Origin: Patescibacteria group bacterium
GTDB taxonomy: Bacteria; Patescibacteriota; Microgenomatia; CAYGWK01
NCBI GenBank assembly: GCA_049322615.1
Contig: JBMORX010000005.1
Coordinates: 395-64,394 of the forward strand
Length of the DNA stretch: 64,000 nucleotides
Direction of reading: 5' to 3'
Below the pieces are notes generated by a model. The model made no database searches. It saw only the letters and a program-made list of their open reading frames with translations, and was not told where the DNA came from. The position numbers were made by a program, and so were the translations under genes. Below, one piece after another: positions 1-64,000 of the stretch. Position 1 is the first letter of the stretch, and the number at the start of each line of letters is the position of its first letter.

Positions 1-60
1 GGCGTATTTGAGGCAAAGAGCCTTAAAGACTTGATGCATCAGCTTAAAAATGCTTCTTAA
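1..60 (+). CDS. 3' end of upstream ORF (partial); possible antitoxin partner of the following RelE-like toxin
   Basis: Open frame runs off the window start and stops at 58-60; overlaps start of the RelE-like ORF by 11 nt as in TA operons. Confidence 0.25.
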   Translation, partial: GVFEAKSLKDLMHQLKNAS

Positions 61-313
61 ATACACTAAGATTTTTTTGAAGAATTATACAAAGCGTATT
101 TCCCCAAACGCAAGTCTCGTCAAGCGATTTGAAGAAAGACTGCATCTTTTTATTAAGAATCCCACAGACCCCGTTCTTAAAAATCACAAACTTTTGGGAG
201 CAAAGCACAATCTTCGGTCTTTTTCGGTAACGGGCGATATTAGAGTTGTCTATCTACGCAAAGATAAAACTGTTTACCTTATTGATATAGGAACCCACGC
301 TCAGGTTTATTAA
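50..313 (+). CDS. RelE/ParE-superfamily type II toxin (mRNA interferase)
   Basis: 87 aa; C-terminal 'GDIRVVYLRKDKTVYLIDIGTHAQVY' matches RelE/ParE '..YRIIY..D....V.VL.IGHR..VY' pattern. Confidence 0.6.
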   Translation: MLLKYTKIFLKNYTKRISPNASLVKRFEERLHLFIKNPTDPVLKNHKLLGAKHNLRSFSVTGDIRVVYLRKDKTVYLIDIGTHAQVY

Positions 314-467
314 AGGTAGCCGGCGCGTTATATTTTATTTTGGGGCTGGCCAATAATACTTTTCAGATAACTAGTTAACTAGTGCACTAGTGTACTAGAA
401 ATGTTATACTATCTTCGATGAAAAGGAGTAAAATAGTTTTCTATTGGAGCCGAATAGGAGGCTGATA

Positions 468-580
468 TCACTGAGAGCACAGAAATTTCAGCGCCTTCAA
501 TTAAATTCAGTGCCTTCTGTGATTCGGGGGTGCATTCAGGAACAGAATCTCTTAGTCCAGAAGGCACAGAGAGGGGGTGA
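468..580 (+). promoter_or_regulatory. A-family leader element copy 1 (about 113 nt, ends in SD-like 'agagggggtga' 10 nt before ATG 594)
   Basis: About 85% identical to 35746-35860; both copies sit immediately 5' of membrane-protein ORFs and supply the Shine-Dalgarno sequence. Confidence 0.5.
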
Positions 581-593
581 CAAAAAATTTAAA

Positions 594-1202
594 ATGAAAA
601 ACGTGGTTTTAATTTTGGCAAGTTTGGTTTTTGCTTTTGGGATTTTATCTGCCTCGGTTTGGAAGACCCAGGCTCAAACCTCAAGCAAAAATTTTAATGT
701 TCAACTGCTTCCTGAAGCTTTAGGGGCAAAATTGACTCCGACCCCAACGCCTGCGCCCACGGTTGATTATTATCTTCCATACCCTGGGATTTTGCCTGAC
801 CACCTGCTTTATCCAATAAAAATGATCAGGGACCGGGTTTTGTTGTTTTTGACTTTTGACCCAGTTAAAAAAGCCGAACGTTTACTTTTATATGCTGACA
901 AAAGAATCGGCGCCGCCAAGGCTCTAATCGAAGGAGGGAAGGTGGAACTGGGAATTTCGACCATGACCAAGGGAGAAAAATATTTAGAGCAGGCAATTGC
1001 CCAGGCAGAGAAAGCCCAAAAGGCAGGTAAAGACACCAGCGCTTTATACGAAAAACTTGCCAAAGCAACCTTAAAACATCAAGAGGTTTTGACTGGAGTT
1101 TTAGTTAAAGTTCCAGATGAGGCAAAAGGAGCAATTCAGGACGCTCTTCGCTATTCTCGCCAGGGGTATGAAACGGTAAGTAGGGTGATTGAAGAAAAGT
1201 AA
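594..1202 (+). CDS. hypothetical exported/membrane-anchored protein (N-terminal hydrophobic segment)
   Basis: ORF-track ORF 444-1202 starts at a TTG and reads through the leader repeat; ATG 594 has a strong SD (agagggggtga) and begins MKNVVLILASLVFAFGIL. Confidence 0.5.
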   Translation: MKNVVLILASLVFAFGILSASVWKTQAQTSSKNFNVQLLPEALGAKLTPTPTPAPTVDYYLPYPGILPDHLLYPIKMIRDRVLLFLTFDPVKKAERLLLYADKRIGAAKALIEGGKVELGISTMTKGEKYLEQAIAQAEKAQKAGKDTSALYEKLAKATLKHQEVLTGVLVKVPDEAKGAIQDALRYSRQGYETVSRVIEEK

Positions 1203-1207
1203 GAGGC

Positions 1208-1400
1208 TTTGCGGCTCGGGTAGGAATTTGTTAATTAGATGGTTCGGAGACGAACATTTTGCTTGAGTTTAGAGATGACGTCCGCCTTTGGCGGACACGG
1301 CCTGCTTAGAGAAGATTCCGAAAGTCTGGTGGCACTGTTTTCGGTTGGCGCAGGCCTGTCACATTAAACTCGGCGCAAAAGTTGTCTCCTCACCATCTGG
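1208..1400. repeat. F-family element copy 1 (about 190 nt, terminal inverted repeats, internal compensatory hairpin gtccgcctttggcggac)
   Basis: Shares conserved blocks (gctcggg..gaattt..ttgcttg..tttagagatg ... ggcgcaaaa(a/g)ttgt..cctc(g/a)cc) with 2017-2172 and 53415-53620. Confidence 0.5.
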
Positions 1401-1496
1401 TTTGGCACAAAAATTACTCAAAATCTTCTTCTGGTTTTTCTTTAAAAATAGCCAAAATTTTCTTATTTTGATATACTTTGATAGGTTATTTGCTAG

Positions 1497-1526
1497 TTGA
1501 CAAACTGGATGTAGTGGTTATATATT
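1497..1526 (+). promoter_or_regulatory. candidate sigma70-type promoter (TTGACA-18-TATATT) upstream of nrdR
   Basis: Hexamers seen at 1497-1502 and 1521-1526. Confidence 0.25.
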
Positions 1527-1532
1527 AATAAT

Positions 1533-1548
1533 TGCGCTATAAATAGCG
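1533..1548. promoter_or_regulatory. perfect palindrome gcgctataaatagcgc between promoter candidate and nrdR start; NrdR-box-like
   Basis: 7-bp arms; central ctATAaATag resembles the AT-rich palindromic NrdR-box core; followed by a T-run, so could alternatively be a small hairpin. Confidence 0.3.
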
Positions 1549-1562
1549 CTTTTATTTTCACC

Positions 1563-2006
1563 ATGCGGTGTCCATTTTGCGGTCACGACAATACTTGCGT
1601 TTTAGAATCCCGAATTTCTGAAGACGGAAATTCTTTTAGGCGAAGACGTGAATGTTCTAAATGTAAAAAGCGTTTTACGACTTATGAGCGGGTTGAAAGA
1701 ACTTTATTAGTTATCAAAAAAGATGGCAGACGAGAACCGTTTGATCGGGAGAAAATTAAAAAGGGGATACTTTTAGCCTGTCATAAAAGACCAGTCTCGC
1801 TAGAGGCGATTGATAATATCGTTGATGAAGCTGAGCAGGAGTTGTTACGAAAGGATTCGGCCGAGATTCCCTCAAAAATTATTGGAAATGCGGTTTTAAA
1901 AAGACTTAAAAAAGCTGATAAAGTCGCCTGGTTGAGGTTTGCCAGCGTTTATTTAGAATTTTCTGATTTATCAGATTTTGAAAAAGCGATTGAAAAGATA
2001 GGATAA
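1563..2006 (+). CDS. nrdR: transcriptional repressor NrdR
   Basis: N-terminal zinc ribbon MRCPFCGHDNTCVLESR...CSKCKKRFTTYERVE plus ATP-cone; adjacent to nrdDG. Confidence 0.9.
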   Translation: MRCPFCGHDNTCVLESRISEDGNSFRRRRECSKCKKRFTTYERVERTLLVIKKDGRREPFDREKIKKGILLACHKRPVSLEAIDNIVDEAEQELLRKDSAEIPSKIIGNAVLKRLKKADKVAWLRFASVYLEFSDLSDFEKAIEKIG

Positions 2007-2016
2007 AATTTTGGCT

Positions 2017-2172
2017 CGGGAACGAATTTATTGCTTGGATTTAGAGATGGCTCCCGCCAATTCGGCGGGACCAGCTCGCGACTGGGTAATTTGAAACTCA
2101 AGTTGTGTTCCGAAGGGGTCGCGGCTTGCCACATAAATCCGGCGCAAAAATTGTTCCCTCGCCACATTTACC
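2017..2172. repeat. F-family element copy 2 (hairpin tcccgccaattcggcggga)
   Basis: See 1208-1400; terminal inverted repeats gctcgggaacgaatttattgc / gcgcaaaaattgttccctcgcc. Confidence 0.5.
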
Positions 2173-2176
2173 TTAG

Positions 2177-4300
2177 ATGGAAAAGATGCAAAAATTAACT
2201 ATCAAAAAAATAAAGAAAAGGGATGGTAGAATCGTTCCTTTTGATCAAAGAAAAATTACTAATGCCATTTGGAAAGCGGCCGAATCAGTTGGGGGAAAAG
2301 ATAAAAAGAGAGCCAAATTTCTTTCTGATGAGGTAGTCAAAATTTTAGAAAAACGCTTCAATGGTCACACCCTTGCTACGGTTGAGCAAATTCAAGATAT
2401 TGTCGAGACTGTTTTAATGCGATCTGGACATTACACCACCGCCAAGGCTTATATTCTTTATCGCGACCTTCACAATAAAATCCGCGATGTTAAATCTTTA
2501 ATCGATTCAGATGAGTTAATGGGTAATTACTTAAATGGGACTGACTGGCGTATCCGCGAAAATAGCAACATGGCTTATTCTCTCCAGGGGTTAAATAATC
2601 ATGTGGCTTCAGCCATTTCTTCTCATTATTGGCTTAATAAACTTTATCCAAAAGAAGTGCGCGAGGCTCACCAAAGTGGCGATTTTCACCTCCACGACCT
2701 TCAACTTTTGGCTCCTTATTGCGTTGGTTGGGATTTTCAGGACCTTTTGCTTAAAGGTTTTACCGGCGTTTCGGGAAAAGTCTCCTCAAAGCCCGCCAAG
2801 CATTTCCGAACTGCCTTGGGGCAACTGGCTAATTTTCTTTATACGGTGCAAGGCGAATCAGCCGGCGCCAACGCTGTCTCAAACTTTGATACCCTGCTTG
2901 CCCCTTTTGTTTGGCAAGATAAACTTTCTTATAAAGAGGTTAAGCAAGTAATGCAGGAGTTTGTTTTTAATATGAATGTTCCCACTCGGGTTGGGTTTCA
3001 GGCACCCTTCACCAATCTTACCCTAGACCTGACTGTCCCAACGACTTTTGCCAATGAGGCAGCGATAGTTGGTGGCAAACCGCTTAACAGGAAACAATAT
3101 AAGGATTTTCAAAAAGAAATGGATTTGATAAATCAGGCATTTGCCGAAGTGATGCTTGAGGGAGATGCCCAGGGAAGAGTTTTTACCTGGCCAATTCCTA
3201 CTTATAATATCACTCGTGATTTCCAGTGGGGTAATGGTCTCCTAAAACCAATTTGGGAAATGACCGCCAAGTACGGAATTCCCTATTTTTCAAATTTTAT
3301 TAATTCTGATATGAAACCAGAAGATGCACGCTCAATGTGCTGCCGTCTTCGTTTAGATAAACGAGAGTTGAGAAAGCGAGGGGGGAGTTTTTTTGGCTCA
3401 AATCCCTTAACCGGTTCAATTGGGGTGGTAACCATTGATATGGGGCGAATTGGATTTTTGGCAAAAGATGAAAGAGATTATTTTAAAAGACTCAAAGCCC
3501 TGATGGACATTGCCCGAGATTCTTTGTTGACAAAGCGACAGGCTTTGGAACGATTGACAGAACAGAGGCTTTATCCTTATTCTAAATTTTATCTTTCAGG
3601 AATCAAAAAGCGCTTTGGCGGATACTGGCGCAATCATTTCAACACTATTGGTTTAAATGGAATGAATGAAAGTCTTTTGAATTTTTTGGGCGTTGACATT
3701 GGAACTCCAAAAGGAAGAAGGTTTGCTTTAAAGGTTTTGGATTTTATGAGGCTGAAATTAGGCGAATATCAAGAAGAGTCAAATGAACTTTTTAATCTTG
3801 AGGCAACTCCGGCTGAAGGGACAACCTACCGTTTTGCCAAACTTGACAAAAAACTCTATCCGGAGATTATCGTTGCCAATGAAAAAAATTACCAAGAAAA
3901 AGGGGCCGAGCCCTACTATACTAACTCTACCCATCTGCCGGTTGGCTACACTGACGACATTTTTGAGGCTTTAGAACTTCAGGATGAACTTCAGACAAAA
4001 TATACTGGGGGGACGGTTCTTCATGGTTTTCTTGGGGAGGCGGTCAAGGATGGTGAAGCGACTAAATTTTTGGTTAAAAAAATTGCCGAAAATTACCGTC
4101 TTCCTTACTATACCCTGACTCCGACTTTCAGTATCTGCTCAAGCCACGGATATCTTGAAGGCGAACATGAGGTTTGTCCCGAATGTGGAGAAACAACAGA
4201 AATTTTCTCCCGGGTTGTTGGTTATCTTAGGCCGGTTCAACAATGGAATGACGGCAAACAAGCCGAGTTTTCCGATAGGAAAGAATATCTGGTTGCATGA
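2177..4300 (+). CDS. nrdD: anaerobic ribonucleoside-triphosphate reductase (class III RNR)
   Basis: 707 aa; N-terminal ATP-cone; C-terminal CPECGE zinc site and glycyl-radical motif RVVGYLRPV. Confidence 0.9.
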   Translation: MEKMQKLTIKKIKKRDGRIVPFDQRKITNAIWKAAESVGGKDKKRAKFLSDEVVKILEKRFNGHTLATVEQIQDIVETVLMRSGHYTTAKAYILYRDLHNKIRDVKSLIDSDELMGNYLNGTDWRIRENSNMAYSLQGLNNHVASAISSHYWLNKLYPKEVREAHQSGDFHLHDLQLLAPYCVGWDFQDLLLKGFTGVSGKVSSKPAKHFRTALGQLANFLYTVQGESAGANAVSNFDTLLAPFVWQDKLSYKEVKQVMQEFVFNMNVPTRVGFQAPFTNLTLDLTVPTTFANEAAIVGGKPLNRKQYKDFQKEMDLINQAFAEVMLEGDAQGRVFTWPIPTYNITRDFQWGNGLLKPIWEMTAKYGIPYFSNFINSDMKPEDARSMCCRLRLDKRELRKRGGSFFGSNPLTGSIGVVTIDMGRIGFLAKDERDYFKRLKALMDIARDSLLTKRQALERLTEQRLYPYSKFYLSGIKKRFGGYWRNHFNTIGLNGMNESLLNFLGVDIGTPKGRRFALKVLDFMRLKLGEYQEESNELFNLEATPAEGTTYRFAKLDKKLYPEIIVANEKNYQEKGAEPYYTNSTHLPVGYTDDIFEALELQDELQTKYTGGTVLHGFLGEAVKDGEATKFLVKKIAENYRLPYYTLTPTFSICSSHGYLEGEHEVCPECGETTEIFSRVVGYLRPVQQWNDGKQAEFSDRKEYLVA

Positions 4301-5010
4301 AAATTGGCGGATTTCAAAAAGTTTCCCTTCTTGATTTTCCTGCTCACCTTTCTGCCATTGTTTTTGTCAAAGGCTGTAATTTCCGTTGCCCCTTTTGTTT
4401 TAATCGAGATTTGGTTTTAGGGAATTTGCCGACAATCTTCGAAGGCAAGATTTTTAGTTTTCTTAAAAAAAGAAAAAAGGTTTTGGATGGGGTGGTTATC
4501 ACTGGCGGAGAACCAACTCTTCAGCCGGATTTGGAAAAATTTATTAAAAAAGTTAAAAAAATTGGATACGAAGTTAAACTTGATACCAATGGTGCTCTTC
4601 CAGAAATTTTGAAAAACTTGATAAAAAAGAAAATAATTGATTATCTGGCTTTGGATTTTAAGGCGCCGCTTAACTTTTCTTATTCCCAAATTACAAATTA
4701 CAAATTACAAATTACAAATATCAAGAAATCCATTAAACTGATTTTGCAGTCTGGAATCCCTTTTGAGTTGCGGACAACCGTCGTGCCGGGGATTCATAAC
4801 AAAAAAACCCTGGTTTTGATGGCAAAACAACTTCGCCAAATTACAAATTACAAATTACAAATTACAAATTTGAAGTGGTTTTTGCAGGAATTTCAGCCAA
4901 AAACCTGCCTTGACCCTGAATTTGAAAAGATAAGGCCATACAGTAAAATAGAGATGGAAAAATTTTTAAAAGCAGTTAAAAAAATCATTCCGGCCGTTGA
5001 ACTTCGCTAG
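4297..5010 (+). CDS. nrdG: anaerobic RNR activating protein (radical SAM)
   Basis: CNFRCPFCFN (CxxxCxxC) motif; start overlaps nrdD stop (ATGA); two in-frame T-family repeat insertions. Confidence 0.85.
   Translation: MKIGGFQKVSLLDFPAHLSAIVFVKGCNFRCPFCFNRDLVLGNLPTIFEGKIFSFLKKRKKVLDGVVITGGEPTLQPDLEKFIKKVKKIGYEVKLDTNGALPEILKNLIKKKIIDYLALDFKAPLNFSYSQITNYKLQITNIKKSIKLILQSGIPFELRTTVVPGIHNKKTLVLMAKQLRQITNYKLQITNLKWFLQEFQPKTCLDPEFEKIRPYSKIEMEKFLKAVKKIIPAVELR
4688..4720. repeat. T-family repeat (aaattacaaattacaaattacaaat) inserted in frame in nrdG (encodes QITNYKLQITN)
   Basis: Second near-identical copy at 4848-4871 in the same frame. Confidence 0.6.
4848..4871. repeat. T-family repeat, second in-frame copy in nrdG
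   Basis: ccaaattacaaattacaaattacaaat, identical to copy at 4688. Confidence 0.6.
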
Positions 5011-5055
5011 AAAGCTCCTGTAAAAAGTCCGTCAGGTTTGATATAATTACCTTAT

Positions 5056-5379
5056 ATGCCGGAACTGCCCGAAAGAGAAAAAGAGAGAGGTTTTGTCGTT
5101 GAAGCGGGGAGAATTTATGAAACTCCTGCAGAAAAAGAAGGGTTATTAAAAAGAGTCGAAGAGCCAGAACTTGAAAAACCAGTTACTTACAAACGCCAGG
5201 TTTTAGTGACTTCGGCCCAGGCGCAAAAGCCAAGAATTATTCTGCCTTTAACCCAGCAAACTTATTTAAATCCCGCCAACTGGCATAAACCAATTGTCTA
5301 TGCCATTCGTTGGCTTTTAGCCTGGGCGCAGAGAATTATTAAAATGCGACCAGGGAAAGTAATGTTTGAGAAATCCTAA
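5056..5379 (+). CDS. hypothetical protein
   Basis: 107-aa ORF; no recognisable motif. Confidence 0.3.
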   Translation: MPELPEREKERGFVVEAGRIYETPAEKEGLLKRVEEPELEKPVTYKRQVLVTSAQAQKPRIILPLTQQTYLNPANWHKPIVYAIRWLLAWAQRIIKMRPGKVMFEKS

Positions 5380-5476
5380 ATTCTAAATTCGAAATTACAA
5401 ATTCAAAACGGTTTGGAATTTAAAAAATTGGAATTTAAATATTGTTTAGGATTTAGAATTTGGTGCTTAGAATTTT

Positions 5477-7822
5477 TTGAAAAATTTGGAATTTATGAAT
5501 ATTGATCTTTTTTCTCTCATTTGGACATTTTCTGCTTTTTTGCTAGCAACACTGATTTTAGTCTCTGTTTTTCTTCTTTTGGCTTATGCTCTTTTAACCT
5601 GGTGGCGATATAAAGACAGAGAGAAGAGGTCTTTGGAATATGTTTTGCTTCAGGTGGCGGTTCCCCATGATAATGAAATAAAAATAGATGCGGCTGAACA
5701 GATGTTTTCCTCTTTGTATTCAATTAAAAAGGGAGGCTTTCTTTCTTTTTTACGACCGCAGGAACATCTCACTTTGGAGATTGTCGCTTTGCCTGAAGAT
5801 ATTCGTTTTTATGTTTCCGTTCCTAAGAAACTTGAGGATTTACTCGAAAAACAAATCCACGGGGCTTATCCTGACGCGGAAATAAAAGAGGTTCCTGAAT
5901 ATAATATTTTTTCCGAGGAGGGAAGGGTCGCCTATGCTTCTTTAGGATTTCGTAGTCATCCATTTTATCCAATTAAAATCTACAAGGACCTGCCAACTGA
6001 CCCTCTTTCCTCAATCACCTCGGCTTTGGTTAAGATGCAAAAAGGAGAGGGAGCGGCAATTCAGATTTTAATTTCTCCTGCTTCGGGAAAATGGCGTTCT
6101 TCTGGCAAAAAGTTTGTTTCTAAAGTTAAAAGCCAAGAGGCTGACCCAGAGAAAGCCAAATTTGCCGTTGATGCCAAAACTTTAGAAGCAATTGAGAACA
6201 AGTGTTCAAAACCAGGATTTGAAACCCAAATTCGCCTGGTTGTTTGTTCAACCTCTGAAGAGCAAGCAAAAGCCCACCTTTCAAATTTAAAATCTGCTTT
6301 CGAGCAGTTTTCTTCTGATTTAAATGGGTTTAAATCAAAAAGAATTTTTATCAAAAGCGCTTTTATGACTGATTTTATTTATCGCTACCAACCAATGGTC
6401 CGTTTTGGTTTGCAAACAATTTTAAACTCCGAAGAATTAGCGACCATTTTTCATTTTCCCAACAAGCAAGTTGAAACTCCTCACATTTTCTGGATTTATG
6501 CCAAACGGGCGCCGGCACCTGAAAAAGTGCCAACCTCCGGGCTTTATCTTGGAAAATCAGTTTATCGGGGAATGGCAAGACCGGTTTATATCACTGATAA
6601 AGATAGGAGACAACACATTTATATTATTGGCAAAACCGGAACGGGCAAGTCCTATCTTTTAAAAGACATGATTTTGCAGGATATCCGCGCTGGCAAAGGG
6701 GTTTGTTTTATTGATCCTCATGACACCATTGATTTAATTTTGCCTTTAATTCCTCCGGAGCGAGCCGAAGATGTTGTCTATTTTGACCCCTGCGATTATG
6801 ACCGACCAATGGGCTTAAATATGCTTGAGGCTTACACTGAAGAACAACAACATTTTATTGCCACCTCAATCATTGGTTTAATGTACAAACTTTATGATCC
6901 CTATAAAACCGGCATTATTGGTCCGCGATTTGAGCATGCCATAAGAAACGCCATGTTAACAGTCATGTCAGAGCCCGGCAATACTTTTGTTGAGGTTGTC
7001 AGATGCCTAACTGATTCTTCTTTTGTTCAAGAACTTTTGCCCAAAGTCAAAGACCCAATTGTCCGGAGGTATTGGACAGACCAGATTGCCCAAACCGCCG
7101 ATTTTCATAAATCCGAAGTTCTAGATTATATTGTCTCTAAGTTTGGTCGTTTTGTCACCAACAAAATGATGAGAAATATTATCGGTCAGTCAAAGAGCGC
7201 TTTTAATTTCCGAGAAATTATGGATCAGGGAAAAATTTTGTTTATCAATTTAGCCAAAGGGAAAATCGGGGAGGAGAACTCAAATTTCCTAGGGCTGGTT
7301 TTAGTCCCAAAAATTTTGGTGGCAGCCATGAGTCGTCAGGACCAACCGATAGAACAAAGGCGAGATTTTTATCTTTATGTTGATGAGTTTCAAAATTTTG
7401 CCACCCCTGATTTTGCTACTATGTTATCTGAGGCGCGAAAATTTAGACTAAATATTGCCGTTGCTAACCAATTTATTGGTCAGGTTGAAGAAGAAGTTAA
7501 AAACGCCATCTTTGGCAATATTGGCAGCTTAATTGCCTTCCGAGTTGGGGTTCAAGATGCTTCTTACCTCCAGCATGAATTTCAACCAACCTTTTCTGAA
7601 TCAGACCTGATTAATATTGACCGCTTTAATGTTTATATGAAGACAATTGTTGACAATGAGCCAGTCCCCCCATTTTCCGCTGATTTAACCAAAGATTTGT
7701 CAGAAGAGAATAAACTCAAAAATCCTAAGGTGGCGGAAATTATTAAGGAAATATCCAGGCTTAAGTTTGGACGGGATAAAGAAGAGGTGGAGGAGGAGAT
7801 AGAGAGAAGGGCGCGGCTGTAG
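5477..7822 (+). CDS. membrane-anchored P-loop NTPase, type IV coupling protein-like (VirD4/TraD/TraG-like)
   Basis: N-terminal TM segments; Walker A IIGKTGTGKSYLL; Walker B/recognition block YLYVDEFQNF...ARKFRLNIAVANQ typical of T4CP/FtsK-HerA class. Confidence 0.4.
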   Translation: MKNLEFMNIDLFSLIWTFSAFLLATLILVSVFLLLAYALLTWWRYKDREKRSLEYVLLQVAVPHDNEIKIDAAEQMFSSLYSIKKGGFLSFLRPQEHLTLEIVALPEDIRFYVSVPKKLEDLLEKQIHGAYPDAEIKEVPEYNIFSEEGRVAYASLGFRSHPFYPIKIYKDLPTDPLSSITSALVKMQKGEGAAIQILISPASGKWRSSGKKFVSKVKSQEADPEKAKFAVDAKTLEAIENKCSKPGFETQIRLVVCSTSEEQAKAHLSNLKSAFEQFSSDLNGFKSKRIFIKSAFMTDFIYRYQPMVRFGLQTILNSEELATIFHFPNKQVETPHIFWIYAKRAPAPEKVPTSGLYLGKSVYRGMARPVYITDKDRRQHIYIIGKTGTGKSYLLKDMILQDIRAGKGVCFIDPHDTIDLILPLIPPERAEDVVYFDPCDYDRPMGLNMLEAYTEEQQHFIATSIIGLMYKLYDPYKTGIIGPRFEHAIRNAMLTVMSEPGNTFVEVVRCLTDSSFVQELLPKVKDPIVRRYWTDQIAQTADFHKSEVLDYIVSKFGRFVTNKMMRNIIGQSKSAFNFREIMDQGKILFINLAKGKIGEENSNFLGLVLVPKILVAAMSRQDQPIEQRRDFYLYVDEFQNFATPDFATMLSEARKFRLNIAVANQFIGQVEEEVKNAIFGNIGSLIAFRVGVQDASYLQHEFQPTFSESDLINIDRFNVYMKTIVDNEPVPPFSADLTKDLSEENKLKNPKVAEIIKEISRLKFGRDKEEVEEEIERRARL

Positions 7823-7825
7823 CGA

Positions 7826-7915
7826 AGATATTAAGATACTAGGAGACTAAGATATTAAGAGAAAAAAGGAAAATTATTGCACTTAGTATCCTAATATCTT
7901 AATCTTTTAATATCT
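7826..7915. repeat. G-family (gatattaag) palindromic element
   Basis: gatattaagatactaggagactaagatattaagag ... cttagtatcctaatatcttaatcttttaatatctt; related copies at 8326, 17531, 47363, 49836. Confidence 0.55.
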
Positions 7916-7925
7916 TTTTAAAAAG

Positions 7926-8297
7926 ATGAAAATCAATCGATTTATCGATCTTGAGGCATGGAAAGAAGCCCACAAATTGGTTCTTTTAGTCTATGAGGTT
8001 ACTGCTAAGTTCCCGAAGTCAGAACTTTACGGCTTGGTTTCTCAACTCCGTAGAGCGGCAGTTTCTATAGAATCATGTATCGCTGAAGGATTTTGTCGTT
8101 ATCACTATAAAGATCGTTTAAATTTCTATTACGATGCCAGAGGTTCGGTAGGAGAAATTCAGAGTGAGATTATTGATGCTAGGGATCTAAAGTTTATCAA
8201 CGAGGAAGATTTCAAGAAGGTTTTTGATCAAGCAGAAAAAGTGGGAGTAATTTTAGGTGGACTTATTCGAACTACTCAACGCTTGTCTTCTGGCTAA
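7926..8297 (+). CDS. four-helix-bundle protein (23S rRNA intervening-sequence protein family)
   Basis: LEAWKEAHKLVLLVYEVTAKFPK..LVSQLRRAAVSIESCIAEG..; flanked on both sides by G-family repeats. Confidence 0.8.
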   Translation: MKINRFIDLEAWKEAHKLVLLVYEVTAKFPKSELYGLVSQLRRAAVSIESCIAEGFCRYHYKDRLNFYYDARGSVGEIQSEIIDARDLKFINEEDFKKVFDQAEKVGVILGGLIRTTQRLSSG

Positions 8298-8325
8298 ATT
8301 TTTGTTATTATTCTTCCTGGAATCG

Positions 8326-8355
8326 CTTAATATCCTAATATCTTAGTCTCTTAAT
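8326..8355. repeat. G-family repeat half-copy abutting tRNA 5' end
   Basis: cttaatatcctaatatcttagtctcttaatatctt. Confidence 0.45.
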
Positions 8356-8545
8356 ATCTTTTTGGGCACGTAGCTCAATGGCAGAGCACTACTCTTATAG
8401 CAGTAAAATGGGTCGGTAACTCAGCGGTCAGAGTGCCACTCTTATAAAGTGGAAGTCGATGGTTCGAATCCATCCCGACCCACCATTTTACTGATATATC
8501 GCGCCTTGCGCGCTATAAAGCAGGGGTTCTTGGTTCGAATCCAAG
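8356..8545 (+). tRNA. interrupted tRNA-like gene: intact acceptor/D arm (8356-8380) and T arm/acceptor (8521-8545) separated by about 118 nt that contains a complete tRNA
   Basis: GGGCACG...CGTGCCC 7-bp acceptor pairing; D arm GCTC-AATGGCA-GAGC; T arm CTTGG-TTCGAAT-CCAAG; anticodon-arm candidates CTACT/CTTATA..AGCAG with one mismatch; 11-bp inverted repeat CAGTAAAATGG/CCATTTTACTG brackets the inner tRNA. Confidence 0.4.
8402..8477 (+). tRNA. tRNA-Ile (anticodon UAU), CCA encoded
   Basis: Cloverleaf: GGGTCGG/CCGACCC acceptor, ACTC/GAGT D stem, CCACT-CTTATAA-AGTGG anticodon arm (TAT at 34-36), GATGG-TTCGAAT-CCATC T arm, A73, CCA. Confidence 0.8.
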
Positions 8546-8571
8546 CGTGCCCACCTAAAGTTCCTCGAGCT

Positions 8572-8621
8572 TAACCTTCTCTTCTCCGGTTTTTTCTTTG
8601 ACGAAGGCAAGATATTTCTCG
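8572..8621. repeat. 50-bp direct repeat copy 1 (duplicate of the integrase gene 3' end)
   Basis: tcttctccggttttttctttgacgaaggcaagatatttctcggtggttga, identical to 9923-9972. Confidence 0.7.
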
Positions 8622-8663
8622 GTGGTTGAAACGGATTTTAATTTCTGCTAAAATGGCATTATT

Positions 8664-8975
8664 ATGTCAATTACTTTACCGTTAACTGTTAAGATCATCT
8701 ACGAAAAAGAGGCAAAAAGTGCTCCTTTTGTGGCTTATTGTCCTGAGCTGGATATTTCTTCTTGCGGGCCGACCGAGGAAAAAGCACGGAAAAATTTAGA
8801 GGAGGCAATCGAGATTCTTCTTGAGGGGGCAGCTAAGGATGGAACCTTAAAAGATTTGCTTCTGGAAGCGGGATTTGAGATCCAAAAGCGCGAGGTTAAG
8901 CCTCCCAAAACCATCATTTTCCCCTTCCATTTTATTTTACCGGCAGGCCTTGAGAAAAAATTATGGCTCGCCTAA
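8664..8975 (+). CDS. hicB: HicB-family antitoxin
   Basis: UPF0150/HicB pattern YCPELDISSCGPTEEKARKNLEEAIEILLEG; overlaps hicA start. Confidence 0.75.
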   Translation: MSITLPLTVKIIYEKEAKSAPFVAYCPELDISSCGPTEEKARKNLEEAIEILLEGAAKDGTLKDLLLEAGFEIQKREVKPPKTIIFPFHFILPAGLEKKLWLA

Positions 8976-9193
8976 CTCCGGTTCACTTTCGGAAGCTAAC
9001 CAAGGTTTTTGAAAAAGAAGGTTGGATTTTAGTAGGGCAGACAGGAGATCACCTAGAATACAAAAAAGAAGGATTCAAAAGAAGGGTAGTTATTCCCAGA
9101 TATAAAGACGTTCCGGTTTTTGTTATCGAAAATAATCTTCGAACAGCCGGAATTTCTAGAAAGGATTATTTAAAACTTTTAAAAAGAGTTTGA
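8963..9193 (+). CDS. hicA: HicA-family toxin (mRNA interferase)
   Basis: 76 aa; GDHLEYKKEGFKRRVVIPRYKD (HicA G-H...P.H core). Confidence 0.75.
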   Translation: MARLTPVHFRKLTKVFEKEGWILVGQTGDHLEYKKEGFKRRVVIPRYKDVPVFVIENNLRTAGISRKDYLKLLKRV

Positions 9194-9236
9194 AGAACTT
9201 GACAAATTTCCGTTTTTGTTATAGGATAGGCGAAAT

Positions 9237-9680
9237 ATGAGCTGGTTAAAAGAGGCAATTGAGAGAAGCTTAGAGATGCAGAGAGATGCCGAAAGATTTG
9301 CCAAGAAGATGAACGCGGTAAGATCTAGGGCTGGGCAAATTATAACTGGACCAGATGAATACGTAGAGATGGAGGAGGAGTTAAGACAAAGACATCAAGA
9401 AATTTTACGCCCTTTTGGTTTTGAAGCCCTATTGAATGAAGTCCAAAAAGAGATATGGAGAAAAGGGAAAGTGATGTATGATCCCTACACGCTTGACTGG
9501 TTTGCATATGACCAGCGTGGTGAATGGGATGTGGCAACGATTGGTTTAGTATATGAATATAAATGTGCTTATTATCCTGGTTCTGGCGGTGGTGAACCGA
9601 GCGGGTTTTGGCATTTAGTTGAGGCCAAAGAAATTCTTTCAATATCATTAGTATCATTATTAAAATATGGAGAAATTTGA
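9237..9680 (+). CDS. hypothetical protein (cargo of repeat-bounded segment)
   Basis: 147-aa ORF; TTGACA-16-TATAGG promoter-like hexamers at 9197-9225. Confidence 0.35.
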   Translation: MSWLKEAIERSLEMQRDAERFAKKMNAVRSRAGQIITGPDEYVEMEEELRQRHQEILRPFGFEALLNEVQKEIWRKGKVMYDPYTLDWFAYDQRGEWDVATIGLVYEYKCAYYPGSGGGEPSGFWHLVEAKEILSISLVSLLKYGEI

Positions 9681-9879
9681 TCCTCAAGCAAAGGATAGGT
9701 ATTTCCATTTAAGGGGTTGTATACCCCCCGAAAGGGTGTCTATTATAGATGAGAGGGCGACGGGGGCGACAGACTTGATAAAGGATTTTTTAATAAGGGA
9801 CTCTCTTGAACGGATTCGCACTCGTTGCTTACCAAAGGATCTAAAAGATGGGAGATTTGGGTTGAGACCCAGACAGTAG
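9667..9879 (+). CDS. hypothetical protein
   Basis: 70-aa ORF overlapping previous stop. Confidence 0.25.
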   Translation: MEKFDPQAKDRYFHLRGCIPPERVSIIDERATGATDLIKDFLIRDSLERIRTRCLPKDLKDGRFGLRPRQ

Positions 9880-9897
9880 AAAAGACTCTACTAGTAT

Positions 9898-10818
9898 TTA
9901 GAGTTCTTCTAATTTTACTTTTTCTTCTCCGGTTTTTTCTTTGACGAAGGCAAGATATTTCTCGGTGGTTGAGAGTCTTTTGTGACCGGCTATTTTTGAA
10001 AGGAAAACGACCGAGGCTCCCGAGGCTAAATGATGAACCAGCCAAGTATTCCGCAGGTCATTGACTTTGGCATTTTCGATTCCGGCAATCCGAAAATAGC
10101 GATCAACGGTGGTTCTGATGTTTCGAACCAAAAGCGGTCTGCCGGTTTTGGTGACAAAAATGCTCTTTGTTTTAGTCTTTGGTCGTTCCTTCAAATATCG
10201 GTCTAAAGCAACCCTTGCGGCTTTATTTAAGGGAATAGTTCTTTCTGGTTGAGACTGGTAGGTTTTAATAAAAATTTCATTTTCTTTTAAATCCGGAAGT
10301 TCAAGCCTTGACAGTTCGCCGATTCTTATTCCAGTCTGAAGCATAATCTCAATTATGGCTGCCATTCGGACATCTTCCCGGCAAGCGTCTCGAAGAGCCC
10401 GATATTCCATTTTTGAAAGAATTCTTGGGGGTTTAATCTCGTATTTTGGATGAGAAACACCAACGGCTGGGTCTTCTTCAATCAATCCTTGAGATTTTAA
10501 AAACCTAAAAAAAGTTTTAACAGAATTAAGCTTTCGAGAAATTGACTTTAAGGTATAGCCCTTTTTGGAAAAATCTTCTTTAAATTCCTCAAGGTGCTCA
10601 CTCGTAATTGAGGTTACCTGAGTTATTTTTTTGCCACTTAAAAAAGAAACCAGCTGCTCAATGTCTTTGCCGTATGCTAAAATGGTAGAGATTGAGCGTT
10701 TTTGGCTTTTTAAATATTCTAAAAACTTTTCTTGAGCAGAAGAAAGTAGGGTTTGTTCGCCTGCCATGACAGGGGTTATAATATCACTTGGGAGGATATC
10801 TGTCAAGATGAAAGACAA
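9898..10818 (-). CDS. tyrosine recombinase (XerC/XerD/phage-integrase family)
   Basis: Catalytic residues in order: R (TGIRIGEL), HxxR (HHLASGASVVFLSKIAGHKRL), Y (TTEKYL); N-terminal core-binding domain. Confidence 0.8.
   Translation of the reverse strand: MSFILTDILPSDIITPVMAGEQTLLSSAQEKFLEYLKSQKRSISTILAYGKDIEQLVSFLSGKKITQVTSITSEHLEEFKEDFSKKGYTLKSISRKLNSVKTFFRFLKSQGLIEEDPAVGVSHPKYEIKPPRILSKMEYRALRDACREDVRMAAIIEIMLQTGIRIGELSRLELPDLKENEIFIKTYQSQPERTIPLNKAARVALDRYLKERPKTKTKSIFVTKTGRPLLVRNIRTTVDRYFRIAGIENAKVNDLRNTWLVHHLASGASVVFLSKIAGHKRLSTTEKYLAFVKEKTGEEKVKLEEL
9923..9972. repeat. 50-bp direct repeat copy 2 (inside C-terminal codons of the recombinase gene)
   Basis: Identical to 8572-8621. Confidence 0.7.
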
Positions 10819-11158
10819 ACTTATACCTGGAATCCTTTTAATCTTTGGTCTTTACCTCATAGTTTCCTTTTCTCGGGATATTTTAAGTCTCTTGGAGAAA
10901 AGTAAAGAGCAAGAAAAAGAACAGTTAAAACTTGAAAAACTTGAGATTAAAAACGAGGAATTGAAAAAACAACTTGAATATGTTAAAAGCCAAGAGTTTG
11001 TTGAAAAACAGGCAAGGGAAAAATTAGGTCTTGCTCGGGAAGGAGAGGTAGTTGTCATTCTGCCGGAAAATGTTGGGGAGTTGGTTAAACCCAAAGAAGA
11101 AAAAAAGGAAGAAGAATTACCAAACTGGAAGCGCTGGTTAAAACTTTTCTTCGATTGA
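10808..11158 (+). CDS. septum formation initiator (FtsB/DivIC-like)
   Basis: Single N-terminal TM, coiled coil, then SQEFVEKQAREKLGLAREGEVVVIL matching FtsB C-terminal block. Confidence 0.55.
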   Translation: MKDKLIPGILLIFGLYLIVSFSRDILSLLEKSKEQEKEQLKLEKLEIKNEELKKQLEYVKSQEFVEKQAREKLGLAREGEVVVILPENVGELVKPKEEKKEEELPNWKRWLKLFFD

Positions 11159-11194
11159 CTTTATTACTGTGCCGTAATTAAGAAAATTAATAAG

Positions 11195-11264
11195 AGTGGC
11201 AGCGATAGGACTCGAACCTGTAACCATCGCCTTATAGTGAAGCATAGTTTCAATATATCAAAAA
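11195..11264 (-). pseudogene. tRNA-like 3' fragment (T arm ACAGG-TTCGAGT-CCTAT plus acceptor 3' strand CGCTGCCA; no matching 5' half)
   Basis: Reverse complement reads ...GGTTCGAGTCCTATCGCTGCCA; no GGCAGCG 5' strand nearby. Confidence 0.3.
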
Positions 11265-11270
11265 CTTTAG

Positions 11271-11342
11271 TGGCAGGGGTGGGAATCGAACCCACCAAAG
11301 GGCGCTTATGAAACGCCCTGGGACACCAGTCCACTCCCTGCC
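11271..11342 (-). tRNA. tRNA with CAU anticodon (elongator Met or lysidine-type Ile2)
   Basis: Minus strand GGCAGGG...GGCGT-TTCATAA-GCGCC...GTGGG-TTCGATT-CCCAC-CCCTGCC-A; 1-72 paired. Confidence 0.7.
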
Positions 11343-12010
11343 TCGAATAATCCTTCAATTAAACCCAATATTTTATAATAAAACCTCGCTGGTTTTACCA
11401 CATTAACCGCCAATGTTCCGTAATGTTCGTTAAAATTGGCGTAAATTTTTTTGTTTTTAACCTTTTTAAAGCTTGTTTTTCTAAATTGCTCCAATGGAAT
11501 TCCTGTTACATCTGACCAATATTTCTTAACAATTTCCTCTCTGGGTCTGTGAATTTCGTTAATTCCTACATAACATTTCAAGTCCCCAGTTTTCAGCCCG
11601 AAGTTTCTTTTTAACCAACCAATCATAAATTTTATCAGCTTTGGATCAGAATTGCAAAATTCTACGTCGCGCGTCTTTTTCGTTCCTTCTGCCCAATAAA
11701 GGGCAATACCAGCTATAAGAAATTCACGTTCGGTCAAATTTCTCATCTTTTTAATACCTATTCTTTTTGACTCTTCTATTAATCTCAATCTTTTCTCTTT
11801 TTGCTTTAAAGAACTCCGCAATCGACCTAATTCTCCTCCTTTAAGCCTTCGCTTTCTTAATCTTTCCAACTGTTCAACAGAAAGGATGATATCGCGAACC
11901 CATAAGCTTGCACTACTTTTTGAGACATTTAATTTACGAGCAATCTTCTTGACACTTTCTCCTTTAGCTCGCATTTTTCTTGCTTTAATTCTAAGTAAAG
12001 ATTTTGCCAT
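11306..12010 (-). CDS. HTH-domain protein (resolvase/transposase-type N-terminal HTH), possible homing-endonuclease-like; function unknown
   Basis: N-terminus SVKKIARKLNVSKSSASLWVRD (HTH); central LIAGIALYWAEGTK; sits between two CAU tRNAs; 3' end overlaps tRNA by about 35 nt. Confidence 0.4.
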   Translation of the reverse strand: MAKSLLRIKARKMRAKGESVKKIARKLNVSKSSASLWVRDIILSVEQLERLRKRRLKGGELGRLRSSLKQKEKRLRLIEESKRIGIKKMRNLTEREFLIAGIALYWAEGTKKTRDVEFCNSDPKLIKFMIGWLKRNFGLKTGDLKCYVGINEIHRPREEIVKKYWSDVTGIPLEQFRKTSFKKVKNKKIYANFNEHYGTLAVNVVKPARFYYKILGLIEGLFEAGSGLVSQGVS

Positions 12011-12111
12011 GTATTAGAACCAGCGACTTAATAAGTATATAAATTATATCGTTGGTTCGTAATGTCTGTCAAATATATAAAAAGCTCCGGATTTCTCCGG
12101 AGCTGATTGTG

Positions 12112-12181
12112 TTGCGGGGCTGGGAATCGCACCCAGGCTGGAAGATTATGAGCCTTCCGTGCAACGTTACACTACCCCGCG
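12112..12181 (-). tRNA. initiator-type tRNA-fMet (CAU) with C1:A72 mismatch; CCA not encoded
   Basis: Minus strand CGCGGGG-TA-GTGT..GCAC-G-GAAGG-CTCATAA-TCTTC-CAGC-CTGGG-TGCGATT-CCCAG-CCCCGCA-A; unpaired 1-72 is the bacterial initiator hallmark. Confidence 0.65.
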
Positions 12182-12224
12182 TGAATAGATTGAGTTTCTA
12201 AATTTTCAACCTAGTTTTTATTGT

Positions 12225-12426
12225 ATTTATAGATTCTAAAACTGCTCGGCCCGCTATTCTGCAAAGCAGAATTTGTGGGCCACTACCCCGCGTGTCGTAA
12301 AATTAACTTCGTTAATCACGCCACCGCTTGAGTTAGATTTAGATTCCTTAGCAGTTGTAGTAGTCCCGTGTTCCGATGGCAATCGGAATTTACGGGACAC
12401 TACCCCCCGTGTCGTAAAATTAACAA
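12225..12426. repeat. tRNA-derived fragments and about 25-nt direct repeat (ctacccc(c)gtgtcgtaaaattaac x2, plus third copy of ctaccccgcgtg at the tRNA-fMet 5' end)
   Basis: Reverse complements begin CGCGGGGTAGTG.. / CGGGGGGTAGTG.. like the fMet tRNA 5' end but lack complete cloverleaf. Confidence 0.35.
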
Positions 12427-12443
12427 AGTTATTATAACATTGC

Positions 12444-13460
12444 TTGTTCCTAAATTCAACCTGTGGTAAAATCCAAACTATGGAAAAAAAGCGAGTTTTT
12501 TCGGGAATTAGATCCAGTGGAAGGCTCCATATTGGTAACTATCTAGGCGCAGTTAAAGGTATGCTTGAGCTTCAAGAAACCCATGACTGTATCTTTGGCG
12601 TGGTTGATTATCATGGGATTACTACCCCTTTTGATCCTAAATCAATTCAAAAAGAGATTCATGAAGTAGTCTTGGATTATCTGGCGGCTGGTCTTGATCC
12701 TCAAAAATGTCATTTAATGATTCAATCCCAGGTTCCCGAACATGTTGAGCTCTCTTACATTTTTGCCACCATCTTTCCTGTTTCTCGACTTGAGCAGCTA
12801 CCTACTTATAAAGAAAAGAAATTGGAAAACCCTCATTATATTAATTTAGGTCTTTTGTATTATCCGATTTTAATGGCTGCGGACATTTTGATTTATAAAA
12901 CTGACACCGTTCCTGTCGGAAAAGACCAACTGCCCCATATTGAATTAACAAGGGAAGTGGCAAAGAGGTTTAACCAAATGTTTGGCAAGATATTCCCAGA
13001 ACCCCAAGCTTATTTAACCAAAGGGGCGGTGGTGCCTTCCTTAATTGGTCAGGGGAAAATGAGCAAAAGTATTTCTGGAAGTTATATTTTGCTGACTGAT
13101 GATTTAGAAATGATTAAAAAACGCCTGGCCGCTGCTCCAACTGATATTGGTAAGGGAGAAAAAGTTCCCAAGGAAGGAGGAGTGGCAAACCTTTTGAAAC
13201 TAGTGGAGTTATTTGAGGGCGAAGGGCGAAGGACGAAGTACGAAGAAGAGTATAGAGAATCGGGTATAAAGTATAAAGTATTAAAGGAAGAATTAGCCGA
13301 GGCGATTTATCAGGAACTTAAGCCGATTCAGGAGAAAAGAAAATATTTTGAGGAAAACCCTGAGCTTGTCGAAGGAATTTTAGAGGAGGGAAGAGAGTAT
13401 TGCTCAAAAATCGCCAAAGAAACTTTGACTGAAGCCAAGAAAGCCATGGGGCTTCTTTAA
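12444..13460 (+). CDS. trpS: tryptophan--tRNA ligase
   Basis: Class I HIGH-like (GRLHIGN) and KMSKS motifs; in-frame GC-rich repeat (EGEGRRTKYEEEY) near C-terminus. Confidence 0.9.
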   Translation: MFLNSTCGKIQTMEKKRVFSGIRSSGRLHIGNYLGAVKGMLELQETHDCIFGVVDYHGITTPFDPKSIQKEIHEVVLDYLAAGLDPQKCHLMIQSQVPEHVELSYIFATIFPVSRLEQLPTYKEKKLENPHYINLGLLYYPILMAADILIYKTDTVPVGKDQLPHIELTREVAKRFNQMFGKIFPEPQAYLTKGAVVPSLIGQGKMSKSISGSYILLTDDLEMIKKRLAAAPTDIGKGEKVPKEGGVANLLKLVELFEGEGRRTKYEEEYRESGIKYKVLKEELAEAIYQELKPIQEKRKYFEENPELVEGILEEGREYCSKIAKETLTEAKKAMGLL

Positions 13461-13496
13461 AAATTCCTCAAAATCTGGTATAATTTAAGCCATCTT

Positions 13497-16400
13497 ATGG
13501 CAAATAATAATCACAAAAAAGTCGTTCGCCGGTTTGAATTCCGACTCAACCTTAACCCAAAAAATATTATTATCTGGACTCTGGTTTTTATTCTTGGTCT
13601 TTCTTTTTTCCTCTCGTTTTTAACAAGTAGCCCAAGAGGAGAAGAGGAGATTTCTCTTTCCCAAGCCCTAACTGATATTAAAGAGGGGAAGATAAAAGAA
13701 GTCTTAGTTGAGGGAGACCGAATTGTTTTAACTTATAAAGAAAAAGATAAACTTGCCTTCACCCATAAGGAGACTGGAGACAAGATAAGTGATGTTCTAA
13801 AGTCTTCGAGTATTGACCCAACGGAGATTAATCTTAAAATTAGAGATCAGTCACTTTCTCGGGTCTGGGTTGATATGTTGGGGACAGTTTTGCCTCTGGC
13901 TTTAATGGCAATTTTCTTCTTCTTTATTATTCGTCAGGCGCGAGGCGCCCAAGACACAATTTTTTCTTTTGGTCAATCCAAGGCTCGGCTTTTTGCCAAA
14001 GGCAGACAAAACATCACTTTCCACGATGTGGCCGGAGTTGACGAGGCAAAAAAAGAACTCTCTGAAGTCGTTGATTTCTTAAAACACCCGGGAAAATATC
14101 GGTCTTTAGGTGCCAGAACTCCCAAAGGAGTGCTTTTGGTAGGGCCTTCAGGAACAGGAAAGACCTTGTTGGCAAAGGCTGTTGCCGGCGAGGCCGGCGT
14201 CCCATTTTTCTCAATGGCGGGTTCGGAGTTTATGGAGATGTTAGTCGGAGTTGGCGCCGCCAGGGTAAGGGATTTGTTCAATAATGCTAAAAGAGCAGCC
14301 CCATCAATAATTTTTATTGACGAAATTGACGCCATCGGTCGAATGAGAGGATTTGGAATTGCCGGCGGACATGATGAAAGAGAACAAACCCTAAATCAGA
14401 TTTTGGTGGAGATGGATGGTTTTACTCCAAATGATAACGTCATCGTGGTGGCGGCAAGCGTGACTGGGGAGACCCCGGTTCTTATTAAAGAGAATGGAGA
14501 AGTACGCTTTCTCCCTCTTGGTGAGTTTGTGGATCAATTTTACTCCAGGGGAAAAGAGGGGGAAGTGGAGCTGTCTGGAGTAGAATGCTTGGGGTTTGAA
14601 AGAAAGGTTTCTACTGGTAACCTGACTCGTCATAATCTTTATTTTGGTCGAAGTAGCTTCAAGCCGATAAGAGCGGTCTTCCGCCACAAGGTAAAAGAAA
14701 TTTACGAGATTGAATATTTGGGGGGCAAAATTCGGGCGACCGGAAATCACTCAGTGTTTATCCGGACACCTCAAGGTCTTAAAACAAAGGCGGTGGTTGA
14801 ACTTAAAAAAGGAGACATTTTAGTTGACTTGCCTTTTAAAGTTAACAGAACCAATAAGTCCTTGATGGAAGTGAGAACCCATCGGTTTGATTCTTCATGG
14901 TCTTTTAGTCTTCCCTTTTTTGACCAAGAACAAGAAGAAGAATGGCAAGGAAAATATCTTTTTGCTCTCCAAAATGAGGGAGATTTATCCCAAGCTAGGG
15001 TAGCGGAAATGATCGGGGTTTCTCAAGGGACGGTTTCTAATTGGCAGCGAGGAATAGGTTATCCACGGCCAATTTCAAAAGATTATTTTAAATATCGATT
15101 TCCTTCCGAGATTAAAGTTACCCCTGAGCTTTGTCGGTTACTAGGCTATTATGTCGCCGAGGGATATGCCCGCTGGGAAATTGATTTTTGTTTTTCCGTA
15201 AAAGAGAGCGAAAAGATTAAAGATTTAGTTTCTCTGATAGAAGAAAATTTTGGATTAAAACCTGATTATATAAAACATCAAACTCCCGGAGCGGTGAATA
15301 TAATTTATCAAGCTACACCGCTGGCCAGATTTTTGGTTCGTTACTGTGGTAAGGGAGCAGCCCAAAAACATGTTCCCGAGTTTCTGTTCGAAGCACCACT
15401 TGAGTATTTTAGAGAATTTCTAAGGGGAATTTGGGCAGGGGATGGTTATGAAGATAAACGGGGCAGGGGGGAGATTACTTCGGTTAGTAAAAGATTAATT
15501 TTAGAGCTTAATTGGCTTTGCCGAATGCATGGAATAAAAACTTATATTCATAATTTTACTGCCAAAGAGGGAAGAAGAATCGCCGGTGGTAAACCGCTTA
15601 AAGAGATTTTGGCTTATCGTTTGGGTTGGGGAAAGGCAAATAATCCCTTTAATAAACAACTTCTCCTTAAAACTTATCCTGTAAAGAGAGCCATCGTAAA
15701 ACAAGTAAAAAAGGTTCCTTTTGATGGTTTTGTTTATGATCTTTGTGGGGTAGAAAATGAGGCTTTTTTTGGGGGAGAAAGCCCGATTCTTCTACACAAT
15801 ACTAATCGCGGAGACCTTCTTGACCCCGCCCTTCTTCGGCCTGGTCGGTTTGACCGAAGAATAGTTTTGGACATGCCAGATATGGAGGCAAGAAAAGCAA
15901 TTTTAAAGATTCACGCCCGAGGAAAACCTTTTAGTCCAGATGTTTCCTGGGATAAGATTGCCAAAAGAACGGTTGGCTTTTCCGGAGCCGATATTGAAAA
16001 TATGCTGAATGAGGCAGCAATTTTGGCGGCGAGGGAAGGGAAGAAAGCCATTGGCATGGTTGAGATTGATGAAGCGTCGCTTAAGGTTAAGCTTGGTCCA
16101 GCTAAAAAAAGACTTCAGACTGAAGAAGATAAAAAAATGACTGCCTATCATGAGGCAGGACATGCTATCGTTACCTCAAATCTTCCTCATATGGATCCAG
16201 TTTCCCGCATTTCCATTGTTGCCCGGGGCGTTTCTTTAGGTCACACTTTAATTCCCCCAACCCAAGACCGAACCCATGAGACAAAATCGCATTTAATTGA
16301 ACAAATAATCGCCATTTTAGGTGGTCGGGCGGCCGAGGATATTGTTTTTTCCGAGATGACCACTGGGGCGGCCAATGATATTGAACAGGCAACCAGGATC

Positions 16401-16703
16401 GCCAGGGGGATGGTGATTGATTTTGGGATGAGTGATTTAGGACCAGTGAATTTAGGTCCTCAAGTTGAATATTCAGATATGGGAAGAGCGCTTTGGATGG
16501 AACCATCCCAACTTTCTCCAGAAATGGCAGCCAAAGTAGATAGGGAAGTGAAAAAAATAATTGATTCTTCTTACAAGCAGGCTTTGGAAATCTTGCGGAA
16601 ATCAAGAAAGAAACTCGATTTAATTGCCGAAAATCTAATTAAAAAAGAAACCCTAGAACAAGAGGAATTCGCTGCCCTAATGGGCAGAAAGATTAGCGCG
16701 TGA
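13497..16703 (+). CDS. ftsH: ATP-dependent zinc metalloprotease FtsH, interrupted by an intein
   Basis: TM N-terminus; AAA Walker A GPSGTGKT; second-region-of-homology; HEAGH zinc motif; host sequence VIVVAA|...|TNRGDLLDPALLRPGRFDR resumes after 448-aa insert. Confidence 0.9.
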   Translation: MANNNHKKVVRRFEFRLNLNPKNIIIWTLVFILGLSFFLSFLTSSPRGEEEISLSQALTDIKEGKIKEVLVEGDRIVLTYKEKDKLAFTHKETGDKISDVLKSSSIDPTEINLKIRDQSLSRVWVDMLGTVLPLALMAIFFFFIIRQARGAQDTIFSFGQSKARLFAKGRQNITFHDVAGVDEAKKELSEVVDFLKHPGKYRSLGARTPKGVLLVGPSGTGKTLLAKAVAGEAGVPFFSMAGSEFMEMLVGVGAARVRDLFNNAKRAAPSIIFIDEIDAIGRMRGFGIAGGHDEREQTLNQILVEMDGFTPNDNVIVVAASVTGETPVLIKENGEVRFLPLGEFVDQFYSRGKEGEVELSGVECLGFERKVSTGNLTRHNLYFGRSSFKPIRAVFRHKVKEIYEIEYLGGKIRATGNHSVFIRTPQGLKTKAVVELKKGDILVDLPFKVNRTNKSLMEVRTHRFDSSWSFSLPFFDQEQEEEWQGKYLFALQNEGDLSQARVAEMIGVSQGTVSNWQRGIGYPRPISKDYFKYRFPSEIKVTPELCRLLGYYVAEGYARWEIDFCFSVKESEKIKDLVSLIEENFGLKPDYIKHQTPGAVNIIYQATPLARFLVRYCGKGAAQKHVPEFLFEAPLEYFREFLRGIWAGDGYEDKRGRGEITSVSKRLILELNWLCRMHGIKTYIHNFTAKEGRRIAGGKPLKEILAYRLGWGKANNPFNKQLLLKTYPVKRAIVKQVKKVPFDGFVYDLCGVENEAFFGGESPILLHNTNRGDLLDPALLRPGRFDRRIVLDMPDMEARKAILKIHARGKPFSPDVSWDKIAKRTVGFSGADIENMLNEAAILAAREGKKAIGMVEIDEASLKVKLGPAKKRLQTEEDKKMTAYHEAGHAIVTSNLPHMDPVSRISIVARGVSLGHTLIPPTQDRTHETKSHLIEQIIAILGGRAAEDIVFSEMTTGAANDIEQATRIARGMVIDFGMSDLGPVNLGPQVEYSDMGRALWMEPSQLSPEMAAKVDREVKKIIDSSYKQALEILRKSRKKLDLIAENLIKKETLEQEEFAALMGRKISA
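14457..15800 (+). other. intein (448 aa) with LAGLIDADG homing-endonuclease domain inside ftsH AAA domain
   Basis: Begins with Ser (SVTGETPVLI), block B TGNH, two LAGLIDADG-like motifs (LLGYYVAEGYA; FLRGIWAGDGYED), ends ..ILLHN followed by Thr +1. Confidence 0.8.
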
Positions 16704-16739
16704 TTATCGCATGAGTAAAACATGATGGGCACATGACAT

Positions 16740-17132
16740 ATGCCGCGGCCAATCAAAAGACCAATCCTTTATGAGGATTTAACCTATAAACTGATTGGTT
16801 TTGCGATGGGAATTCACAATGAACTTGGTTCCATTCATAAAGAAGCAGTTTATCAAAATGCTTTTGCTCAGGAGCTAAAAACAGCGGGAATTCCTTTTAA
16901 AAGAGAAGAGGTCTTACCGGTTAATTTTAAGGGAAAGGAAATTGGCAGTTATAAGCCAGATTTCGTGGTTGATGAGAAAGTAGTGGTAGAAATTAAGGCA
17001 GTTGAGTTCCTACCCCAGAAGGCAGAGGTTCAGTTGAGTTATTATCTCAAAGGGACGAAATACAGAGTGGGTTTGCTATTAAATTTTGGTTCACCTAAGC
17101 TTCAAATTAAAAGAAGAATTTATGGGTGGTAA
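16740..17132 (+). CDS. GxxExxY-family protein
   Basis: Conserved KPDFVVDEKVVVEIKAV...GLLLNFG pattern shared with 19554-19925. Confidence 0.7.
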   Translation: MPRPIKRPILYEDLTYKLIGFAMGIHNELGSIHKEAVYQNAFAQELKTAGIPFKREEVLPVNFKGKEIGSYKPDFVVDEKVVVEIKAVEFLPQKAEVQLSYYLKGTKYRVGLLLNFGSPKLQIKRRIYGW

Positions 17133-18192
17133 AATCAAGTGCTCATCAGGTATTAAATCAGGTGCCCATCGTCTTGTTTTAATCGATGGCAATGCCATTT
17201 TGCACCGCGCCTATCATGCCCTTCCGCCCTTAACTATCCGTTCTGGAGAATTGGTTAATGCTGTTTACGGATTTACGACCATGCTTCTTAAGGTAATTTC
17301 CGATCTAAAGCCAAAATATTTGGCGGTGGCTTTTGATACCCCAAAACCTACTTTTAGGCAGATAGAATATGTTGGTTATCAAGCCCAAAGACCGGAGATG
17401 GAGGCAGAACTTTCTTCGCAAATTAGTCGAGTTTATGAGATTCTTAAGAGTATGGGAATTCCCATTTTTGAGAAAGAGGGATTTGAGGCAGATGATGTTA
17501 TTGGGACAATCGCTCGCCAAGCGAGCGAAGAGACTAAGATATTAAGAGATAAAGATATTAAGAGAAGAAAAAGAAAAGCACCTAGTATCTTAGTATCTAA
17601 ATATCCTAATATCGAAGTCATTATCGTTACTGGTGACCGGGATATGATGCAATTGGTGGGACCAAAAATTATGGTTTATGCCCCAATTAGAGGACTATCC
17701 GAAGCCCAGTTTTTTGACGAAGAAAAAGTAGAAGAAAAAATTGGAGTTAAACCTTGGCAGATTTCAGATTTTAAAGGGTTAACTGGCGATGCCTCGGATA
17801 ATTATCCAGGAGTGCCGGGAATTGGGCCAAAAACCGCGGTTTTGCTTTTAAAAAGATTTGGGACTTTGGAGAAACTTTATAAAAATCTTTCGGAGGTTGG
17901 AAGATATTTTAATCCAAGTGTCGTTGGCAAACTTTCTCAAGGAGAAGAACTGGCGAGAATTTCTAAAAAATTGGCAACGATAGTCACCGATGTTCCTTTA
18001 AAGGTTGATTTAGAAAAATGTAAGTTTGAATTTAGTGATGAAGAAAGGCAACAAACAATTAAAAAATTAGAAGAGTTAAGATTTAAAAGCCTGGTGGAGA
18101 GGTTAAAGAAGCCGGCAACACCCGCCTTCGCCAAGGCTACGGCGGGCAGGCAGAGGGCACAGAGGGGCGGGGGACAGTTAAAGCTGGTCTAG
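17122..18192 (+). CDS. 5'-3' exonuclease (Pol I N-terminal FEN-like domain)
   Basis: LVLIDGNAILHRAYHA..., GFEADDVIGT, H3TH region GIGPKTA; contains in-frame G-family insert (17531-17612) and C-family insert at C-terminus (18111-18170). Confidence 0.75.
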   Translation: MGGKIKCSSGIKSGAHRLVLIDGNAILHRAYHALPPLTIRSGELVNAVYGFTTMLLKVISDLKPKYLAVAFDTPKPTFRQIEYVGYQAQRPEMEAELSSQISRVYEILKSMGIPIFEKEGFEADDVIGTIARQASEETKILRDKDIKRRKRKAPSILVSKYPNIEVIIVTGDRDMMQLVGPKIMVYAPIRGLSEAQFFDEEKVEEKIGVKPWQISDFKGLTGDASDNYPGVPGIGPKTAVLLLKRFGTLEKLYKNLSEVGRYFNPSVVGKLSQGEELARISKKLATIVTDVPLKVDLEKCKFEFSDEERQQTIKKLEELRFKSLVERLKKPATPAFAKATAGRQRAQRGGGQLKLV

Positions 18193-18203
18193 CCATAAAA
18201 AGT

Positions 18204-18278
18204 GGGCCCCCTTGCGGGGGCCCATGGTGGTCTCGCCTTTCGGCGAGACCTTAAATGCTTGAGTCTTTCGACTCAAGC
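18204..18278 (+). terminator. three tandem GC-rich stem-loops after exonuclease gene
   Basis: gggccccc-ttgc-gggggccc; ggtctcgcc-tttc-ggcgagacc; gcttgagtc-tttc-gactcaagc. Confidence 0.5.
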
Positions 18279-18307
18279 AAAGGAAAGTATAGCATATAAA
18301 AAAGTGT

Positions 18308-19429
18308 TTGTCAAGCCCCAGACGCAAAAACGCAAAAATGAAAGTTGCTTTAGTCCATGATTATCTTAAAGAATACGGTGGAGCCGAGCGGGTGTTGGAG
18401 GCTCTGACGGAAATTTATCCCGAGGCACCGATTTATACTGCTTTTATGGTCAAAAATTCTGCCGCAGGTAAAGCCTTTGCTGGAAAAAAAATCATCACTT
18501 CTTGGGCAAACTGGTTTTTGCCTTTCAAAAATCTTTATAGTCCTTTAAGGTTTTTAATCCCTTTAATTTGGGAAAGTTTTGATTTTCGAGAATTTGATAT
18601 CGTTATCTCTTCTGCCTCGTGGTATATTACTAAAAGTATTCTCACTTCTCCAGAGACCCTGCATATTTGTTATTGCCATACTCCGCCTCGCTGGCTTTAT
18701 GGATACCAGACCGCAGTTGAGTGGAAAAGATTTTTGCCAATTCGAGTTTATGGTGAGATTTTGGCTTTTTTCTTGCGGAAATATGATTTTCTGGCGGCCC
18801 AGCGGGTTGATGAATTTATTGCAAATTCAAAAAATACCAGGCAGAGAATTAAAAAGTTTTATCGTCGAGACTCAACGGTGATTTATCCGCCGGTTTCTTT
18901 CGGAGGTTCGACCTCTTTGGAGGTCGAACCTCTTAAGGAGCGTTATTTTCTCTGTGTTTCTCGCCTTTCAGGTGCCAAAAATATTGATTTAGCAATTTCT
19001 GCCTGCAGCAAACTTGGGGAGAATTTGTGGATTGTGGGCTCTGGGCAAGAAGAGCAGAAATTGCGTTCTCTTGCTGGACCGACGATTAGGTTTTTAGGGC
19101 AAGTAAGTGATAGTAAGTTGTGGGATATTTATAGAGGTTGCCAGGCTTTAATTGCGACGGCTCAGGATGAAGATTTTGGTATCACCCCGGTTGAAGCGAT
19201 GGCTTCGGGCAGACCGGTGATTGCTTTTCGGGGTGGAGGATATTTAGAATCAGTCATAGAGGGAAAAACCGGAGTTTTCTTTAATGAGCCGACGGTTGAG
19301 TCGTTGACTGAAGCGATCAAGCAATTAAGCAATTTAGCTATTAAGCCCGAAGACTGCCGAAACCAAGCAAAAAAGTTTTCTAAAGAAAGATTTAAGCGCG
19401 AGATTCGGGAGTTTGTAGAAAACAAATGA
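18308..19429 (+). CDS. glycosyltransferase family 4 (GT-B fold)
   Basis: C-terminal EDFGITPVEAMASGRPVIA sugar-donor binding motif. Confidence 0.8.
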   Translation: MSSPRRKNAKMKVALVHDYLKEYGGAERVLEALTEIYPEAPIYTAFMVKNSAAGKAFAGKKIITSWANWFLPFKNLYSPLRFLIPLIWESFDFREFDIVISSASWYITKSILTSPETLHICYCHTPPRWLYGYQTAVEWKRFLPIRVYGEILAFFLRKYDFLAAQRVDEFIANSKNTRQRIKKFYRRDSTVIYPPVSFGGSTSLEVEPLKERYFLCVSRLSGAKNIDLAISACSKLGENLWIVGSGQEEQKLRSLAGPTIRFLGQVSDSKLWDIYRGCQALIATAQDEDFGITPVEAMASGRPVIAFRGGGYLESVIEGKTGVFFNEPTVESLTEAIKQLSNLAIKPEDCRNQAKKFSKERFKREIREFVENK

Positions 19430-19453
19430 CATGAATATAAAACGAATGGGAGA

Positions 19454-19542
19454 CCTGCAACACAGAGAGCACAGAAACTAAGATAAAAGCACAGAATCTC
19501 TGCGCCTTCTACTGTCGCTCTGTGCATTTAGTGTTGCAGGGG
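19454..19542. repeat. B-family element (cctgcaacacagagagcacagaaa ... gtgttgcagggg; 10-bp terminal inverted repeats)
   Basis: Related copy in frame inside mutM at 20344-20412; shares cacagagagcacagaaa core with A family. Confidence 0.55.
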
Positions 19543-19553
19543 AAATATTCGAA

Positions 19554-19925
19554 ATGCAGGATAACCTAGATAACAAATTAAGTGGGCAAATTATTGGGTC
19601 GGCTATAAAGGTACATAAGGCATTAGGCTCGGGAATGGTCGAGAAAATCTACCAGCGAGCCCTATATCTTGAACTAAAAAAGAGCGGCCTAAAATTTGAG
19701 CGAGAAAAGAGAATCGCGATTAAATATAATAATGTAATAGTTGGTTATCAAATAGTAGATTTTGTAGTTGAGGGAAAGGTTTTAATTGAGGTAAAAGCGG
19801 TTAGCGGTTTAGATGAGGTTCAAATTGGCCAGGTAGTCACATATTTGCATGCTACCAAAATACCGTTGGGTTTAATCTTAAATTTCGGCAAAAGCAAGTT
19901 GGAGATTAAAAGGGTCAAGATATAA
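19554..19925 (+). CDS. GxxExxY-family protein
   Basis: YQIVDFVVEGKVLIEVKAV...GLILNFG. Confidence 0.7.
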   Translation: MQDNLDNKLSGQIIGSAIKVHKALGSGMVEKIYQRALYLELKKSGLKFEREKRIAIKYNNVIVGYQIVDFVVEGKVLIEVKAVSGLDEVQIGQVVTYLHATKIPLGLILNFGKSKLEIKRVKI

Positions 19926-20142
19926 TCAGAAAGAGGCACATAAATGAATGAAGAAAGGAAAAATGGTATTTATTGTGGAGGGACAATGGGGGGTAGGCTT
20001 CCACCTCTGAAGAATGGAACTCCTTGGTATGGAGATGAAAGTAGTGGTGTGTGGGGCGAGAAGCCAGACTCTGAAGTAACCGACCTGCCAGCCGAGGATT
20101 CAATACCAATGGGGGAAGATCTGAGTAAGAAAAAGGAGAAAA

Positions 20143-21120
20143 ATGCCAGAGTTGCCTGAAGTAGAAACAATTAAGCGCAGTTTGCAAAAATCGATTGTTG
20201 GGAAGAAAATTACCGGGGTTCAGGTTTTGTTGGTTAAACAGTTTCAGGGCAAAAAAGAGGAGGTGATTGGTAGAGAAATTTTAGGGATAGAGAGAAGGGG
20301 CAAGGTGTTAATTGTTGCGTTGGGAAAGAAACCGGATAAGGAGCCTGCAACACAGAGAGCACAGAAAACCTCCGTGCCTTCTACTAAATTCAGTGCCTTC
20401 GGTGTTGCAGGGAAAATATTCGGGACCGAGGTGGTGGCCGTTCCAGAGGGCACAGAGAAAGTATTGCTTATTCACTTCAAACTCACCGGCCAGTTAGTCT
20501 GGGTGCCGAAAGCAGGGGAGAGAGTAACCCTGGGACATCCAATTCCTTTTGCTGGCACCGAGTTACCAGCCAAAACCACTCATGTGATTTTTGGAATCGA
20601 TGGCGGACGGTTATTCTTTAATGATTTGCGCCAATTTGGCTGGATAAAAGTTATAAGTGACTTAAGTAACTTAAGTGACTTAAGGAGATTGGGACCAGAG
20701 CCTTTTGACAAGGAATTCACGGAAGACTATCTGAAACAAATCTTTTCCAAGTCCGCAAAACCGATAAAACTGGTTTTAATGGACCAGGAAAAAATTGCCG
20801 GAATAGGGAATATTTACGCTAATGATAGTCTGTGGGAGGCAGGAATAAGGCCGGATAAGCCGGCCAAGCAATTGAGCGATTTAGCCATTGAGCAATTAAG
20901 AAAAGCGATAATTAGGGTTTTAGAGGATGGGTTAAAATACGGAGGGTCTTCGGCGGCAGACGAAGCATATATTCGACCGGATGCCACTCCAGGTTTATAC
21001 CAAGAACACTTCCGAGTCTATCAGCGGGATGATCAACCCTGCCTTCGGTGTGGAACTAGAATACAGAGAGTAGAGCTAGGTGGAAGAGGCACATTTTATT
21101 GCCCCAAGTGTCAAAGGTAA
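20143..21120 (+). CDS. mutM: formamidopyrimidine-DNA glycosylase (Fpg/MutM)
   Basis: N-terminal MPELPEVETI (catalytic Pro2/Glu3), C-terminal zinc finger CLRCG...CPKCQ; lengthened by in-frame B-family insert. Confidence 0.85.
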   Translation: MPELPEVETIKRSLQKSIVGKKITGVQVLLVKQFQGKKEEVIGREILGIERRGKVLIVALGKKPDKEPATQRAQKTSVPSTKFSAFGVAGKIFGTEVVAVPEGTEKVLLIHFKLTGQLVWVPKAGERVTLGHPIPFAGTELPAKTTHVIFGIDGGRLFFNDLRQFGWIKVISDLSNLSDLRRLGPEPFDKEFTEDYLKQIFSKSAKPIKLVLMDQEKIAGIGNIYANDSLWEAGIRPDKPAKQLSDLAIEQLRKAIIRVLEDGLKYGGSSAADEAYIRPDATPGLYQEHFRVYQRDDQPCLRCGTRIQRVELGGRGTFYCPKCQR

Positions 21121-21228
21121 GAGTAAAAATCAAAAATGAAAAATCAAATATTCATAGCAAAATTTAAATATTTTTATTTTTAATTTGTATTTTTGATATT
21201 TGCTTTTTGATATTTAATATTAAGACTG

Positions 21229-22293
21229 ATGCTTCTTAAGCAACTGAGACTTTCTGATTTTCGAAACTATTCTCAAAAAGAATTTAGTTTTTCGGAGGGG
21301 ACAACTTTAATCGTTGGTCCCAACACTTCGGGGAAGACCAATCTTTTAGAAGGAATTTATTTACTAGCCACTGGTAAATCTTTTCGGGCCGGACTGGAAA
21401 GTGAAATGATTGCCTATGACCAAGATTTATCAAGAGTTAAAGGTAGGATTTTAAACAAAGGAAGGACTGATTTGGAAATAATTTTAACCAGAGGCGAGGT
21501 TTTGGGCGAGAAGGTGGCTAAGAAAAAATACCAGGTTAATGGGATTTCCAAGCGAGCGGTGGATTTTGTGGGAAAATTGCGAGCCGTCTATTTTGGGCCA
21601 GAAGATTTGGATTTGGTCACTAACTCGCCATCGCTTCGCCGAAAATATCTGGATTCGGTTTTATCCCAGGTGGACAGAGAATATAGTCGCTCGGCTCTTT
21701 CTTATGAGAAAGGATTACGCCAGAGAAACAGGCTTCTGGAGCGGATAAGAGATGAAGGTGCTTCTCGCTCTCAACTTTTATTTTGGAACCAACTTTTGAT
21801 TAAAAACGGAGAATATATTACCAGGAAAAGGGAGGAGTTTATTGAGTTTATCAACAGCGTTCAGTATTCAGTGTTCAGCTTTAAGCTGGAATATGACAAA
21901 AGCATCATATCTCCGGCTCGACTTGAGGATTATGCTGAAGAAGAGGTGGCGGCGGGGGTAACTTTAGTCGGTCCTCATCGGGACGATTTTACCTTCACAC
22001 ACCCGGTGTGTGATAGGTTGACACATCGGGATCTTTCAGCCTATGGCTCAAGGGGAGAACAGAGACTTTCAATTTTATGGTTAAAACTAGCTGAACTTGA
22101 ATTCATAAGCGAAAAAGTTGGTGAGCGACCAATTCTTCTTTTAGATGATATTTTTTCCGAACTTGACAAAAAACACCGCAAACTGGTTTTAGAGATCATT
22201 CCCTCCCAACAAACAATAATTACGACCACCGATTTAGATTTGGTGGAAAAAGAATACCAAAAACAAAAAGAGGTGGTAAAATTAGGTCAATGA
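21229..22293 (+). CDS. recF: DNA replication and repair protein RecF
   Basis: Walker A GPNTSGKTNLLE; contains in-frame copy of the 17-bp palindrome (THPVCDRLTHRD). Confidence 0.85.
   Translation: MLLKQLRLSDFRNYSQKEFSFSEGTTLIVGPNTSGKTNLLEGIYLLATGKSFRAGLESEMIAYDQDLSRVKGRILNKGRTDLEIILTRGEVLGEKVAKKKYQVNGISKRAVDFVGKLRAVYFGPEDLDLVTNSPSLRRKYLDSVLSQVDREYSRSALSYEKGLRQRNRLLERIRDEGASRSQLLFWNQLLIKNGEYITRKREEFIEFINSVQYSVFSFKLEYDKSIISPARLEDYAEEEVAAGVTLVGPHRDDFTFTHPVCDRLTHRDLSAYGSRGEQRLSILWLKLAELEFISEKVGERPILLLDDIFSELDKKHRKLVLEIIPSQQTIITTTDLDLVEKEYQKQKEVVKLGQ
21996..22012. repeat. J-family 17-bp palindrome cacacacccggtgtgtg (in frame inside recF)
   Basis: 8+1+8 perfect palindrome; near-copies at 23678, 23759, 48303. 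Confidence 0.6.
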
Positions 22294-23126
22294 GAGAATT
22301 TAAAGAAGAAGAAGTTAAAAAACTTTCCAAGCCCCATGAGAATTCTTCTAAAGAGGATAACGGTCAGGTGACAATCATTGGCGGCTCAAGCCTTTTTCAT
22401 GGAGCGCCGATTTTGGCTTTAAAAACTGCTTCAAGAGTGGTGGATATGGTTTTTTTCGCCTCACCTGAAGCATCGGTTGGCAAGGTGGCAGAAAGAATAA
22501 AAAGCAAACTTTCTTCTTTTATTTGGGTTCCTTGGGATCACCTTGCGGAATACTTAGAGAAATCAGATGCCATCCTTATTGGTCCAGGCTTTATGCGTTA
22601 CCACAAAGACACAAACAATCGCTGTGATCTAGCTTGTCGGGAGACACGATCCATCACCGAAAAATTTTTAAAAGTCTGGCCCAAGAAGCAATGGGTGATT
22701 GATGCGGGTTCTTTGCAAACGATAGATCCTCTCCGGATTCCCCAAAATGCCATTTTAACTCCTAATCGTAAAGAATTTGCCCGTCTTTTTGGTTTGAGAA
22801 TGAATCAGGAAAACTTAAGAGTTATGGCCCAAAAATATCATTGTCTTATTGTGGGAAAGGGCGTGGAAACAATTGTTGCTTCCTCCCGCGAGTCAGTTTT
22901 GGTGAAAGGGGGAAATGCTGGGTTGACCAAAGGGGGGACGGGTGATGTTTTGGCCGGGTTAACGGTGGCTTTGGCTGCCAAAAATCCGCCATTTTTGGCT
23001 GCTTGTGCTTCTTCCTGGATTGTTAAAAAAGCGGCTGATGAATTATATAATAAGGTAGGTTTTGCCTATAATGCCGACGATTTAGCCGAAAAAGTACCCG
23101 AAGTTTTGAAGAAATATTTTTGTTAG
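22290..23126 (+). CDS. NAD(P)H-hydrate dehydratase (YjeF C-terminal/Nnr2 family)
   Basis: GGSSLFHGAPILALKTASRVVDMV...GKGVETIVAS...GGNAGLTKGGTGDVLAG. Confidence 0.75.
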   Translation: MREFKEEEVKKLSKPHENSSKEDNGQVTIIGGSSLFHGAPILALKTASRVVDMVFFASPEASVGKVAERIKSKLSSFIWVPWDHLAEYLEKSDAILIGPGFMRYHKDTNNRCDLACRETRSITEKFLKVWPKKQWVIDAGSLQTIDPLRIPQNAILTPNRKEFARLFGLRMNQENLRVMAQKYHCLIVGKGVETIVASSRESVLVKGGNAGLTKGGTGDVLAGLTVALAAKNPPFLAACASSWIVKKAADELYNKVGFAYNADDLAEKVPEVLKKYFC

Positions 23127-23173
23127 TTCCCCAGGTGTGAGTAGGAAAACACCCCTGGGGTGTAAACCTAAAC

Positions 23174-23665
23174 ATGGGTGATTTAACCGAGCAAAAACTT
23201 GAACAGGGTGCAATCTTGCAAGATGAGCACGACAAGCCGGATATTTTTGCAAGACTCCCGAAAATAAAATTCAATTTTGATGAGGAAGGCAGATTTACGG
23301 GTTACGACACCCCGGGTAAAAATCCTCAAAGGGGACTTACATCTTCAAATTTAGGACCAGTTTTGTGGAATAGTGAGCCCCACAGGAAAGCCTTTCAAGC
23401 ATACGATGCCGTTATGAGGTGCCCGAAAGTCTACGCTGCTACTCATGGGTTTGGGTACTGGAGTGATAAAGATGCTCCAAATGAGTTTGCTCCAATCCAA
23501 GAACGAGCCAGGGCGACAGTAGGAGGGGAGATCACCAAAGAGTGCGAGAGGTTTGTTCAAGATATAATTGACTGGACAAACTCTCACCCTAAGCTTTTTG
23601 AAGATTATTTACGAGAAGTGGAAGAAGAGGGTGAATTTGTAATTGTAAAGGTCAAGAAGATTTGA
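23174..23665 (+). CDS. hypothetical protein
   Basis: 163-aa ORF. Confidence 0.3.
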   Translation: MGDLTEQKLEQGAILQDEHDKPDIFARLPKIKFNFDEEGRFTGYDTPGKNPQRGLTSSNLGPVLWNSEPHRKAFQAYDAVMRCPKVYAATHGFGYWSDKDAPNEFAPIQERARATVGGEITKECERFVQDIIDWTNSHPKLFEDYLREVEEEGEFVIVKVKKI

Positions 23666-23677
23666 GTATCGAGATAT

Positions 23678-23775
23678 CACGCACCCGGTGTGTGAATGTA
23701 TATACATAGGAGAATATTTAAGATGAAGTTTGCTGAAATACCCGAGGTGTCAAGCCATCACACACCTGGTGTGTG
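23678..23775. promoter_or_regulatory. two copies of the 17-bp palindrome (cacgcacccggtgtgtg; cacacacctggtgtgtg) 65 bp apart, upstream of the flavoprotein gene
   Basis: Operator-like dyad symmetry; positions 23678-23694 and 23759-23775. Confidence 0.4.
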
Positions 23776-23816
23776 CAAAGTGCGCAAACTAGTGTACAAT
23801 CTAGTATGAAGATTAC

Positions 23817-24368
23817 ATGAAGATTGTTGGAATTTGTGGTAGCCCGAGAAAAAATAGCAACTCCACCAGAATGGTGGAAGAGGTTCTTAGAGGCGCAAAA
23901 GACACGGGGGCTCAAATAGAGATTATTAAGCTTGGAGATTTAAAAATTGAATTTTGTGATGGATGTTTGAGTTGTGATCAGACTGGGAAGTGCCATTTTA
24001 ATGATGGGATGAATGAGATTTGCGAGAGAATGGCGAGAGCGGACGGATTTGTCTTCGGCTCACCGACGAGATTCGATAATGTCTCGGGAATGATGAAAAA
24101 CTTTATGGACAGAACCAATCCACTCTGCAAAGACGCTCGCCTAAAAGGGAAAACAACGGGATTGGTAACAGTGGGGTATTGGGAAGAAAATGTTTCTAGA
24201 GAAAGAGCAATTAACTGCTTTAAAAATTTCTGTGAAGCCCATGAGATGGAAGTTATTGGAGATTTGGAGGCGTATGAGAAGAGTGGTAGGCCAGGAGAAA
24301 TTGCCAAAAAGAAAGACGTCCTAGAAGAATGCTATAAACTAGGACAGAGGTTGGCAGGAGTTGTTTGA
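23817..24368 (+). CDS. NADPH-dependent FMN reductase-fold flavoprotein (iron-sulfur flavoprotein-like)
   Basis: MKIVGICGSPRKNSNS N-terminus, CDGCLSCDQTGKC cysteine cluster. Confidence 0.7.
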   Translation: MKIVGICGSPRKNSNSTRMVEEVLRGAKDTGAQIEIIKLGDLKIEFCDGCLSCDQTGKCHFNDGMNEICERMARADGFVFGSPTRFDNVSGMMKNFMDRTNPLCKDARLKGKTTGLVTVGYWEENVSRERAINCFKNFCEAHEMEVIGDLEAYEKSGRPGEIAKKKDVLEECYKLGQRLAGVV

Positions 24369-24475
24369 GTTCACTTCATTACTACACCGTAATGAAGTTT
24401 TGGTACCATTTATGCTGGAGCATTATTTGTACCATTTATTTTTTCCGTAGATGCAGAAGCAGAATTGGTAAGTTT

Positions 24476-24898
24476 TTAACTCTTTCTGTTTTTCCAATCG
24501 ATGCCAAAACTCCATTTATATCGCTCAAAGGTAATTTTTGCTTTATCAAAAAATATGTCTTGACCAAGAATGCAAGGGTATTCTTGAGTTAAAGATCCGC
24601 CGAAATAAACAGGAAGGATTAAATCTCGACCAGCAATTTCTATGGTGATTTCTTTAGGAAAACAATCCATTTTGCTTTGATTAAATCCCGTAATGGAAAC
24701 AGGTTTAATCTTCTTAAAATTAATTCCCAGATAAAGCGCTATTTTAAATGTAGCAAAAGAATAGTCGGCGCCTGAATCAATTAGAGTCAGAATTGGATAT
24801 GTCTCTTTAGATTTGTATTTATACCGCACTGGAACTAACGGACGTGGAGTAGCGGAAGGGTCTCCGGGCAAAACAAAATAGGGAAACTCCATTTTCAA
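24476..24898 (-). CDS. retropepsin-like aspartic protease
   Basis: LIDSGAD active-site motif; homologous to 63302-63712. Confidence 0.6.
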   Translation of the reverse strand: MKMEFPYFVLPGDPSATPRPLVPVRYKYKSKETYPILTLIDSGADYSFATFKIALYLGINFKKIKPVSITGFNQSKMDCFPKEITIEIAGRDLILPVYFGGSLTQEYPCILGQDIFFDKAKITFERYKWSFGIDWKNRKS

Positions 24899-25107
24899 GT
24901 AATAAAACCGCGATAATTTTGTGCAGCAGAAATAAGAACTATTTCCGGGCTACCTAGTCTTTTTAATTTTAGATCAATTTCTTTTAAAGACTTTCCCCAG
25001 GTTACCACTCTCTTGTAATCTACAGAGAGAGCCACCCACCCAGAGGAATAATCTTTTAATAGCTTAACAAGAGAAACTGGTTTTTCCATCTGGAGAGATT
25101 TTAGCAT
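24895..25107 (-). CDS. small protein partner of retropepsin-like protease
   Basis: 70 aa; stop overlaps protease start (ATGA); similar to 63700-63942 (KR.V..GK.L.(D/E)I..L..K). Confidence 0.4.
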   Translation of the reverse strand: MLKSLQMEKPVSLVKLLKDYSSGWVALSVDYKRVVTWGKSLKEIDLKLKRLGSPEIVLISAAQNYRGFIT

Positions 25108-25262
25108 ATTAAAAGGGGCAGTGCAATTCCTAATTTTCTTCTTCTTGTTATTTTCCGCAGAATTTGCGATAATTAAATAAGTAATTAGTAAATAGTAATT
25201 TGTAATTTGGACTAGACGTTTTTCTCCTAATTACTAATTACCAATTACGAATTACTAGATTA

Positions 25263-25409
25263 ATGTACGTTCCTGAATTTACAATCACTAACGAAATCTT
25301 GAAAAACATTGGCATTATTGAAGCCTGTCGGCCCAGCCAAATTTTACCTCTCGCCTTAGTAGATTTCTACTGCGGCTCGAGGAGCAATTTTAGGCGGGTT
25401 TGGCAGTAA
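25263..25409 (+). CDS. upstream ORF: N-terminal mimic of Fic (MYVPEFTITNEILKNIGIIEA) running through an E-family palindromic element; stops 4 nt before fic start
   Basis: See findings; first 21 codons encode near-identical peptide to fic N-terminus with mostly synonymous differences. Confidence 0.5.
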   Translation: MYVPEFTITNEILKNIGIIEACRPSQILPLALVDFYCGSRSNFRRVWQ

Positions 25410-25413
25410 AATC

Positions 25414-26547
25414 GTGTATCAACCAAAATTTACAATTACCAACGATATTCTTAAGAATATAGGCATCGTGGAAGCTGCCAAAGAAGTGATTGATAACGCT
25501 CCTTTGGTCCCGGCTTGGGAGAAGAAGTTTCGCGAAGAGGCGATGGTGCGGACGGTTCACTACGGCACTCATCTTGAGGGAAATGAGCTTTCTTTTTCTG
25601 AAGCAGAAAAAGTTTTGGAAGGACAAAAAATTGTTGCCAAAGACAGAGATATTCAAGAAGTTATAAATTATCGTAAGGTGATTAAGTATCTAGATGAATT
25701 GGTTCCGAATGAAGAACCTGCAACACCCGCCTCCGCCAAGGCTACGGCGGGCAGGCAGAAAGCACAGAAGGAAGCAGAGAGCATAGAGAAACCATATACT
25801 GAAGCGATGCTTAAAAAAATCCACTTTTTAACTTGTTATCGGATTATTCCCAAAGACCAGGCAGGTAAATTCCGCCAAACCCAGGTGGTTTTAAGAAATT
25901 CTCAAACTGGAGAAGTTGCTTTCAAACCACCACCTTCCGCTCAAGTTCCTGCTCTTGTTTCCGATTTCCTAGGCTGGTTGAATTCGGAAAGTGGAAAAAG
26001 CATTCATCCAGTGATGCGGGCGGGGATTACTCATTACGCTTTGGCGGCAATTCATCCTTTTGTTGAGGGAAATGGTCGGACCGCCCGGGCTTTTGCCACC
26101 TTGATTTTGTTCTCCGAAGGCTACGACATTAAAAAATTTTTCTCTTTAGAGGAATATTTTGACAAAGATGCTCCTTCTTATTATTCTGCCCTGATGCAAG
26201 TTTCAAACCAGAGCGAAAATCTTTCTCAAAGAGACCTAACGCCCTGGATTGAATATTTCGCCAAAGCCCTTGCCTTAGAGTTGACAAGAATAAAAGAGAG
26301 AGTGAGAAAACTTTCTTTAGACTTAAAAATTAAGGGAAGGCTGGGGCGGCAGATTGCTTTATCAGAACGACAAATGAAACTAGTTGAATACCTGGAGGAA
26401 TATAAAGAAATTACCGTTCCCCAGGCTCGCCAGATTCTTCAAATGGTTTCCGATGATACCATCCTTCGCGACTTGAAAGACCTGGTTAAAAAGAAGATAA
26501 TCAAAAAAGAGGGGAAAACTAAGGCAGCAAAATACGTTATGAAATAG
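25414..26547 (+). CDS. Fic family protein (AMPylation-type)
   Basis: HPFVEGNGRTARAF Fic motif; C-terminal winged helix; in-frame C-family insert at 25727-25790. Confidence 0.8.
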   Translation: MYQPKFTITNDILKNIGIVEAAKEVIDNAPLVPAWEKKFREEAMVRTVHYGTHLEGNELSFSEAEKVLEGQKIVAKDRDIQEVINYRKVIKYLDELVPNEEPATPASAKATAGRQKAQKEAESIEKPYTEAMLKKIHFLTCYRIIPKDQAGKFRQTQVVLRNSQTGEVAFKPPPSAQVPALVSDFLGWLNSESGKSIHPVMRAGITHYALAAIHPFVEGNGRTARAFATLILFSEGYDIKKFFSLEEYFDKDAPSYYSALMQVSNQSENLSQRDLTPWIEYFAKALALELTRIKERVRKLSLDLKIKGRLGRQIALSERQMKLVEYLEEYKEITVPQARQILQMVSDDTILRDLKDLVKKKIIKKEGKTKAAKYVMK

Positions 26548-26586
26548 TAAATATTAAATAGCAAATAGCAAAAATACATAGCAAAA

Positions 26587-26967
26587 ATGCAAAAAGGCCA
26601 AGAAGAGATTAAGAAAAAATTTAAAGCAAGACTTTATGCGTTTATTCTGAAACTAATCGAGTTTATCGATGATTTACCAAAAAAAGACAGAGTTTGTCTT
26701 ATTCTTGGGGATCAACTTTTAAGAAGCGGGACAAGCATTCTTGGTAATTGGATTGAAGGACAAGCTTCGAGTTCAAAAAAAGATTTTTTGGTTTTCCTAG
26801 AGCGATGTCTTAAATCTACTAATGAGAGTAAAATCTGGTTGGCTATCTTGCGAGATTCTGGAAGAGCGGAAAGAAAAAGAGCAGGCTGGTTTTTGAAAGA
26901 ATTAGAGGAATTCGCTAACATCTTTGCTTCGAGCATCTTAACAATCAAGGGTAAAAAATCTATTTGA
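26587..26967 (+). CDS. four-helix-bundle protein (rRNA IVS protein family)
   Basis: QLLRSGTSILGNWIEGQA... Confidence 0.65.
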   Translation: MQKGQEEIKKKFKARLYAFILKLIEFIDDLPKKDRVCLILGDQLLRSGTSILGNWIEGQASSSKKDFLVFLERCLKSTNESKIWLAILRDSGRAERKRAGWFLKELEEFANIFASSILTIKGKKSI

Positions 26968-26997
26968 AATTTACTATGTATATTTACTATTTACATT

Positions 26998-27216
26998 TTG
27001 ATATTTAAAATTCCCAAGATGAGTCCAACTGACCCACAGTTTTTATACATGATTTTGGTTCTGCCTACTCTTTTTGGGTTAACCTTGATAGGGGAGGGAT
27101 TAAATAAGATTTTGAAGAATGAAACCCAAGGTTGGCTTTCAATTGTTTTTGGAGCTTTATTTATCGGGGTGGTGATTTTCGCTTTCTTTTTCTTTTCTTC
27201 TGCCCTAAAGCCATAA
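26998..27216 (+). CDS. small membrane protein
   Basis: Two predicted TM segments. Confidence 0.3.
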   Translation: MIFKIPKMSPTDPQFLYMILVLPTLFGLTLIGEGLNKILKNETQGWLSIVFGALFIGVVIFAFFFFSSALKP

Positions 27217-27222
27217 AAATAT

Positions 27223-29040
27223 ATGAAATTTTCCGAACTTTCAAAGTTTCTTCAGGAACTTGAAGAGACATCCTCAAGAAATAGGATGATTGAGATTCTC
27301 GCCGAACTCTTCAAGGTTTCGAGTAAAGAGGAGATTGATAAAATCTGCTATCTAACTTTGGGGCAACTGGCGCCTTTATATGCTCAAGTTGAATTTAATT
27401 TGGCGGAAAAAATGATTGTGCGAGCTCTATCTTTGGGATACAATGTTAATCCAGAAAGTGTTGTTAAACAATATAAGAAGGTTGGTGATTTGGGAGACGT
27501 TGCCGAAGAGCTCGCAAAATCAAAAATCGCGCCGCCGGCAAAGCCTTCTCGCCGTCGCGAAGCCTCGCTATGGCGGAGCACGGTGGCGACGCACGGCAAA
27601 ACTCAAAAATCAAAATTGAGCGTTGTGGACGTCTACGAAAGATTAATGGATATTGCCACGGAAACAGGAGAGGGTAGCCAAGAAAGAAAACTTGGCGGAA
27701 TGGCAAAATTACTTTCAGAACTTGAGCCGCTTTCTGCCAAATATGTCGTCCGAATCCCCTTGGGAAGATTAAGACTTGGTTTTTCTGATTTAACAATTTT
27801 GGATGCCCTATCTTGGATGATCGCTGGCGATAAATCAAAAAGAGGGGAGATTGAGGAGGCTTTTAATGTTAGAGCCGATATTGGTCAAATTGCTAAATTG
27901 ATAAAAGAAAAGGGCCTGAAGGCCTTGGTGGGGATTAAGGTTTCTTTGGGAACGCCCATTATGCCGGCTTTATGCCAGAGGCTGCCAACGGCCGAGGAGA
28001 TGATTAAAAAAATGGTCCTTCGACAAGCTCAGGATAAAGTGGCGGTTGAGCCAAAATATGATGGCACTCGCCTTGGGGTTCATTTTTCCAGGCTACACCC
28101 CAGGGGTGTAAACGTCAATATTTTTACCAGAAATTTAGAAAATGTAGCTCAAATGTTTCCTGATATTACCGAAGCACTCCCCAAGGAGGTAAAAGCCAGA
28201 GAGGCAATTTTGGATGGAGAGGCAATAGGTTTTGATCCAAAAACCGGCAAGTTTTTGCCTTTCCAGGAAACAATTAAGAGAAAAAGGAAATATGAAGTCA
28301 AAGAGAAAGCCAAAGAAATTCCCTTAAAATATTTTGCCTTTGATATTTTATTTAAAGACGGAAAGGACTTGTTGGCTGTGCCTTTTGATCAAAGGCGACA
28401 GATTTTAGAAAAGACTCTTTCTCCGGCTAATCAAACCATTGTTCTTTCGCCGCAAATCGTGACTGATAATGCCGAAACTCTCCGCCGGTTCCATGATGAA
28501 CAAGTTAAAAACGGGCTTGAGGGAGCGGTGGTTAAAAAATGGCAAGCGCCCTATGATCCGGGCAGAAGAGGCTATACTTGGGTGAAATTTAAAGAAGAGG
28601 AGACAAAAAAGGGTGGAGGGTTGGCTGATACTTTGGATTGCGTGGTTATGGGATATTATAAAGGTAGGGGAAAAAGAGCCGGATTTGGAATTGGGGCTTT
28701 CTTGGTAGGAGTAAGGAGGGGAGAGGAATTTTTAACCATCTCAAAAATTGGCACGGGCCTAACAGATGAGCAATGGCGAGAGATGAGGGTGAGAAGTGAG
28801 AAGTGGGAAGTGGGAAGTCAGCCAAAGCAATACTTGGTTGATAAGAATCTGGTGCCTGATGTTTGGTGCCAGCCAGCGATTGTGGTTGAGATTCAGGCGG
28901 ATAATATTACTAAGTCGCCAATTCATACCGCCAAATATGCCCTGCGTTTTCCCCGGCTAGTCCGTTTTCGCGAGGACAAATCTCCACAAGAAGCAACCAC
29001 TCTTGCCGAAGCAGAAAAACTCTACCGGCTTCAAAAATAA
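27223..29040 (+). CDS. ATP-dependent DNA ligase
   Basis: Adenylation motif EPKYDGTRLGVHF (KxDG), OB-fold C-terminus; in-frame K-family/GC-palindrome insert 27520-27610. Confidence 0.8.
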   Translation: MKFSELSKFLQELEETSSRNRMIEILAELFKVSSKEEIDKICYLTLGQLAPLYAQVEFNLAEKMIVRALSLGYNVNPESVVKQYKKVGDLGDVAEELAKSKIAPPAKPSRRREASLWRSTVATHGKTQKSKLSVVDVYERLMDIATETGEGSQERKLGGMAKLLSELEPLSAKYVVRIPLGRLRLGFSDLTILDALSWMIAGDKSKRGEIEEAFNVRADIGQIAKLIKEKGLKALVGIKVSLGTPIMPALCQRLPTAEEMIKKMVLRQAQDKVAVEPKYDGTRLGVHFSRLHPRGVNVNIFTRNLENVAQMFPDITEALPKEVKAREAILDGEAIGFDPKTGKFLPFQETIKRKRKYEVKEKAKEIPLKYFAFDILFKDGKDLLAVPFDQRRQILEKTLSPANQTIVLSPQIVTDNAETLRRFHDEQVKNGLEGAVVKKWQAPYDPGRRGYTWVKFKEEETKKGGGLADTLDCVVMGYYKGRGKRAGFGIGAFLVGVRRGEEFLTISKIGTGLTDEQWREMRVRSEKWEVGSQPKQYLVDKNLVPDVWCQPAIVVEIQADNITKSPIHTAKYALRFPRLVRFREDKSPQEATTLAEAEKLYRLQK

Positions 29041-29332
29041 TTTTGCCGATTTCGTGTTAAAATGGGTTTAAAATATGGGAAAAGAAGGACAGATAATAGG
29101 AGAAGAATTTGGAGCTGGTTTTGTGGCTAGAAAAGCTAATGAGACAGCGATGCGTATTATACCAGTCGTCTATGAATTACAGACGGCATATCTTCATAGG
29201 GGAGGGTTAAAAGCAGTCGGGATATTGGTAGGGCTTTTGGTATGGTGGGAGATGCAAAAAAGGTTGGGTTTGCCTATTTCGCCAGGATTGTTTAAGAAAT
29301 AGGCAAACCCTAGAATGTGCTAAAATGAATTT

Positions 29333-31801
29333 GTGGACACTGGTTTGACTTCAGATGAAGCGCGAGCGCGCTTGGAGAAATTTGGTTTAAATACTTTACC
29401 CGAGAAGCCTCCGCCTTCTTCTTTTTTGATTCTTTTTGACCAGTTTAAATCACCCTTGGTTTATATTCTTCTTTTGGCTGCCTTAGTTACTCTTTTTTTA
29501 AGGGATTTTCCCGATACCGGAATTATTTTATTTGCCGTTTTCTTAAATACCATTTTGGGCTTTTATCAAGAGAGAAAAGCCAAAAGAGCGCTATATGCTT
29601 TAGCCAAAGTTTTAACCCCTCAAGCAAAAGTTATTCGCGATGGGGAAAGAAAAATAATTGATGCCAGGCATTTAGTTCCTGGGGACTTGGTGGTTTTGGA
29701 GATTGGGGACAAAATTCCTGCTGATGGAGTTTTAGTTGAGGCGGTTGATTTGAGTGTGAATGAAGCCGTCCTCACAGGCGAATCGGTACCTGTAAGGAAA
29801 GTGGCGATTGAGAATGTATTTATGGGAACTATTGTTGCTTCGGGAAGAGGTCTAATGCAGGTAAGACAAACTGGGACATTGACGAAAATGGGCGAGATTG
29901 CCAAAACTCTTAAAGAAAAAGAAGAAGAAACGCCGCTTGAGAGGCGGTTGGCTGATCTAGCCAAGACTTTGGCAATTTTAGTGATTGGGGCGGCTCTTTT
30001 TATTTTTTTAAGTGGAATAATTTTGGGTAAAAGCGTGACAGAGATGTTTACCACGAGCGTGGCTTTAGCGGTAGCGGCTATTCCCGAAGGTTTAGTCGTT
30101 TCCCTGACGGTCATTTTAGCCATTGGAGTGCAAAGAATTTTTAAAAGAAAGGCTTTAGTGAAAAATCTTGCCTCGGCCGAGACCTTGGGGAGTGTAACGA
30201 CAATCTGCGCCGATAAAACCGGAACTTTAACTGAAGGAAAGATGCGGGTAGTGAAAGCCGTTACCGAGGTGTCAAGGGCAGTTCACCTTAGAGGTGGTCC
30301 AGGTAGGACACCTCAGAAGGAATTACTGGTGATGGCGGCTGTTCTTTGCAATAATCTCCACGATCCTTTGGAGGTGGCGATGCTTGAGTGGGGGGAAAAA
30401 AATTTAATCCGCCAACAGGGCGGAGAAAATTTAAAATTGGAGTATCCGCGACTGGATGAAATACCGTTTTCGTCGCAGACAAAAATTATTGCCACCCTTC
30501 ATCCCGGAATACTTTTTGTTTCTGGGGCGCCGGAAGTGGTAATAAGCAAATGTCAAATGTCAAATATCAAATGGCAAATCTGGAAGAAAAAGTTTGAAGA
30601 ATATGGGAGGGAAGGATACCGACTGGTAGGATTTGCCTATAAAGAAATCGAAAATCAAAAATCAAAACTTAAAAATGAAGATTTAAAAGACCTTGAGTGG
30701 TTGGGACTTTTGCTTTATGAGGACCCGGTTCGGCCTGAGGTTAGCGGGGTATTAAGAGAGTGTCAGCAGGCAGGAATTAAGGTCAAAATTATCACCGGAG
30801 ACTATCCGGCGACTTCTTTGGCAGTTTTGGAAAAATTGGGAATAAGAGTCGCCCAAGACGAGGTGATGGAGGGAGAGGAGCTTGAGGAAATTTCTCAAGA
30901 GGAACTCAAGAAAAGAATTGACAAAATTATTCTTTTTGCCCGCACCGATCCCTTTCAAAAATTAAAAATTGTTGAGGTTCTTAAACAGAGAGGTGAGGTG
31001 GTGGCGATGACCGGCGATGGGGTGAACGATGCTCCTGCCTTACAAAAAGCCGATATTGGAATCGTGGTGAGGGAGTCGTCGGAGGTTGCTAAGGAAACGG
31101 CTGATATGGTTCTCCTTGATTCGAATTTCAAAACAATCGTGGCGGCGATTGAGGAGGGAAGGGGAATTTTTGATAATCTTCGAAAAATTGTCCTTTATCT
31201 TTTGGCTGATGCTTTCGGAGAGCTGATAGCAATTTTTGGGGCTTTATTGATGGGTTTTCCTCTACCTCTTTTGGTTGGCCAAATTCTTTGGATAAATCTT
31301 GTTTCTGATGGCTTTCCTGGCCTTGCCTTAACCGTTGATTCTAAAAGAGAAGGAATTATGAGGGAACTGCCGCTTAATCCAAAAGAAAGCCTCTTAAATT
31401 TAGAAATCAAGGTCTTGATTTTCTTAATCAGTCTTTTTGCCGGCCTTTCGACCTTATTTATTTTCTCTCTTTTTCTTCAACAGACAGGTGACCTTAGCCT
31501 TTCTCGCTCTTTGGCTTTTGCTCTTTTGGGGACTAATTCTTTGTTTTATGTTTTTTCCTGCCGCTTTCTCCGGAAGCCTTTCTGGCAAACGAATATTTTT
31601 TCAAACCATTGGTTGATTTTAGGGATTGGGGCGGGTTTTCTACTTTTGGTTTCTGCTTTTTATTTTCCTCCCTTGGTTTTTCTTTTACGAACCTCGTCTT
31701 TGGGTATTTTTGAGTGGGGGATGGTGATGGCAATGGGTCTTTTTGTCGTTATTTTGATTGAGGGAACAAAATTTGTTTTTGTGTTAAAATCGAAAAGATG
31801 A
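29333..31801 (+). CDS. P-type cation-transporting ATPase (type II, Ca2+/Mg2+-like)
   Basis: CADKTGTLTEG phosphorylation site, MTGDGVNDAPAL; in-frame K-family repeats at 30540-30585 and 30650-30685. Confidence 0.85.
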   Translation: MDTGLTSDEARARLEKFGLNTLPEKPPPSSFLILFDQFKSPLVYILLLAALVTLFLRDFPDTGIILFAVFLNTILGFYQERKAKRALYALAKVLTPQAKVIRDGERKIIDARHLVPGDLVVLEIGDKIPADGVLVEAVDLSVNEAVLTGESVPVRKVAIENVFMGTIVASGRGLMQVRQTGTLTKMGEIAKTLKEKEEETPLERRLADLAKTLAILVIGAALFIFLSGIILGKSVTEMFTTSVALAVAAIPEGLVVSLTVILAIGVQRIFKRKALVKNLASAETLGSVTTICADKTGTLTEGKMRVVKAVTEVSRAVHLRGGPGRTPQKELLVMAAVLCNNLHDPLEVAMLEWGEKNLIRQQGGENLKLEYPRLDEIPFSSQTKIIATLHPGILFVSGAPEVVISKCQMSNIKWQIWKKKFEEYGREGYRLVGFAYKEIENQKSKLKNEDLKDLEWLGLLLYEDPVRPEVSGVLRECQQAGIKVKIITGDYPATSLAVLEKLGIRVAQDEVMEGEELEEISQEELKKRIDKIILFARTDPFQKLKIVEVLKQRGEVVAMTGDGVNDAPALQKADIGIVVRESSEVAKETADMVLLDSNFKTIVAAIEEGRGIFDNLRKIVLYLLADAFGELIAIFGALLMGFPLPLLVGQILWINLVSDGFPGLALTVDSKREGIMRELPLNPKESLLNLEIKVLIFLISLFAGLSTLFIFSLFLQQTGDLSLSRSLAFALLGTNSLFYVFSCRFLRKPFWQTNIFSNHWLILGIGAGFLLLVSAFYFPPLVFLLRTSSLGIFEWGMVMAMGLFVVILIEGTKFVFVLKSKR

Positions 31802-32736
31802 TAATTGCCCTTTTTTCCTTTTTTATAAGTCTTGCGGTTGTTATTTTTGGAGCAAAGCTTCTTCTGGCGGCTTCAATCTCTTTATCCCGCTTTTTACGTC
31901 TTCCGGAAATGGTTGTTGGGGCAACCCTGGTTTCCTTAATTACGACGATGCCGGAAAATCTTGTTTCTATCTTTGCCTCTGTTAGTGCTCACCGCGGGCT
32001 GGCTTTGGGTGATGTTGTTGGGAGCGGCTTAGTCAATTTAGGGCTTATTTTTGGGATAGTTCTTTTGGCTGGTCATGGCCAAGGCGAGAAAGAAGGAAGA
32101 GGGAGGAGAAGAAGTCTTATTCTTTTTTGTTTAGTCCTTTTGATTTCACTTTGGCTTTTAATTTTTGGCAAAATTGGTTCTTATGGGGGAGCTGCCCTAA
32201 TTTTGGCTGCCTTTGTTTTTCTTGGTTATACCTTTTGGTACACTTTAAAGGAATCAGGCGAAAGTTTAAAAATTATTGAAATTAAACTTGAAACCCACCC
32301 AAAAGTAATTTTTAAGTTTTTCTTAGGAGCTCTGCTTTTAATCTTGGGGGCAAGATTTTTGGTTTCTTCAGGCGTTAGTCTTGCCCAAATTTTAGGCTTG
32401 CCAGAGATTTTAATTGGAATTACCTTGGTGGCGGTTGGAACTTCGCTTCCCGAACTTGCGACTGCCTTAACTGCTTTATTTTCTGGTCACGAAAAACTTT
32501 CTTTGGGCAACCTAACCGGAGCAACAGTTCTGACTTTTACTTTAGCCCTAGGGTTGGTGGCGGTAATTTCTGGGGTTGAAGCGGGAGAAGAGAAGTTAAA
32601 AATTGATTTCTTGGCGCTTTTGCTATTTAGCGGTTTAACTTTGGTTTTTGCTCATTTTCCAAAACTTCCCCAAAGAATCCTGGGCGGAATTCTGGTTATT
32701 AGTTATTTTTGCTATCTTGGTTATTTATTTTTGTAA
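31798..32736 (+). CDS. Ca2+/Na+ antiporter (CaCA family, YrbG-like)
   Basis: Two alpha-repeat regions GDVVGSGLVNL / GTSLPELATAL. Confidence 0.8.
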   Translation: MIIALFSFFISLAVVIFGAKLLLAASISLSRFLRLPEMVVGATLVSLITTMPENLVSIFASVSAHRGLALGDVVGSGLVNLGLIFGIVLLAGHGQGEKEGRGRRRSLILFCLVLLISLWLLIFGKIGSYGGAALILAAFVFLGYTFWYTLKESGESLKIIEIKLETHPKVIFKFFLGALLLILGARFLVSSGVSLAQILGLPEILIGITLVAVGTSLPELATALTALFSGHEKLSLGNLTGATVLTFTLALGLVAVISGVEAGEEKLKIDFLALLLFSGLTLVFAHFPKLPQRILGGILVISYFCYLGYLFL

Positions 32737-32876
32737 TGAAGATAATCGCTGATCTACATTTTCATAGTAAGTACTCACGCGCCCCGTCTAATCTTAGCAC
32801 TCGGCTTTTCAGTACTATTCGTACACGCCTCGTGCTGCGATTTTTACGGGGCAGCTTTTTAATGGTGTTAAAATAG
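32736..32876 (+). CDS. upstream ORF: N-terminal mimic of the PHP protein (MKIIADLHFHSKYSRA) running through E-family element; stops 4 nt before main ATG
   Basis: Start overlaps CaCA stop (TAATG); element-encoded tail SNLSTRLFSTIRTRLVLRFL resembles the pth uORF tail. Confidence 0.5.
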   Translation: MKIIADLHFHSKYSRAPSNLSTRLFSTIRTRLVLRFLRGSFLMVLK

Positions 32877-32880
32877 TCCT

Positions 32881-34299
32881 ATGCAGATCACTGCTGACTT
32901 GCACTTCCATAGTAAGTACTCACGCGCGGTTTCCCAACAAATGGTTTTGCCGGAAATCGCCAAATGGGCCAACTTTAAGGGAATTGATTTAGTCACCACC
33001 GCTGATTTCACTCACCCCTTATGGCTTAGGGAGATTAAGGCAAATCTTGAGGAGAAAAGGGAGGGAATTTATAGAGTTAAAGGTCAAGAAAAACCCTTAT
33101 TTTTATTGACAACGGAAATCTCAAGCATTTATACCCAAAATGGAAAACTTAGGCGAATTCACAATCTGGTCTTTGCCCCAAATTTAGAAGAAGCGGAAAA
33201 AATTGAGACAGAGTTGGCCAGGAGAGGGAATGTCATGTCTGATGGTCGGCCGATTTTTGGGCTTTCCGCTCGGGATATTGCGGATTTGATTTTAAACCTT
33301 TCCCCGGAAGCGTTGATTGTCCCAGCGCATTGCTGGACTCCCCATTTCGCTTTGTATGGTTCAGAATCTGGATTTGATTCTATCGAAGAATGTTTCGGTG
33401 ACATGGCGAAAAATATTTATGCAGTGGAGACCGGTTTGTCAAGTAGCCCTGAAATGAACTGGAGAGTAGGGGAACTAGATAGACGGTCAATTATTTCCTG
33501 CTCCGATGCCCATTCGGGGGCAAAATTGGGAAGAGAAGCAACAGTGTTTGAGATAGAAGATATCAAGAAATTAAGATATGAAGATATTAGGGAAGCGATA
33601 AGAAGTGGGGGTGGGAAGTGGGAAATGGGTCGGGAAGTGGGGGTGGGAAGTGAGGAGAAAAGAGGAAAACCCCACATCTCATACACAATTGAATTCTATC
33701 CCGAGGAGGGGAAATACCATTATACTGGGCATCGAAATTGTAATGTTCGCCAATCGCCCGAAGAAACCCGCCGGCTGGGCGAGGTGTGCCCTGTATGTGG
33801 TAAACATTTGACCGTTGGAGTGATGCATCGCGTAGAAGAGCTGGCAACGCGCGAAATTTCCGCCTTCGCTAAAGCTTCGGCGGACAAGAAAAATGAAAAA
33901 CCTGCCTCGCCGACAGGCGGGTTAAAAATTAAAAATGACGAAAAAGAGGTGAAGTGGATTGGATACGAGAATAGACCTCCTTATGTGATGTTAGTCCCGC
34001 TTTTGGAGATTTTAGCCGAGTCACTAAATACCATTATTAGTAGTCAAAAGGTAATTTCCGAGTACAGAAAGTTAACAGAGAATTTTAGGGGAGAATTTGG
34101 GGTTTTACTAAACACTGATATTTCTGAAATTGCCAAAATTTCCGGTCTAAGGATAGCCGAGGGAATAAAAAAAGTCCGCTCTGGTGATATTGTCGTTGAC
34201 CCGGGTTACGACGGCGTCTTTGGCACCGTCAAAATCTGGCCCGAGGGAAAAGATGTTGCCAAAGAGGAAGAAGAAAAAGAACAACTAGCATTATTCTAA
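32881..34299 (+). CDS. PHP-domain phosphoesterase with C-terminal zinc ribbon, endonuclease Q-like
   Basis: ADLHFHSKYSRA PHP metal site; CPVCGKHLTVGVMHRVEEL; in-frame gtgggaag repeat (KWEMGREVGVGSEE). Confidence 0.55.
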   Translation: MQITADLHFHSKYSRAVSQQMVLPEIAKWANFKGIDLVTTADFTHPLWLREIKANLEEKREGIYRVKGQEKPLFLLTTEISSIYTQNGKLRRIHNLVFAPNLEEAEKIETELARRGNVMSDGRPIFGLSARDIADLILNLSPEALIVPAHCWTPHFALYGSESGFDSIEECFGDMAKNIYAVETGLSSSPEMNWRVGELDRRSIISCSDAHSGAKLGREATVFEIEDIKKLRYEDIREAIRSGGGKWEMGREVGVGSEEKRGKPHISYTIEFYPEEGKYHYTGHRNCNVRQSPEETRRLGEVCPVCGKHLTVGVMHRVEELATREISAFAKASADKKNEKPASPTGGLKIKNDEKEVKWIGYENRPPYVMLVPLLEILAESLNTIISSQKVISEYRKLTENFRGEFGVLLNTDISEIAKISGLRIAEGIKKVRSGDIVVDPGYDGVFGTVKIWPEGKDVAKEEEEKEQLALF

Positions 34300-34308
34300 C
34301 TAATTGCT

Positions 34309-34329
34309 TGACAGGGTCCGTCCCTGTCA
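34309..34329. repeat. H-family hairpin tgacagggtccgtccctgtca
   Basis: 8-bp stem, 5-nt loop; copies at 40799 (in frame in mpg), 50780, 51841. Confidence 0.6.
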
Positions 34330-34389
34330 GGGAACGCGACCAGGAAACGAGGCCTGGGTGGATTTCCTACTTCTGTTCTAGGCTAAGGT

Positions 34390-35370
34390 ATGGAACCAAT
34401 AAAACTTAAGACAAAAACAGAATTAGAAGTAATTCCCACTTCTCCTTTTCATTTTGATTCGACTTTTTATAAGCCGGCGCATTTTCCAACCAAAGATATG
34501 AGATACGAGCCGGGAAAAAGATGGCAGACCATGCTTTGGAACGAAGAAAAACTTGGCCTGATTTTCGAGAATTCTGGGACCAGGGAGAATCCGCGAGTTA
34601 CTGTTTATATCTTTTCCAAAGAAAAACTTTCTCCTGAATTTCTGAAATCATTGAAAAAAGAAATTATTTGGCGATTTAATCTGGATTTGGATTTGTCTGG
34701 ATTTTACCAAGATGTTAGCCAAGATCCGCTTCTTAAGCCGATTATCAAAAGATTTTATGGGTTGCGACCCATGCATGCCGGTTCTTTATATGAATATTTA
34801 ATTATTGATATTGTTTTGCAAAATGCTCAAGTTAAAAGAAGTGTTTATATGATGCAAACACTTTTTGAGAATTATGGGAGTTTACTTGAATTTGATAATC
34901 AGAAATTCTGGGCTTTCTGGGAACCAAGGGTTTTAGTTCAAACAAGCGAGCAAAAACTGCGCGATTTGAAAATGGGTTATCGAGCTAAATCTTTGATTAA
35001 AGTTTCTGAACCGTTCTCAAGCGGAGAAATTGACGAATTAAAGTTAAGAAATGCTTCCCAAGAAGAGCAGGAGAAAACCCTTCTTTCCCTTTACGGAATC
35101 GGTCCAGCCTCAGTTGGCTATATTATGTTTGATGTTTTCCATCGCTTTGATTTTCTAAAACACATCTCTCCCTGGGAGCAGAAAATTTATAACAAAATAT
35201 TTTTTAATAAAGACTGGGAGAAAGAACTGGTGCCGGTTAGAGAAATGCTAAGATATTTTCAGAAATGGGGAAAATGGAAAAATCTGGCGGTTCATTATGT
35301 TTGGGAAGATATTTGGTGGCGCCGAAGGAAAAAGCATCTTCCCTGGCTTGAAAGACTGATTCGGCTTTAA
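34390..35370 (+). CDS. HhH-GPD base-excision DNA glycosylase (AlkA-like, with AlkA N-terminal domain)
   Basis: LLSLYGIGPASVGYIMFDVF helix-hairpin-helix + Gly/Pro loop + catalytic Asp. Confidence 0.6.
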   Translation: MEPIKLKTKTELEVIPTSPFHFDSTFYKPAHFPTKDMRYEPGKRWQTMLWNEEKLGLIFENSGTRENPRVTVYIFSKEKLSPEFLKSLKKEIIWRFNLDLDLSGFYQDVSQDPLLKPIIKRFYGLRPMHAGSLYEYLIIDIVLQNAQVKRSVYMMQTLFENYGSLLEFDNQKFWAFWEPRVLVQTSEQKLRDLKMGYRAKSLIKVSEPFSSGEIDELKLRNASQEEQEKTLLSLYGIGPASVGYIMFDVFHRFDFLKHISPWEQKIYNKIFFNKDWEKELVPVREMLRYFQKWGKWKNLAVHYVWEDIWWRRRKKHLPWLERLIRL

Positions 35371-35589
35371 ATGGGACACAGCCAGAAGCGGTCGCGTGTA
35401 GCTGTGTCCCAAAAGAGGTTGGGGAAAATGAAGATTTTAGAGAAAGTTAATAATTTTTCTAAAGCAAAACTGATTTTTTTGATTGTGGCGGTGGGTTTCC
35501 TTGTTTATTTCAACTCTCTTTTTAATGGTTTTGTTTGGGATGATGAGGAACAGATTGTCAAAAATCCCCTGATCCAAGCAAAAGATTGA
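35371..35589 (+). CDS. small membrane protein
   Basis: 72 aa, one TM. Confidence 0.3.
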   Translation: MGHSQKRSRVAVSQKRLGKMKILEKVNNFSKAKLIFLIVAVGFLVYFNSLFNGFVWDDEEQIVKNPLIQAKD

Positions 35590-35745
35590 TTTTTGAATTT
35601 ACACCCCTTGACCCCGTATGGTCTTACTTCTCACCTTTTCACCCCGATTTAATCGGGGACGGTTCGTGCTGCAATTTTAACGGGGCTTGACAATGGTTAA
35701 GTATTTATGAAAGGATATATTTAGTAATTGAATGTGAGACGAAAT

Positions 35746-35860
35746 CACTGAAAGCACAGAAATTTCAGTGCTTTCTGTTAAATTCAGTGCTCTTTCGGTG
35801 ATTAGGGGGTGCATTCGGAAACAGAACTTCCTACTCCTGAAGGCACAGAGAAAGGGGGTG
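35746..35860 (+). promoter_or_regulatory. A-family leader element copy 2 (ends gaaagggggtg 10 nt before ATG 35871)
   Basis: See 468-580. Confidence 0.5.
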
Positions 35861-35870
35861 AAAAATAAAA

Positions 35871-36197
35871 ATGGCAGAAGGAAAAACCGGAACTGGGCTT
35901 CCGACAAACACGGCCGCCGCTTTGTCCTATGTCTTAGGCTGGCTAACCGGCATCGTTTTTCTCTTAATTGAGAAAGACCCATTTGTTCGCTTCCACGCCA
36001 TGCAGTCAATCATTACTTTCGGGCTTTTGACAGTTTTGTCCTTTGTTCCGATAGTTGGCTGGATGCTGTCTCCATTTTTAATGATAATTGGGTTTATTCT
36101 CTGGTTAGTTTTAATCTTCAAGGCTTATCAGGGAGAAAAGTTTAAGGTGCCGGTGATTGGCGATTTTGCCGAAAAGCAGGTAGAAAAAGTAAAATAA
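35871..36197 (+). CDS. small multi-pass membrane protein (DUF4870-like)
   Basis: Three predicted TM helices, conserved FHAMQS block. Confidence 0.5.
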   Translation: MAEGKTGTGLPTNTAAALSYVLGWLTGIVFLLIEKDPFVRFHAMQSIITFGLLTVLSFVPIVGWMLSPFLMIIGFILWLVLIFKAYQGEKFKVPVIGDFAEKQVEKVK

Positions 36198-36324
36198 ATT
36201 GACCTAATTAACCTAATTTCTAATTGACCTAAAATTTTGGTCATTTGGAAATTGGGATTTGATTAGAATAATTAGAAATTAGTAATTAGAAATTTTTTTT
36301 GGCTCCTGTTATACTTCTTGTTAG

Positions 36325-36951
36325 ATGATCTTCAAAAATCGCCAAGAGGCAGGAAAGAAACTAGCGACTAAGCTACAAAGCCACAAAGCAACCAAGAATT
36401 TACTGGTGTTAGCGATTCCGAGGGGGGGAGTGGTGGTGGGGAAAATTCTTGCCCAAGCGCTGAATTGTCCTTTGGATGTTTTGATTACCAGAAAGGTTGG
36501 CGCTCCGGGAAATCCGGAATTGGCAATTGGCGCGGTTGGACCAGGGGGAATAAGAATAATAGACTGGGATTTGGTAGAAAGAGTGGGAGCAGACAATAAT
36601 TATATTAAAAAGCAAATATCAAATATCAAAAAGGAAATCGAAGAGAAAGAAAAAAAATTTAGGATAGGTAAGAAACCGCTTGAGGTTAAAGATAAAATTG
36701 TTATCTTAACCGATGACGGGATTGCCACTGGAGCAACAACTGAAGCCGCCATTGCCTGGTTAAGAACAAAAAAAGCAAAAAAGATAATTTTGGCCGTTCC
36801 GGTGGCGCCGCCAGAGGTGGTTGAGAAATTAAAGCCCTTAGTTGATGAACTAATGGTTCTTGATCAGCCAGAATTTTTCGCCGCTGTTGGTCAATTTTAT
36901 CAAGAATTTGAACAAGTAACGGACGACAAAGTCGTCGAGTTACTTAAGTAA
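36325..36951 (+). CDS. phosphoribosyltransferase family protein
   Basis: PRPP-binding motif VILTDDGIATGATT; in-frame K-family insert (KKQISNIKKEIEE). Confidence 0.7.
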   Translation: MIFKNRQEAGKKLATKLQSHKATKNLLVLAIPRGGVVVGKILAQALNCPLDVLITRKVGAPGNPELAIGAVGPGGIRIIDWDLVERVGADNNYIKKQISNIKKEIEEKEKKFRIGKKPLEVKDKIVILTDDGIATGATTEAAIAWLRTKKAKKIILAVPVAPPEVVEKLKPLVDELMVLDQPEFFAAVGQFYQEFEQVTDDKVVELLK

Positions 36952-36959
36952 TTAAATCC

Positions 36960-37628
36960 ATGTTAGACCGGACTGAAAGGTCGAGACAGGAAAATCTTTT
37001 AGAAGAAGCCATCCAAGAGTATAAAACCCAGCCCCATACTCCAGAATTAGTTACCAAAACCTGGGAAAGACTGTGGCAAGTTTGGGGAGGAGGAGTAAAT
37101 CTTAATTTTATTGTTCCGGCTTGTAATCGTCCCCAAGAAAAGTTAGTCGAGCTTGAAAATTTGCCAGAACCCAGGATGATGATATATTGTCCGGATAAGA
37201 TAGCCACCCCTGAAGGTCTTTTTCTCCTTGGTGAAATATTCCCCCATATGGAAAGCTGGAGTCTTGAAAAAGGAGCCCGAGTGATAAATGAGGTTAACGT
37301 TGGTGGTTGGTATGATATTGAGGCAAGGATTGAGGCGCCCTATACCGGAACAACCGAAGATGGGTTGAGAAAATTATTTGCCTCCCAAGGAAGAACTGGT
37401 CAAAGGCTGGCTACCTATATTATTGGTGCTCAATTTAGTTTTTTAATTACCGGTCATTATTTTGATGATAGCCGTTCAAGGCAGTCTCGTCTGCTCGGGT
37501 CTCGCTGCTGGGACCGTGTTCTCTATGCCCGTTTTCATTGGAGTGGTCGCCTGATCGTTTTTGCGGACCTTCTTCCCCAGTTTCACGATTCGCTAACTGG
37601 TGGTCGCTCTGAGGTTTTGGTTGGGTGA
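36960..37628 (+). CDS. hypothetical protein
   Basis: 222-aa ORF. Confidence 0.3.
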   Translation: MLDRTERSRQENLLEEAIQEYKTQPHTPELVTKTWERLWQVWGGGVNLNFIVPACNRPQEKLVELENLPEPRMMIYCPDKIATPEGLFLLGEIFPHMESWSLEKGARVINEVNVGGWYDIEARIEAPYTGTTEDGLRKLFASQGRTGQRLATYIIGAQFSFLITGHYFDDSRSRQSRLLGSRCWDRVLYARFHWSGRLIVFADLLPQFHDSLTGGRSEVLVG

Positions 37629-37643
37629 TGGTATAATGAAAGA

Positions 37644-37754
37644 GTGAAATTAATCGTCGGACTGGGTCCACCTAATCTTACTTCAAGTCTTTTCAGTTCT
37701 ATTCGAACACGACTTGAAGAGCGATTTTTGGCGGACCGAGTATTATTTATATGA
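37644..37754 (+). CDS. upstream ORF (GTG start): N-terminal mimic of Pth (VKLIVGLGPP) running through E-family element; TGA overlaps pth ATG (ATGA)
   Basis: 36 codons, no internal stop; TATAAT at 37632-37637 just upstream; element-encoded tail NLTSSLFSSIRTRLEERFL. Confidence 0.5.
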   Translation: MKLIVGLGPPNLTSSLFSSIRTRLEERFLADRVLFI

Positions 37755-38389
37755 AATTAATAGTGGGACTCGGTAATCCTGGGAAAAAATACGAAAAAAG
37801 CCGGCATAATATTGGTTTTATGGTCGTGGATGAACTCGCGCAGAAGTGGGAAGTGGGAAGGGTGAAGTGGGAAGAAGACAAGAAATCGAATACATTAATC
37901 ATCAATCATCAGCCATTGGCCATCCTGGTTAAGCCACAAACAATGATGAACGCTTCGGGTTTTGCCGTCAAATCCCTAATTACTAATTACAAATTACCAA
38001 TTACTAATCTCTGGGTAATCCATGATGATTTGGATTTACCTTTAGGGAAAATAAAAATTGTCAAAGGTCGGGGTTCAGCCGGACATTATGGGGTTGGGTC
38101 AATAATTCGGGAACTTGGGACAGCTGATTTTGTTAGGTTTAGGCTTGGAATAGGTCGTCCGGCGGGGAAGCCCCCCTTCGCCGAGGCTTCGGGGGGTAAA
38201 TGGGAAGTGGGAGGGGGGAGGTTAGTGGATGAAAATGTGATGCATCGGGAGGTTGAAAGATATGTTTTGGAAGGATTTGGAGGCAAGGAGGCAGTTGAGG
38301 CAAAAAAAACCATCAAAAAAACGGTCGAAGCAATCGAATTGGCCTTGGAAAAGGGAGTAGAGGAGGCAATGAATCGTTATAATAAATAA
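37751..38389 (+). CDS. pth: peptidyl-tRNA hydrolase
   Basis: MKLIVGLGNPGKKYEKSRHNIGF...; lengthened by in-frame T-family (ITNYKLPITN) and gtgggaag-type inserts. Confidence 0.85.
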   Translation: MKLIVGLGNPGKKYEKSRHNIGFMVVDELAQKWEVGRVKWEEDKKSNTLIINHQPLAILVKPQTMMNASGFAVKSLITNYKLPITNLWVIHDDLDLPLGKIKIVKGRGSAGHYGVGSIIRELGTADFVRFRLGIGRPAGKPPFAEASGGKWEVGGGRLVDENVMHREVERYVLEGFGGKEAVEAKKTIKKTVEAIELALEKGVEEAMNRYNK

Positions 38390-38420
38390 GCAAATAAGCA
38401 AATAAGCAAATGTCAAATAA

Positions 38421-38828
38421 ATGACAAATAAGCAAATAAGCAAAGCTTGCTGCTTCGCAGTAAACAAATTAAAAAATAGAGATATTCACGAGAGAATTTA
38501 CAATTTTGTAATTGCGGTTCTAAGACTTCTTGCGGATCTGCCCAAAAATAATTTCAACCTAATTATTATTGATCAGTGCGGAAGGGCGGTAACTTCCGTT
38601 GGTGCTAATGATCAAGAAGCCGATGCCTGTGAAAGCAGGAGAGATTTTATCGCTAAATATTCTTTGGTGAAGAAAGAAATTAAAGAGGTCAATTATTGGC
38701 TGAGGTTAATTTTTGATTTAAATAAGGATTTCCAAACAAGGGTGGCTGTAATTCAGCAAGAAGGAAAAGAGATTCTTCTAATTGTCAGTTCGATCATCAA
38801 GAATACTAAGAAGTCTAAAAAAATTTGA
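38421..38828 (+). CDS. four-helix-bundle protein (rRNA IVS protein family)
   Basis: About 60% identical to 41271-41651 copy (IHERI..F.I.V..L...LPKN..NL.II.Q...VTS.GANDQEAD). Confidence 0.75.
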   Translation: MTNKQISKACCFAVNKLKNRDIHERIYNFVIAVLRLLADLPKNNFNLIIIDQCGRAVTSVGANDQEADACESRRDFIAKYSLVKKEIKEVNYWLRLIFDLNKDFQTRVAVIQQEGKEILLIVSSIIKNTKKSKKI

Positions 38829-39001
38829 CATTTGATTATTTGGAATTTGTTATTGATTTGTAATATTTGAAATTTGTAGTATTTGCTTATTTGATTATTG
38901 AATGAATGGAAAAATTTTGGGAATTTCATTTTCGGAAAGAATGGTTGTTACACCTCGGTGATTACACCTCGGAGGTGTAAGGAGGAAGGTGTAAGGCTAG
39001 A

Positions 39002-39364
39002 ATGAATAGCACAAAAAAAACAAAAGGACTTGAACCCTTAGGAAATATTCTCGCCCAATTTAATTCCCTAAAAGATAAATATATCTCCCGGGAATTTCAA
39101 AAATACGGTTATGATTTGGCAGTTGAGTTAGGGGATGTAGAACATAAGGCTTTATATATCAAGCTTGCTAAAGAACTTCCTCGAGAAATCCTGGAGCAGG
39201 CGAGAAATTTTGTCAAAGACGCGGGCAGAGTTAAAAGCAAAGCCAGACTTTTTATGTGGCGTGTAAAGTTTCTCAAAGAGAAACAACGCGCCAACCCCGT
39301 GTCCGCCAAAGGCGGATTTACGGGGTGGAAGCTGGAACAACTGCGAAAAGGGAGTCAAAAATGA
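39002..39364 (+). CDS. hypothetical protein
   Basis: 120-aa ORF, stop overlaps next start. Confidence 0.3.
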   Translation: MNSTKKTKGLEPLGNILAQFNSLKDKYISREFQKYGYDLAVELGDVEHKALYIKLAKELPREILEQARNFVKDAGRVKSKARLFMWRVKFLKEKQRANPVSAKGGFTGWKLEQLRKGSQK

Positions 39365-40329
39365 GTCTTCAGGGAAACTGGATTGATCTTTTAATCCTAA
39401 TCGTTCTTTTATTTTTTGTTCTTGAAGGTTTAGAGCAAGGGTTTTGGAGGCTTGCGGCTGAATTCTTTTCCTTTTTAGGCTCGCTTCTTTTGGCGATTCG
39501 CTTTTATTCTCTGGTGGCAAAATTTCTCGTTTTGAATTTTTCTTTATCTTACGGATTTGCCAATGCCTTAGGGTTTTTATTCACCGCAATCTTTGCGGAG
39601 ACGGCTTTAGCCGCCTTGGCTTTTTGGTTCTTTGGCAAGATTCCCCAAAAATGGCTTTCGGTTTGGTGGAACAAAATTTTAGGGGTAGTTCCGGCGATTT
39701 TAAATGGTCTGGTTTTAATTGCCTTCTTTTTAACTTTAATTATCGCTTTACCCATTACTCCCTTTTTAAAAAAAGACATCACTTCCTCAAGAATTGGGGG
39801 ATATTTAGTTGGCAAGACTTTCGGGATTGAACACAAATTTAATGAGATCTTCGGGGGCGCAGTTGAAGAAGCCTTGACCTTCTTGACGGTTAAGCCTGAA
39901 AGTCGCGAGCGAATTGACCTTCGTTTCACCACCAAAGAATTTTCCGTTGATCAGCTCTCTGAGACAAAAATGTTTGCCTTGGTAAATGAGGAAAGAGAGA
40001 GAAGAGGGATTAAAAAGTTGGAATGGGATCCAAGACTGGTGGTGGTCGCCCGGGAGCATGCAAAAGACATGTTTTTAAGGGGCTATTTTTCTCATTATTC
40101 CCCTGAAGGAGAAAATGTGAGTGATCGGCTTAAGGATAACCATATAGATTTTGCGGTTGTTGGGGAAAATTTAGCTCTGGCGCCAACGGTTTTTATTGCC
40201 CATCAGGGATTGATGGCTTCTTCGGGTCACCGAGCAAATATTCTTTCCCCTGAATTTTCCAAAGTGGGAATCGGGGTGATCGACGGCGGAATCTACGGAA
40301 AAATGTTTACCCAAGTTTTTACAGACTGA
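39361..40329 (+). CDS. CvpA-family membrane protein fused to CAP/SCP (PR-1-like) domain
   Basis: N-terminal CvpA TM region; C-terminal CAP signature HYSPEGENV...GHRANIL. Confidence 0.65.
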   Translation: MSLQGNWIDLLILIVLLFFVLEGLEQGFWRLAAEFFSFLGSLLLAIRFYSLVAKFLVLNFSLSYGFANALGFLFTAIFAETALAALAFWFFGKIPQKWLSVWWNKILGVVPAILNGLVLIAFFLTLIIALPITPFLKKDITSSRIGGYLVGKTFGIEHKFNEIFGGAVEEALTFLTVKPESRERIDLRFTTKEFSVDQLSETKMFALVNEERERRGIKKLEWDPRLVVVAREHAKDMFLRGYFSHYSPEGENVSDRLKDNHIDFAVVGENLALAPTVFIAHQGLMASSGHRANILSPEFSKVGIGVIDGGIYGKMFTQVFTD

Positions 40330-40331
40330 AA

Positions 40332-40928
40332 ATGAGATTAAAAAGGGATTTTTTTGCAAAAGAGACAATTTGGGTAGCCAAGAATTTACTGGGAAAATAT
40401 CTAGTAAGAAGGTTAAGGGGAAAGAAACAATTGGTTGGGAAAATTGTCGAGACCGAGGCTTATATTGGACCTGATGATAAAGCCTCCCACGCCGCTTTTA
40501 GAAAAACAAAAAGATGCGCCCCAATGTATGATAAGCCAGGGACGGCCTATGTTTATTTTATTTACGGGATGTATTGGATGCTCAATATTGTTACCGAAGA
40601 GAAGGGAAAACCGTGCGCGGTCCTGGTTCGGGCAATCGAACCAATAGAAAATGAAAAAATAAAAATGAAAAATGACATATTAAAATTTAAAAAGTTAGGA
40701 AGCGGGCCTGGGCTGTTGTGTAAGTGGCTGGCGATAGACGGTTCTTTTAATGGCGAGGATTTGGTTAAAAGCCAAAGACTTTGGCTAGAGGAGAAGGGTG
40801 ACAGGGTCCGACCCTGTCAGATTGTGGCGACTAAAAGAATTGGAGTAGAATACGCTGGTCCTTGGAAAGATAAGCCCTGGAGATTTTATCTAAAGAAAAA
40901 TCCATATGTCTCAAGGAAAGGTGTTTGA
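40332..40928 (+). CDS. DNA-3-methyladenine glycosylase (Mpg/AAG family)
   Basis: GKIVETEAYIGPDDKASHA...; in-frame K-family and H-family inserts. Confidence 0.75.
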   Translation: MRLKRDFFAKETIWVAKNLLGKYLVRRLRGKKQLVGKIVETEAYIGPDDKASHAAFRKTKRCAPMYDKPGTAYVYFIYGMYWMLNIVTEEKGKPCAVLVRAIEPIENEKIKMKNDILKFKKLGSGPGLLCKWLAIDGSFNGEDLVKSQRLWLEEKGDRVRPCQIVATKRIGVEYAGPWKDKPWRFYLKKNPYVSRKGV

Positions 40929-41247
40929 AAAAATTTATGAGGCAGTTAAAGGAATTCCTAAAGGGAAAGTGGCGACCTATGGGCAGATTGTAAATCAAAT
41001 TAAAAATGAAAAATTAAAAATGAAAAATGACAAAGAAAAATTTAAAATTACTCCGCGAGTAGTAGGATGGGTACTCCATCAAAACCCTGATTCTGAAAAT
41101 ATTCCTTGCCATCGGGTGGTGGATAGAAGTGGAAGATTGGCGTCTGGGTTTGCTTTCGGCGGAGCAAAAGAGCAGAAGAGAAAACTCCTGAAAGAAGGAG
41201 TAAAATTTAAAGATAGCATACATGTAGACCTTAATAAATACCAATAA
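40906..41247 (+). CDS. methylated-DNA--protein-cysteine methyltransferase DNA-binding/active-site domain (MGMT family)
   Basis: Active-site IPCHRVV; in-frame K-family insert NEKLKMKNDKEKFKIT nearly identical to that in mpg. Confidence 0.65.
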   Translation: MSQGKVFEKIYEAVKGIPKGKVATYGQIVNQIKNEKLKMKNDKEKFKITPRVVGWVLHQNPDSENIPCHRVVDRSGRLASGFAFGGAKEQKRKLLKEGVKFKDSIHVDLNKYQ

Positions 41248-41270
41248 ATACCAATAAATACCAATGACCA

Positions 41271-41651
41271 ATGATCAATAAGAATAAGAAAAAATACGAT
41301 ATTCATGAGAGAATTTTTAGATTTATAATCCGAGTAATAAACCTCACAAAGCAGTTACCGAAAAACCAGCAAAACTTAGTTATAATCAGTCAAATCCTGG
41401 ATTCGGTAACCTCTATGGGAGCAAATGATCAGGAAGCGGATGGAGCCTTAACTCGTAGAGACTTCATTCATTGTTATACTGTTGTTAGAAAAGAGGGAAA
41501 AGAAACTAACTTTTGGCTAAGATTAATTCAAGCAATAAATCCCGGATTTGCATCAAGAATGGTGGATTTGATTAAAGAAGGCGAAGAAATTGTCGCCATT
41601 GTGAGCCAGATTATCGCTAACGCAAGAAAAAAGTCTCTAAAGAAAAAATAA
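41271..41651 (+). CDS. four-helix-bundle protein (rRNA IVS protein family)
   Basis: See 38421. Confidence 0.75.
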   Translation: MINKNKKKYDIHERIFRFIIRVINLTKQLPKNQQNLVIISQILDSVTSMGANDQEADGALTRRDFIHCYTVVRKEGKETNFWLRLIQAINPGFASRMVDLIKEGEEIVAIVSQIIANARKKSLKKK

Positions 41652-41694
41652 TTGAGAATTGGTACTTATTTGAAATTTGTAGTATTGGTAATTA

Positions 41695-42462
41695 TTGATC
41701 ATGTCTAAAGCCTATATTGGCACTTCTGGCTTTTCTTACCCTCACTGGGGCGATGGGATTTTTTATCCCAAAGGTTTACCTCAAAGAAAATGGTTTGAAT
41801 ATTATTGCCAGCATTTCTCAACGGTTGAGCTTAATGTTTCTTTTTATCGCCTGCCCAAAAAAGAGGCTTTTTCTTCCTGGCGAAAGCGGGCGGGGAAGGA
41901 TTTTGTTTTTTCGATTAAGGGTAGCCGATTTGTTACTCATGTTAAAAAATTAAAAGATTGTGAGGAGGCGGTCAAAACTTTTTTTGACGCCGCTAGCCCC
42001 TTAAGAGGTTCAACCTCACAGGAGATTGAACCTCCCCAGGAAAAGAACGTTGTTCTTTGGCAGTTACCTCCAGGATTGGCCTTCGACGAGCTCAGGCTAA
42101 AAAAGTTTTTGGCTATTCTTCCTCGGACGTGGCGGCATGCTTTTGAGTTCAGAAACGAGACCTGGCTTTGCTCCGAGGTATTTTCTTTATTACGGCACAG
42201 TAATAAAGTCGCGGTGTTCCAGGACTATCCTGACTGGCCGATGACGCGCGAAGCGACGGCGGATTTTGTCTATATTAGATTCCATGGCAACCGCGTGCTT
42301 TACTCTTCTGAATACACAGAAGAAGAACTAGAAACTTGGGCTTTGGATATTAAGAAATGGTTAAAACAAGGAAAAGATGTGTACGCTTATTTTAATAATG
42401 ATGCTCTAGGTTATGCGATTGAGAATGCGAAAACATTAAAGAAATTAGTAATTGGTAATTAG
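41695..42462 (+). CDS. DUF72 (UPF0759) family protein
   Basis: N-terminal YIGTSGFSYPHW...FYP signature. Confidence 0.7.
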   Translation: MIMSKAYIGTSGFSYPHWGDGIFYPKGLPQRKWFEYYCQHFSTVELNVSFYRLPKKEAFSSWRKRAGKDFVFSIKGSRFVTHVKKLKDCEEAVKTFFDAASPLRGSTSQEIEPPQEKNVVLWQLPPGLAFDELRLKKFLAILPRTWRHAFEFRNETWLCSEVFSLLRHSNKVAVFQDYPDWPMTREATADFVYIRFHGNRVLYSSEYTEEELETWALDIKKWLKQGKDVYAYFNNDALGYAIENAKTLKKLVIGN

Positions 42463-42480
42463 TAATTTGGGGAGAGCGGT

Positions 42481-43035
42481 TTGTGGTATTATGGAATTAT
42501 GAGAAAAGAGATTTTAAGCCACTTGGTGCCGACTTTAGTCTTTTTGGTTTTTTTAACTCTTCTCCATTGGCAACTTAAGTTTTCTTTAATCTTTTTCTGG
42601 TTGGGCGCTTCCTTGGGCGCTGTTGTTTTAGATCTGGACCACCTTCTCTATACTTTTATCCAGGCTCCTCATGAATTTACTTCCCAGCGGGCAAAAAGAT
42701 TTTTTGAACAAAGAAAGTTTTGGGAAGGGATTATTCTTTTGTTTGAAACCCAAGAAGAACGGGGGAGAATGATTTTTCACTCGGTTTTGTTTCAGGTAAT
42801 TTTAGTGATTTTAACTTTTTTTGTTTTAACTTCCTCGGCCAGTCTTTTTGGGAAAGGATTGGTCCTGGGAATGCTCCTTCATAGCTTGACTGACCAGGGG
42901 TTTGAATTTGTCAAAAACGGAGAGATTGAAAACTGGTTCTGGCAATTTAGGCAAAAACCAGCCGTAAATCTTCAGGCTCTTTATTTAGCGGTAATTTTTC
43001 TTCTTTTTCTGATTTTGTCCCTTCTTTTGATTTAA
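42481..43035 (+). CDS. hypothetical membrane protein
   Basis: Multiple hydrophobic segments. Confidence 0.35.
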   Translation: MWYYGIMRKEILSHLVPTLVFLVFLTLLHWQLKFSLIFFWLGASLGAVVLDLDHLLYTFIQAPHEFTSQRAKRFFEQRKFWEGIILLFETQEERGRMIFHSVLFQVILVILTFFVLTSSASLFGKGLVLGMLLHSLTDQGFEFVKNGEIENWFWQFRQKPAVNLQALYLAVIFLLFLILSLLLI

Positions 43036-43155
43036 TCACCCCTTGACCCCAGTAGAACGCTTACCTGCTCTCGTGGTCTACGTCCACGCATCGCAGGAGC
43101 GCGTCTACGGGGTCGGCGGGGCGTTTAATCCGCCCAGGGCGGATTATTTCGCCCC

Positions 43156-43185
43156 TTGACAGACCCTCCCCCCCCAGGGTACAAT
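43156..43185 (+). promoter_or_regulatory. promoter candidate TTGACA-18-TACAAT formed at the 3' end of an E-family element, upstream of csoR
   Basis: -35 at 43156-43161 lies within the element terminal repeat ccccttgac. Confidence 0.35.
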
Positions 43186-43208
43186 AACAAAATAAGCAAA
43201 TACTACAA

Positions 43209-43517
43209 ATGTCAAATACTACCAATACACAAAAAAACAAAAAAACAAAAAAACAAAATCCCTCGGTGAATGACCGCATGAATTATCTGATTGGACACCT
43301 CAGGGCGAATTTGAAGATGGTTGAGGAGGGAAGATATTGTATTGATATTATTAGGCAAAACCAGGCCGTAATTTCCGCTTTAAAAAAAGTGAATGAATTA
43401 ATTTTGCGAAATCATCTTGATACCTGTCTTACTAGGGCCGTTAGGGGAAAAAGCGAAAAACAAAGAAAAAAAGTTTTAGAGGAAATTGTTGAAATTTTTA
43501 AAGAGGGAGAAGAGTGA
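43209..43517 (+). CDS. CsoR/RcnR-family metal-sensing transcriptional repressor
   Basis: DUF156 pattern LRANLKMVEEGRYCIDIIRQNQAVISALKKV...LRNHLDTCL; precedes copper genes. Confidence 0.7.
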   Translation: MSNTTNTQKNKKTKKQNPSVNDRMNYLIGHLRANLKMVEEGRYCIDIIRQNQAVISALKKVNELILRNHLDTCLTRAVRGKSEKQRKKVLEEIVEIFKEGEE

Positions 43518-44989
43518 AAATGATTAAGGAAAAAACTTTCAAAGTCGAAGGAATGCATTGTGCTTCTTGCGAGCTGGTGATTGAGAAAAAATTACTAACT
43601 CTTCCAGGGGTCCAGTCAGTCGAAGCCTCAGTCGGTAAAAGTCAGGTTGTGGTTGAATATGAAGGGAAACCGCCACCAAACGAAGACCTCAATAAAATGT
43701 TCCTTCAGGAAAAGTATACCTTTTTTGACCAAGAAAAAGAGGTAAACCTTGAAACTGATAATTCGTTGACAGTGACGGTTATTGTGGTTTTGCTGGTGAT
43801 TATGGTTTTTATCATTGTCCAAGGTTTTGGTTTGCCAGGGCTTATTAACGTTAACAAGAATTCATCTTTGCTGGCATTTTTCGTTTTAGGGCTAGCTGCC
43901 GGAGTCTCAAGCTGCGCTGCCTTGGTGGGAGGTTTGGTGCTTTCGCTGTCCAAACAGTGGTTTGAGCTTTATTCTAATAGGAATTCGACCATCGAGAAAC
44001 TCCAGCCGCATTTTTTATTTAATACCGGCAGGATTCTCTCCTATGCTCTTTTCGGCGCGGCTCTTGGTTTAGTTGGCAATCGCCTAGAGATTTCCTTTGT
44101 CTTTACTTCCTTTTTAGTTATTGCCGTCTCTGTCCTTATGTTTCTCCTGGGGCTTGAGATGTTGGGGATTAGATACTTTCAGAAATTCCAAATCACCATG
44201 CCCAAAGCGATTACTAGATATGTGGCTGATGGAAGAAATTTTAAAGGCAGGTATATGCCTTTTCTGGTGGGAGCAATGACTTTTTTCTTGCCTTGCGGGT
44301 TTACCCTTACCGCTTATGGATTTGCTCTTCTTTCCGGAAGCATGGCGCAAGGAGCCTTAATTATGTTGGCTTTCGTTTTGGGGACCCTGTCAGGTCTTTT
44401 AGCGATCGGTCTATCGGGCATCAAATTGGCGGAAAGTCATCGTTTCTCAACCTTCTTTCCTAAGGCTGCCGGCGCCCTGGTTTTGTTTTTTGCTCTTTAT
44501 AATCTTAACAATCAGTTTAATGTTTTGGGGATTTCCAGTTTAAGTGATTTTAAGCTTAAGACCGCTGGTTTAACTCAAATAAATGGCAATGACTTGGCTC
44601 CGATAGTCGCAGGAAAACAGATCATCAAAATGGACGCCTCAGGCTACGGTTACCAACCAAACTATTTTAAAGTTCAGACTGGGATACCTATTCGTTGGGA
44701 GATAACGGATAAAGGAACGAGCGGTTGCACCAACGCGGTTATCTCCCGAGGGTTATTTGACGGACAAATTAGTCTGACGCCTGGCCAGGTGAGTGTTAAA
44801 GAATTCGTTGCCCCAAAACCGGGTCGGTATAAATTCAGTTGTTGGATGGGGATGATTTCAGGAACTATCGAAGTCGTGGATAAAAACGGCTCGGTAAAAT
44901 CTTCAGGGAATGTCGAAGTCCCCTCCGGCGCAAGGGGGTGCGGCTGTGGTGGGAGCGGGGGCTCCAGTAGCTGCCAGACGCTGAGATGA
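43514..44989 (+). CDS. heavy-metal-associated (HMA) domain membrane protein with DsbD/CcdA-like TM core and C-terminal cupredoxin-like domain
   Basis: N-terminal MHCASCE HMA motif; TM Cys residues; Cys-rich C-terminal tail. Confidence 0.45.
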
Positions 44990-47365
44990 AAAAAGAAACC
45001 TTCTTACTTAAAGGAATGCATTGTGTTTCCTGCGCGGTGACAATTGAGAATGCTTTAAAAAAAGTACCAGGCGTTTTCTCGGCCGTGGTTAATTTTGCTG
45101 CAGAGAAGGCGACAGTAGAATTCAGCGATCAAGCTATTGAGCAATTAAGATATCAAGAATTATTAGAGAAGATTAAAAAGGCGGTAAAAAACGCAGGCTA
45201 TGAATTGATAACGGATGAGAAGGATGATCACAGAAGGCACAGAAAAAAAGATGAGGGCACAGAAAAAGAAATGGAACATCACGACCACGCGGCAATGATG
45301 AGGGAAGAAGAATTAATAGACTTGAAAAGAAAAATTGCTGTTGGCGCGGTGATCTCCGCTTTAATTCTAGCTATTACCCATCGTTGGTTACTTTTCTTAT
45401 CCACACTTTCAGACCAAACAACCTTTTTCCTTTTGTTTTTCTTAGCTACTCCGGTCCAAGTCTGGTTAGGAAAAAGTTTTTATCAAGGGACGTTTCGGGG
45501 TTTAAAAAATCTTCGGGCTAACATGGATACCCTCGTTGCTCTAGGAACAACCATCGCCTATCTTTATAGCGTTGGTCTAACTTTTATTCCTTCTTATTTT
45601 GCTATGGCAGGGGTCAAGCTTCATATTTATTATGATACCGCCGTTTTTCTTTTGACCATCATTACTTTTGGCCAGTTTTTAGAAAAAAGAGCCCGAGGCC
45701 AAGCAGGAGAAGCGATAAAGAAGTTGATGGGGTTGGCACCCAAAACCGCTCGCGTCCTTCGACAAGCTCAGGATAAATTAGTAGAGATAGATATTCCTAT
45801 CGATCAAGTTCTGGTGGGTGATATTTTAATCGTTCGTCCGGGAGAGAGAATTCCGGTTGATGGAATTGTCGTAGAGGGTGCTTCGGCGGTGGATGAATCA
45901 ATGGTTACGGGTGAAAGTATGCCAGTTGAGAAGAAAAAGGATGACCAGGTAATTGGGGCGACGATTAATAAATCTGGTTCTTTTAAGTTCAAAGCCACAA
46001 AAGTTGGTAAAGAGACGGTTTTAGCCCAAATTATCAAGCTTGTTGAGGAGGCTCAGGGTTCAAAAGCGCCAATCCAACGACTAGCGGATACAGTCTCTGC
46101 TTATTTTGTCCCCGCAGTGATTTTAATAGCGGCTTTAACCTTTTTGATTTGGTTTTTTGTCGGACCTACTCCTGCTTTAACCTTTGCCATTATTAATGCC
46201 ATTGCTGTTTTGATTATTGCTTGCCCTTGTGCCTTGGGTTTGGCGACGCCAACGGCGATTATGGTGGGGACGGGTAAAGGAGCAGAAAAAGGGATTTTGA
46301 TTAAAGATGCCACCAGCCTTGAGATTGCTCATAAGATAAAAACGATTGTTTTGGATAAAACAGGGACGTTGACCAAGGGGGAACCTGGGGTAACGGACAT
46401 AATAATATCAAATATCAAAGATCAAATATCAAAAATACAAATTAAAAATCAAAAAGATTTACTAAGAATTGCCGCCTCGGCCGAGTTGCGGAGTGAGCAT
46501 CCTTTGGGGCAGGCGGTGGTTAAGAAAGCCAGGGAGCAAGGACTGAAATTGGTTGAACCAACAAACTTCCAGGCAATTACCGGGAAAGGGGTAAAGGCGA
46601 AATTAGTAATTAGGAATTTTAAAGGGAAATCGTGTTTTGATGAAAGAATTTAAGGTGGAGATACCAAAAGCAGTGGAAGAAAGAATGAAGAGATTAGAAA
46701 ATGAAGGCAAAACAGTTATGCTCTTAGCCGTAACCCAATTACCAATTACTAATTACCAATTACTAGGCATTATTGCCGTCGCTGATACTCTTAAGGGAAA
46801 TTCGAAGGAAGCAGTCCAAGCCTTGCAAAAGATGGGGCTTGAGGTTTGGATGATAACTGGGGACAATCCCCGAACGGCTCGGGCGATCGGAAAAATGGTA
46901 GGAATTGATAAAGACCACATTATGGCGGAAGTGGCCCCTCAAGAAAAGGAGAGGAAAGTGAGAGAGCTTAAAACCCAAGGTGCCGTATCTGGTGAACCTC
47001 TAAGGTTGGTGAGTATGGTGGGTGATGGGATAAATGACGCCCCGGCTTTGGCGGCTTCAGATGTTGGGATTGCCATGGGAGCGGGGACGGATGTGGCGAT
47101 GGAGTCAGCCGGGATAACATTGATGAAATCAGATTTGCTGGATTTGGTGGCGGCGATTAGACTTTCCAAAGCAACCCTTGCGATTATCAAGCAAAATCTT
47201 TTCTGGGCTTTCTTTTATAACACGGTTTTAATTCCGGTTGCGGCTGGGGTTCTTTATCCATTTTTTGGGATTCTCTTAAATCCTATTTTTGCTTCCGGAG
47301 CAATGGCGTTTTCTTCAGTTTCCGTGGTTTTAAATTCCTTGAGACTGAGAAGAATAAGAATTTGA
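44986..47365 (+). pseudogene. copA: copper-translocating P-type ATPase CopA, split into two ORFs by a +1 frameshift in a T4 run near 46624-46637
   Basis: HMA MHCVSCA, CPC, DKTGTLT in 44986-46653; GDGINDAPAL and last TMs in 46637-47365 (TTG-started ORF); deleting one T in gtgttttgatg restores a continuous frame. Confidence 0.7.
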
Positions 47366-47408
47366 TATTAAGATATTAAGATATTAAGATATTAAGATAT
47401 TAAGAGAA
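47363..47408. repeat. G-family tandem (gatattaag x5)
   Basis: atattaagatattaagatattaagatattaagatattaagag. Confidence 0.6.
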
Positions 47409-47423
47409 GGGAGGTGAACTATT

Positions 47424-48182
47424 ATGTTTGATTTAACCGGTAAAAAGGCTTTGGTGACTGGAGCCTCGAGGGGAATTGGTCGGGGAATTGCCCTGGCTTT
47501 AGCCAGGCAGGGAGCGGATGTGGTTGTCAATTTCCGTTCAAATGGCGAGGAGGCGGAAAAGGTTGTTTCCGAAATAAAAGCCTTGGGTCGAGATAGTTTT
47601 GCGGTTCAGGCTGATATCTCCAATAAAGAGTCAGTTGGAAAAATGTTTGGGGAAGTAAAAACGAAATGGGGGAAATTGGATATTTTAGTTAACAACGCTG
47701 GGATTGTTCAGTTTGCTCCTTTTGAGGAGTTGACTGAAGAACAATGGGATGCGGTTTTAGACACGAATTTAAAAGGTCAGTTTTTATGCTCCCAGGAGGC
47801 AGTTAAATTAATGTCTCCTGGTTCAAGAATTATTAATATTGCCTCAATCGCCTCTGGCGGAGTTGGAGTTGGTTTCTCGCGAATTTCCCATTATACCGCC
47901 TCCAAAGGCGGAGTGGTCGCCTTAACCGAAAATATGGCCTTGGATTTAGCCGCAAAAGGAATCAATGTTTGCGCCATCGCTCCGGGAATAATTGAGACAG
48001 ATATGACCCGCGATATGCTTTCGGATGAGAAAGCCAAGGCCGGACTTTTAGCCAGAATTCCTAAAGGAAGAGTAGGCAAACCAGAAGACATTGGGGCGGC
48101 GGCCGCTTTTTTGGCATCCGATGAGGCAGATTATATTACGGGAACAGTAATTTACGTTGATGGAGGCTGGCTAGCCGCGTAA
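47424..48182 (+). CDS. SDR-family oxidoreductase (FabG-like)
   Basis: TGASRGIGRGIA cofactor motif; YTASKGG catalytic motif. Confidence 0.8.
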   Translation: MFDLTGKKALVTGASRGIGRGIALALARQGADVVVNFRSNGEEAEKVVSEIKALGRDSFAVQADISNKESVGKMFGEVKTKWGKLDILVNNAGIVQFAPFEELTEEQWDAVLDTNLKGQFLCSQEAVKLMSPGSRIINIASIASGGVGVGFSRISHYTASKGGVVALTENMALDLAAKGINVCAIAPGIIETDMTRDMLSDEKAKAGLLARIPKGRVGKPEDIGAAAAFLASDEADYITGTVIYVDGGWLAA

Positions 48183-48302
48183 GAACGTAACATTTGCTTT
48201 GCAAAGTGTACGTTCAACGCGGCTTATCACGTTAATCGCCAAAGGCGATTTTACGTGATGGCAGGCTAGAAGTTTTAGAAGATTCCTTAGGTGTCTACCT
48301 AG

Positions 48303-48318
48303 CACACACCGGGTGTGT
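48303..48318. promoter_or_regulatory. J-family palindrome cacacaccgggtgtgt at the 5' end of the hemerythrin-like gene
   Basis: Fourth copy of the dyad. Confidence 0.4.
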
Positions 48319-48884
48319 ACAAATGCAAAAATATGAAAGCGACCAAAATGCTTCAAGATGAACATCGGGTAATTGAAAGATTTCTGCATGTGTTGGCAAA
48401 ACTGGCAGATAGAGCAGAAAAAGGCAGGATTGAAGAAGAAAAATTTAGCCAAGTTTTGGATTTTATTCAGACTTTTGCCGACCGCTGTCATCATGGTAAA
48501 GAAGAAGATGTTTTGTATCCCCTCCTTGAAAAAAAGGGAATTCCAAAAGTTGGTGGGCCAATCGGGATGATGTTATTTGAACACGAAGAGGGAAGAGGTT
48601 ATGTGGCTGGTTTGACCAAGGCAATCGAGGGATACAGGAGCGGCAAGAACACAAAAGAAGAGATTATTGAAAATGCCCGCGGTTATATTGGAATTTTGGA
48701 AAATCATATTCCCAAAGAAGACAATATTTTGTACCCCATGGGAGAGCAGGTTTTAAGCCCTCAAGACGACAGCAATCTGATTTCGGAGTTTGAAAAAATT
48801 GAAAAAGAGAGGATTGTGCCAGGGAAGCACGAAGAATATCATCGATTAATTGAGCGATTAGAGAAGGAGATTAAAAATGATTGA
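48315..48884 (+). CDS. hemerythrin-like domain protein (true start may be a downstream ATG)
   Basis: H...HHGKEE...H..E.. cation-binding pattern. Confidence 0.5.
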
Positions 48885-49203
48885 GCTGACTGATAAAACT
48901 TTTGAGATTGAAGTTTTGAAATCAAATCTTCCGGTTTTGGTTGATTTTTGGGCGCAGTGGTGCGGCCCATGCTTGATGGCCGCTCCGGTCATCGAAGAAT
49001 TAGCCAAAGAATACGAGGGAAAGATTAAGGTGGGAAAATTAAATGTTGACGAAAATCCAAAAATAGCCGAGAAATATGGCATCTTAAGTATTCCGACGGT
49101 GGTGGTCTTCAGAAATGGAGAGGAAGTAAAAAGACAGGTCGGATTTCCTGGCAGGGAAGGTTACCTTAAATTGATCCAGGAAATTTTAAATTTAAAATTT
49201 TAA
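48877..49203 (+). CDS. trxA: thioredoxin
   Basis: WCGPC active site. Confidence 0.85.
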
Positions 49204-49240
49204 ATGTATATTTTCAATTTACTATTTACAATTTACTATA

Positions 49241-50218
49241 ATGTATGATCTGATCATTATCGGTTTAGGTCCGGCAGGCTTGACTTCCTCAATTTATGCT
49301 TCGCGTTTTCGGATAAAGCATTTGCTAATTGGAAGCTCGCTGGGAGGAGCAATGGCTTTGGCTTTTTCTGTGGAAAATTACCCAGGATTTGAGAAGATTT
49401 CCGGTTTGGAATTGGCTAAAAAAATGGAAAGCCAAGCCAAAAATCTAGGGGCGGAGATTTTGGTTGATGAGGTGGTTAAAATCAAGGGAGGTCCTTCTTT
49501 TACGGTAGAAACTGCTTCAGGGAGAAAATTTCAAGCCAAAAATCTAATTGTGGCGACTGGGACAAAGCGCCGGCAGTTAGGAATTCCTGGTGAGACAGAA
49601 TATCTTGGTCGAGGGGTCTCTTATTGTTCAACCTGCGATGCCCCCTTTTTTAAGGATAAGGTGGTGGCAGTCATTGGCGGGTCAAACGCGGCCGCCATGG
49701 GAGCGGTTCATCTTTCCTCTTTTGCCAAAAAGGTTTATTTGCTCTATCGGGGAAAGCCTTTGCGCGCCGAGCCTGCTTGGGTGGAGAAGGTAGAAAAGAC
49801 ACCCAGGATTACGGTGATTTACGAAACGAATATTAAAAAGATATTAGGATATAAAGATATTAAGATATTAAGCGAAGAAGAAAAAGCACCTAGTATCGAT
49901 CGAGTGGCGGCGGTGGAATTGGATAAACCATACAAGGGGAAAAGGCTTTTGCCTGTGGATGGGGTTTTTGTGGAAATTGGGGGTGTTCCTGGAGCAGAGT
50001 TAGTCAAGCCTTTGGGAGTGGAACTTAATGAGAAGGGATTTATCAAGGTAGGAGCGGATATGGCGACCAATATTGCCGGAATTTTTGCCGCTGGAGATGT
50101 GGCTAATGCCTCTGGTGAGCTTCAGCAGATAGTGACGGCTGTCTCCGAAGGAGCAATTGCCGCCGCCTCGGTTTACCAAAATCTGGGACTTGACAAAGAC
50201 ATTAAGTGTACGTTATAA
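49241..50218 (+). CDS. trxB: thioredoxin-disulfide reductase
   Basis: FAD GxGxxG, CSTCD redox centre; in-frame G-family insert 49836-49898 (KKILGYKDIKILSEEEKAPSID). Confidence 0.85.
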   Translation: MYDLIIIGLGPAGLTSSIYASRFRIKHLLIGSSLGGAMALAFSVENYPGFEKISGLELAKKMESQAKNLGAEILVDEVVKIKGGPSFTVETASGRKFQAKNLIVATGTKRRQLGIPGETEYLGRGVSYCSTCDAPFFKDKVVAVIGGSNAAAMGAVHLSSFAKKVYLLYRGKPLRAEPAWVEKVEKTPRITVIYETNIKKILGYKDIKILSEEEKAPSIDRVAAVELDKPYKGKRLLPVDGVFVEIGGVPGAELVKPLGVELNEKGFIKVGADMATNIAGIFAAGDVANASGELQQIVTAVSEGAIAAASVYQNLGLDKDIKCTL

Positions 50219-50508
50219 TGATCAACGGAGGTGAATTTATGGATATCATCGCCGCTACCCATGCTCGAAGTAAATTCCTTGAGCTGGTGGACGAAGTTGA
50301 TAAATTTTTAAAACGTTATATTATCACTAAAAAGGGTCGACCCAAGGCGGTCCTTTTATCGGCCGAAGAATTTGAGTCTTGGGAAGAAACTCTCTATACT
50401 CTTTCTCATCCTCAAACCATGAAGGCTATTCGAGAAGGGGAGAGAGACTGGAAAGCGGGGCGAAAAGAGAAATTTGTTGCTTTAGAAGAATTAAGGAAAA
50501 AAGATTAA
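50206..50508 (+). CDS. Phd/YefM-family antitoxin
   Basis: KGRPKAVLLSAEEFESWEETLY. Confidence 0.7.
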   Translation: MYVIMINGGEFMDIIAATHARSKFLELVDEVDKFLKRYIITKKGRPKAVLLSAEEFESWEETLYTLSHPQTMKAIREGERDWKAGRKEKFVALEELRKKD

Positions 50509-50514
50509 AGAATA

Positions 50515-50772
50515 ATGCCTGCTAGAGTTATTCTCCACCGCCAGGCAGAAAAGGATCTGCGGAGACTTCCTAAACTTATTTTTAAGGCAGTTTGGCGAGC
50601 CCTTGAGGATCTTGAAAAAAATCCCCTGGTTGGTTTGCCTTTGCGAGGCGAACTTGAAGGCAAAAGAAAATATCGAATAGGAGATTGGCGAATTATTTAT
50701 GAGTTTTTAGCCAAAGAAAAAATCGTTATCGTCTACAAAATCGAATCCCGCAGCCAAGTTTACAAAAGATAA
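50515..50772 (+). CDS. RelE/ParE-family toxin
   Basis: YRIGDWRIIYEF....IVIVYKIESRSQVY. Confidence 0.7.
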   Translation: MPARVILHRQAEKDLRRLPKLIFKAVWRALEDLEKNPLVGLPLRGELEGKRKYRIGDWRIIYEFLAKEKIVIVYKIESRSQVYKR

Positions 50773-50819
50773 AAATAAATGACAGGGTCCGTCCCTGTCA
50801 GGACTTGGGCAAAAAATCT

Positions 50820-50850
50820 TCACCAAACTTGACAAGCCAGAAATTTAATC
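50820..50850 (+). promoter_or_regulatory. promoter candidate TTGACA-16-TAAAAT
   Basis: Upstream of ORF 50912. Confidence 0.3.
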
Positions 50851-50911
50851 TAAAATGAAATTGCTGCCCAAATGGGCAGTTTTAAGTTTGAAGGAAAGGA
50901 GATGAAGAAAA

Positions 50912-51562
50912 ATGAGTCGATCGAAAACCCCAGAAGGGAAGGAATCATCAGAGTCAGAACCAATTTTTCCTAAAACAGGACTAGATCTGATAAAAAGGGC
51001 GGTTGGAGAAAATCCGATCCAATGGATTAAGATAACCATGGAGCGTCGCTATGGAGACCTAGAGCTAGTTATAGTAGGGAATAATGGTATTTGGGGAAAA
51101 TTTCAGAAAGATTACTTCCTTACTCCTACTGAGCCCAGTAAACAGTTTTTAGAAGAAGTCGGAGCGGTCAAAACGGAAGTGCATCTCGGAACTGACTGGT
51201 GGGACCTTCGTTATCCTACTAAATTGGCTCGGAAACTAAAAGAGTTACGAGGAGAAGAAGCTATCCTTTTGTTTTTAGATACAGGAACGTTTGATTTTGG
51301 AACCCTGGTATATGAAGTTCCAACCAAAAATATTGATGGCTTAATTGCCGAGGCGGATAAACAAGGGGGGAAGTACTCGCTTTCCGCTGAATTAGTGACT
51401 TTTGGATTCTCTGTGGAGGAAGGGAGATTTGCCCTTGAGCAGTATACGGTGCCTTGGGGAGCAATAAAGATTGGAGAAGCGGTGCCACGGATTGAGGTAG
51501 CCTTAGAAAATAGTAGAAGATTAGAAGCGTTTCTGGTTGCTAATCAAGGTGTTTTTAAATAA
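50912..51562 (+). CDS. hypothetical protein
   Basis: 216-aa ORF. Confidence 0.35.
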   Translation: MSRSKTPEGKESSESEPIFPKTGLDLIKRAVGENPIQWIKITMERRYGDLELVIVGNNGIWGKFQKDYFLTPTEPSKQFLEEVGAVKTEVHLGTDWWDLRYPTKLARKLKELRGEEAILLFLDTGTFDFGTLVYEVPTKNIDGLIAEADKQGGKYSLSAELVTFGFSVEEGRFALEQYTVPWGAIKIGEAVPRIEVALENSRRLEAFLVANQGVFK

Positions 51563-52442
51563 TAGTGATATTTCCGGTCATGATAGGGTTTAACGCCGTC
51601 AAGGCCTGTATTAAACACGAGAAAATCTTATTAAAACGGGGTTCGTTAAATCATTGAATCCTCTTGGACAAGATAAGCCTAAAGGCTTATGTTGTCCCAA
51701 TCCTAGATTCTATTACATTCCCTTTACTCATACATTTTTTATGCCGATCGGCATTAAAAAAGTATGCCCGGAGAACCGCTTAGACATTAAGTAATAAAGA
51801 GCTCACAAGGCTTTGGGCTTATTGACAATTCATGACAGGCTGACAGGGTCCGTCCCTGTCAGGGCTTCCCTCCTGGTTTTGCAGAAACTTAGGAGCGTCG
51901 CAGGGTGGAGAACAATAAATAAAAACCAATAAAGGCAACTATTAAAGAAATAATAGCAAAGATAATCCGACCGTCCATTCTACCTCACTTCCTAATAAAC
52001 AAATAAATAGCAATTAGAATGATGCCGCTTCCCAAACTTGCAAATGAAAAAAGCGTTAACCAATCATAATTCATGATTTGACTCCTTTTACGAAAAATAA
52101 CCCTGTTCGTAAAAATCCCAGCGAGAAAAAGGCGCCCCATAAAAACGAAATTGCTGCCTCAGACCAGTTTTTAGGCCAGGACGGAAAGACACTGATTACT
52201 CCCGCGACAAACCAGGCAACGCCAATATTAGAAAGAAATTCGGCAATTAGTCTTTGTTGCCCAACAGATAATTTCTTCATCCATTTTGATGATATCATTT
52301 CCTTAGGAAGGGTGTCAACGGGCATAATCCACCGATTGAGAGGGTTTGTCCCTGTCACCCTTCGTCGACCGGTCAACGACCATATTTTTCCAGTGCCGAT
52401 CGGCACTAAAAAAGTAAGGCGAATTCTGACCCTTGACTTTGA

Positions 52443-52655
52443 GTGGGGATTGATGGTAGGATACCGAAAGTTATGGCAAGACTGCCTCAAGTTGATAAAG
52501 ACGTGTGTATTGGGTGCGGGCTTTGTGTGACGATTGCCCCGAAGACTTTTAGACTTAGGAAAGATGGTAAAGCCGAGGTAATCAATCCACCAGGGGATGA
52601 GGAAGAGAAAATTAAAGAAGCAGTCGATTCCTGCCCGGTAGGAGCAATAAAGTAG
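52443..52655 (+). CDS. 4Fe-4S ferredoxin (single-cluster)
   Basis: CIGCGLC...CP. Confidence 0.65.
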   Translation: MGIDGRIPKVMARLPQVDKDVCIGCGLCVTIAPKTFRLRKDGKAEVINPPGDEEEKIKEAVDSCPVGAIK

Positions 52656-52685
52656 AGGTTATTAGTAATTAGTTATTAGCAATTT

Positions 52686-53396
52686 ATGGAAGAAAAGAAA
52701 ATCACTAATTTTACTGTTCCAATTCTGGTTGTTTTGCTGGCCGTGGCCGCTTTTTTGGCCGGCTCTTTTTTTACCCGGATTCAATATCTTGAGAAAAAGC
52801 CTGGAACAGCCCAAGTGAGTCCAACTCCCGAGGCAGCTGGTCAGCCTACCCCCGTAGTTTTAGGAGAGGAAGAGATAGCCAAACTGGTCGAGACCGGCCA
52901 GGTTAAAGGAGAGGAGACTGCCAAAGTAACCATGGTTGAATTTTCTGATTTCCAATGTCCATTTTGTGCTCGCTATGCCAAAGAAACTTTTCCCCAGATT
53001 GAAAAGGAATATATAAAAACTGGCAAAGTCCGCTATATTTTCCATCATTATCCTTTGTCTTTCCATCAATATGCCCAAAAGGCAGCCGAGGCAGCCGAAT
53101 GTGCGGGAGAGCAAGGAAAGTTTTGGGAAATGCATGATAAGATTTTTGCCAATCAAGAAAAAATAACCGTCGCCGACCTTAAAAAATATGCTCAAACCCT
53201 GGAGCTACCTTTGGCGGATTTCAACTCCTGCCTGGACTCGGATAAATATAAAAACAAGGTTCAGGGAGATGTGAGTCTTGGGGGAAGTGTGGGGGTGAGT
53301 GGGACTCCGGCTTTCTTTATCAATGGCAGACTGGTTTCTGGAGCTTTACCCTACGAAAACTTCAAAGTAATTATTGAAGAGGAGTTGGGAAAGTAA
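52686..53396 (+). CDS. DsbA-like thiol:disulfide oxidoreductase with N-terminal membrane anchor
   Basis: FSDFQCPFCARY thioredoxin-fold CxxC. Confidence 0.7.
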   Translation: MEEKKITNFTVPILVVLLAVAAFLAGSFFTRIQYLEKKPGTAQVSPTPEAAGQPTPVVLGEEEIAKLVETGQVKGEETAKVTMVEFSDFQCPFCARYAKETFPQIEKEYIKTGKVRYIFHHYPLSFHQYAQKAAEAAECAGEQGKFWEMHDKIFANQEKITVADLKKYAQTLELPLADFNSCLDSDKYKNKVQGDVSLGGSVGVSGTPAFFINGRLVSGALPYENFKVIIEEELGK

Positions 53397-53414
53397 AGAG
53401 AGAAGATCTCGCTT

Positions 53415-53620
53415 TAGGGCGGGATTTTTTGTTCTTGCGCTTTTGCTCGGGGATGAATTTGTTGTTCGCCTCAAGAGATGGCGTCCCGATTAAATCGGGA
53501 CACGGCTTGCTTGGATGAGAAATTCAAAACTCGAGTTGTGTTCCGAAGGACGCAAGCCTGGGACGTCAGACGTCCCCTGCCACATTGAGGCTTCACAAAA
53601 ATTATCCCCTCGCCGCGCTT
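53415..53620. repeat. F-family element copy 3 (hairpin gtcccgattaaatcgggac)
   Basis: See 1208-1400. Confidence 0.5.
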
Positions 53621-53680
53621 ATATGATTTAAAATTCTGATTCTCCGAGTTCTCCGAGTTTTCTGATAGAATATTCTTTGG

Positions 53681-53986
53681 ATGGCTCATACTATCTTCCA
53701 TCACCTTTTTATTGCTTTTAGAGCGGTTGTACGCGGTCTGGTGCTTTTAGCGGTCTGGATTGCGGTTTCCTTAACTGGAGTCTTTTTTTGGAGCCAGTTT
53801 TCCTCGCCAATAAATCTAGTTTTAGGGGCGCCACTTTTCTTAATCGGTTTGACCATGGGACTGTCCGCTCTTTATGAAGCGGTGGTTGGAGTCATCTCCT
53901 GGCGGTGGGGAAGAACCCATTGTCCGTTTTGTGAGCCACCAAAAGAAGTTAAAAAAATTCTTTCTCCTTATGATGGATTTAAATAA
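53681..53986 (+). CDS. hypothetical membrane protein
   Basis: Two TM segments. Confidence 0.3.
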   Translation: MAHTIFHHLFIAFRAVVRGLVLLAVWIAVSLTGVFFWSQFSSPINLVLGAPLFLIGLTMGLSALYEAVVGVISWRWGRTHCPFCEPPKEVKKILSPYDGFK

Positions 53987-54668
53987 AGAGTAATTAGTAA
54001 ATAGTAATTAGTAATTGGGTCCTTGACTTTTTTTATTTTTTAGCGTAAATTAACTCCACCTCTGTCCAAGCCTGCTCCAGTTTCTATCCTAATTACAAAT
54101 TACGAATTACTAATATCTAAAATATCTAAAATCTCCTGCCCAGCCCCATAGGGCCTTACCGTTCGCCTTCAGGTTCTATTCGAACACGGCTCACGGAGCG
54201 GCCTGACGGGGCAAGGGAGGTTTTTATGTTATATTGGGGCCTTTTTACTTTTGGCTACTGCCTCGGGGCGATTTTCGCCACTTTTATTTTCTCTGGACGC
54301 GCTGATTAACGCTGAAAATCAGGCTAAAAGAGGAGATAAATTACTCAAAGAAAACAACCGGTTTAGTCTTTTAACTAATAGCGTCGTCAAAAATAGGCTG
54401 ATTAACGCTGAATTTTTGAGGCTATAGTTTTGATAACCAGGCTATTCTACCAAACTATTTGTCTGATAACAAAATACTATATTTAATAAAACTTTGACAA
54501 TAATATAGACCTATAAAAAAACTTCCCCATCATTTTAGCCTCGGAAATAGTGATCTTCCGTGATTGTTGGTTTTTAGTTTTGTGCTTGACGGTCTAAAAC
54601 CCCTAAAATCATCTTAACTTATAGGGACTTGACAAGAGTACCCATGAAAGGTAACAATTAAAGGGTAA

Positions 54669-57600
54669 ATGACTGCCCAAGAAAAATTAAAAATTCTTCA
54701 AAAAGTTTTAAAAGAAGGCGCTTCGGTTTCTTCTGTCTGTCGAAAATTTAAAATTTCCCGAAAAACCTTTTATGCTTGGAAGAAAAGATATTTGGCAGTC
54801 GGACCGAGGGGAAAGATCACTTGCCTTGAAAAACGCCATTTAAGAGGCTTACAGCACCCCCGAGGCTTAAGACTTCGCTTTAAAAAAGACATTTTGAGAC
54901 TGGTAACCCTTCATCCGGAGTGGGGAAGCCATACCCTAAATAAAAAATTAAAAATAAAAAATAAAATATTGGGTAACCATGGTGTTTATTCCTTATTAAA
55001 AGAGCTGGGTCTTGAGACATATCTAAAAAGAAAAGAGTTTGCCGGCGATTATCGCAGCCCATTAAGGCTTTTGCCCGAAGCGAGAAAGCGGATGGTTGAA
55101 AGGGTGATTCTGGCTCAAGAAAAAGTAGGAGAGGTAGCTGGCGAATTCGTGGTCAGCCGGAAGACACTTTGGAAATGGGCAAAAAGATATAAAGAAGGAC
55201 AAGAAATGCAAGATCAAAATCCGACCGGCTCAAGCCATCCTCGGGGAACACCGGAGTGGCTGGAGAAGAAAATCCTGGAGGCTATCGTCAGAAATCCAGA
55301 GTATTCAACTCACAAGTTGGCGCAAATTATTCCAAAAATCGGTAATCATGGGATACAGAATGTATTATTGCGAAATGGTTTGAATACTTTTGATAGGAGA
55401 CTGGTTTATGCCCGAACCCATGCTCCTGTTTCTCTGGTTCAACCAATTACCGGTTGGCTCAACCGTCTCAAATCTGTCTGGCAAACTTTTGTTCCCACCA
55501 TTGCTCCAGCCCCCCCGCCAAAAATCTTTCAGATATTTAGGCGGGCAAGCCCTCCCTTCTTGCTTTCTTTCCTTACAAGTTCAATTCTTTCTTTTCTTTT
55601 TCTCCTCTGGCTTTCAATGATTTCTTCCTATCCCGCTTTCTTACGTCCTGGTCTTTTCTTTGCCTCGATTTCTTTATTAGTTGGTTCTTTTTTCTTCTTA
55701 TACTCAATGAAATATTACTTTACTTTGGCGCTTGTTTTGTCGTTCTCGACGCAAACAAGCGAGGTGGGGCCCGCCTCCGTTGACACTTCGGCGAGGCAAG
55801 GCTGGTTGGCGAGGATATTTGGAATCGGTAATGGTGCCTTAAGAGGTCTGACCTCTTTAAAGTCTTCGACCGAGGTCAGACCTCCCCTAGGAGGTGGTTT
55901 GCAACCAAACCTGGAGCATATTAAATTAGAAAGATATCCTTTTATCTCTGTCCACCTACCTTTTTATAATGAGAAGAAAGTGGCGGAGAGAATTTTGTCT
56001 GCCTGTACCTCTTTTGATTATCCCCATTACGAGGTGATTGTTTGCGATGATTCGACCGATGAGACAGTCGAAATCATTAACGAATGGAAAGACCATCCCC
56101 GCGTTAAGATTCTTCACCGACCGACAAGAGAAGGATTTAAAGGTGGGGCCCTTCGGGAAGCCTTAAAACACCTGGATCCGAAAACGGAGTTTGTCATCAT
56201 CTTTGATGCGGATTTTATTCCCTATCCTGATACCTTAGAAATGTTTGTCAAATACTTTAAGGCGACAGGAGGATGGAATGAGCAACAGAGCTATCAAGCT
56301 ACCAGGCTATCAAGTATGCCTTACGATACCTTTTCCAAAGTAGAGATTAGCACTTCGACAAGCTCAGTGCTAGAAAAACAGGTTGAAGAACTAAGGAAAA
56401 AGAATAACATTGCCTGTGTGGCGGGTTATCAATGGCATGTTTTAAATAAATCAGAAAACTGGATAACCAGGGGAGTGAGAACTGAATACGCGGGAAGCTA
56501 TGTGATTGAAAGACCAGGGCAAGAGATTCTTGGAGCCTTAAAGATTATCCATGGGTCTGTTTACTGTATCAGAGCCGATGTTTTGAAGCATTTTGGTTGG
56601 GGAACAAGTATTACTGAAGATTTTGAGTTAACCTTAAGAATCTACGAGAAAGGGTTTAAAGTAGTTTACACTCCCTATGTCCAGGCACCTTCAGAGTGTG
56701 TCTCGACCATTAAAAGATTAATTAGACAGAGAATGAGGTGGGCAGAGGGACACTCCTTTAATGTCCGAAAGATGTTTTTAAGACTTTTGTTTGGGAAGTG
56801 GGAGACGGTGAAGACAGAAGACAGAGGACGGACGACGGATACAGAGGACAGAGAACAGAAAACAGAGCATCAGCCTTCAGTCATCGGTTTTCAAAATCCG
56901 TCTTCCGCTTTCAGTCTTCCGTCTTCCAGGCGGTGGGTTCCTTCAAAACTCACCTTCGCCGAGAAACTGGAATTTCTCTACCTCAGCCCTTATTATCTTC
57001 AAGCTTTTTTCTTTTTAATCGGGACCTTCTCTTGGCTAATCAGTGAGACTGTTTTTCCTGCCAGACTCCCTTTCTGGACTTCTCTCTGGGGCTGGTCTTT
57101 GGTCTTAACCAACTTCTTTGCCCTACCTTTAGTCAATGCCGTGGGATTATTTTTAGAGGAGAGTGAGGAAAGAGATTACTTAGGGATTTTATCATTTGTG
57201 GCTTTGTCTTATTTGTTAGTTCCCTTCCAAGCCTATGCTGCAGTTAAAGGCTTTTTAGAGTCCCAAGAAGGCCCCTGGTTTAGAACCCCAAAAACAGGCA
57301 AGATTACCGATATTTTTACAAGAGGCAGATTCTATCGCTGGATTACCGGTATTTTACCAGGTCGGGCAAAGCCCTCCCTAGCGCCGATTGCCGCTGATAT
57401 CAGCGCTGATCAGCGCGGATTTTTCAATCAGCCATTATCAGCGTATGTCGCCTTAGCGACAGCCAATAATCACTTTAATCGCTTTCATATCAAGCCTAAG
57501 AAAATGAGATGGTTGGCAAAAACTTTTCTTGCTGTTCTCTTAATCCTAAGCCTTAATCTTTCCTGGCTGTCTTTCAAAGTTCCTTTGGCTCACGCCTCGC

Positions 57601-59396
57601 CCGGAACCCAGATTAAAACAATTGAGATGCCGATTTATCAATATGCGGCTAACGCCGATGATACGGATATCGCTGCTTCAAATGGAATCGATAATACTGC
57701 CTATACCAATAACGGTCCCCAATTTTCCTTAAACATTCCCGAGACAATGGTTGACTGTCGAACTGATTTAACTGGCACCAATCCTTGTTATGCCTATGTT
57801 GAGTGGCGAACGATTCTTAGCGTGGCAAATGTGACTTCTGGGGAAATGAAGTTTCGTATAGGTACAAGTGCTTTTAAAACTTTATCCTTAACTACCTTAA
57901 ATACCAACTCTGGCGAAAGCCAGTCTCTTATTATTCGTATGGATGTCACCAGTGAAGTGGCTCAAGGAAATAATACTTATAACTTTAATGCTAATGTGGA
58001 TGTGGCTAGAAATACCGATTCAGCCAAATTAATCGTGACTTATGAATATGATGATTCTGCCACAACCCAGGTAAAAACGGTCAGGTATGCCTTGCCGACT
58101 AAAGAAAGCCAATCAGCCGCAAACACAAATGATACATTAACTAGCACCCTAAACCCTAATCTCCAAGAAGCTAACATTTCCATCCAAAAAGCCTGGATTG
58201 AATTAACAGGTCAGGTTTCGGCGGGGACCGCGGACACGGGGACTAGAGCCATTATACAAGATAGCAATGTGTATCCAGTGGGTAGTGGTGCAACGAACTT
58301 AACGATGATGGATGGAGACAATAAAACCACTATGGATTTTGTGGCCATGTATGAACCTTCTAATGTAGTAGCTTCCGGAGCCGGTCCTATGGAATTGAAT
58401 TATAATGCAGCGAATACAATTGCTATGCGAAACGCTGGTCAGGTCATGAATCTAAAAGGTGGAGAACTTTTGATTACCTATAATTACAGCTATTACAATA
58501 CTTCCAGTACCACCCACCGCAACGCTGTCCGCTATTATGTGGGGCAGTTAGACGGAGCCCTACCCACATCTTATACTCAAATAGGGGCGCCGGTGGTTTA
58601 TCTACCGGAAAGCTCGCTGGCAAACTATAATGTTTATCTTAAGGTAGTGGGGACGAATGTTGACAATACTGGTACTAGGTATAGAGTGACCATTACTGGT
58701 GGTTCGGCAGTAGAATATCCCTCTGCCACAACTTATTATGCGGCGGCGATTTCCGAGCAGGCAGGTAGAGAAGTTATTTTTATTGATATTTCAAGCAATT
58801 TTTCCAGCAATTGGAGTAGCGGCGATACAGTGACGGTTGAGGCAATAGCAGAGGCGGCGTCTGATCATTATGCCATTGGAGCGGAACTTGTTATTTCCTA
58901 TAATTTTACTATCCCGGTGGGTAGTGGCACTTTTACCAATATTAAGACGGTTAATTGGTTTATTGGACAACAAACAGCCAAAGCAGCAGATAATTGGTCG
59001 CCCACTTTTAACACCTATATCCCCGAAACCTCAACCACTGTACGATCTTCGGGAGGGGAGGGAAATTACGTTATCTCTGATACAGGAAACTGGTACAAAG
59101 GTCTTCAGGTAGCCAGTGTTGGCAATGATTCAAGTTATACCACTACAGGCGAGAATGTTACGCTTTCAAACTTTTCTAGTACAGGCTTAACCGGTTCCTC
59201 GCAAACTAGCGTCTCTGCGATTATAAGGGTTTCCGATGGTAGTTCAGCATGGAAGGATTCCCTGAAAGGGGGTATCACTTTTACCACCTATGAGGTTTCT
59301 GCGCCCCAGGCGCCGGAAAAAGCGTTAATGCTTTTATTTGTTGCACCATTTTTACCTAAAATAGTAGAATGGTGGAGAAGGAAATATTTGCAATGA
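54669..59396 (+). CDS. multidomain membrane protein: tandem transposase-type HTH (N-term) + processive GT2 glycosyltransferase (cellulose/chitin-synthase-like) + long Thr/Ser/Asn-rich beta-type extracellular region + C-terminal sorting-signal-like tail
   Basis: HTH repeats (KFKISRKTFYAWKKRY; EFVVSRKTLWKWAKRY); GT2 motifs DDSTD, FDAD, QRMRW; 1575 codons without stop; C-terminus APEKALMLLFVAPFLPKIVEWWRRKYLQ. Confidence 0.65.
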   Translation: MTAQEKLKILQKVLKEGASVSSVCRKFKISRKTFYAWKKRYLAVGPRGKITCLEKRHLRGLQHPRGLRLRFKKDILRLVTLHPEWGSHTLNKKLKIKNKILGNHGVYSLLKELGLETYLKRKEFAGDYRSPLRLLPEARKRMVERVILAQEKVGEVAGEFVVSRKTLWKWAKRYKEGQEMQDQNPTGSSHPRGTPEWLEKKILEAIVRNPEYSTHKLAQIIPKIGNHGIQNVLLRNGLNTFDRRLVYARTHAPVSLVQPITGWLNRLKSVWQTFVPTIAPAPPPKIFQIFRRASPPFLLSFLTSSILSFLFLLWLSMISSYPAFLRPGLFFASISLLVGSFFFLYSMKYYFTLALVLSFSTQTSEVGPASVDTSARQGWLARIFGIGNGALRGLTSLKSSTEVRPPLGGGLQPNLEHIKLERYPFISVHLPFYNEKKVAERILSACTSFDYPHYEVIVCDDSTDETVEIINEWKDHPRVKILHRPTREGFKGGALREALKHLDPKTEFVIIFDADFIPYPDTLEMFVKYFKATGGWNEQQSYQATRLSSMPYDTFSKVEISTSTSSVLEKQVEELRKKNNIACVAGYQWHVLNKSENWITRGVRTEYAGSYVIERPGQEILGALKIIHGSVYCIRADVLKHFGWGTSITEDFELTLRIYEKGFKVVYTPYVQAPSECVSTIKRLIRQRMRWAEGHSFNVRKMFLRLLFGKWETVKTEDRGRTTDTEDREQKTEHQPSVIGFQNPSSAFSLPSSRRWVPSKLTFAEKLEFLYLSPYYLQAFFFLIGTFSWLISETVFPARLPFWTSLWGWSLVLTNFFALPLVNAVGLFLEESEERDYLGILSFVALSYLLVPFQAYAAVKGFLESQEGPWFRTPKTGKITDIFTRGRFYRWITGILPGRAKPSLAPIAADISADQRGFFNQPLSAYVALATANNHFNRFHIKPKKMRWLAKTFLAVLLILSLNLSWLSFKVPLAHASPGTQIKTIEMPIYQYAANADDTDIAASNGIDNTAYTNNGPQFSLNIPETMVDCRTDLTGTNPCYAYVEWRTILSVANVTSGEMKFRIGTSAFKTLSLTTLNTNSGESQSLIIRMDVTSEVAQGNNTYNFNANVDVARNTDSAKLIVTYEYDDSATTQVKTVRYALPTKESQSAANTNDTLTSTLNPNLQEANISIQKAWIELTGQVSAGTADTGTRAIIQDSNVYPVGSGATNLTMMDGDNKTTMDFVAMYEPSNVVASGAGPMELNYNAANTIAMRNAGQVMNLKGGELLITYNYSYYNTSSTTHRNAVRYYVGQLDGALPTSYTQIGAPVVYLPESSLANYNVYLKVVGTNVDNTGTRYRVTITGGSAVEYPSATTYYAAAISEQAGREVIFIDISSNFSSNWSSGDTVTVEAIAEAASDHYAIGAELVISYNFTIPVGSGTFTNIKTVNWFIGQQTAKAADNWSPTFNTYIPETSTTVRSSGGEGNYVISDTGNWYKGLQVASVGNDSSYTTTGENVTLSNFSSTGLTGSSQTSVSAIIRVSDGSSAWKDSLKGGITFTTYEVSAPQAPEKALMLLFVAPFLPKIVEWWRRKYLQ

Positions 59397-61954
59397 AAGA
59401 TTTAAGGCGACTTTTGTTTTTTCTTTTTTTTCTTTCTGGTTTCTCTGCTTTGGTTTATGAGGTAGTTTGGGCAAGAAAGCTTTCTTTAGTTTTTGGAACA
59501 ACAGTTTTTGCTGTGAGTTCGATTCTGGCGGTGTTTTTTGCGGGATTAGCGATTGGAAGCTGGGTTTTTGGTCACTTCGTGGATCATCCGAATAGAATGC
59601 GAATGAAAATAATCCGAATAAACGCGAATACGCCACTATTACTTTATGGTTTGTTAGAATTGGGGATCGGGTTGTATGCGGCGGGGACGCCGTGGATTTT
59701 TAAGCTGGTTGAGAACCTGCAGGTTTCTTTTTGGCAGAAATTTACACCCAATTTTTACGGGTTTAGCCTTTTTACCTTTTTTCTTTCCTTTCTGGGCTTG
59801 ATTATTCCGACTACTTTAATGGGTGGAACTTTACCTGTTTTATCTAAATTCTTGGTTAGAGAAGAGGAAGAGATTGGGAGTGGAGTAGGGGTTTTGTATT
59901 TTGTCAATACTTTAGGGGCGACAATGGGAGCACTTCTTGCAGGATTTTGGTTGATTGCTACCCTTGGGGTTAGTCAAACAATCTGGACAGCAACAGTAAT
60001 TAACATCCTCATTGGAATAACAGTGCTTTGGTTAACGCGAATAAATGCTGATATTAAGCTGACGCATGTTGATGTCAGCGCCGATAAGCGCCAATCAGAA
60101 TCGGTTCCAATCAGCACCAATCAGCGAATATTGTTAGCCGCTTTTGCCCTCATGGGCTTCAGTGCCCTGGCTCTGGAAGTGCTTTGGACTCGTGTCTTAA
60201 TTTTATTTTTTGGCGGTTCGGTTTATGCTTTTACGACTGTTTTAGTGACTTTTTTGCTAGGGATAGCGCTGGGGAGCGCGATGGTAAGTAAGTTATTAAG
60301 CTACTACGCTATCAAGAATCTTTTGCTGTGGTTTGGGGCTGGAGCAGTAATTCTGGGAATTTCAGTGATTGTGAGCACCCCCTTTTTTCAAGAAATGCCC
60401 TTTTGGCTTTTAGGGATTCTTAAGGAGGCTCGTGGTTCTTTTGGAACAGTCACCGTTTGGGAATTTATTCTTTCTTTTTTAATTATGTTTGTTCCCACTT
60501 TTTTGATGGGGGTACTATTTCCTCTAGGAGTAAAGATTTATACCCAGGAGTTGGCTGGTCTAGGCCAATCGGTGGGTAGACTTTATGGCGTTAACACCTT
60601 CGGAGGAATTCTCGGTTCTTTGGCAGCCGGATTTTTACTTGTTCCCCTAATTGGTGTTCAAAAAGGAATTTGGCTGGCGGCAATACTTTATTTTTTAGTG
60701 GGCGGGGCAATTTTAATAAAGGCTGGAATCAATAAAACAGTCAAATTATTGACATATTCCTTTATATTTTTAATTATTTCGATAGGGTATTTCTTGCCAT
60801 CTTGGAACAAACATTTTTTGGTTTCTGGACCTTTTGCTAATTGGCGATTTTTTGTTTGGGACAGTCGGGAACAGGCAGAAAAAAGAATGCAAGCCTCGGA
60901 GCTTCTTTATTATAAAGAGGGGTTGGAAGCGGTGGTGGCGGTGAAAAAGAGCGGGGAGCAGATTTTTTTGCGGATTAACGGTAAAACCGATGCAGCCACA
61001 GGCTTGGACATGGATACCCAGATTCTCTCGGGACAGTTGCCAATGCTTTTACACCCAAACCCCCAGGATGTTTTAGTGATTGGTTTGGGTTCAGGGATTA
61101 CTTTGGGATCGGTGGAAACCTATCTTCTTAAAATCGTTGAGGCAGTAGAAATTGAACCGGCGGTGGTCGAGGCGGCAAAGTATTTTTCCGAGGCAAACTG
61201 GAATGCCTTGGAGGATAAAAGATTAAAAATGATTGTCGGAGACGGCCGGCATTATCTTTTGGGGACTTCAAAGAAATACGATATCATTACTTCCGAGCCT
61301 TCAAATCCTTATCTTGCCGGGCCCTCCAAACTCTTTACCAAAGAGTATTTTAATCTGGTTAAAAGTCGTTTAAAGGAAGAGGGACTTGTGGCTCAGTGGA
61401 TTCAATTGTATACCTTAGATACCCAAGATCTGAAAATGGTCATTAAAACTTTTCAAAGCGTTTTTCCTTATGTGACTGTTTGGGATAACCTTTCTTCGTA
61501 TGATCTTCTACTGATAGGAAGCGAGGAACCTCAAGAACTTGACCTTTCTTTGCTGGGGAAAAAATTTAGGGAAGAAAAGATAAAAAAGGATTTAGCGAGA
61601 ATTTTTATTGAAAATCCCGAGCAGTTTTTAAGTTATTTAGCCTTAGACAGTCGGGGAGTGGAAGATTTTACCCAAGGAGCAAAGGAAAATACAGATAACC
61701 ACCCGATTTTGGAATTTTCCGCCCCCAAAACCCTTTATCAGGCAACGACAAGCAAAAACATAGAGAGCTTTAAGGATTTAAGACCCAAATTGGGTGGTAA
61801 ATACGCTGAATTTCGCCAGCATGTAGTTTTGGCAAAGATGTATTTTACTCGGGGAGAAAATGAGAAAGCGGTGGCAGAATATAAAGAAGCCCTAAGGATT
61901 GATCCGGAGAACGGTTGGGTAAAACTAACCCTTGAGGGGTTAAAAGGAAGATGA
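59369..61954 (+). CDS. fused multi-TM domain + spermidine-synthase-fold domain + TPR protein
   Basis: N-terminal approx 12 TM; C-terminal VLVIGLGSGITLG...DIITSEPSNPYLAG aminopropyltransferase fold; C-terminal TPR. Confidence 0.7.
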   Translation: MVEKEIFAMKDLRRLLFFLFFLSGFSALVYEVVWARKLSLVFGTTVFAVSSILAVFFAGLAIGSWVFGHFVDHPNRMRMKIIRINANTPLLLYGLLELGIGLYAAGTPWIFKLVENLQVSFWQKFTPNFYGFSLFTFFLSFLGLIIPTTLMGGTLPVLSKFLVREEEEIGSGVGVLYFVNTLGATMGALLAGFWLIATLGVSQTIWTATVINILIGITVLWLTRINADIKLTHVDVSADKRQSESVPISTNQRILLAAFALMGFSALALEVLWTRVLILFFGGSVYAFTTVLVTFLLGIALGSAMVSKLLSYYAIKNLLLWFGAGAVILGISVIVSTPFFQEMPFWLLGILKEARGSFGTVTVWEFILSFLIMFVPTFLMGVLFPLGVKIYTQELAGLGQSVGRLYGVNTFGGILGSLAAGFLLVPLIGVQKGIWLAAILYFLVGGAILIKAGINKTVKLLTYSFIFLIISIGYFLPSWNKHFLVSGPFANWRFFVWDSREQAEKRMQASELLYYKEGLEAVVAVKKSGEQIFLRINGKTDAATGLDMDTQILSGQLPMLLHPNPQDVLVIGLGSGITLGSVETYLLKIVEAVEIEPAVVEAAKYFSEANWNALEDKRLKMIVGDGRHYLLGTSKKYDIITSEPSNPYLAGPSKLFTKEYFNLVKSRLKEEGLVAQWIQLYTLDTQDLKMVIKTFQSVFPYVTVWDNLSSYDLLLIGSEEPQELDLSLLGKKFREEKIKKDLARIFIENPEQFLSYLALDSRGVEDFTQGAKENTDNHPILEFSAPKTLYQATTSKNIESFKDLRPKLGGKYAEFRQHVVLAKMYFTRGENEKAVAEYKEALRIDPENGWVKLTLEGLKGR

Positions 61955-62520
61955 GAGGTCCAAAAGCCACTTTTTCTACGATTTTCCTTATTTTGGTCAT
62001 CACCTTGATGATCCTGCCTTTTTTGACTACCTTTAATGAGTTTTTGACTGCCTTGATTTACAAAATTGGTTGGTATCGGGTGATACAAGATTTTCTTCTT
62101 CCTTTTGAAACACGGATGATTGTCGTGGTCGTGGAAATTTTAGGGCAGAAAGCAGTTGCGGGGATCTCCACGGTTAGTGTTTTGCGCGATGATGTCTGGC
62201 AAAAAATTGCTATTTCCTGGAACTGTATTGGTTGGCAATCGGCTTTAGTTTTATTCGTAACTCTCTTAACTGGTCTTCAAGGACCATATACTAAAGTCTC
62301 TAAGTTGGAGTGTCTGGCGATAGGGATTTTAGGGACGTTTCTGATTAATATTTTAAGAATCAGCTTGGTGGCGATTTTGATTGTTTATATCAATGCCATT
62401 CCCGCCACCGTTGCTCATGATTATTTTTCTGCCTTCATCTTAATTCTTTGGCTTTTTTTCTATTGGTGGTTCTCGTATAGTTTTGTATTAGAAGAGAAGA
62501 TAATAAGAGAAGACGGATGA
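61951..62520 (+). CDS. exosortase/archaeosortase-family-like small polytopic membrane protein
   Basis: 189 aa, about 6 TM; conserved Cys in SWNCIGWQS followed about 40 aa later by NILRI (N..R), the order of exosortase catalytic residues. Confidence 0.45.
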   Translation: MRGPKATFSTIFLILVITLMILPFLTTFNEFLTALIYKIGWYRVIQDFLLPFETRMIVVVVEILGQKAVAGISTVSVLRDDVWQKIAISWNCIGWQSALVLFVTLLTGLQGPYTKVSKLECLAIGILGTFLINILRISLVAILIVYINAIPATVAHDYFSAFILILWLFFYWWFSYSFVLEEKIIREDG

Positions 62521-62585
62521 CTGAGGACTGAAGACCGATGTTGAGGACGGAAGAGGGAAAGCAGATACCGGAGAAAGTTATTTTC

Positions 62586-62846
62586 TTAATTCCGAACTTT
62601 AACTCTTAGACTATTTTTTAAGCTTCTTGACAAAGTCGGCGGTTGAGATTTCCAGATCCCGAAGAATTCCTTTAAAGGTTCCCTTTTTGATTTTGTTCTG
62701 CCAGCGTGAATGGGAATGACCACTCTTCTTTTAGTTTCTGGATTTCTTAAAACTAGATGGCTGCCCTTCTGGTGATCTTTGACAAAGCCGAGTTTTTGGG
62801 CAACCTTGATGATTTCTTTATGGGTGACAACAGGCAGTTTAGTCAT
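62586..62846 (-). pseudogene. hicA: HicA-family toxin, frameshifted
   Basis: MTKLPVVTHKEIIKVAQKLGFVKDHQKGSHLVL...RRVVIPIHAGR, then canonical C-terminus IKKGTFKGILRDLEISTADFVKKLKK is in another frame (62590-62670). Confidence 0.55.
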
Positions 62847-63103
62847 GCCAGGGCAAGTCTGCCAGTTTTGGGAGAGGAAACACGGACAGTGGCAATCACT
62901 TGTTCGTCTACCTGTTCAACCGGGATTTCTTCTCCATGTTTGGCTAGGCTTTCCAGATAGGCCTCAATAGCCTCGGCAATATTTTTCTTTGCCTCATCCA
63001 AGGTCTCACCATAAGAATGACAACCTCGCAAAGTGGGACAATAAGCATGATAACCGCCGTCTTTTTCTGGCTCGAAGATAACACGAAAATTTTGAGTAAC
63101 CAT
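62843..63103 (-). CDS. hicB: HicB-family antitoxin
   Basis: YHAYCPTLRGCHSYGETLDEAKKNIAEAIEAYLE. Confidence 0.7.
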   Translation of the reverse strand: MVTQNFRVIFEPEKDGGYHAYCPTLRGCHSYGETLDEAKKNIAEAIEAYLESLAKHGEEIPVEQVDEQVIATVRVSSPKTGRLALA

Positions 63104-63301
63104 AGATAAATTTATGATAGCAAAAAAGAAAATTTAAGTCAATGAGTCAATAAAAATCACTCTGCCAGATTTTCTATCTCTTGATTATTCAGGTTTCCAA
63201 TTTGCAGACACCGGAGAAAGTGATTTTCTTGATTCCGGTGGTGATATTTCTACCCAAGTTGGTCGAGTGGGTGAGAAGGAGATTCGCGAAAGAAGGAGTA
63301 A

Positions 63302-63712
63302 CTAGGAGTTGAGGATTGTCTTGAAATCCCTCATGATGAGCTCAATTGCCTCAAGACATTCAAGTCTTCCCAAAACTGGAGGAAAATCGTCACGTTTTAA
63401 AAACCCCACCGGTATCTTTGTTGCCCAAGTGCCGATTTTTATCGACAAAGCCTTATACTGATAAACAGTTTCTGTGCCTCCGACACCAAAGGTGATCTCT
63501 GTCCGACAATCAGATGTCAAGTCAATTCCCAGTATTTGGGCATAGCGTTTTGGCAAAAGTGTATAGTCCGCCCCTGTGTCTACAAGCATTTCTACTGGTT
63601 GCCAGGCTTTCCTTGCTTTTGAGTAAAGCAAAAGATGAAGATAGGGACGAAAAATTTTTCCCAGAAAGGTCTTTCCCTTATAGGTGAAAGGTTCGAAAGT
63701 TATCTGGGGCAT
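63302..63712 (-). CDS. retropepsin-like aspartic protease
   Basis: LVDTGAD active site. Confidence 0.6.
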   Translation of the reverse strand: MPQITFEPFTYKGKTFLGKIFRPYLHLLLYSKARKAWQPVEMLVDTGADYTLLPKRYAQILGIDLTSDCRTEITFGVGGTETVYQYKALSIKIGTWATKIPVGFLKRDDFPPVLGRLECLEAIELIMRDFKTILNS

Positions 63713-63942
63713 AAAATTAAGATGTAAGAGATATCAGGGCGGGGGATAAAAACGATTGTTGGTGTTTCTTTGTATTTTTTTTCTAAACGCTTGATATCAG
63801 CTAAGCCAGCTTTGCCTCTTTTCAGGGGAATAATTTCTCGCTTTACTACTAAAACATGTTTTCCGGCAAATTTTGCCGCTTGAGGATGACGTCCTGAAAG
63901 AAGGGCAGTCAAAATCTGGCGGGTTGTTTTTGCTTTCTTCAT
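63700..63942 (-). CDS. small protein partner of retropepsin-like protease
   Basis: 80 aa; overlaps protease start; similar to 24895-25107. Confidence 0.4.
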   Translation of the reverse strand: MKKAKTTRQILTALLSGRHPQAAKFAGKHVLVVKREIIPLKRGKAGLADIKRLEKKYKETPTIVFIPRPDISYILILCPR

Positions 63943-64000
63943 ACCTTAAATGATAAGAAACTTTCCGTTTATTGTCAACTAGCTGTTCTGGTTACATACT

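What the first reader, a model, noticed from the sequence alone, without database searches (positions are those of the whole stretch)
24476..25107. Duplicated two-gene module: small basic protein overlapping a retropepsin-like aspartic protease
Two loci (24476-25107 and 63302-63942, both minus strand) each encode a 70-80-aa protein whose stop overlaps the start of a 136-140-aa retropepsin-like protease (LIDSGAD / LVDTGAD). The small proteins are mutually similar (..V..KR.V..GK.L.(D/E)I..L..K..). The gene-pair organisation resembles a toxin-antitoxin or protease-regulator couple. One copy lies next to the frameshifted hicBA pair and the other next to an Isf-type flavoprotein gene. I do not recognise this pairing as a characterised system.
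Basis: seen in the sequence. Interest (0 to 1): 0.55.

Follow-up and report, generated by a model that had tools for sequence, protein, structure and literature searches.

The report
DUF5678 small protein plus retropepsin-like protease
Two divergent copies of a conserved two-gene cassette, a small DUF5678 protein translationally coupled to an HIV-protease-like enzyme, sit in this candidate-phyla-radiation genome; the pairing is widespread, undescribed in the searched literature, and most likely a protease kept in check by its own small partner.

Summary
Both loci carry a small ORF (70 and 80 aa) abutting or overlapping a 136-140 aa retropepsin-like protease gene with DSGAD/DTGAD motifs.

The two copies are distant paralogues, not a recent duplication. 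The proteases are 27% identical and the small proteins about 16%. BLASTP and hhalign find nothing between the small proteins.

Both small proteins belong to Pfam DUF5678, small2 directly but just below threshold. Small1 is linked only through its relatives and a shared predicted topology.

The pairing is real and general. In 66 non-redundant external pairs from Patescibacteria and other, mostly groundwater, metagenomes, 61 of 65 gene pairs overlap by 4-13 nt. The partners co-diverge (Mantel r 0.79). The small ORFs are under purifying selection (dN/dS 0.10-0.26). Flanking genes are unrelated from locus to locus.

An unseeded extra pair in a WOR-3 genome passes both Pfam thresholds.

No paper, solved structure, PADLOC, PHROG or NCBIfam model describes the pair. 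PADLOC's untested candidates PDC-M08 and PDC-M52 resemble only the protease.

Best reading, inferred and not shown: a toxin-antitoxin-like module in which the small protein's conserved C-terminal tail neutralises its cognate cytoplasmic protease. A protease-substrate switch is the main rival.

Moderately interesting; a new variant of a known kind.

The parts
24895..25107 (-). small1: 70-aa basic (pI 9.9) divergent DUF5678-like protein (NCBI start at 25089, 64 aa)
   Evidence: ORF. Homologues P0027 and P0028. 6 of 7 family members hit Pfam DUF5678, best E 2.7e-7, but this copy does not. AF2 pLDDT 81 with alpha-beta-beta-alpha-beta plus tail. dN/dS 0.13-0.26.
24898..24927 (-). small1 C-terminal tail AAQNYRGFIT, with family-invariant A61 N64 Y65 R66 G67 T70; a candidate protease-binding motif
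   Evidence: Invariant columns. No secondary structure in the model. The role is inferred.
24476..24898 (-). protease1: 138-140 aa retropepsin-like aspartic protease with DSGAD (D41, codon 24776-24778) and ILGQD; lacks the GG flap motif
   Evidence: Leave-out profile E 1.1e-11. PADLOC PDC-M52B E 8.5e-5. NCBI name.
63700..63942 (-). small2: 80-aa basic (pI 10.7) DUF5678 protein
   Evidence: ORF. Pfam DUF5678 20.3 bits, E 4.8e-4. All 25 close relatives hit DUF5678. 387 relatives. AF2 pLDDT 92. dN/dS 0.12-0.22.
63718..63744 (-). small2 conserved extended tail P67-R-x-D-x-S-Y-I-L75, at least 90% conserved in 117 sequences and upstream of the 13-nt gene overlap
   Evidence: near-invariant columns; no secondary structure, high pLDDT. 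The role as an interaction motif is inferred.
63302..63712 (-). protease2: 136-aa retropepsin-like aspartic protease with DTGAD (D45, codon 63578-63580), a GVGG flap and VLGR
   Evidence: Pfam PF13975 41.2 bits and PF13650 36.7 bits. Nearest solved sequences are HIV-2 and SIV protease, then Ddi1 and ApRick. Family conservation.
63950..63978 (-). promoter-like site TTGACA-17-TATCAT (11 of 12), ending 8 nt before the small2 ATG; implies a leaderless or near-leaderless operon transcript
   Evidence: This is a consensus match only, and function is not shown.

Best explanation
Each locus is an autonomous two-gene operon of a widespread, uncharacterised family. A small basic DUF5678 protein is translated first. 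A cytoplasmic, retropepsin-like (HIV-protease-type, presumably homodimeric) aspartic protease follows, whose start codon lies inside or next to the small gene's stop.

Most likely it works like a type II toxin-antitoxin or protease-inhibitor pair. The small protein binds its own protease one-to-one and keeps it inactive, probably through its strongly conserved, extended, hydrophobic C-terminal tail. When the small protein is lost or outpaced, for example by stress, phage infection or loss of the cassette, the freed protease cleaves cellular or invader proteins.

Shown: gene anatomy, coding status, conservation of the pair, co-divergence, variable context, an intact catalytic motif, and absence of signal peptides or membrane segments.

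Inferred: physical binding, inhibition through the tail, toxicity, and the trigger.
For: 1. Conserved pair.
- Among 20 genome loci seeded with small2 relatives, 14 have a 133-138 aa D[TS]GA ORF directly downstream. Two more intact ones appeared on inspection, plus two decayed ones.
- About 70 of 80 metagenome loci seeded with a distant DUF5678 subgroup show the same arrangement.
- Both small1 relatives also show it.
- An unseeded extra pair in L027 passes Pfam thresholds for both DUF5678 (30.6 bits) and Asp_protease_2 (26.3 bits).

2. Coupling. 61 of 65 pairs overlap by 4-13 nt and 2 have a 2-nt gap.

3. Co-evolution as a unit. Mantel r is 0.79, and 0 of 1000 permutations reach it. Each subfamily has its own internally conserved tail: ISYIL, DTLIL or NYRGFIT.

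4. Tail conservation is not explained by the gene overlap. Residues 67-75 of small2 are at least 90% conserved, while the overlap covers only the last 4 codons.

5. The protease looks active. D[TS]GAD[YF] is present in 68 of 68 and the hydrophobic-hydrophobic-G-[RQ] motif in 67 of 68. There is no hydrophobic segment.

6. It behaves as a mobile, self-contained cassette.
- 102 flanking ORFs hit 104 different Pfam families with no recurrent third partner. Phage integrase is the top family, with 4.
- There are two copies in this 64-kb window and four in one WOR-3 genome.
- Toxin-antitoxin neighbours include HicBA and Fic here, two MNT-HEPN pairs in L004 and DUF433 in L027.

7. Retropepsin-like second genes of two-gene cassettes are already listed as untested phage-defence candidates, PDC-M08 and PDC-M52.

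8. Established knowledge, from my own recall and not tested here: free HIV-1 protease is toxic when expressed in E. coli. A cytoplasmic retropepsin therefore plausibly needs a guardian.
Against: - No binding, toxicity or neutralisation was tested, and no complex model could be run.
- DUF5678 shows no recognisable DNA-binding or known antitoxin fold. Foldseek against PDB and BFVD gave nothing significant, with best E values 0.8-2.9.
- No full-length natural fusion was found among the DUF5678 hits.
- Both partners are basic, which gives no charge-complementarity hint.
- The observed decay pattern is ascertainment-biased, because the surveys were seeded with the small protein. In that pattern the protease is truncated or lost while the small gene is kept. 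It therefore cannot count as support.
- The module was not found on sequenced plasmids or phages, or in IMG/VR.
- Neighbour enrichment for toxin-antitoxin genes was not quantified.
Confidence: 0.42

Rival explanations
1. Protease-substrate or regulator switch, working like ImmR/ImmA. The small DUF5678 protein is the dedicated substrate. The protease cleaves it, probably in the conserved tail, on a signal. This switches the small protein's own, unknown activity on or off rather than unleashing a toxic protease.
For: The anatomy is the same as for the best explanation: an upstream small gene, overlap and co-divergence. The tail is extended, hydrophobic and subfamily-specific, as a cleavage site would be. 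Small genes persist intact where the protease is truncated or lost, which is compatible with an independent role. Examples are L025, L028, L052 and L087.
Against: The small protein has no recognisable effector, DNA-binding or enzymatic fold. No recurrent neighbouring gene exists that it could regulate. No cleavage evidence exists.
Confidence: 0.25
2. Non-selfish proteostasis pair. The small protein is an adaptor or chaperone that delivers substrates to, or assists dimerisation of, a housekeeping retropepsin-like protease. This would loosely parallel the ubiquitin-like plus retropepsin domains of Ddi1.
For: The gene order mirrors the Ddi1 domain order. The Ddi1 retropepsin domain is among the nearest solved sequences, at E 0.15. 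A few non-significant beta-grasp proteins (PB1, MoaD, UFD) appear in the Foldseek list for small2.
Against: All fold matches are non-significant, with E above 2 and TM about 0.3. The cassette is sporadic, multi-copy and sits in unrelated contexts, which is atypical of housekeeping genes. Decayed copies are common.
Confidence: 0.1
3. Gag-pro-like recoding. The small ORF and the protease are joined by a programmed -1 ribosomal frameshift into one fusion protein, as in retroviruses.
For: The protease lies in the -1 frame relative to the small ORF in 61 of 65 pairs, derived from the overlap lengths.
Against: Only 14 of 68 pairs have any X_XXY_YYZ heptamer in the open window, and those lie at scattered positions. 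A start codon sits at the expected N-terminus in 65 of 68 pairs; the start-finding rule found none in 3. No full-length fusion protein was found among the DUF5678 hits. The phase bias is inherited, not independent.
Confidence: 0.03
4. The small ORFs are chance or non-coding reading frames upstream of ordinary protease genes.
For: Small1 itself hits no Pfam model and is missed by a leave-out profile.
Against: dN/dS is 0.10-0.26 with saturated synonymous sites. 387 relatives were found. AF2 models are confident, with pLDDT 92 and 81. The position is conserved in more than 60 loci.
Confidence: 0.01

Closest known systems
Type II toxin-antitoxin modules (e.g. HicBA, VapBC, MNT-HEPN)
   Same: Two short co-directional genes with the smaller one first. 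A short overlap that suggests translational coupling. Patchy distribution, several copies per genome and variable context. Neighbours are often other toxin-antitoxin pairs.
   Different: The downstream gene is a retropepsin-like aspartic protease. That is not a toxin class I know of, and none turned up in the literature searches. The upstream protein has no known antitoxin or DNA-binding fold. Toxicity and neutralisation are untested.
PADLOC phage-defence candidates PDC-M08 and PDC-M52 (Payne et al. 2024, bioRxiv 10.1101/2024.01.29.577857)
   Same: They are two-gene cassettes whose second gene (the B component) resembles these proteases. Protease2 matches PDC-M08B at E 1.9e-8 and protease1 matches PDC-M52B at E 8.5e-5. 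They were predicted by guilt-by-embedding and are untested.
   Different: None of 53 DUF5678 proteins from all subgroups hits any PDC A component. The protease2 match covers only the catalytic core. The first gene is therefore different or unrecognisably diverged.
Stand-alone prokaryotic retropepsin-like proteases (COG3577/COG5550, TIGR02281/TIGR03698, Rickettsia APRc, Pseudomonas RimB, the Sulfolobales CRISPR type III-associated Asp_prot)
   Same: A single-domain clan AA fold with DTG/DSG and an ILG-type motif. Function is little known (PMC2642776). Some lie in defence contexts (PMC3973734). RimB acts on a defined partner system (PMC11957791).
   Different: The window proteases score far below the TIGR cut-offs. 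They carry a roughly 20-residue N-terminal extension and a DUF5678 partner. A second retropepsin-like gene in L004, of the DTGAV type, has no such partner. The pairing is therefore clade-specific.
ImmR/ImmA and Xre/COG2856 protease-repressor pairs
   Same: A small upstream protein and a dedicated downstream protease, found on mobile or sporadic cassettes.
   Different: There the protease is a zinc metalloprotease and the partner a helix-turn-helix repressor. Neither feature is present here.
Eukaryotic Ddi1 (ubiquitin-like domain plus retropepsin domain)
   Same: A retropepsin-type domain preceded by a small alpha/beta module. The Ddi1 retropepsin domain is a weak sequence match.
   Different: Here they are separate genes. 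No significant beta-grasp match was found for DUF5678.

Membership tests
Clan AA retropepsin-like aspartic protease | Catalytic Asp-Thr/Ser-Gly-Ala motif | tested here: met
   LVDTGAD (D45) in protease2 and LIDSGAD (D41) in protease1. D[TS]GAD[YF] is present in 68 of 68 partner proteases.
Clan AA retropepsin-like aspartic protease | Pfam family match above the gathering score | tested here: met
   Protease2 scores 41.2 bits on PF13975 (cut-off 28.2) and 36.7 bits on PF13650 (cut-off 24.3). Protease1 alone is below threshold (RVP_2, 17.5 against 20.3). It matches a leave-out profile of partner proteases at E 1.1e-11. Its relative in L007 hits PF13975 at E 6.8e-5, also below threshold.
Clan AA retropepsin-like aspartic protease | Second signature (hydrophobic-hydrophobic-Gly-Arg/Gln, the 'ILG' template) and a Gly-rich flap | tested here: met
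   VLGR in protease2 and ILGQ in protease1, and the motif is present in 67 of 68. The GVGG flap is present in protease2 and in the consensus but absent from protease1.
Clan AA retropepsin-like aspartic protease | Homodimer with proteolytic activity | not testable with these tools
   Needs biochemistry or multimer modelling.
Pfam DUF5678 (PF18929) | HMM match at or above the gathering score (23.2 bits) | tested here: inconclusive
   Small2 scores 20.3 bits, E 4.8e-4, just below threshold. All 25 close relatives match, best E 3.2e-9. Small1 has no match, but 6 of 7 family members match, best E 2.7e-7. Small1 is missed by a leave-out profile and by hhalign.
Pfam DUF5678 (PF18929) | Common fold of the two small proteins | tested here: met
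   AF2 gives small2 H-H-E-E-H-E plus tail (pLDDT 92). It gives small1 H-E-E-H-E plus tail (pLDDT 81). The order of elements is the same, but the models were not superposed.
Type II toxin-antitoxin module | Two adjacent co-directional small genes, tightly spaced or overlapping, conserved as a pair | tested here: met
   61 of 65 overlap by 4-13 nt; co-divergence.
Type II toxin-antitoxin module | Sporadic, multi-copy, context-independent distribution | tested here: met
   104 Pfam families occur among 102 flanking ORFs. There are two copies in the window and four in one WOR-3 genome.
Type II toxin-antitoxin module | The toxin arrests growth, and the antitoxin neutralises it by direct binding | not testable with these tools
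   No experiment or complex model was possible.
Type II toxin-antitoxin module | The antitoxin carries a DNA-binding domain for autoregulation | tested here: inconclusive
   No HTH, RHH, AbrB or Phd match by Pfam or Foldseek. The protein is basic. A 40-nt inverted repeat lies upstream of small1 but was not examined in relatives.
PADLOC PDC-M08 / PDC-M52 | Both components (A and B) match the system's models | tested here: not met
   The B component matches weakly. The A component gives no hit for the window proteins or for 53 DUF5678 proteins from all subgroups.
ImmA/IrrE (COG2856) with Xre-type repressor pair | Zinc metalloprotease plus helix-turn-helix partner | tested here: not met
   The protease is an aspartic clan AA enzyme, and the small protein has no HTH match.
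Ddi1-like ubiquitin-like plus retropepsin architecture | Beta-grasp (ubiquitin-like) fold of the N-terminal module | tested here: inconclusive

The most novel reading that the evidence does not exclude
DUF5678 proteins are natural, cognate protein inhibitors of retropepsin-type proteases; I know of no such inhibitor for this protease class, from my own recall. On this reading the DUF5678-retropepsin cassette is a new protease-based toxin-antitoxin or abortive-infection family, common in candidate-phyla-radiation bacteria. The subfamily-specific C-terminal tail would set partner specificity.
Probability: 0.3. Interest if true: 0.7.

Novelty: new variant of a known kind. Interest (0 to 1): 0.5.

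Why it matters
Single-domain retropepsin-like proteases are widespread in bacteria and archaea, yet almost none has a known role.

If this reading holds, a dedicated, co-evolving small partner would give one clade a testable function. It would add an aspartic protease to the known toxin and effector classes. It would also assign a role to a domain of unknown function.

If DUF5678 proves to be a protein inhibitor of a retropepsin fold, its binding mode could inform the design of dimer-interface or active-site inhibitors.

The cassette is also one of the few recurrent accessory modules in the small genomes of candidate-phyla-radiation bacteria, whose conflict systems are poorly charted.

Tried and rejected
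- **Direct similarity of the two small proteins.** BLASTP found none. hhalign was not significant for A1 against A2 and for A7 against A5. A leave-out HMM misses small1. The link rests on Pfam DUF5678 hits of relatives and on predicted topology.
- **PADLOC A-component match.** None was found for any DUF5678 subgroup. PHROGs and NCBIfam gave nothing useful.
- **Plasmid, phage or IMG/VR carriage.** No match.
- **Gag-pro-like programmed -1 frameshift.** No conserved slippery site.
- **A conserved third gene.** None.
- **Natural full-length fusion (Rosetta stone).** None was found. There are only deletion-fusions joining the small protein to the protease C-terminus.
- **Decay pattern as support for a toxin-antitoxin role.** Copies with the protease lost and the small gene kept were first considered as support. 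This was rejected as ascertainment bias, because every survey was seeded with the small protein.
- **Compositional anomaly around the modules.** None; GC is about 0.38-0.41, like the rest of the window.
- **Shine-Dalgarno absence upstream of the protease start.** Only 3 of 65 pairs have such a motif. This is uninformative, because the small genes lack it too (7 of 65).
- **Complex structure prediction.** Not possible. The tool takes one chain, and only two jobs were allowed.

Full report
**What is in the window**

Both loci are as described.

- Copy 1, minus strand: a 70-aa ORF at 24895-25107. NCBI annotates 64 aa, starting from M7. It is followed by a 140-aa ORF at 24476-24898, whose TTG overlaps the TGA stop by 4 nt. 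NCBI starts this protein at the ATG at 24892, 2 nt after the stop, giving 138 aa.
- Copy 2, minus strand: an 80-aa ORF at 63700-63942, followed by a 136-aa ORF at 63302-63712 with a 13-nt overlap.

The larger proteins carry LIDSGAD (D41) and LVDTGAD (D45). They also carry the second retropepsin signature, ILGQ and VLGR.

The contig is a Patescibacteria (candidate phyla radiation) metagenome-assembled genome. NCBI already names both larger proteins 'retropepsin-like aspartic protease' and both small ones 'hypothetical protein'.

**The proteases**

Protease2 passes the Pfam thresholds for gag-asp_proteas and Asp_protease_2. Its nearest solved sequences are the HIV-2, SIV and FIV proteases, then the Ddi1 retropepsin domain and Rickettsia ApRick.

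Protease1 is divergent. On its own it is below every Pfam and NCBIfam threshold, and it lacks the glycine flap motif. A profile built only from partner proteases of other loci still finds it at E 1.1e-11 among the window's ORFs. That profile excluded the window sequences and the family-1 sequences.

The two proteases are 27% identical. They are old paralogues or independent acquisitions, not a recent duplication. Neither has a hydrophobic segment, so both are presumably cytoplasmic.

**The small proteins**

Small2 hits Pfam DUF5678 just below threshold (20.3 bits). All 25 of its close relatives hit it, best E 3.2e-9. A profile search found 387 relatives of about 79 aa, mostly from Microgenomates.

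Small1 hits nothing itself and has only two close relatives. An exhaustive HMMER search added four more. Six of the seven members of this family hit DUF5678, best E 2.7e-7.

Direct tests between the two small families fail. BLASTP, hhalign and a leave-out profile all find nothing.

AlphaFold models give the same order of elements for both (helix, beta-hairpin, long helix, strand, extended tail), but they were not superposed.
- Small2: pLDDT 92.
- Small1: pLDDT 81.

No solved or viral-predicted structure matches significantly.

The ORFs are genuine genes. Pairwise dN/dS is 0.10-0.26, with synonymous sites near saturation.

**Is the pairing conserved?**

Yes, strongly.

- Look-ups of five relatives showed the same small gene followed by the protease in unrelated contexts.
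- A scan of species-representative genomes with the small2 family gave 20 loci. They come from Microgenomates, and also from Omnitrophota, Elusimicrobia, Ratteibacteria, WOR-3 and a Bacteroidia genome.
  - 14 of the 20 have a 133-138 aa D[TS]GA ORF directly downstream.
  - Two more have it on inspection, and two carry an inactivated or truncated remnant.
- A metagenome scan with a distant DUF5678 subgroup gave 80 loci. That subgroup is homologous to the small2 family by hhalign at 99% probability. About 70 of the 80 carry the protease immediately downstream. The rest are contig ends, deletion-fusions or losses.
- From all loci I assembled 66 non-redundant pairs, or 68 with the two window pairs.
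  - D[TS]GAD[YF] is present in 68 of 68.
  - 61 of 65 gene pairs overlap by 4-13 nt, with 10 nt the most common.
  - Pairwise identities of the small proteins track those of the proteases. Mantel r is 0.79, and 0 of 1000 permutations reach it.
- An HMM sweep of all fetched DNA found one additional, unseeded module on the other strand of L027. It passes Pfam thresholds for both DUF5678 and Asp_protease_2, and it sits next to a DUF433 gene.
- Conversely, a second retropepsin-like gene in L004, of a different DTGAV clade, has no small partner. The pairing is therefore specific to one protease clade.

**Context**

The 102 genes flanking 67 non-redundant modules hit 104 different Pfam families, with no recurrent third partner. 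Phage integrase is the most frequent, with four. Many neighbours are housekeeping genes.

In the window, copy 1 lies between an FMN reductase and a Fic/HTH gene. Copy 2 lies next to HicB-HicA. L004 has two MNT-HEPN pairs beside the module.

The module was not found on sequenced plasmids or phages, or on IMG/VR contigs. Local composition is unremarkable.

A near-consensus promoter-like site ends 8 nt before the small2 start.

**How it probably works**

Four facts can be read directly from the data:
- The small protein is made first, and the protease start is embedded in or next to its stop.
- The partners evolve together.
- The cassette is autonomous, sporadic and multi-copy.
- The catalytic apparatus is intact.

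The small protein's C-terminal tail is as conserved as its core. P67, R68, D70, S72, Y73, I74 and L75 are at least 90% conserved in 117 sequences. This stretch lies upstream of the 13-nt overlap, so overlapping coding does not explain it. The tail is extended in the model. It also differs between subfamilies in step with the protease: ISYIL, DTLIL or NYRGFIT.

From these facts I infer a toxin-antitoxin-like guardian mechanism. My own recall that free retroviral protease is toxic in E. coli, not tested here, also feeds this inference. The small protein would bind its cognate protease through the tail and hold it inactive until the balance is disturbed. I put this at about 0.4.

The main rival, at about 0.25, is a protease-substrate switch in which the small protein is cleaved in that same tail.

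Three other readings are unlikely or excluded:
- A housekeeping adaptor role resembling Ddi1, about 0.1. It lacks significant fold support and fits the sporadic distribution poorly.
- A gag-pro-like -1 frameshift. There is no conserved slippery site.
- Non-coding small ORFs. These are excluded by the coding evidence above.

One caution applies. Decayed copies keep the small gene and lose the protease, but every survey was seeded with the small protein. This pattern is therefore not evidence for toxicity.

**Comparison with what is known**

Full-text searches found no paper on DUF5678 function. They also found none linking retropepsin-like proteases to toxin-antitoxin systems.

Prokaryotic single-domain clan AA proteases are described as little known (PMC2642776). 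RimB is one characterised example (PMC11957791). Small retropepsin-domain proteins have been noted beside archaeal type III CRISPR loci (PMC3973734).

PADLOC lists two untested two-gene 'phage defence candidates', PDC-M08 and PDC-M52. Their second genes weakly resemble these proteases. None of 53 DUF5678 proteins matches their first genes. The window modules are therefore not members of those candidates.

**Verdict**

- Observation: confirmed.
- Interpretation: partly supported.
- What it is: a real, widespread, uncharacterised DUF5678-retropepsin cassette. It is best filed as a new variant of the toxin-antitoxin or protease-guardian kind.
- Mechanism: inferred, not shown.
- Interest: 0.5.

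Noticed in passing
window 25172-25264: A 40-nt imperfect inverted repeat (80% complementary, arms 25172-25211 and 25225-25264) built of GTAATT-type units. It lies in the divergent intergenic region between small1 and the Fic fragment. It could be an operator or just AT-rich repeats.
   Followed up: no
window 25263-25409 (+) and 25414-26547 (+): A 48-aa ORF whose first 21 or so residues duplicate the N-terminus of the adjacent 377-aa Fic/DOC plus HTH_DeoR protein. This is a partial tandem duplication of the fic 5' end.
   Followed up: partly
window 62586-63103 (-): A HicB-HicA pair directly downstream of copy 2, with its own promoter-like site at 63142-63114. HicA matches only profile positions 2-43 of 58, and its C-terminus deviates.
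   Followed up: partly
L027 (WOR-3 genome, JAPLUO010000122.1) 916-1583 (-) and 2977-3614 (+): Two DUF5678-protease modules on opposite strands of one locus. The seeded one has an in-frame stop in the protease. The unseeded one is intact, overlaps by 1 nt and sits next to a DUF433 gene. The same genome has two more degraded copies, L028 and L029.
   Followed up: yes
P0128, P0170, P0138; L036 244-528; L059 207-503: Recurrent deletion-fusion ORFs in which an intact or nearly intact small protein is joined in frame to the last 30 or so residues of the protease (the LLGR...F region). This is a repeated decay route for the cassette.
   Followed up: partly
L004 3835-4254 (+): A second retropepsin-like protease of a different clade (LVDTGAV, above Pfam thresholds) with no DUF5678 partner. 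It lies beside two MNT-HEPN pairs and pilin-like genes.
   Followed up: partly
window 63712-63698 (-), protease2 N-terminus: Protease2 begins MPQITF, which resembles the PQITLW N-terminus of mature HIV-1 protease (from my own recall). It is followed by an RP motif at the position equivalent to R8-P9. This is probably coincidence plus fold constraints. Relatives start MPKI, MPQI or MLKI.
   Followed up: no
window 23174-23665 (+) and 61951-62520 (+): ORFs of 163 aa and 189 aa, the latter membrane-like, have no Pfam match at E <= 0.01.
   Followed up: no

Follow-up and report, generated by a model that had tools for sequence, protein, structure and literature searches.

Several families of small palindromic repeats, among them REP/BIME, ERIC, Correia/NEMIS and RUP elements, the Rickettsia palindromic elements (RPEs) and cyanobacterial MITEs, are shorter than 150 nt, multi-copy, hairpin-forming and non-autonomous. 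Most copies are intergenic or in transcribed regions, with some inside genes, and RPEs are translated in frame within their host protein. Their target duplications are either absent or of a fixed 2–10 bp, and no such family is known to come with a synonymously diverged second gene end of 17–60 nt and fixed polarity. Second gene ends do occur with much larger elements. The element SXT is said, in work by Hochhut and Waldor from 1999, to provide a new 5′ coding end together with expression signals, with the function of the gene kept. The site occupied by SXT is the 5′ extremity of prfC (PMC5812530). When e14 is inserted in icd, the replacement end is contiguous with the gene body and the native end (icdC) is left beyond the insert. 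Most differences between the two ends are synonymous or conservative, and when the insert is lost the ends recombine (PMC13626634).

The window analysed here is a 64,000-nt stretch of contig JBMORX010000005.1 from a member of the Patescibacteria. Three of its genes, pth, an endonuclease Q family (PHP) gene (endoQ) and fic, share an upstream architecture in which an upstream ORF (uORF) opens with a diverged copy of the gene's own first codons, runs through a hairpin element that we call E, and stops at or close to the true start codon. A previous sequence-only reading had described these three leaders, the copied peptides and the identities of the genes. We confirmed all of these in the sequence at the same positions, with the identities holding by Pfam for pth and fic and by homologs for endoQ. 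Coordinates below are on the plus strand unless stated otherwise.

At pth, which encodes peptidyl-tRNA hydrolase (37751..38389; Pfam PF01195, Pept_tRNA_hydro, 2.8e-56), the 36-codon uORF (37644..37754) runs from GTG 37644 through E to TGA 37752–37754, which overlaps ATG 37751 and so forms ATGA on the pth start. The orphan 5′ end (37644..37667) comprises the GTG and seven further codons (VKLIVGLG). Compared with the first 24 nt of the gene (37751–37774), the putative replacement copy, it has four nucleotide differences and no amino-acid changes; the conserved Asn of GNP is lost at the junction (GPP). The spacer between E and the true start (37738..37750, GAGTATTATTTAT) lacks a Shine-Dalgarno motif, and a −10-like box upstream of the orphan (GTATAAT) has a weakly similar counterpart in this spacer (GTATTAT).

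The endoQ gene (32881..34299) is preceded by a 46-codon uORF (32736..32876). Its ATG 32736 overlaps the stop codon of the preceding Na/Ca-exchanger gene (TAATG), and it continues through E to TAG 32874–32876, 4 nt before the true ATG 32881. The orphan 5′ end (32736..32782, MKIIADLHFHSKYSRA) is repeated in the first 47 nt of the gene, again the putative replacement copy, with nine differences in nt 1–27 followed by 20 nt identical to the orphan. E is followed by a tail and spacer (32852..32880, CAGCTTTTTAATGGTGTTAAAATAGTCCT), and the tail CAGCTTTT is common to the endoQ units of the window, L167, L173 and L110. At fic (25414..26547; Pfam Fic plus HTH_DeoR), the uORF of 48 codons (25263..25409) leads from ATG 25263 through E to TAA 25407–25409, 4 nt before the true GTG 25414. 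Its orphan 5′ end (25263..25324, MYVPEFTITNEILKNIGIIEA) and the first 62 nt of the gene, the putative replacement copy, differ at 19 nucleotides and four amino acids, all of them conservative changes.

E is a hairpin of about 70–75 nt with covarying stems. It represents a family of structured repeats that is widespread in the Microgenomates (CPR), a major group of uncultivated bacteria. More than 130 copies were found in Microgenomates MAGs, and its core is matched by 118 or more loci, almost all of them in such MAGs. A covariance model built from 90 copies revealed compensatory changes at 11 of 15 base pairs. In the same 90-copy alignment the internal loops (CTTAC/AGCG) are conserved, strongly so across this phylum-level group. 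Folding of the elements in the window gave long hairpins, their z-scores ranging from −2.9 to −6.

The covariance model identified five clear copies in the window, all on the plus strand and scoring 31–85 bits, while a sixth that had been listed near 43 kb (43046–43117) was borderline only (10 bits, E-value about 1). The pth copy (37665..37737, model match to 37739; 85.5 bits, −32 kcal/mol, z −6.0) has the outer stem GGTCCACC/GGCGGACC and the apical motif TTTTCAGTTCTATTCGAACACG. The endoQ copy (32782..32851, model match 32781–32855; 83.6 bits, z −4.9) has the termini CCCCGT...ACGGGG, and the fic copy (25331..25402; 45.5 bits, z −2.9) falls in a divergent subfamily whose apical hairpin is different. 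The copy at 54143..54216 (71 bits) has no flanking gene-end repeat and is directly followed by GGGAGG and an ATG, an ordinary intergenic or 5′-UTR placement. The fifth copy (35611..35689; 31 bits) is divergent and intergenic with no detectable flanking repeat. An ORF running into it (35677–36009, minus strand) was considered as a C-terminal case and dismissed as junk-like. Elsewhere, E without repeats also occurs in ordinary 5′ UTRs, beside tRNAs and, in both orientations, in RNase P P3.

Rfam 15 at gathering thresholds found tRNAs alone in the window, and at permissive thresholds it gave no match at the E element. L013, L070 and L087 likewise gave no Rfam match. The integron R/L box consensus (RYYYAAC...GTTRRRY) was absent from the 90-copy alignment, and no integron integrase context was found. 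A limited full-text search of the literature on CPR palindromic elements or MITEs returned nothing relevant. Neither Rfam nor this search thus yielded a description of the element family; for the arrangement as a whole, e14/icd and SXT/prfC are known analogues.

The architecture had been presented as a feature of the N-termini of three genes, and this proved too narrow, as it also occurs at C-termini, at other genes and in other genomes. Diverged direct repeats of a gene end lie on both sides of E in about 25 loci from many genomes. With gene identities checked by Pfam, repeated N-termini were found for endoQ, pth, fic, mreB, an NTP-transferase and a radical-SAM gene, and repeated C-termini for S7, S9, L7/L12, GyrB and sortase. 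The polarity is the same in 17/17 evaluable loci: the orphan abuts the 5′ boundary of E, and the intact gene lies 3′ of E after a short spacer. This is independent of gene orientation, with genes either co-oriented with E (N-terminal) or opposed to it (C-terminal). The flanking repeats are polar, 17 to 62 nt or more in length and 10–30% diverged, with no fixed short target-site duplication. Between them lies a non-coding insert of hairpin and spacer (60–110 nt) without an ORF of its own. No repeat period is divisible by 3, and uORF and gene are separate ORFs. The distances from orphan to functional copy cluster at 145–151 nt in nine loci (at least five genes) and at 104–118 nt in seven. By eye, identical loci recur in independent assemblies (L100/L133/L157 and L113/L136).

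Blocks of 1–27 identical nt adjoin E, with a different sequence at each gene and a run-length statistic that is biased by alignment trimming. We do not rely on the permutation test for an E-proximal identical "core", as its apparent significance is inflated by the tendency of local alignments to finish on matching bases, and long runs occur distally too. The clearest mosaics, with an identical block beside E and a diverged distal part, are endoQ in the window, with 20 identical nt, and L147, with 27 (P about 0.007 and 0.003, respectively, by our own estimates). At L100, pth, L137 and L050, the repeats reach into non-coding flanks at lower identity.

Coding-like divergence was found at both gene ends. 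The 11 repeat pairs compared (402 nt) differ at 86 nucleotides, and 61 of these differences fall at third codon positions. These result in 13 amino-acid differences, against 56.5 ± 3.5 expected from random placement, and 0 of 20,000 simulations reached 13. This upholds the earlier statement that the differences are mostly synonymous (13 amino-acid changes against about 56 expected). The codon-position test also agrees with the argument that a plain target duplication would not keep the amino acids, and it rules out plain target-site duplication followed by neutral decay. Codons were switched between copies for Ser (TCA/AGC, AGT/TCC), Leu (CTG/TTA), Arg (CGA/AGA) and stop (TAA/TAG). Ongoing gene conversion between copies was likewise rejected, as it predicts few and mostly non-synonymous differences in the orphan, whereas about 21% divergence was seen, almost all of it synonymous. 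Selection for repeat divergence through deletion avoidance predicts changes mainly in the orphan and was set aside because the orphan is native-like where this could be inferred.

The C-terminal orphans contributed 18 nucleotide differences and one amino-acid difference. In the S7 orphan (NKAFAHFRW-stop), 6/6 differences are synonymous, including TAA/TAG, and the GyrB orphan (AKSATLDI-stop) has a Ser TCA/AGC switch. At L164 there are three rplL (L7/L12) ends, each reading ATVELK-stop, with all 13 pairwise differences synonymous and two different E variants between the ends. The C-terminal orphans examined are located past both the functional stop codon and E. One has in-frame stops inside E (L015). 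Since C-terminal orphans diverge in the same way, selection on the uORF peptide does not explain the pattern.

Orphan ends were also found without E, at L003 DUF72 and at a tyrosine recombinase gene in the window, so such ends do not strictly depend on E. For the recombinase, an orphan on the minus strand (8556..8629) copies the final 24 codons, with 1.27 kb of cargo between the orphan and the functional end (9899–9972). Translated by hand, their peptides are identical, and we counted eight nucleotide differences, all synonymous and all in the distal 24 nt. A scan of about 36 window ORFs returned this one tyrosine recombinase (9898–10818) and an HTH_Tnp_1 N-terminus at 54669, with no match to Y1/HUH; no mobilising enzyme was identified.

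The distribution of the endoQ unit is patchy. It is present in the window, L167, L173/L174 and L110, and absent from L171, L172 and L003, the closest relatives of the window. In L172, endoQ is coupled directly to the upstream gene (ATGA), as is pth in L003. The occurrence is also serial: in L167, an older degenerate E tail and spacer come first, followed by the orphan, then a complete E, then the functional end. Over its first 27 nt, the orphan in the window differs from the native gene of L003 at 4/27 positions and the functional copy at 10/27 (P about 0.02 by our own estimate). The 4/27 differences fit the 18% divergence of the gene body and mark the orphan as the native-like copy, a type of call that rests on stretches of 27–45 nt. 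In outgroup comparisons, the native-like character of the orphan is weaker at L003 DUF72 and L062 gyrB. Homologs of endoQ that appear truncated, with MILPE or MVISE starts, were considered as further insertions but proved to be gene-calling artefacts, with the full N-terminus present (L001, L002). The relic 5′ end in L173 had been called as a small gene (51-aa ORF).

On balance, and with slightly better than even confidence, we read the uORFs as displaced native 5′ ends, with the replacement gene end supplied by a polar unit bearing E. This unit would combine the E hairpin, about 70 nt long, with a short tail or spacer and a replacement gene end, imported or recoded. It would have inserted a few codons into the gene and severed the original 5′ end from the gene body. 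The displaced native end would then abut the hairpin at its left base, and the right-hand replacement end would be in register with the gene body. In genes pointing towards the right side of E, 3′ ends would be replaced likewise. The mostly synonymous differences would then arise because both copies are, or recently were, coding ends of diverged alleles, one native and one element-borne. The unit would thus behave as e14 does in icd or SXT in prfC, on a miniature scale and lacking a recombinase gene of its own. The suggestion of a homing-type element with a start mimic is thus retained in spirit, in the form of a polar unit of E, tail or spacer and replacement gene end.

The replacement end may have been imported from another lineage. 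No sequence matching a replacement end, and so no donor, was found. Joining may have been guided by homology or microhomology at conserved motifs, and insertion was presumably mediated by an enzyme. Homologous recombination at about 78% identity over 25–60 nt would be inefficient. Orphan and functional copy have lineage-specific traits in common, such as a short MISKRIGIDLG at L127 and SYDLG at L147, which points either to donors that are fairly close relatives or to duplication in situ. At the endoQ site, E of the window and of L167 are 64/70 identical, and the gene bodies are 77% identical with a third-position identity of just 40%. The replacement ends are dissimilar (window versus L167, 10/45; window versus L173, 15/45), and this dissimilarity at the same site, despite 91% identical E, is awkward for a model in which E and patch invariably move as one. 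For mreB, F133 was closest to O143, with eight differences against 12–17 for other pairs (hand count). This gave a hint of swapped types, with element-borne ends as a possible shared lineage; in the endoQ matrix, functional copies did not cluster. We saw no free or circular unit, and no gene-end site that was empty in some sequences and filled in others; the only polymorphism observed was in RNase P P3 (L070), where a flanking repeat is absent. Taken further, E units might be undescribed non-autonomous CPR homing cassettes of about 105–150 nt, in which the hairpin travels between lineages with a recoded end of a conserved gene, which acts as a homology arm and repairs the interrupted gene. Serial replacement would then produce stacks of orphans, and the relic uORF would rewire initiation. 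We put this forward tentatively and consider it rather doubtful as a whole.

Translational coupling is a plausible secondary use of the uORF. In 12/12 tabulated N-terminal loci the uORF reads through E without a stop, using one of three frames, and its stop codon falls between −14 and +10 nt relative to the true start; L167, read by hand, likewise has a uORF open through E that stops at the true start. Across E copies generally, about 40% of frames stay open over this distance, so the openness has a P of roughly 1e-3. A Shine-Dalgarno-like motif is missing at most true starts by eye. Under the displacement reading, an N-terminal orphan would retain its native start site. Initiation probably continues at this site, with ribosomes melting the hairpin as they read through it, terminating at the true start and reinitiating, and such read-through and reinitiation would explain why the uORF has stayed open. 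At the three loci we detected no terminator-like site, and the leaders have one stable hairpin, with alternative pairings examined non-exhaustively. We also considered an outward promoter in the spacer, as −10-like boxes were visible by eye (TGTTAAAAT, TATTAT and TAAAAT). A consensus scan gave no convincing sigma-70 site at the three spacers, so we make no promoter claim.

Duplication in situ is the alternative to which we give most weight, although we consider it unlikely. Here, E or any other insert would enter the gene end and duplicate a target of 25–75 nt. This might happen by staggered cuts a long way apart, by slippage of replication at the hairpin or by Campbell-type integration of a circle derived from the same locus, and the initially identical repeats would diverge later by recombination or conversion with population alleles. 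The two distance clusters could reflect a fixed duplication length, and the extension of some repeats into non-coding flanks, the mosaics and the traits common to both copies are all consistent with it. Against this, about 150 E copies yielded no identical, and thus young, repeat pair, and symmetric target duplication does not predict the uniform polarity. An orphan refreshed by foreign alleles should also be non-native, which the outgroup cases contradict, and the two E variants between the rplL ends at L164 argue against recent tandem duplication. Far less probable is a selected regulatory leader, in which the uORF peptide would be a nascent-peptide or autoregulatory signal and the hairpin a structure-dependent switch. 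All N-terminal loci have a start codon and a frame that is open through E and stops at the true start, and the mreB orphans of L133 and L143, which have a similar spacer tail, differ by eight synonymous and three non-synonymous codons (hand count). The same pattern in C-terminal orphans past the functional stop and E speaks against such a leader, as do peptides that differ for every gene and so hold no common signal, and a pth orphan without its conserved Asn. Terminator-like features were not detected at the three loci, nor were alternative pairings in the non-exhaustive examination. The proposal that the peptide is conserved as a selected translated leader also conflicts with the closest relatives (L003, L171 and L172), which do without the arrangement.

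Less probable still, and in our view improbable in the extreme, is homing of selfish E cassettes driven by a trans-acting, sequence-directed nuclease, RNA-guided or otherwise, that cuts the native end while a synonymously recoded end confers immunity, as in synthetic cleave-and-rescue drives. It would explain synonymous-only recoding, conserved essential targets, repeated layers at one site and conserved hairpin loops. However, no nuclease was identified, and since the block adjacent to E is identical in both copies, a guide next to E would match the "rescued" copy too. Nor does it fit with E in 5′ UTRs, beside tRNAs and in RNase P P3, all without repeats. We give next to no credence to an assembly artefact, the joining in tandem of two strain variants of a gene start by the assembler. 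One scaffold, L070, does combine an N gap with two alleles of the RNase P 5′ region. By contrast, the same sites recur in different studies and assemblers (the two groups of identical loci above), and L173 and L174 have the same protein and the same E match. The ORF is always intact, the polarity is fixed and the loci in the window have no gaps. The displacement of native ends by a unit bearing E is the reading that we carry forward.

If so, an element of about 100 nt can be accompanied by gene-end replacement, previously known only with large prophages and conjugative elements. Import of the ends, if true, would be a direct sequence sign that diverged CPR lineages frequently exchange short patches of DNA, and a natural example of an insert carrying its own rescue copy. 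The relic uORF ending at the true start would offer a simple case of hairpin melting with termination and reinitiation. For annotation, relic 5′ ends get called as small genes, and their synonymous conservation is open to misreading as peptide selection.

Compared with described systems, E shares the short, dispersed, multi-copy hairpin character of MITE and REP families, but differs from RPEs in that it is not translated in frame as part of a host protein. Set beside integron attC and CTX-phage-type folded single-strand recombination sites, E has a conserved hairpin with conserved internal loops and no R/L consensus. The leaders resemble operon coupling (ATGA/TAATG), as the uORF stop overlaps the start or lies at most 14 nt from it, with ATGA at pth and L100. 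The upstream ORF here is, however, a relic plus hairpin-encoded codons and not a gene. Among integrative elements, SXT/R391 would be the N-terminal counterpart of the pth, endoQ and fic arrangement. SXT is a conjugative element of about 100 kb with an integrase and a single target gene, whereas E units are tiny, lack autonomy, are found at many genes and leave behind a uORF that runs into the true start. E. coli icd with e14 or phage 21 has the same geometry as the C-terminal E loci. The e14 prophage spans 15 kb, encodes an integrase and has a defined att core, whereas the E insert measures 60–110 nt and occurs at many genes with no common core seen. What the E loci share with these gene-end-reconstituting integrative elements is the duplicated end itself, with mostly synonymous or conservative differences between its copies.

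The sequence-only reading had described, ahead of pth, a PHP gene and fic, a leader in which an upstream ORF (uORF) copies the gene's own N-terminus, passes through a palindromic element and stops at the true start. Coordinates and layout of all three match the sequence exactly. On the + strand, the pth uORF runs from GTG 37644 to TGA 37752-37754 (36 codons, VKLIVGLGPP..., through the hairpin), its stop lying within the ATGA of the true start (37751). The other two uORFs, also on the + strand, stop 4 nt before the true start: ATG 32736 to TAG 32874-32876 (46 codons, MKIIADLHFHSKYSRA...) precedes ATG 32881 of the PHP gene, and ATG 25263 to TAA 25407-25409 (48 codons, MYVPEFTITNEILKNIGIIEA...) precedes GTG 25414 of fic. 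The pth and Fic identities are backed by Pfam, and the PHP gene encodes an endonuclease-Q-family protein (endoQ). ATG 32736 overlaps the stop codon of the Na/Ca-exchanger gene just before it (TAATG), so the upstream endoQ copy occupies the position of the gene start in relatives.

The palindromic element, here called E, folds into hairpins far more stable than shuffled sequence (z -2.9 to -6). An alignment of 90 copies yields a ~75-nt hairpin whose outer stem is CCCGCC/GGCGGG or CCCCG/CGGGG; two internal loops, CTTAC and AGCG, are conserved, one helix is variable and the apex reads GTAC-TATTC-GTAC. Of its 15 predicted pairs, 11 have compensatory changes. Scanning one genome per species for the core TTCAN{0,1}GTNCTATTCGNACACG matched at least 118 loci; the core is invariant by ascertainment, and we do not claim its conservation. 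Nearly all of the core matches listed are Microgenomates MAGs (Levy-, Gottesman-, Roizman-, Curtiss-, Shapiro-, Davies-, Collier- and Blackburnbacteria), where the taxon labels of several records appear wrong. A covariance model gives five clear E hits within the window, every one on the + strand, where nearly all window genes also lie; these were among the copies first proposed, whereas the proposed copy at 43046 is borderline. No Rfam family matches E.

Most E copies have an ordinary non-coding placement. E often lies immediately 5' of a start codon with its Shine-Dalgarno motif, and a second hairpin (AAGAAAYNCTAA...TTAGNRTTTCT) frequently intervenes. This hairpin occurs 30-80 nt 3' of E in about a quarter of copies (e.g., L037, L039, L074, L078, L095 and L117; L numbers denote individual database loci), followed by a Shine-Dalgarno motif and the starts of diverse genes, with N-termini resembling rpsU, rplL, groEL and others; some copies face an opposite-strand tRNA instead. 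Together, E, second hairpin and Shine-Dalgarno motif look like a composite 5'-UTR module. Some E copies adjoin tRNA genes, and others lie beside the conserved GGAAAGUCC motif of RNase P RNA, at a place we read as helix P3, in sense (L070, 1-290; L013, ~6700-6830) or opposite orientation (L087, ~5330-5440). Rfam RNase P models scored below threshold on these three. The L070 scaffold, which has an N gap, holds two P3 alleles, a short hairpin (CCCCGC-ATT-GCGGGG) and a full E, with flanks identical at 59 of 60 positions. Copies are often paired or clustered 125-225 nt apart, sometimes opposed (L002, 3793-3994; L086, 3302-3547; L082; L025); L032 has five within 8 kb, and copies in L028 and L033 are interrupted by another small hairpin or another E.

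The genome is rich in 7-8-nt tandem repeats (AATTACN, AAGATATT) and also in small hairpin repeats of other kinds (window 4672-4875, 25180-25265, 37975-38014 and 47339-47416; also 18112-18166, 25717-25771 and 33850-33904), several in frame within genes. In pth these read ITNYKLPITN and KWEVG..., and fic and endoQ share an internal GC-rich hairpin encoding ...AKATAG.../...AKASAD.... An FtsH gene with an intein bearing a LAGLIDADG homing-endonuclease domain lies at 13497-16703, and a copper-type P-type ATPase is apparently split into overlapping ORFs (44986-46653 and 46637-47365). A 1575-codon ORF at 54669-59396, ~450 nt 3' of the E copy at 54143, fuses an N-terminal transposase-type HTH (HTH_Tnp_1) to glycosyltransferase domains.

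Comparing 110-140 nt on each side of 128 E copies revealed significant direct repeats, the left copy ending at E's left base, in ~14; further loci came from scanning for translated repeats and from searching metagenomes for the CCCCG...ACGGGGC subfamily, and gene identities were checked by Pfam. The left copy is an orphan gene end; the functional copy lies inside an intact gene on E's 3' side. N-terminal cases comprise endoQ (window, L110, L167, L173), pth (window), fic (window, L153), an NTP-transferase (L113), MreB (L100, L143, L147, L127), a radical-SAM/UPF0004 enzyme (L076) and an unassigned gene in L012. C-terminal cases comprise S7 (L004), S9 (L015, L144), GyrB (L062, L017), L7/L12 (L077, L061, L164) and a sortase (L137). 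The arrangement noticed at three N-termini is thus present there but is neither N-terminus-specific nor restricted to three genes. C-terminal cases have gene and E on opposite strands, and the orphan, including its own stop codon, lies past the functional stop, spacer and E. At all 17 evaluable loci, it is the copy 3' of E that lies within the long ORF. Because gene orientation relative to E is opposite in N- and C-terminal cases, symmetric target duplication does not give this polarity. An assembly artefact was rejected, as identical loci recur across independent assemblies (L100/L133/L157 and L113/L136, by eye from listings), and L173 and L174 agree in protein and E hit.

Over 11 repeat pairs (402 nt), the copies differ at 86 nt, 61 of them third codon positions. 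These cause 13 amino-acid changes, all conservative, against 56.5 +/- 3.5 expected under random placement, and none of 20,000 simulations was as low. The differences are therefore mostly synonymous, as first described, and the codon-position simulation agrees with the earlier argument that a plain target-site duplication would not keep amino acids: neutral decay of such a duplication is excluded by the coding-like divergence. C-terminal orphans behave alike, with 18 nt differences and one amino-acid difference. Six differences in S7 (NKAFAHFRW-stop) are all synonymous, TAA/TAG included; GyrB (AKSATLDI-stop) has a Ser TCA/AGC switch between copies, and 13 differences in the L173 endoQ copies, Ser AGT/TCC included, leave the peptide unchanged. 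In L015 (S9), stop codons fall in the orphan's frame within E, so translation is not what preserves the orphan. The suggested translated leader with a selected peptide is not supported here, since C-terminal orphans beyond a stop and E diverge likewise; this excludes selection on the uORF peptide as the general cause of the pattern.

We lean, with modest confidence, towards a polar unit that replaces gene ends, importing the new end and displacing the native one. Such a unit would combine the E hairpin, whose left base is fused to the displaced native end, with a short tail or spacer and, on its right, a replacement gene end lying in register with the gene. The stretch replaced runs, without exception, to just past a peptide motif that is strongly conserved (HSKYSRA, GIDLG, IPAAG, GCQMN, VGLG, NKAFAHFRW or ATVELK), and joining may be guided by short nucleotide identity at these motifs. 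A homing-type element carrying a start mimic was the closest of the initial alternatives; the selected leader peptide is unsupported. E is absent from endoQ in the window's closest relatives, L003, L171 and L172 (79-82% nucleotide identity in the endoQ body), and from pth and fic in L003; the L172 endoQ start overlaps the upstream stop. More distant L167, L173 and L110, by contrast, have an E unit at the identical codon of endoQ, with third positions in L167 and L173 near saturation relative to the window. Over the first 27 nt of window endoQ, the orphan differs from L003 at four positions, fitting the 18% gene-body divergence, and the functional copy at 10 (P ~0.02, our own estimate); at nt 28-47 the two copies are identical. 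Being closer to L003 in this 27-nt comparison, the orphan appears to be the native end, and the distal part of the functional end would be either foreign or unusually changed. The window and L167 E copies at endoQ match at 64 of 70 positions; their host genes are 77% identical, with 40% third-position identity. In L167, the degenerate tail of an older E and a spacer bearing a Shine-Dalgarno motif come first, followed by orphan, complete E and functional end. L164 carries three L7/L12 ends, each ATVELK-stop, with 13 pairwise differences, all synonymous, separated by two clearly different E variants. Such layering favours successive insertions of different units at the same gene end over a single ancient tandem duplication.

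Several points speak against import. Replacement ends at the same site are dissimilar between genomes even where the hairpins are similar, orphan and functional copies have lineage-specific traits in common, and the loci and genomes examined yielded no donor sequence, free form or enzyme. There are also E-less orphan ends with this synonymous pattern. Window 8410-10818 resembles a remodelled integrative island: tRNA-Ile (8410-8485) and a putative 3' fragment of another tRNA (~8518-8555) precede an orphan of a tyrosine-recombinase gene's last 24 codons (8556-8629), whose peptide is identical to the functional end (9899-9972) with eight differences, all synonymous and distal (translated and counted by hand); the 1.27 kb in between holds ORFs resembling HicB and HicA and one more ORF. 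In L003 (11957-12165; compare window 42383-42462), a DUF72 C-terminus is duplicated, the functional end reading ...YFNNDALGYAISNALTLKKLLG-stop and the downstream orphan DVYAYF-[38-nt insert]-YFNNDALGYAISNAQRLKKLVE-stop. These copies have 17 differences, 13 at third positions, and no E hairpin between them; the orphan is more like the window's native DUF72 end than the functional copy is. Together, these points make it possible that the gene end was duplicated in situ and then underwent allelic recombination. The spacing of the copies would follow naturally: nine of ~20 loci, which represent five or more different genes (endoQ, NTP-transferase, MreB, radical-SAM, sortase, fic), have an orphan-to-functional distance of 145-151 nt; seven others measure 104-118 nt and four 124-130 nt, and no distance lies at 131-144 nt. 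Repeat and spacer length are inversely related, so something seems to fix the total distance. We nevertheless consider in situ duplication unlikely, as it leaves the 17/17 polarity, the native-like orphan and the two different E variants of L164 unexplained.

Under the favoured end-replacing unit, the uORF would be a consequence of insertion, probably retained by selection. In all 12 N-terminal loci tabulated, the orphan's start codon is kept, the frame is open through E in one of three frames and the stop lies at -14 to +10 nt relative to the true start; L167, read by hand, is the same, and in L173 a gene caller annotates a 51-residue ORF at this position. Among E copies generally, only ~40% of frames are open that far, giving P ~1e-3 for 7-9 independent loci. 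Repeat periods are never divisible by three, which precludes a fusion protein with an N-terminal extension. True starts mostly lack a Shine-Dalgarno-like motif (by eye). Judged from these reading frames, ribosomes likely initiate at the native start, translate across the hairpin and begin again at the true start. Such coupling would not be the cause of the peptide's conserved look.

Rfam and a limited full-text search of the literature gave no description of a ~100-nt hairpin repeat family that replaces the 5' and 3' ends of many housekeeping genes throughout a phylum-level group. Gene-end replacement by an insert is itself already known. Prophage e14 supplies icd with a functional 3' end and leaves the native icdC fragment beyond it, with synonymous and conservative differences (PMC13626634), the same geometry as at E-unit loci. 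SXT sits in the 5' end of prfC (PMC5812530), paralleling E units at gene 5' ends. Unlike e14 and SXT, the E insert is ~100 nt long and encodes nothing.

Follow-up and report, generated by a model that had tools for sequence, protein, structure and literature searches.

A 64 kb stretch of DNA (the window) from an uncultured, ultra-small Patescibacteria bacterium probably carries an exosortase/substrate cassette of a previously undescribed type, in which enzyme and target are dedicated to each other roughly one to one. Its putative substrate is part of a long fusion protein, in which a double HTH, a GT2 synthase and an extracellular passenger are followed by a sorting tail, and its enzyme is a small exosortase-family protein encoded downstream. 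Relatives of the locus were viewed through flanks of up to 10 kb. A literature search that combined exosortase, archaeosortase or PEP-CTERM with Patescibacteria, CPR or Microgenomates returned nothing relevant, and the pairing of a GT2-borne tail with an exosortase gene has not been previously described.

The three open reading frames reported by an earlier sequence-only reading of this DNA are present where it placed them, on the plus strand (Table 1). Both gene junctions are ATGA start/stop overlaps, by which the three genes are translationally coupled. Apart from two distant tRNAs, an Rfam scan of the window returned nothing.

Table 1. Features of the GT2-tail/exosortase locus, in window coordinates
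Feature	Position	Strand	Details
Promoter-like site TTGACA-spacer-TAACAAT with dyad TACC-N7-GGTA	54629..54658	+	best promoter-like match in 53900-54800
HTH-GT2-passenger-tail fusion ORF	54669-59396	+	1575 aa; domain searches, >280 homologues with the same fusion
Two tandem IS481/IS3-type HTH modules	54672..55463	+	~aa 2-125 and 140-265
TM helices 1-2	55557..55709	+	aa 297-347; hydropathy scan; put the GT2 domain in the cytoplasm
GT2 catalytic domain	55947..56747	+	aa 427-693; PF00535, PF13641, PF13632
TM helices 3-5 and FRTPKTG loop	57003..57299	+	aa 779-858 (helices), aa 871-877 (loop); hydropathy, motif
Internal signal-peptide-like segment	57498..57596	+	KKMRW n-region, TM aa 953-971, predicted site AHA/SP (A976/S977)
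Extracellular passenger	57597..59303	+	aa 977-1545; four tandem all-beta modules, ~125-150 aa each
Tripartite sorting tail (predicted)	59304..59393	+	A-P-E-K (aa 1548-1551), helix ALMLLFVAPFLPKIVEWW, basic RRK; tail HMM
MFS-like/spermidine-synthase-like/TPR ORF	59369-61954 (longest)	+	861 aa; likely true start ATG at 59393
Exosortase-family ORF	61951-62520	+	189 aa, 5 helices
Predicted catalytic residues	62224-62226, 62356-62358, 62416-62418	+	Cys92, Arg136, His156

In general, Pfam and NCBIfam domains, motifs, composition and the tail bear out the four-part build that had been proposed for the fusion protein. The two transposase-type HTH repeats at its N-terminus are recognised by HTH_Tnp_1, HTH_28 and HTH_23, each of which matches two stretches of the protein, and by HTH_32 (aa 166-221). 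The IS481 model was matched over positions 2-112 of 284 only, with 96.6 bits against a cutoff of 224. As just the N-terminal part of the model was matched, and below its cutoff, we rejected the identity of a full IS481/IS3 transposase. Upstream of the gene, the dyad overlaps the promoter spacer and the -10 box, and this composite motif occurs once in the window. Among the fetched loci, 13 of its 17 matches lie no more than 150 nt from HTH-GT2 starts, and enrichment of the dyad is limited to the N7 spacing. On sequence grounds the dyad is a candidate operator for the HTH modules, which may bind the promoter of their own gene.

The synthase part carries the motifs DDSTD (aa 460), DAD (aa 513), TED (aa 649), QRMRW (aa 687) and FRTPKTG (aa 871). 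Catalytic motifs are kept in 116-120 of 120 homologues and a [FWV]R[TV]xK[TS]G loop, which resembles the gating loop of BcsA, in all 120. Sequence matches of the domain in the PDB were chondroitin synthase and BcsA. Together with the three Pfam models in Table 1, these motifs confirm the processive GT2 embedded in TM helices that had been read from the sequence, and the fusion gene is predicted to encode a GT2 that sits in the membrane, belongs to the cellulose/PNAG-synthase class and follows two cytoplasmic HTH modules. All scores against equivalog models of known product fell far below cutoff (PgaC, 88.6 against 422.3; CelA, 62.5 against 699.1; NodC, 28.9 against 550). The window GT2 shares D, DxD, TED and QxxRW, the flanking TM helices and an FxxTxK-like loop with processive synthases (BcsA, PgaC/IcaA, hyaluronan, chitin and NodC-type). 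It differs from them in its extra N-terminal double HTH and at its C-terminus, where a signal-anchor, a passenger and a sorting tail replace PilZ or another regulatory terminus.

The internal signal-anchor helix is followed by [VLIA]xA[TSAQDEN] in 71 of 112 homologues, compared with 9 of 112 for control segments and 17 ± 3.7 after shuffling. This conserved signal-peptidase-like site suggests that the passenger is released at its N-terminal end, in which case the gene would act as a polyprotein of a synthase and a surface protein. Composition (T 12.9%, S 10.8%, A 9.0%, N 8.6%) and an AF2 model that is all-beta, although of low confidence (mean pLDDT 48), agree with the beta-rich, Thr/Ser/Asn-rich extracellular region described earlier. 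Among the GT2 homologues, the window passenger can be aligned only to three (P0122, P0181 and P0145). No PHROGs or Pfam family matched it, and a homologue search returned seven weak stand-alone proteins of ~630 aa and nothing more.

The C-terminus (APEK...RRK, aa 1548-1572), which had been likened to a sorting signal, proved to be conserved as a tripartite motif in 97 of 120 homologues, the remaining ones being mostly truncated. The consensus of 133 non-redundant tails is [VI]-P-E-[NKR], a helix with A-P-F-[LI]-P, and a Lys/Arg cluster. The residue after P-E is N in 34% of them, K in 16% and R in 11%; the helix length has its mode at 16 or 19, with at least three K/R after it, usually within 20 aa of the end. 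The window tail is atypical, with Ala instead of Val/Ile before P-E and with Lys and Glu inside the helix, which a hydropathy scan of the fusion protein did not flag as a TM segment. A tail HMM trained without the window protein nevertheless matches it at aa 1543-1571 (E=1.5e-8, 31.4 bits). It is the sole match to this HMM in the window, where no other ORF has such a C-terminus, which argues for more than chance. Tails taken alone align at 50-58% identity although the extracellular regions cannot be aligned, and a tail regex hits 32 of 45 GT2 ORFs versus 7 of 519 other ORFs. The predicted topology, with the basic cluster in the cytoplasm and the P-E motif outside, also fits a sorting signal. 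Four representative tails matched no NCBIfam CTERM model at E≤10, the window protein and the tails gave no PEP-CTERM match in Pfam or NCBIfam, and PF07589 is absent from the precomputed domains of the 120 homologues. We interpret the tail as a putative, previously undescribed sorting tag. One apparent stand-alone tail protein without a GT2 (L058) was discarded, because a larger ORF is interrupted there by a scaffold gap of 100 N.

The 189-aa protein scores 27.8 bits against TIGR04178, the curated signature of the exosortase/archaeosortase family (cutoff 23, aa 87-174), a model matched by all 30 aligned relatives (best E 2.2e-11); Pfam Exosortase_EpsH (PF09721) is matched by 14 of the 30. In these 30 sequences C92 and H156 are invariant and R136 is at least 90% conserved; the motifs WNCxGWQ and HDY are invariant and NxxR (N133 and R136 in the window) is near-invariant. 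The exosortase-like character assigned earlier to this protein holds, with C92, N133 and R136 as then described and H156 in addition. Nearly perfectly conserved Cys, Arg and His form the suspected exosortase triad, which together with a tripartite signal defines exosortase systems (Haft 2023 bioRxiv 10.1101/2023.06.07.544157; PMC1569441). AF2 gives a confident helical membrane protein (pLDDT 81.8). Hydropathy and AF2 agree on five long helices, fewer than the at least eight TM segments of XrtA/EpsH-type exosortases (PMC1569441). By these signatures the protein is a minimal member of the exosortase family that keeps the Cys/Arg/His triad, and a predicted protease. There are 236 relatives of it among the GTDB species representatives, and relatives are also found in Bathyarchaeota. 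Curated cutoffs exclude membership in XrtG, XrtY, XrtX, CrtC and ArtC, and matches to the ArtC, ArtE and ArtF models are weak and sub-threshold. Judged by these models, the enzyme fits no named subfamily and belongs to an unnamed one in Microgenomates (Candidate Phyla Radiation).

Enzyme and tail genes go together. For 48 of 84 exosortase genes an HMM-positive tail ORF ends upstream, and the distance between the two has a median of 3.5 nt; some ten more have variant upstream tails caught by the regex alone. Thirty-six of the 84 have no HMM-positive tail ORF upstream; some of these represent divergent tails, second copies or other upstream genes. Viewed from the tail side, an exosortase gene comes next after 48 of 54 tail ORFs in other genomes. 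Across the window and the loci scanned, tails are confined to GT2 fusions and number about one for each exosortase gene. Many MAGs have two to four exosortase genes, and there are tandem cassettes, each with its own upstream GT2 (e.g., L003). Enzyme and target may even be one molecule: P0313 and P0332 combine a GT2, a passenger, an IEVPEN tail and an exosortase in a single polypeptide, and P0290, P0295, P0302, P0307, P0322 and P0363 join an exosortase to a beta domain and a VPE/VSE tail. These natural fusions include Bathyarchaeota proteins. The GT2 of P0332 is 39% identical to that of the window over 595 aa (E=2e-125).

In the window, the GT2-tail gene and the exosortase gene are kept apart by the gene for the 861-aa protein. 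Its domains were correctly described before: it scores 158.8 bits against NF037959, the fused MFS/spermidine synthase model (cutoff 40), and contains Spermine_synth (aa 556-703) and TPR (aa 819-852). Its place as a core third component did not stand, as it adjoins the exosortase gene only in the subclade of the window. In L057, L084 and L085 a homologue immediately precedes the exosortase gene, and in L010 one is encoded on the other strand at a distance of 5 kb; beyond the close relatives of the window, one is found near an exosortase gene in only 2 of ~77 GTDB loci. The gene is thus a clade-specific insert and not a core member. Most relatives have YfhO-like genes instead, and a scan of the window for such genes found none. 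Canonical SpeE identity of the protein was also rejected, because the score against TIGR00417 is below cutoff (86.9 bits against 249.55) and the aminopropyltransferase signature is degenerate. In an alignment to 1inl, the GGGDG loop is replaced by GLGSG and the DSTDP motif by EPSNP; the Asp residues of these two motifs are signature residues of spermidine synthase.

If the cassette works as we propose, the tail helix would hold the C-terminus of the passenger in the membrane and leave the P-E motif on the outer side, where the exosortase would recognise the motif and cut. By analogy with ArtA/PGF-CTERM and XrtA/PEP-CTERM, the enzyme would probably hand the new C-terminus to an acceptor, which may be a lipid, a wall polymer or a glycan. 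Signal peptidase would also free the passenger from the synthase at its N-terminal end. Neighbouring polytopic proteins (YfhO-like in most relatives, MFS/SpdSyn/TPR here) may glycosylate or otherwise modify the passenger.

The same arrangement could be read in other ways. The tail might be a plain membrane anchor and the exosortase homologue a non-proteolytic accessory subunit or scaffold of a glycan synthase complex. We regard this as unlikely, even though exosortase genes are common in polysaccharide loci (PMC1569441), GT2/exosortase pairing is also seen in systems with XrtG- and XrtP-associated GT2 models, and the substrate remains N-terminally anchored unless signal peptidase cuts too. A scaffold is hard to square with invariant or near-invariant Cys, Arg and His, a plain anchor needs no conserved [VI]-P-E and A-P-F-[LI]-P, and the exosortase-target fusions of Bathyarchaeota contain no GT2. 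It is even harder to believe that the exosortase serves substrates encoded elsewhere, its adjacency to the GT2 reflecting a shared envelope-biogenesis operon. In ~1 Mb of loci, essentially every tail-HMM match forms the C-terminus of a complete or fragmentary GT2 fusion; the multiple exosortase genes, the tandem cassettes and the enzyme-substrate fusions described above likewise speak against it. On the other hand, in classical PEP-CTERM systems one exosortase serves many targets, the median being eight per genome (PMC1569441), and our inspection covered 64 kb of this genome and at most 10 kb flanks in the relatives.

Another objection concerns the N-terminal HTH, which might be an artefact or a mobile-element remnant, i.e., an IS-derived gene joined to the synthase by a lost stop codon or misassembly. 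The modules do resemble the N-termini of IS481, IS3 and IS630 transposases, and they are absent from some subclades and from the archaeal fusions. The HTH, GT2 and tail parts are separate overlapping ORFs in L045, but these resemble frameshifts. Against the objection, a Pfam search of the HTH-GT2 protein found no rve/DDE transposase catalytic domain, and the HTH start is immediately preceded by a conserved promoter. Additionally, the HTH-GT2 fusion recurs in more than 280 Patescibacteria proteins. A separate HTH gene was a possibility raised at the outset, yet more than 100 homologues carry the HTH in frame with the GT2, and these come from independent assemblies, many Microgenomates lineages and several candidate phyla. 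This recurrence excludes an assembly artefact, and we give the objection as a whole almost no credence.

The dedicated cassette may be part of something larger, although we advance this only tentatively and hold it to be rather doubtful. The fusion gene would then encode a self-contained surface-building polyprotein that consists of a self-regulating, membrane-tethered DNA-binding domain, a synthase and a passenger. Signal peptidase and a private exosortase would excise the passenger, and the exosortase would transfer its C-terminus to a lipid or to the glycan of its own synthase. The two to four cassettes per genome would display different passengers, and the enzyme/signal pair would be shared with Bathyarchaeota, where enzyme and substrate are fused.

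It is worth stressing that a near one-to-one pairing and natural fusions make this an unusually clean system for studying exosortase signal recognition and processing. The architecture is unusual in that one gene combines a DNA-binding domain with a processive glycan synthase and a sorted surface protein, which suggests that display of polysaccharide and of surface protein is mechanistically coupled. An exosortase subfamily and its putative cognate signal are now defined for Microgenomates, organisms that cannot be cultured. HMM-ready definitions of the tail and of the exosortase clade would aid the annotation of hundreds of genes labelled 'hypothetical' or with a generic 'glycosyltransferase'.

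Exosortase systems are known mainly from Gram-negative bacteria, a few Firmicutes and archaea, and EpsH was first guessed to be a flippase or polymerase. The window enzyme shares its family and the Cys/Arg/His triad with XrtA (EpsH) of the PEP-CTERM system, which also has Ser/Thr/Asn-rich targets and a link to glycan biosynthesis (PMC1569441). Both tails follow a tripartite design in which a P-E core precedes a TM helix and a basic cluster. PEP-CTERM has a nearly invariant Pro-Glu-Pro, whereas the tails studied here have [VI]-P-E-[NKR] and A-P-F-[LI]-P, and PEP-CTERM models miss the window tail. The many-to-one pairing of PEP-CTERM is likewise set against about one-to-one here, with several cassettes per genome (window and loci scanned). 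XrtA hosts are Gram-negative; here the host belongs to Patescibacteria and the target forms one protein with a polytopic GT2.

The sequence-only reading had suggested an XrtG-type system, and this was not upheld. The window exosortase scores 14.7 bits against the XrtG model (TIGR03110; cutoff 102.75), which has weak matches in only 8 of 30 relatives; the GT2 scores 26.8 bits against the XrtG-associated TIGR03111 (cutoff 363.95), and there was no Firmicu-CTERM match. XrtG/Firmicu-CTERM resembles the window in its small exosortase (model length 187) beside GT2s and a CTERM target, and in hosts without an outer membrane (PMC12854382). In real XrtG systems, however, the CTERM target, XrtG and two GTs are all separate proteins (PMC12854382), whereas in the window target and GT2 are one polypeptide with an HTH added. 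In the case of ArtA, removal of the C-terminal helix is coupled to membrane-lipid attachment of a heavily glycosylated surface protein (Haft 2023 bioRxiv 10.1101/2023.06.07.544157). ArtA/PGF-CTERM (Haloferax S-layer glycoprotein) shares the enzyme family with the window exosortase but has the signal PGF instead of P-E-[NK], and ArtA serves many targets.

The Pgf system of Streptococcus mutans and YfhO-type GT-C enzymes act on sortase-anchored adhesins. The cassette of the relatives is similar in that a GT2 and YfhO-like polytopic proteins are combined with a surface protein rich in Thr/Ser and with an enzyme that resembles a sorting transpeptidase. Pgf relies on sortase A and a CsbB/GtrB-like GT2, whereas here the enzyme is an exosortase, the GT2 is synthase-like and the window lacks YfhO-like genes. 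A weak match to the PgfM2 HMM also bears on this comparison.

All three ORFs of the sequence-only reading were present at exactly the coordinates collected in the table. Since both junctions between them are ATGA overlaps, the three genes are translationally coupled, with 59393 as the most likely start of the middle one. In the NCBI record (a Patescibacteria MAG contig of 64,503 bp), the 189-aa gene carries the locus tag ACOZBZ_02430.

Features of the window and of related loci (positions without a locus handle are those of the window)
Feature	Position	Strand	Remark
1575-aa gene	54669-59396	+	HTH-GT2-passenger-tail
861-aa gene	59369-61954	+	MFS/spermidine-synthase/TPR
189-aa gene	61951-62520	+	exosortase family
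Junction of 1575-aa and 861-aa genes	59393-59396	+	ATGA overlap (caATGAaag)
Junction of 861-aa and 189-aa genes	61951-61954	+	ATGA overlap
Promoter-like site TTGACA-agag-TACCCAtgaaaGGTAACA	54629-54656 (to 54658 including the dyad)	+	best promoter-like match locally
Charged low-complexity insertion (TEDRGRTTDTEDREQKTEHQ...)	56780-56950		~aa 705-760
Extracellular module shared with P0241-P0247	57591-59303
HicA/HicB toxin-antitoxin pair	62586-63103	-	convergent to exosortase gene
HicA/HicB pair in L001	L001:10545-11032		convergent to exosortase gene
Phd/ParE pair	50206-50772
Stretch without convincing ORF	51563-52685		~1.1 kb
Overlapping antisense ORFs	52071-52490	-
	52078-52530	+
Aspartyl-protease-like ORF	63302-63712	-
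Two-gene insertion in L084	L084:1938-5484
GT2-exosortase fusion P0332	L086:4916-8599
Downstream polytopic family, examples	L017:10701-16651
	L047:10600-16569
	L051:11027-13978

The 189-aa protein, described earlier as exosortase-like, scored above the cutoff of the curated signature TIGR04178 (27.8 bits vs. 23). The same signature was matched by 30 out of 30 aligned relatives, and Pfam Exosortase_EpsH by 14 of them. In the alignment, W-N-C92-x-G-W-Q and H156-D-Y are invariant and N133-x-x-R136 is nearly so; a Cys/Arg/His triad defines the exosortase family (Haft 2023 bioRxiv; PMC1569441). The AF2 model is a confident five-helix membrane protein (pLDDT 81.8), and no solved structure was found to resemble it. 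The proposed XrtG type was not borne out, as hits to the named subfamily models (CrtC, XrtX, XrtY, XrtG, XrtM, ArtC and others) were scattered and sub-threshold. By its signature and conserved residues, the protein is a member of the exosortase family of no named type. An exhaustive profile search returned 525 representatives (clustered at 50% identity), 85 of them at E<=1e-30, and 236 relatives were found among GTDB species representatives; named records belong mostly to Microgenomates lineages (Woese-, Gottesman-, Curtiss-, Chisholm- and Daviesbacteria). In the 384-aa protein P0267, an exosortase domain of this family is joined to a class-I SAM methyltransferase domain, an arrangement that recalls the spermidine-synthase-fold neighbour in the window and may link chemical modification to sorting.

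The HTH-GT2 fusion is real: it is shared by more than 280 proteins (880-2630 aa) that come from separate assemblies and span several candidate phyla. In most of these homologues, BLAST coverage ends at ~62% of the query, that is, with the HTH and GT2 part. The two tandem N-terminal HTH modules match just the DNA-binding N-terminal part of IS481/IS3/IS630 transposases (the IS481 model aligned over positions 2-112 of 284, with 96.6 bits against a cutoff of 224), and Pfam and curated HMM searches found no DDE domain in the 1575-aa protein. The GT2 domain that follows (PF13641, PF00535, PF13632) carries the motifs DDSTD460, DAD513, TED649, QRMRW687 and FRTPKTG871, which are kept in 116-120 out of 120 homologues. 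Among enzymes whose structure or function is known, chondroitin synthase, BcsA and PgaC come nearest, and all three matches fall far short of equivalog cutoffs. By hydropathy, aa 297-347 and 779-858 hold TM helices, and a signal-anchor-like helix (aa 953-971) precedes AHA|SP; between this site and the tail lie ~570 aa rich in T/S/A/N. The charged insertion stands directly after QRMRW and is missing from the archaeal homologue P0332 in a pairwise alignment. Many MAG records with the cassette (an HTH-GT2-tail gene and its exosortase gene) are titled 'uncultured Gammaproteobacteria' (L015, L023, L025, L026, L031 and others); elsewhere the records that hold the cassette bear the names of Microgenomates lineages, and such titles appear unreliable for taxonomy.

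The C-terminus, which had been likened to sorting signals, proved to be conserved. It ends 97 out of 120 homologues, and the remaining 23 are mostly contig-truncated. Across 133 non-redundant tails the consensus is [ILV]-x4-[ILV]-T-[VI]-P-E-[NKR], five hydrophobic residues, x-Phi-A-P-F-[LI]-P, x-Phi-Phi-x-W and at least three K/R, the K/R cluster usually lying <=20 aa from the protein end. In homologues with unrelated extracellular regions, just the last 24-26 residues align to the window protein (50-58% identity). None of the Pfam/NCBIfam sorting-signal models recognises the tail. A profile HMM built from 91 tails, with the window's protein left out, detected the window tail at aa 1543-1571 (E=1.5e-8) as the sole match among the window ORFs. 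In ~1 Mb of independent loci, the tail regular expression was found in 32 of 45 GT2 ORFs vs. 7 of 519 unrelated ORFs, the seven including two truncated genuine cases. Judged by this conservation, the tail is a sorting-signal-like domain. A subclass keeps the core of the other tails and consists of [IV]-P-E-[IV]-P, a helix, a basic cluster and a conserved cytoplasmic extension of ~35 aa that ends in LD(E/K/Q)LPV (P0127, P0132, P0140, P0144, P0158, P0166, P0237). In some genomes both classes occur on one contig (P0124 and P0144).

The strongest evidence linking enzyme and signal is provided by natural fusions, as read from protein sequences. P0313 and P0332 are single polypeptides composed of GT2, passenger, IEVPEN-helix-basic tail and exosortase; the GT2 of P0332, whose neighbouring genes look archaeal, is 39% identical to that of the window over 595 aa (E=2e-125). 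Six further proteins (P0290, P0295, P0302, P0307, P0322, P0363) combine an exosortase and a beta domain with PGI[IV]VPE/VSE-helix-basic. Those proteins of the P0363 cluster that are named come from Bathyarchaeota, so the enzyme-signal pair spans bacteria and archaea.

Gene order points the same way. An HMM-positive tail ORF ends just upstream of 48 out of 84 exosortase genes in GTDB loci with enough upstream sequence, with a median gap of 3.5 nt (<=100 nt in 37 of the 48), and ~10 more exosortase genes follow variant tails such as IIVPEA, found by the regular expression alone. Conversely, an exosortase gene follows 48 of 54 tail ORFs; the six 'orphans' include two (L009, L079) in which one TPR-ending membrane-protein gene intervenes, which is the layout of the window. 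In locus L001 the exosortase gene even overlaps the 3′ end of the HTH-GT2-tail gene. Many MAGs have 2-4 exosortase genes, and tandem cassettes, such as the two in L003, each have their own upstream GT2. The pairing is thus ~1:1, whereas classical PEP-CTERM systems are many-to-one (PMC1569441).

The passenger comprises four weakly similar modules of ~125-150 aa each. Of the earlier 'adhesin' assignment, the beta-rich, T/S/N-rich region stood as a low-confidence all-beta prediction (mean pLDDT 48), but the name found no backing, as neither Pfam nor PHROGs gave a family match. Homologues are diverse in their extracellular parts, which include Pfam domains that the window protein lacks, e.g. DUF2341 and Beta_helix. 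The pattern [VLIA]-x-A-[TSAQDEN] stands at a fixed offset after the signal-anchor in 71 of 112 homologues, vs. 9 of 112 in control segments and 17 +/- 3.7 in shuffles. This enrichment suggests signal-peptidase cleavage that would release the passenger from the synthase. Stand-alone proteins of ~630 aa (P0241-P0247) share an extracellular module with the window, in which K-T-x-E, P-E and T-Y-x-Y-D are among the invariant positions; they start with MATRxKTVEF, lack both signal peptide and tail, and had no PHROGs hit.

The MFS/spermidine-synthase/TPR gene does lie between the GT2 and exosortase genes, and its product is a bona fide NF037959 member, but beyond the window's own subclade (L084 and L085, with exosortases 87% and 75% identical to the window's) only in L057 does such a homologue immediately precede the exosortase gene. 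L010 has one on the other strand, at a distance of 5 kb. Compared with T. maritima SpeE, GLGSG replaces GGGDG and EPSNP replaces DSTDP; the SpeE-like domain is unlikely to be an aminopropyltransferase. The genes that immediately follow the exosortase gene in 33 other loci, on its strand and often in 2-3 copies, encode an unannotated polytopic family (440-980 aa), which is YfhO-like by profile-profile comparison (hhalign, 99.3% probability, E=3e-20). No YfhO-like gene was found in the window. Upstream of the exosortase gene, the slot that the MFS/SpdSyn/TPR protein fills in the window is taken in L009 and L070 by PMT_2/TMEM260-like+TPR and YfhO proteins. Given these TPR-bearing and YfhO-like neighbours, the recurring third component is, by predicted architecture, a polytopic membrane protein that often bears TPRs. 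Where its family is assignable, that family is annotated as glycosyltransferase (PMT_2/TMEM260-like, YfhO). In L084, the closest relative, two genes separate the GT2 orthologue from the MFS/SpdSyn gene: a PDDEXK_3 gene and one for a PQQ beta-propeller protein of 1034 aa that has a signal peptide and no tail.

The promoter-like site has the form TTGACA-N17/18-TAACAAT with the dyad TACC-N7-GGTA and occurs once in the window. The composite motif has 17 matches in the loci, and 13 of them lie <=150 nt from HTH-GT2 starts. The dyad is enriched upstream of HTH-GT2 genes at N7 spacing only, and its exact form covers only ~20% of these genes. TACC-N7-GGTA is a possible operator for the protein's own two HTH modules.

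Computation established which domains are present, the topology, the conservation of the signal, the retention of the catalytic residues, the synteny and the fusions; the mechanism is inferred. By analogy with ArtA and XrtA, the exosortase would cut at the P-E motif and probably move the passenger onto an acceptor. Signal peptidase would cut the other end of the passenger, adjoining polytopic enzymes may modify it, and the HTH modules might autoregulate their own gene.

Known here from its genes, such a system would work like PEP-CTERM/exosortase or XrtG/Firmicu-CTERM, and membership tests for both were negative. It differs from them in signal flavour, minimal enzyme, 1:1 multi-cassette organisation and host lineage, as well as in a sorted target fused to a processive GT2 with an N-terminal DNA-binding domain. 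Database labels for its parts are generic ('glycosyltransferase', 'exosortase/archaeosortase family protein', 'hypothetical'), and our literature search found no description of this GT2-tail/exosortase system.

Several features surround the three genes. The HicA/HicB pair converges on the exosortase gene in the window and also in the distantly related L001, and a Phd/ParE pair lies on the other side. The stretch without a convincing ORF had no Rfam match, its sole ORFs being the mutually overlapping antisense pair. A further small ORF matches retroviral-type aspartyl protease domains (gag-asp_proteas, Asp_protease_2) and adjoins a weak, sub-threshold DUF5678 match.
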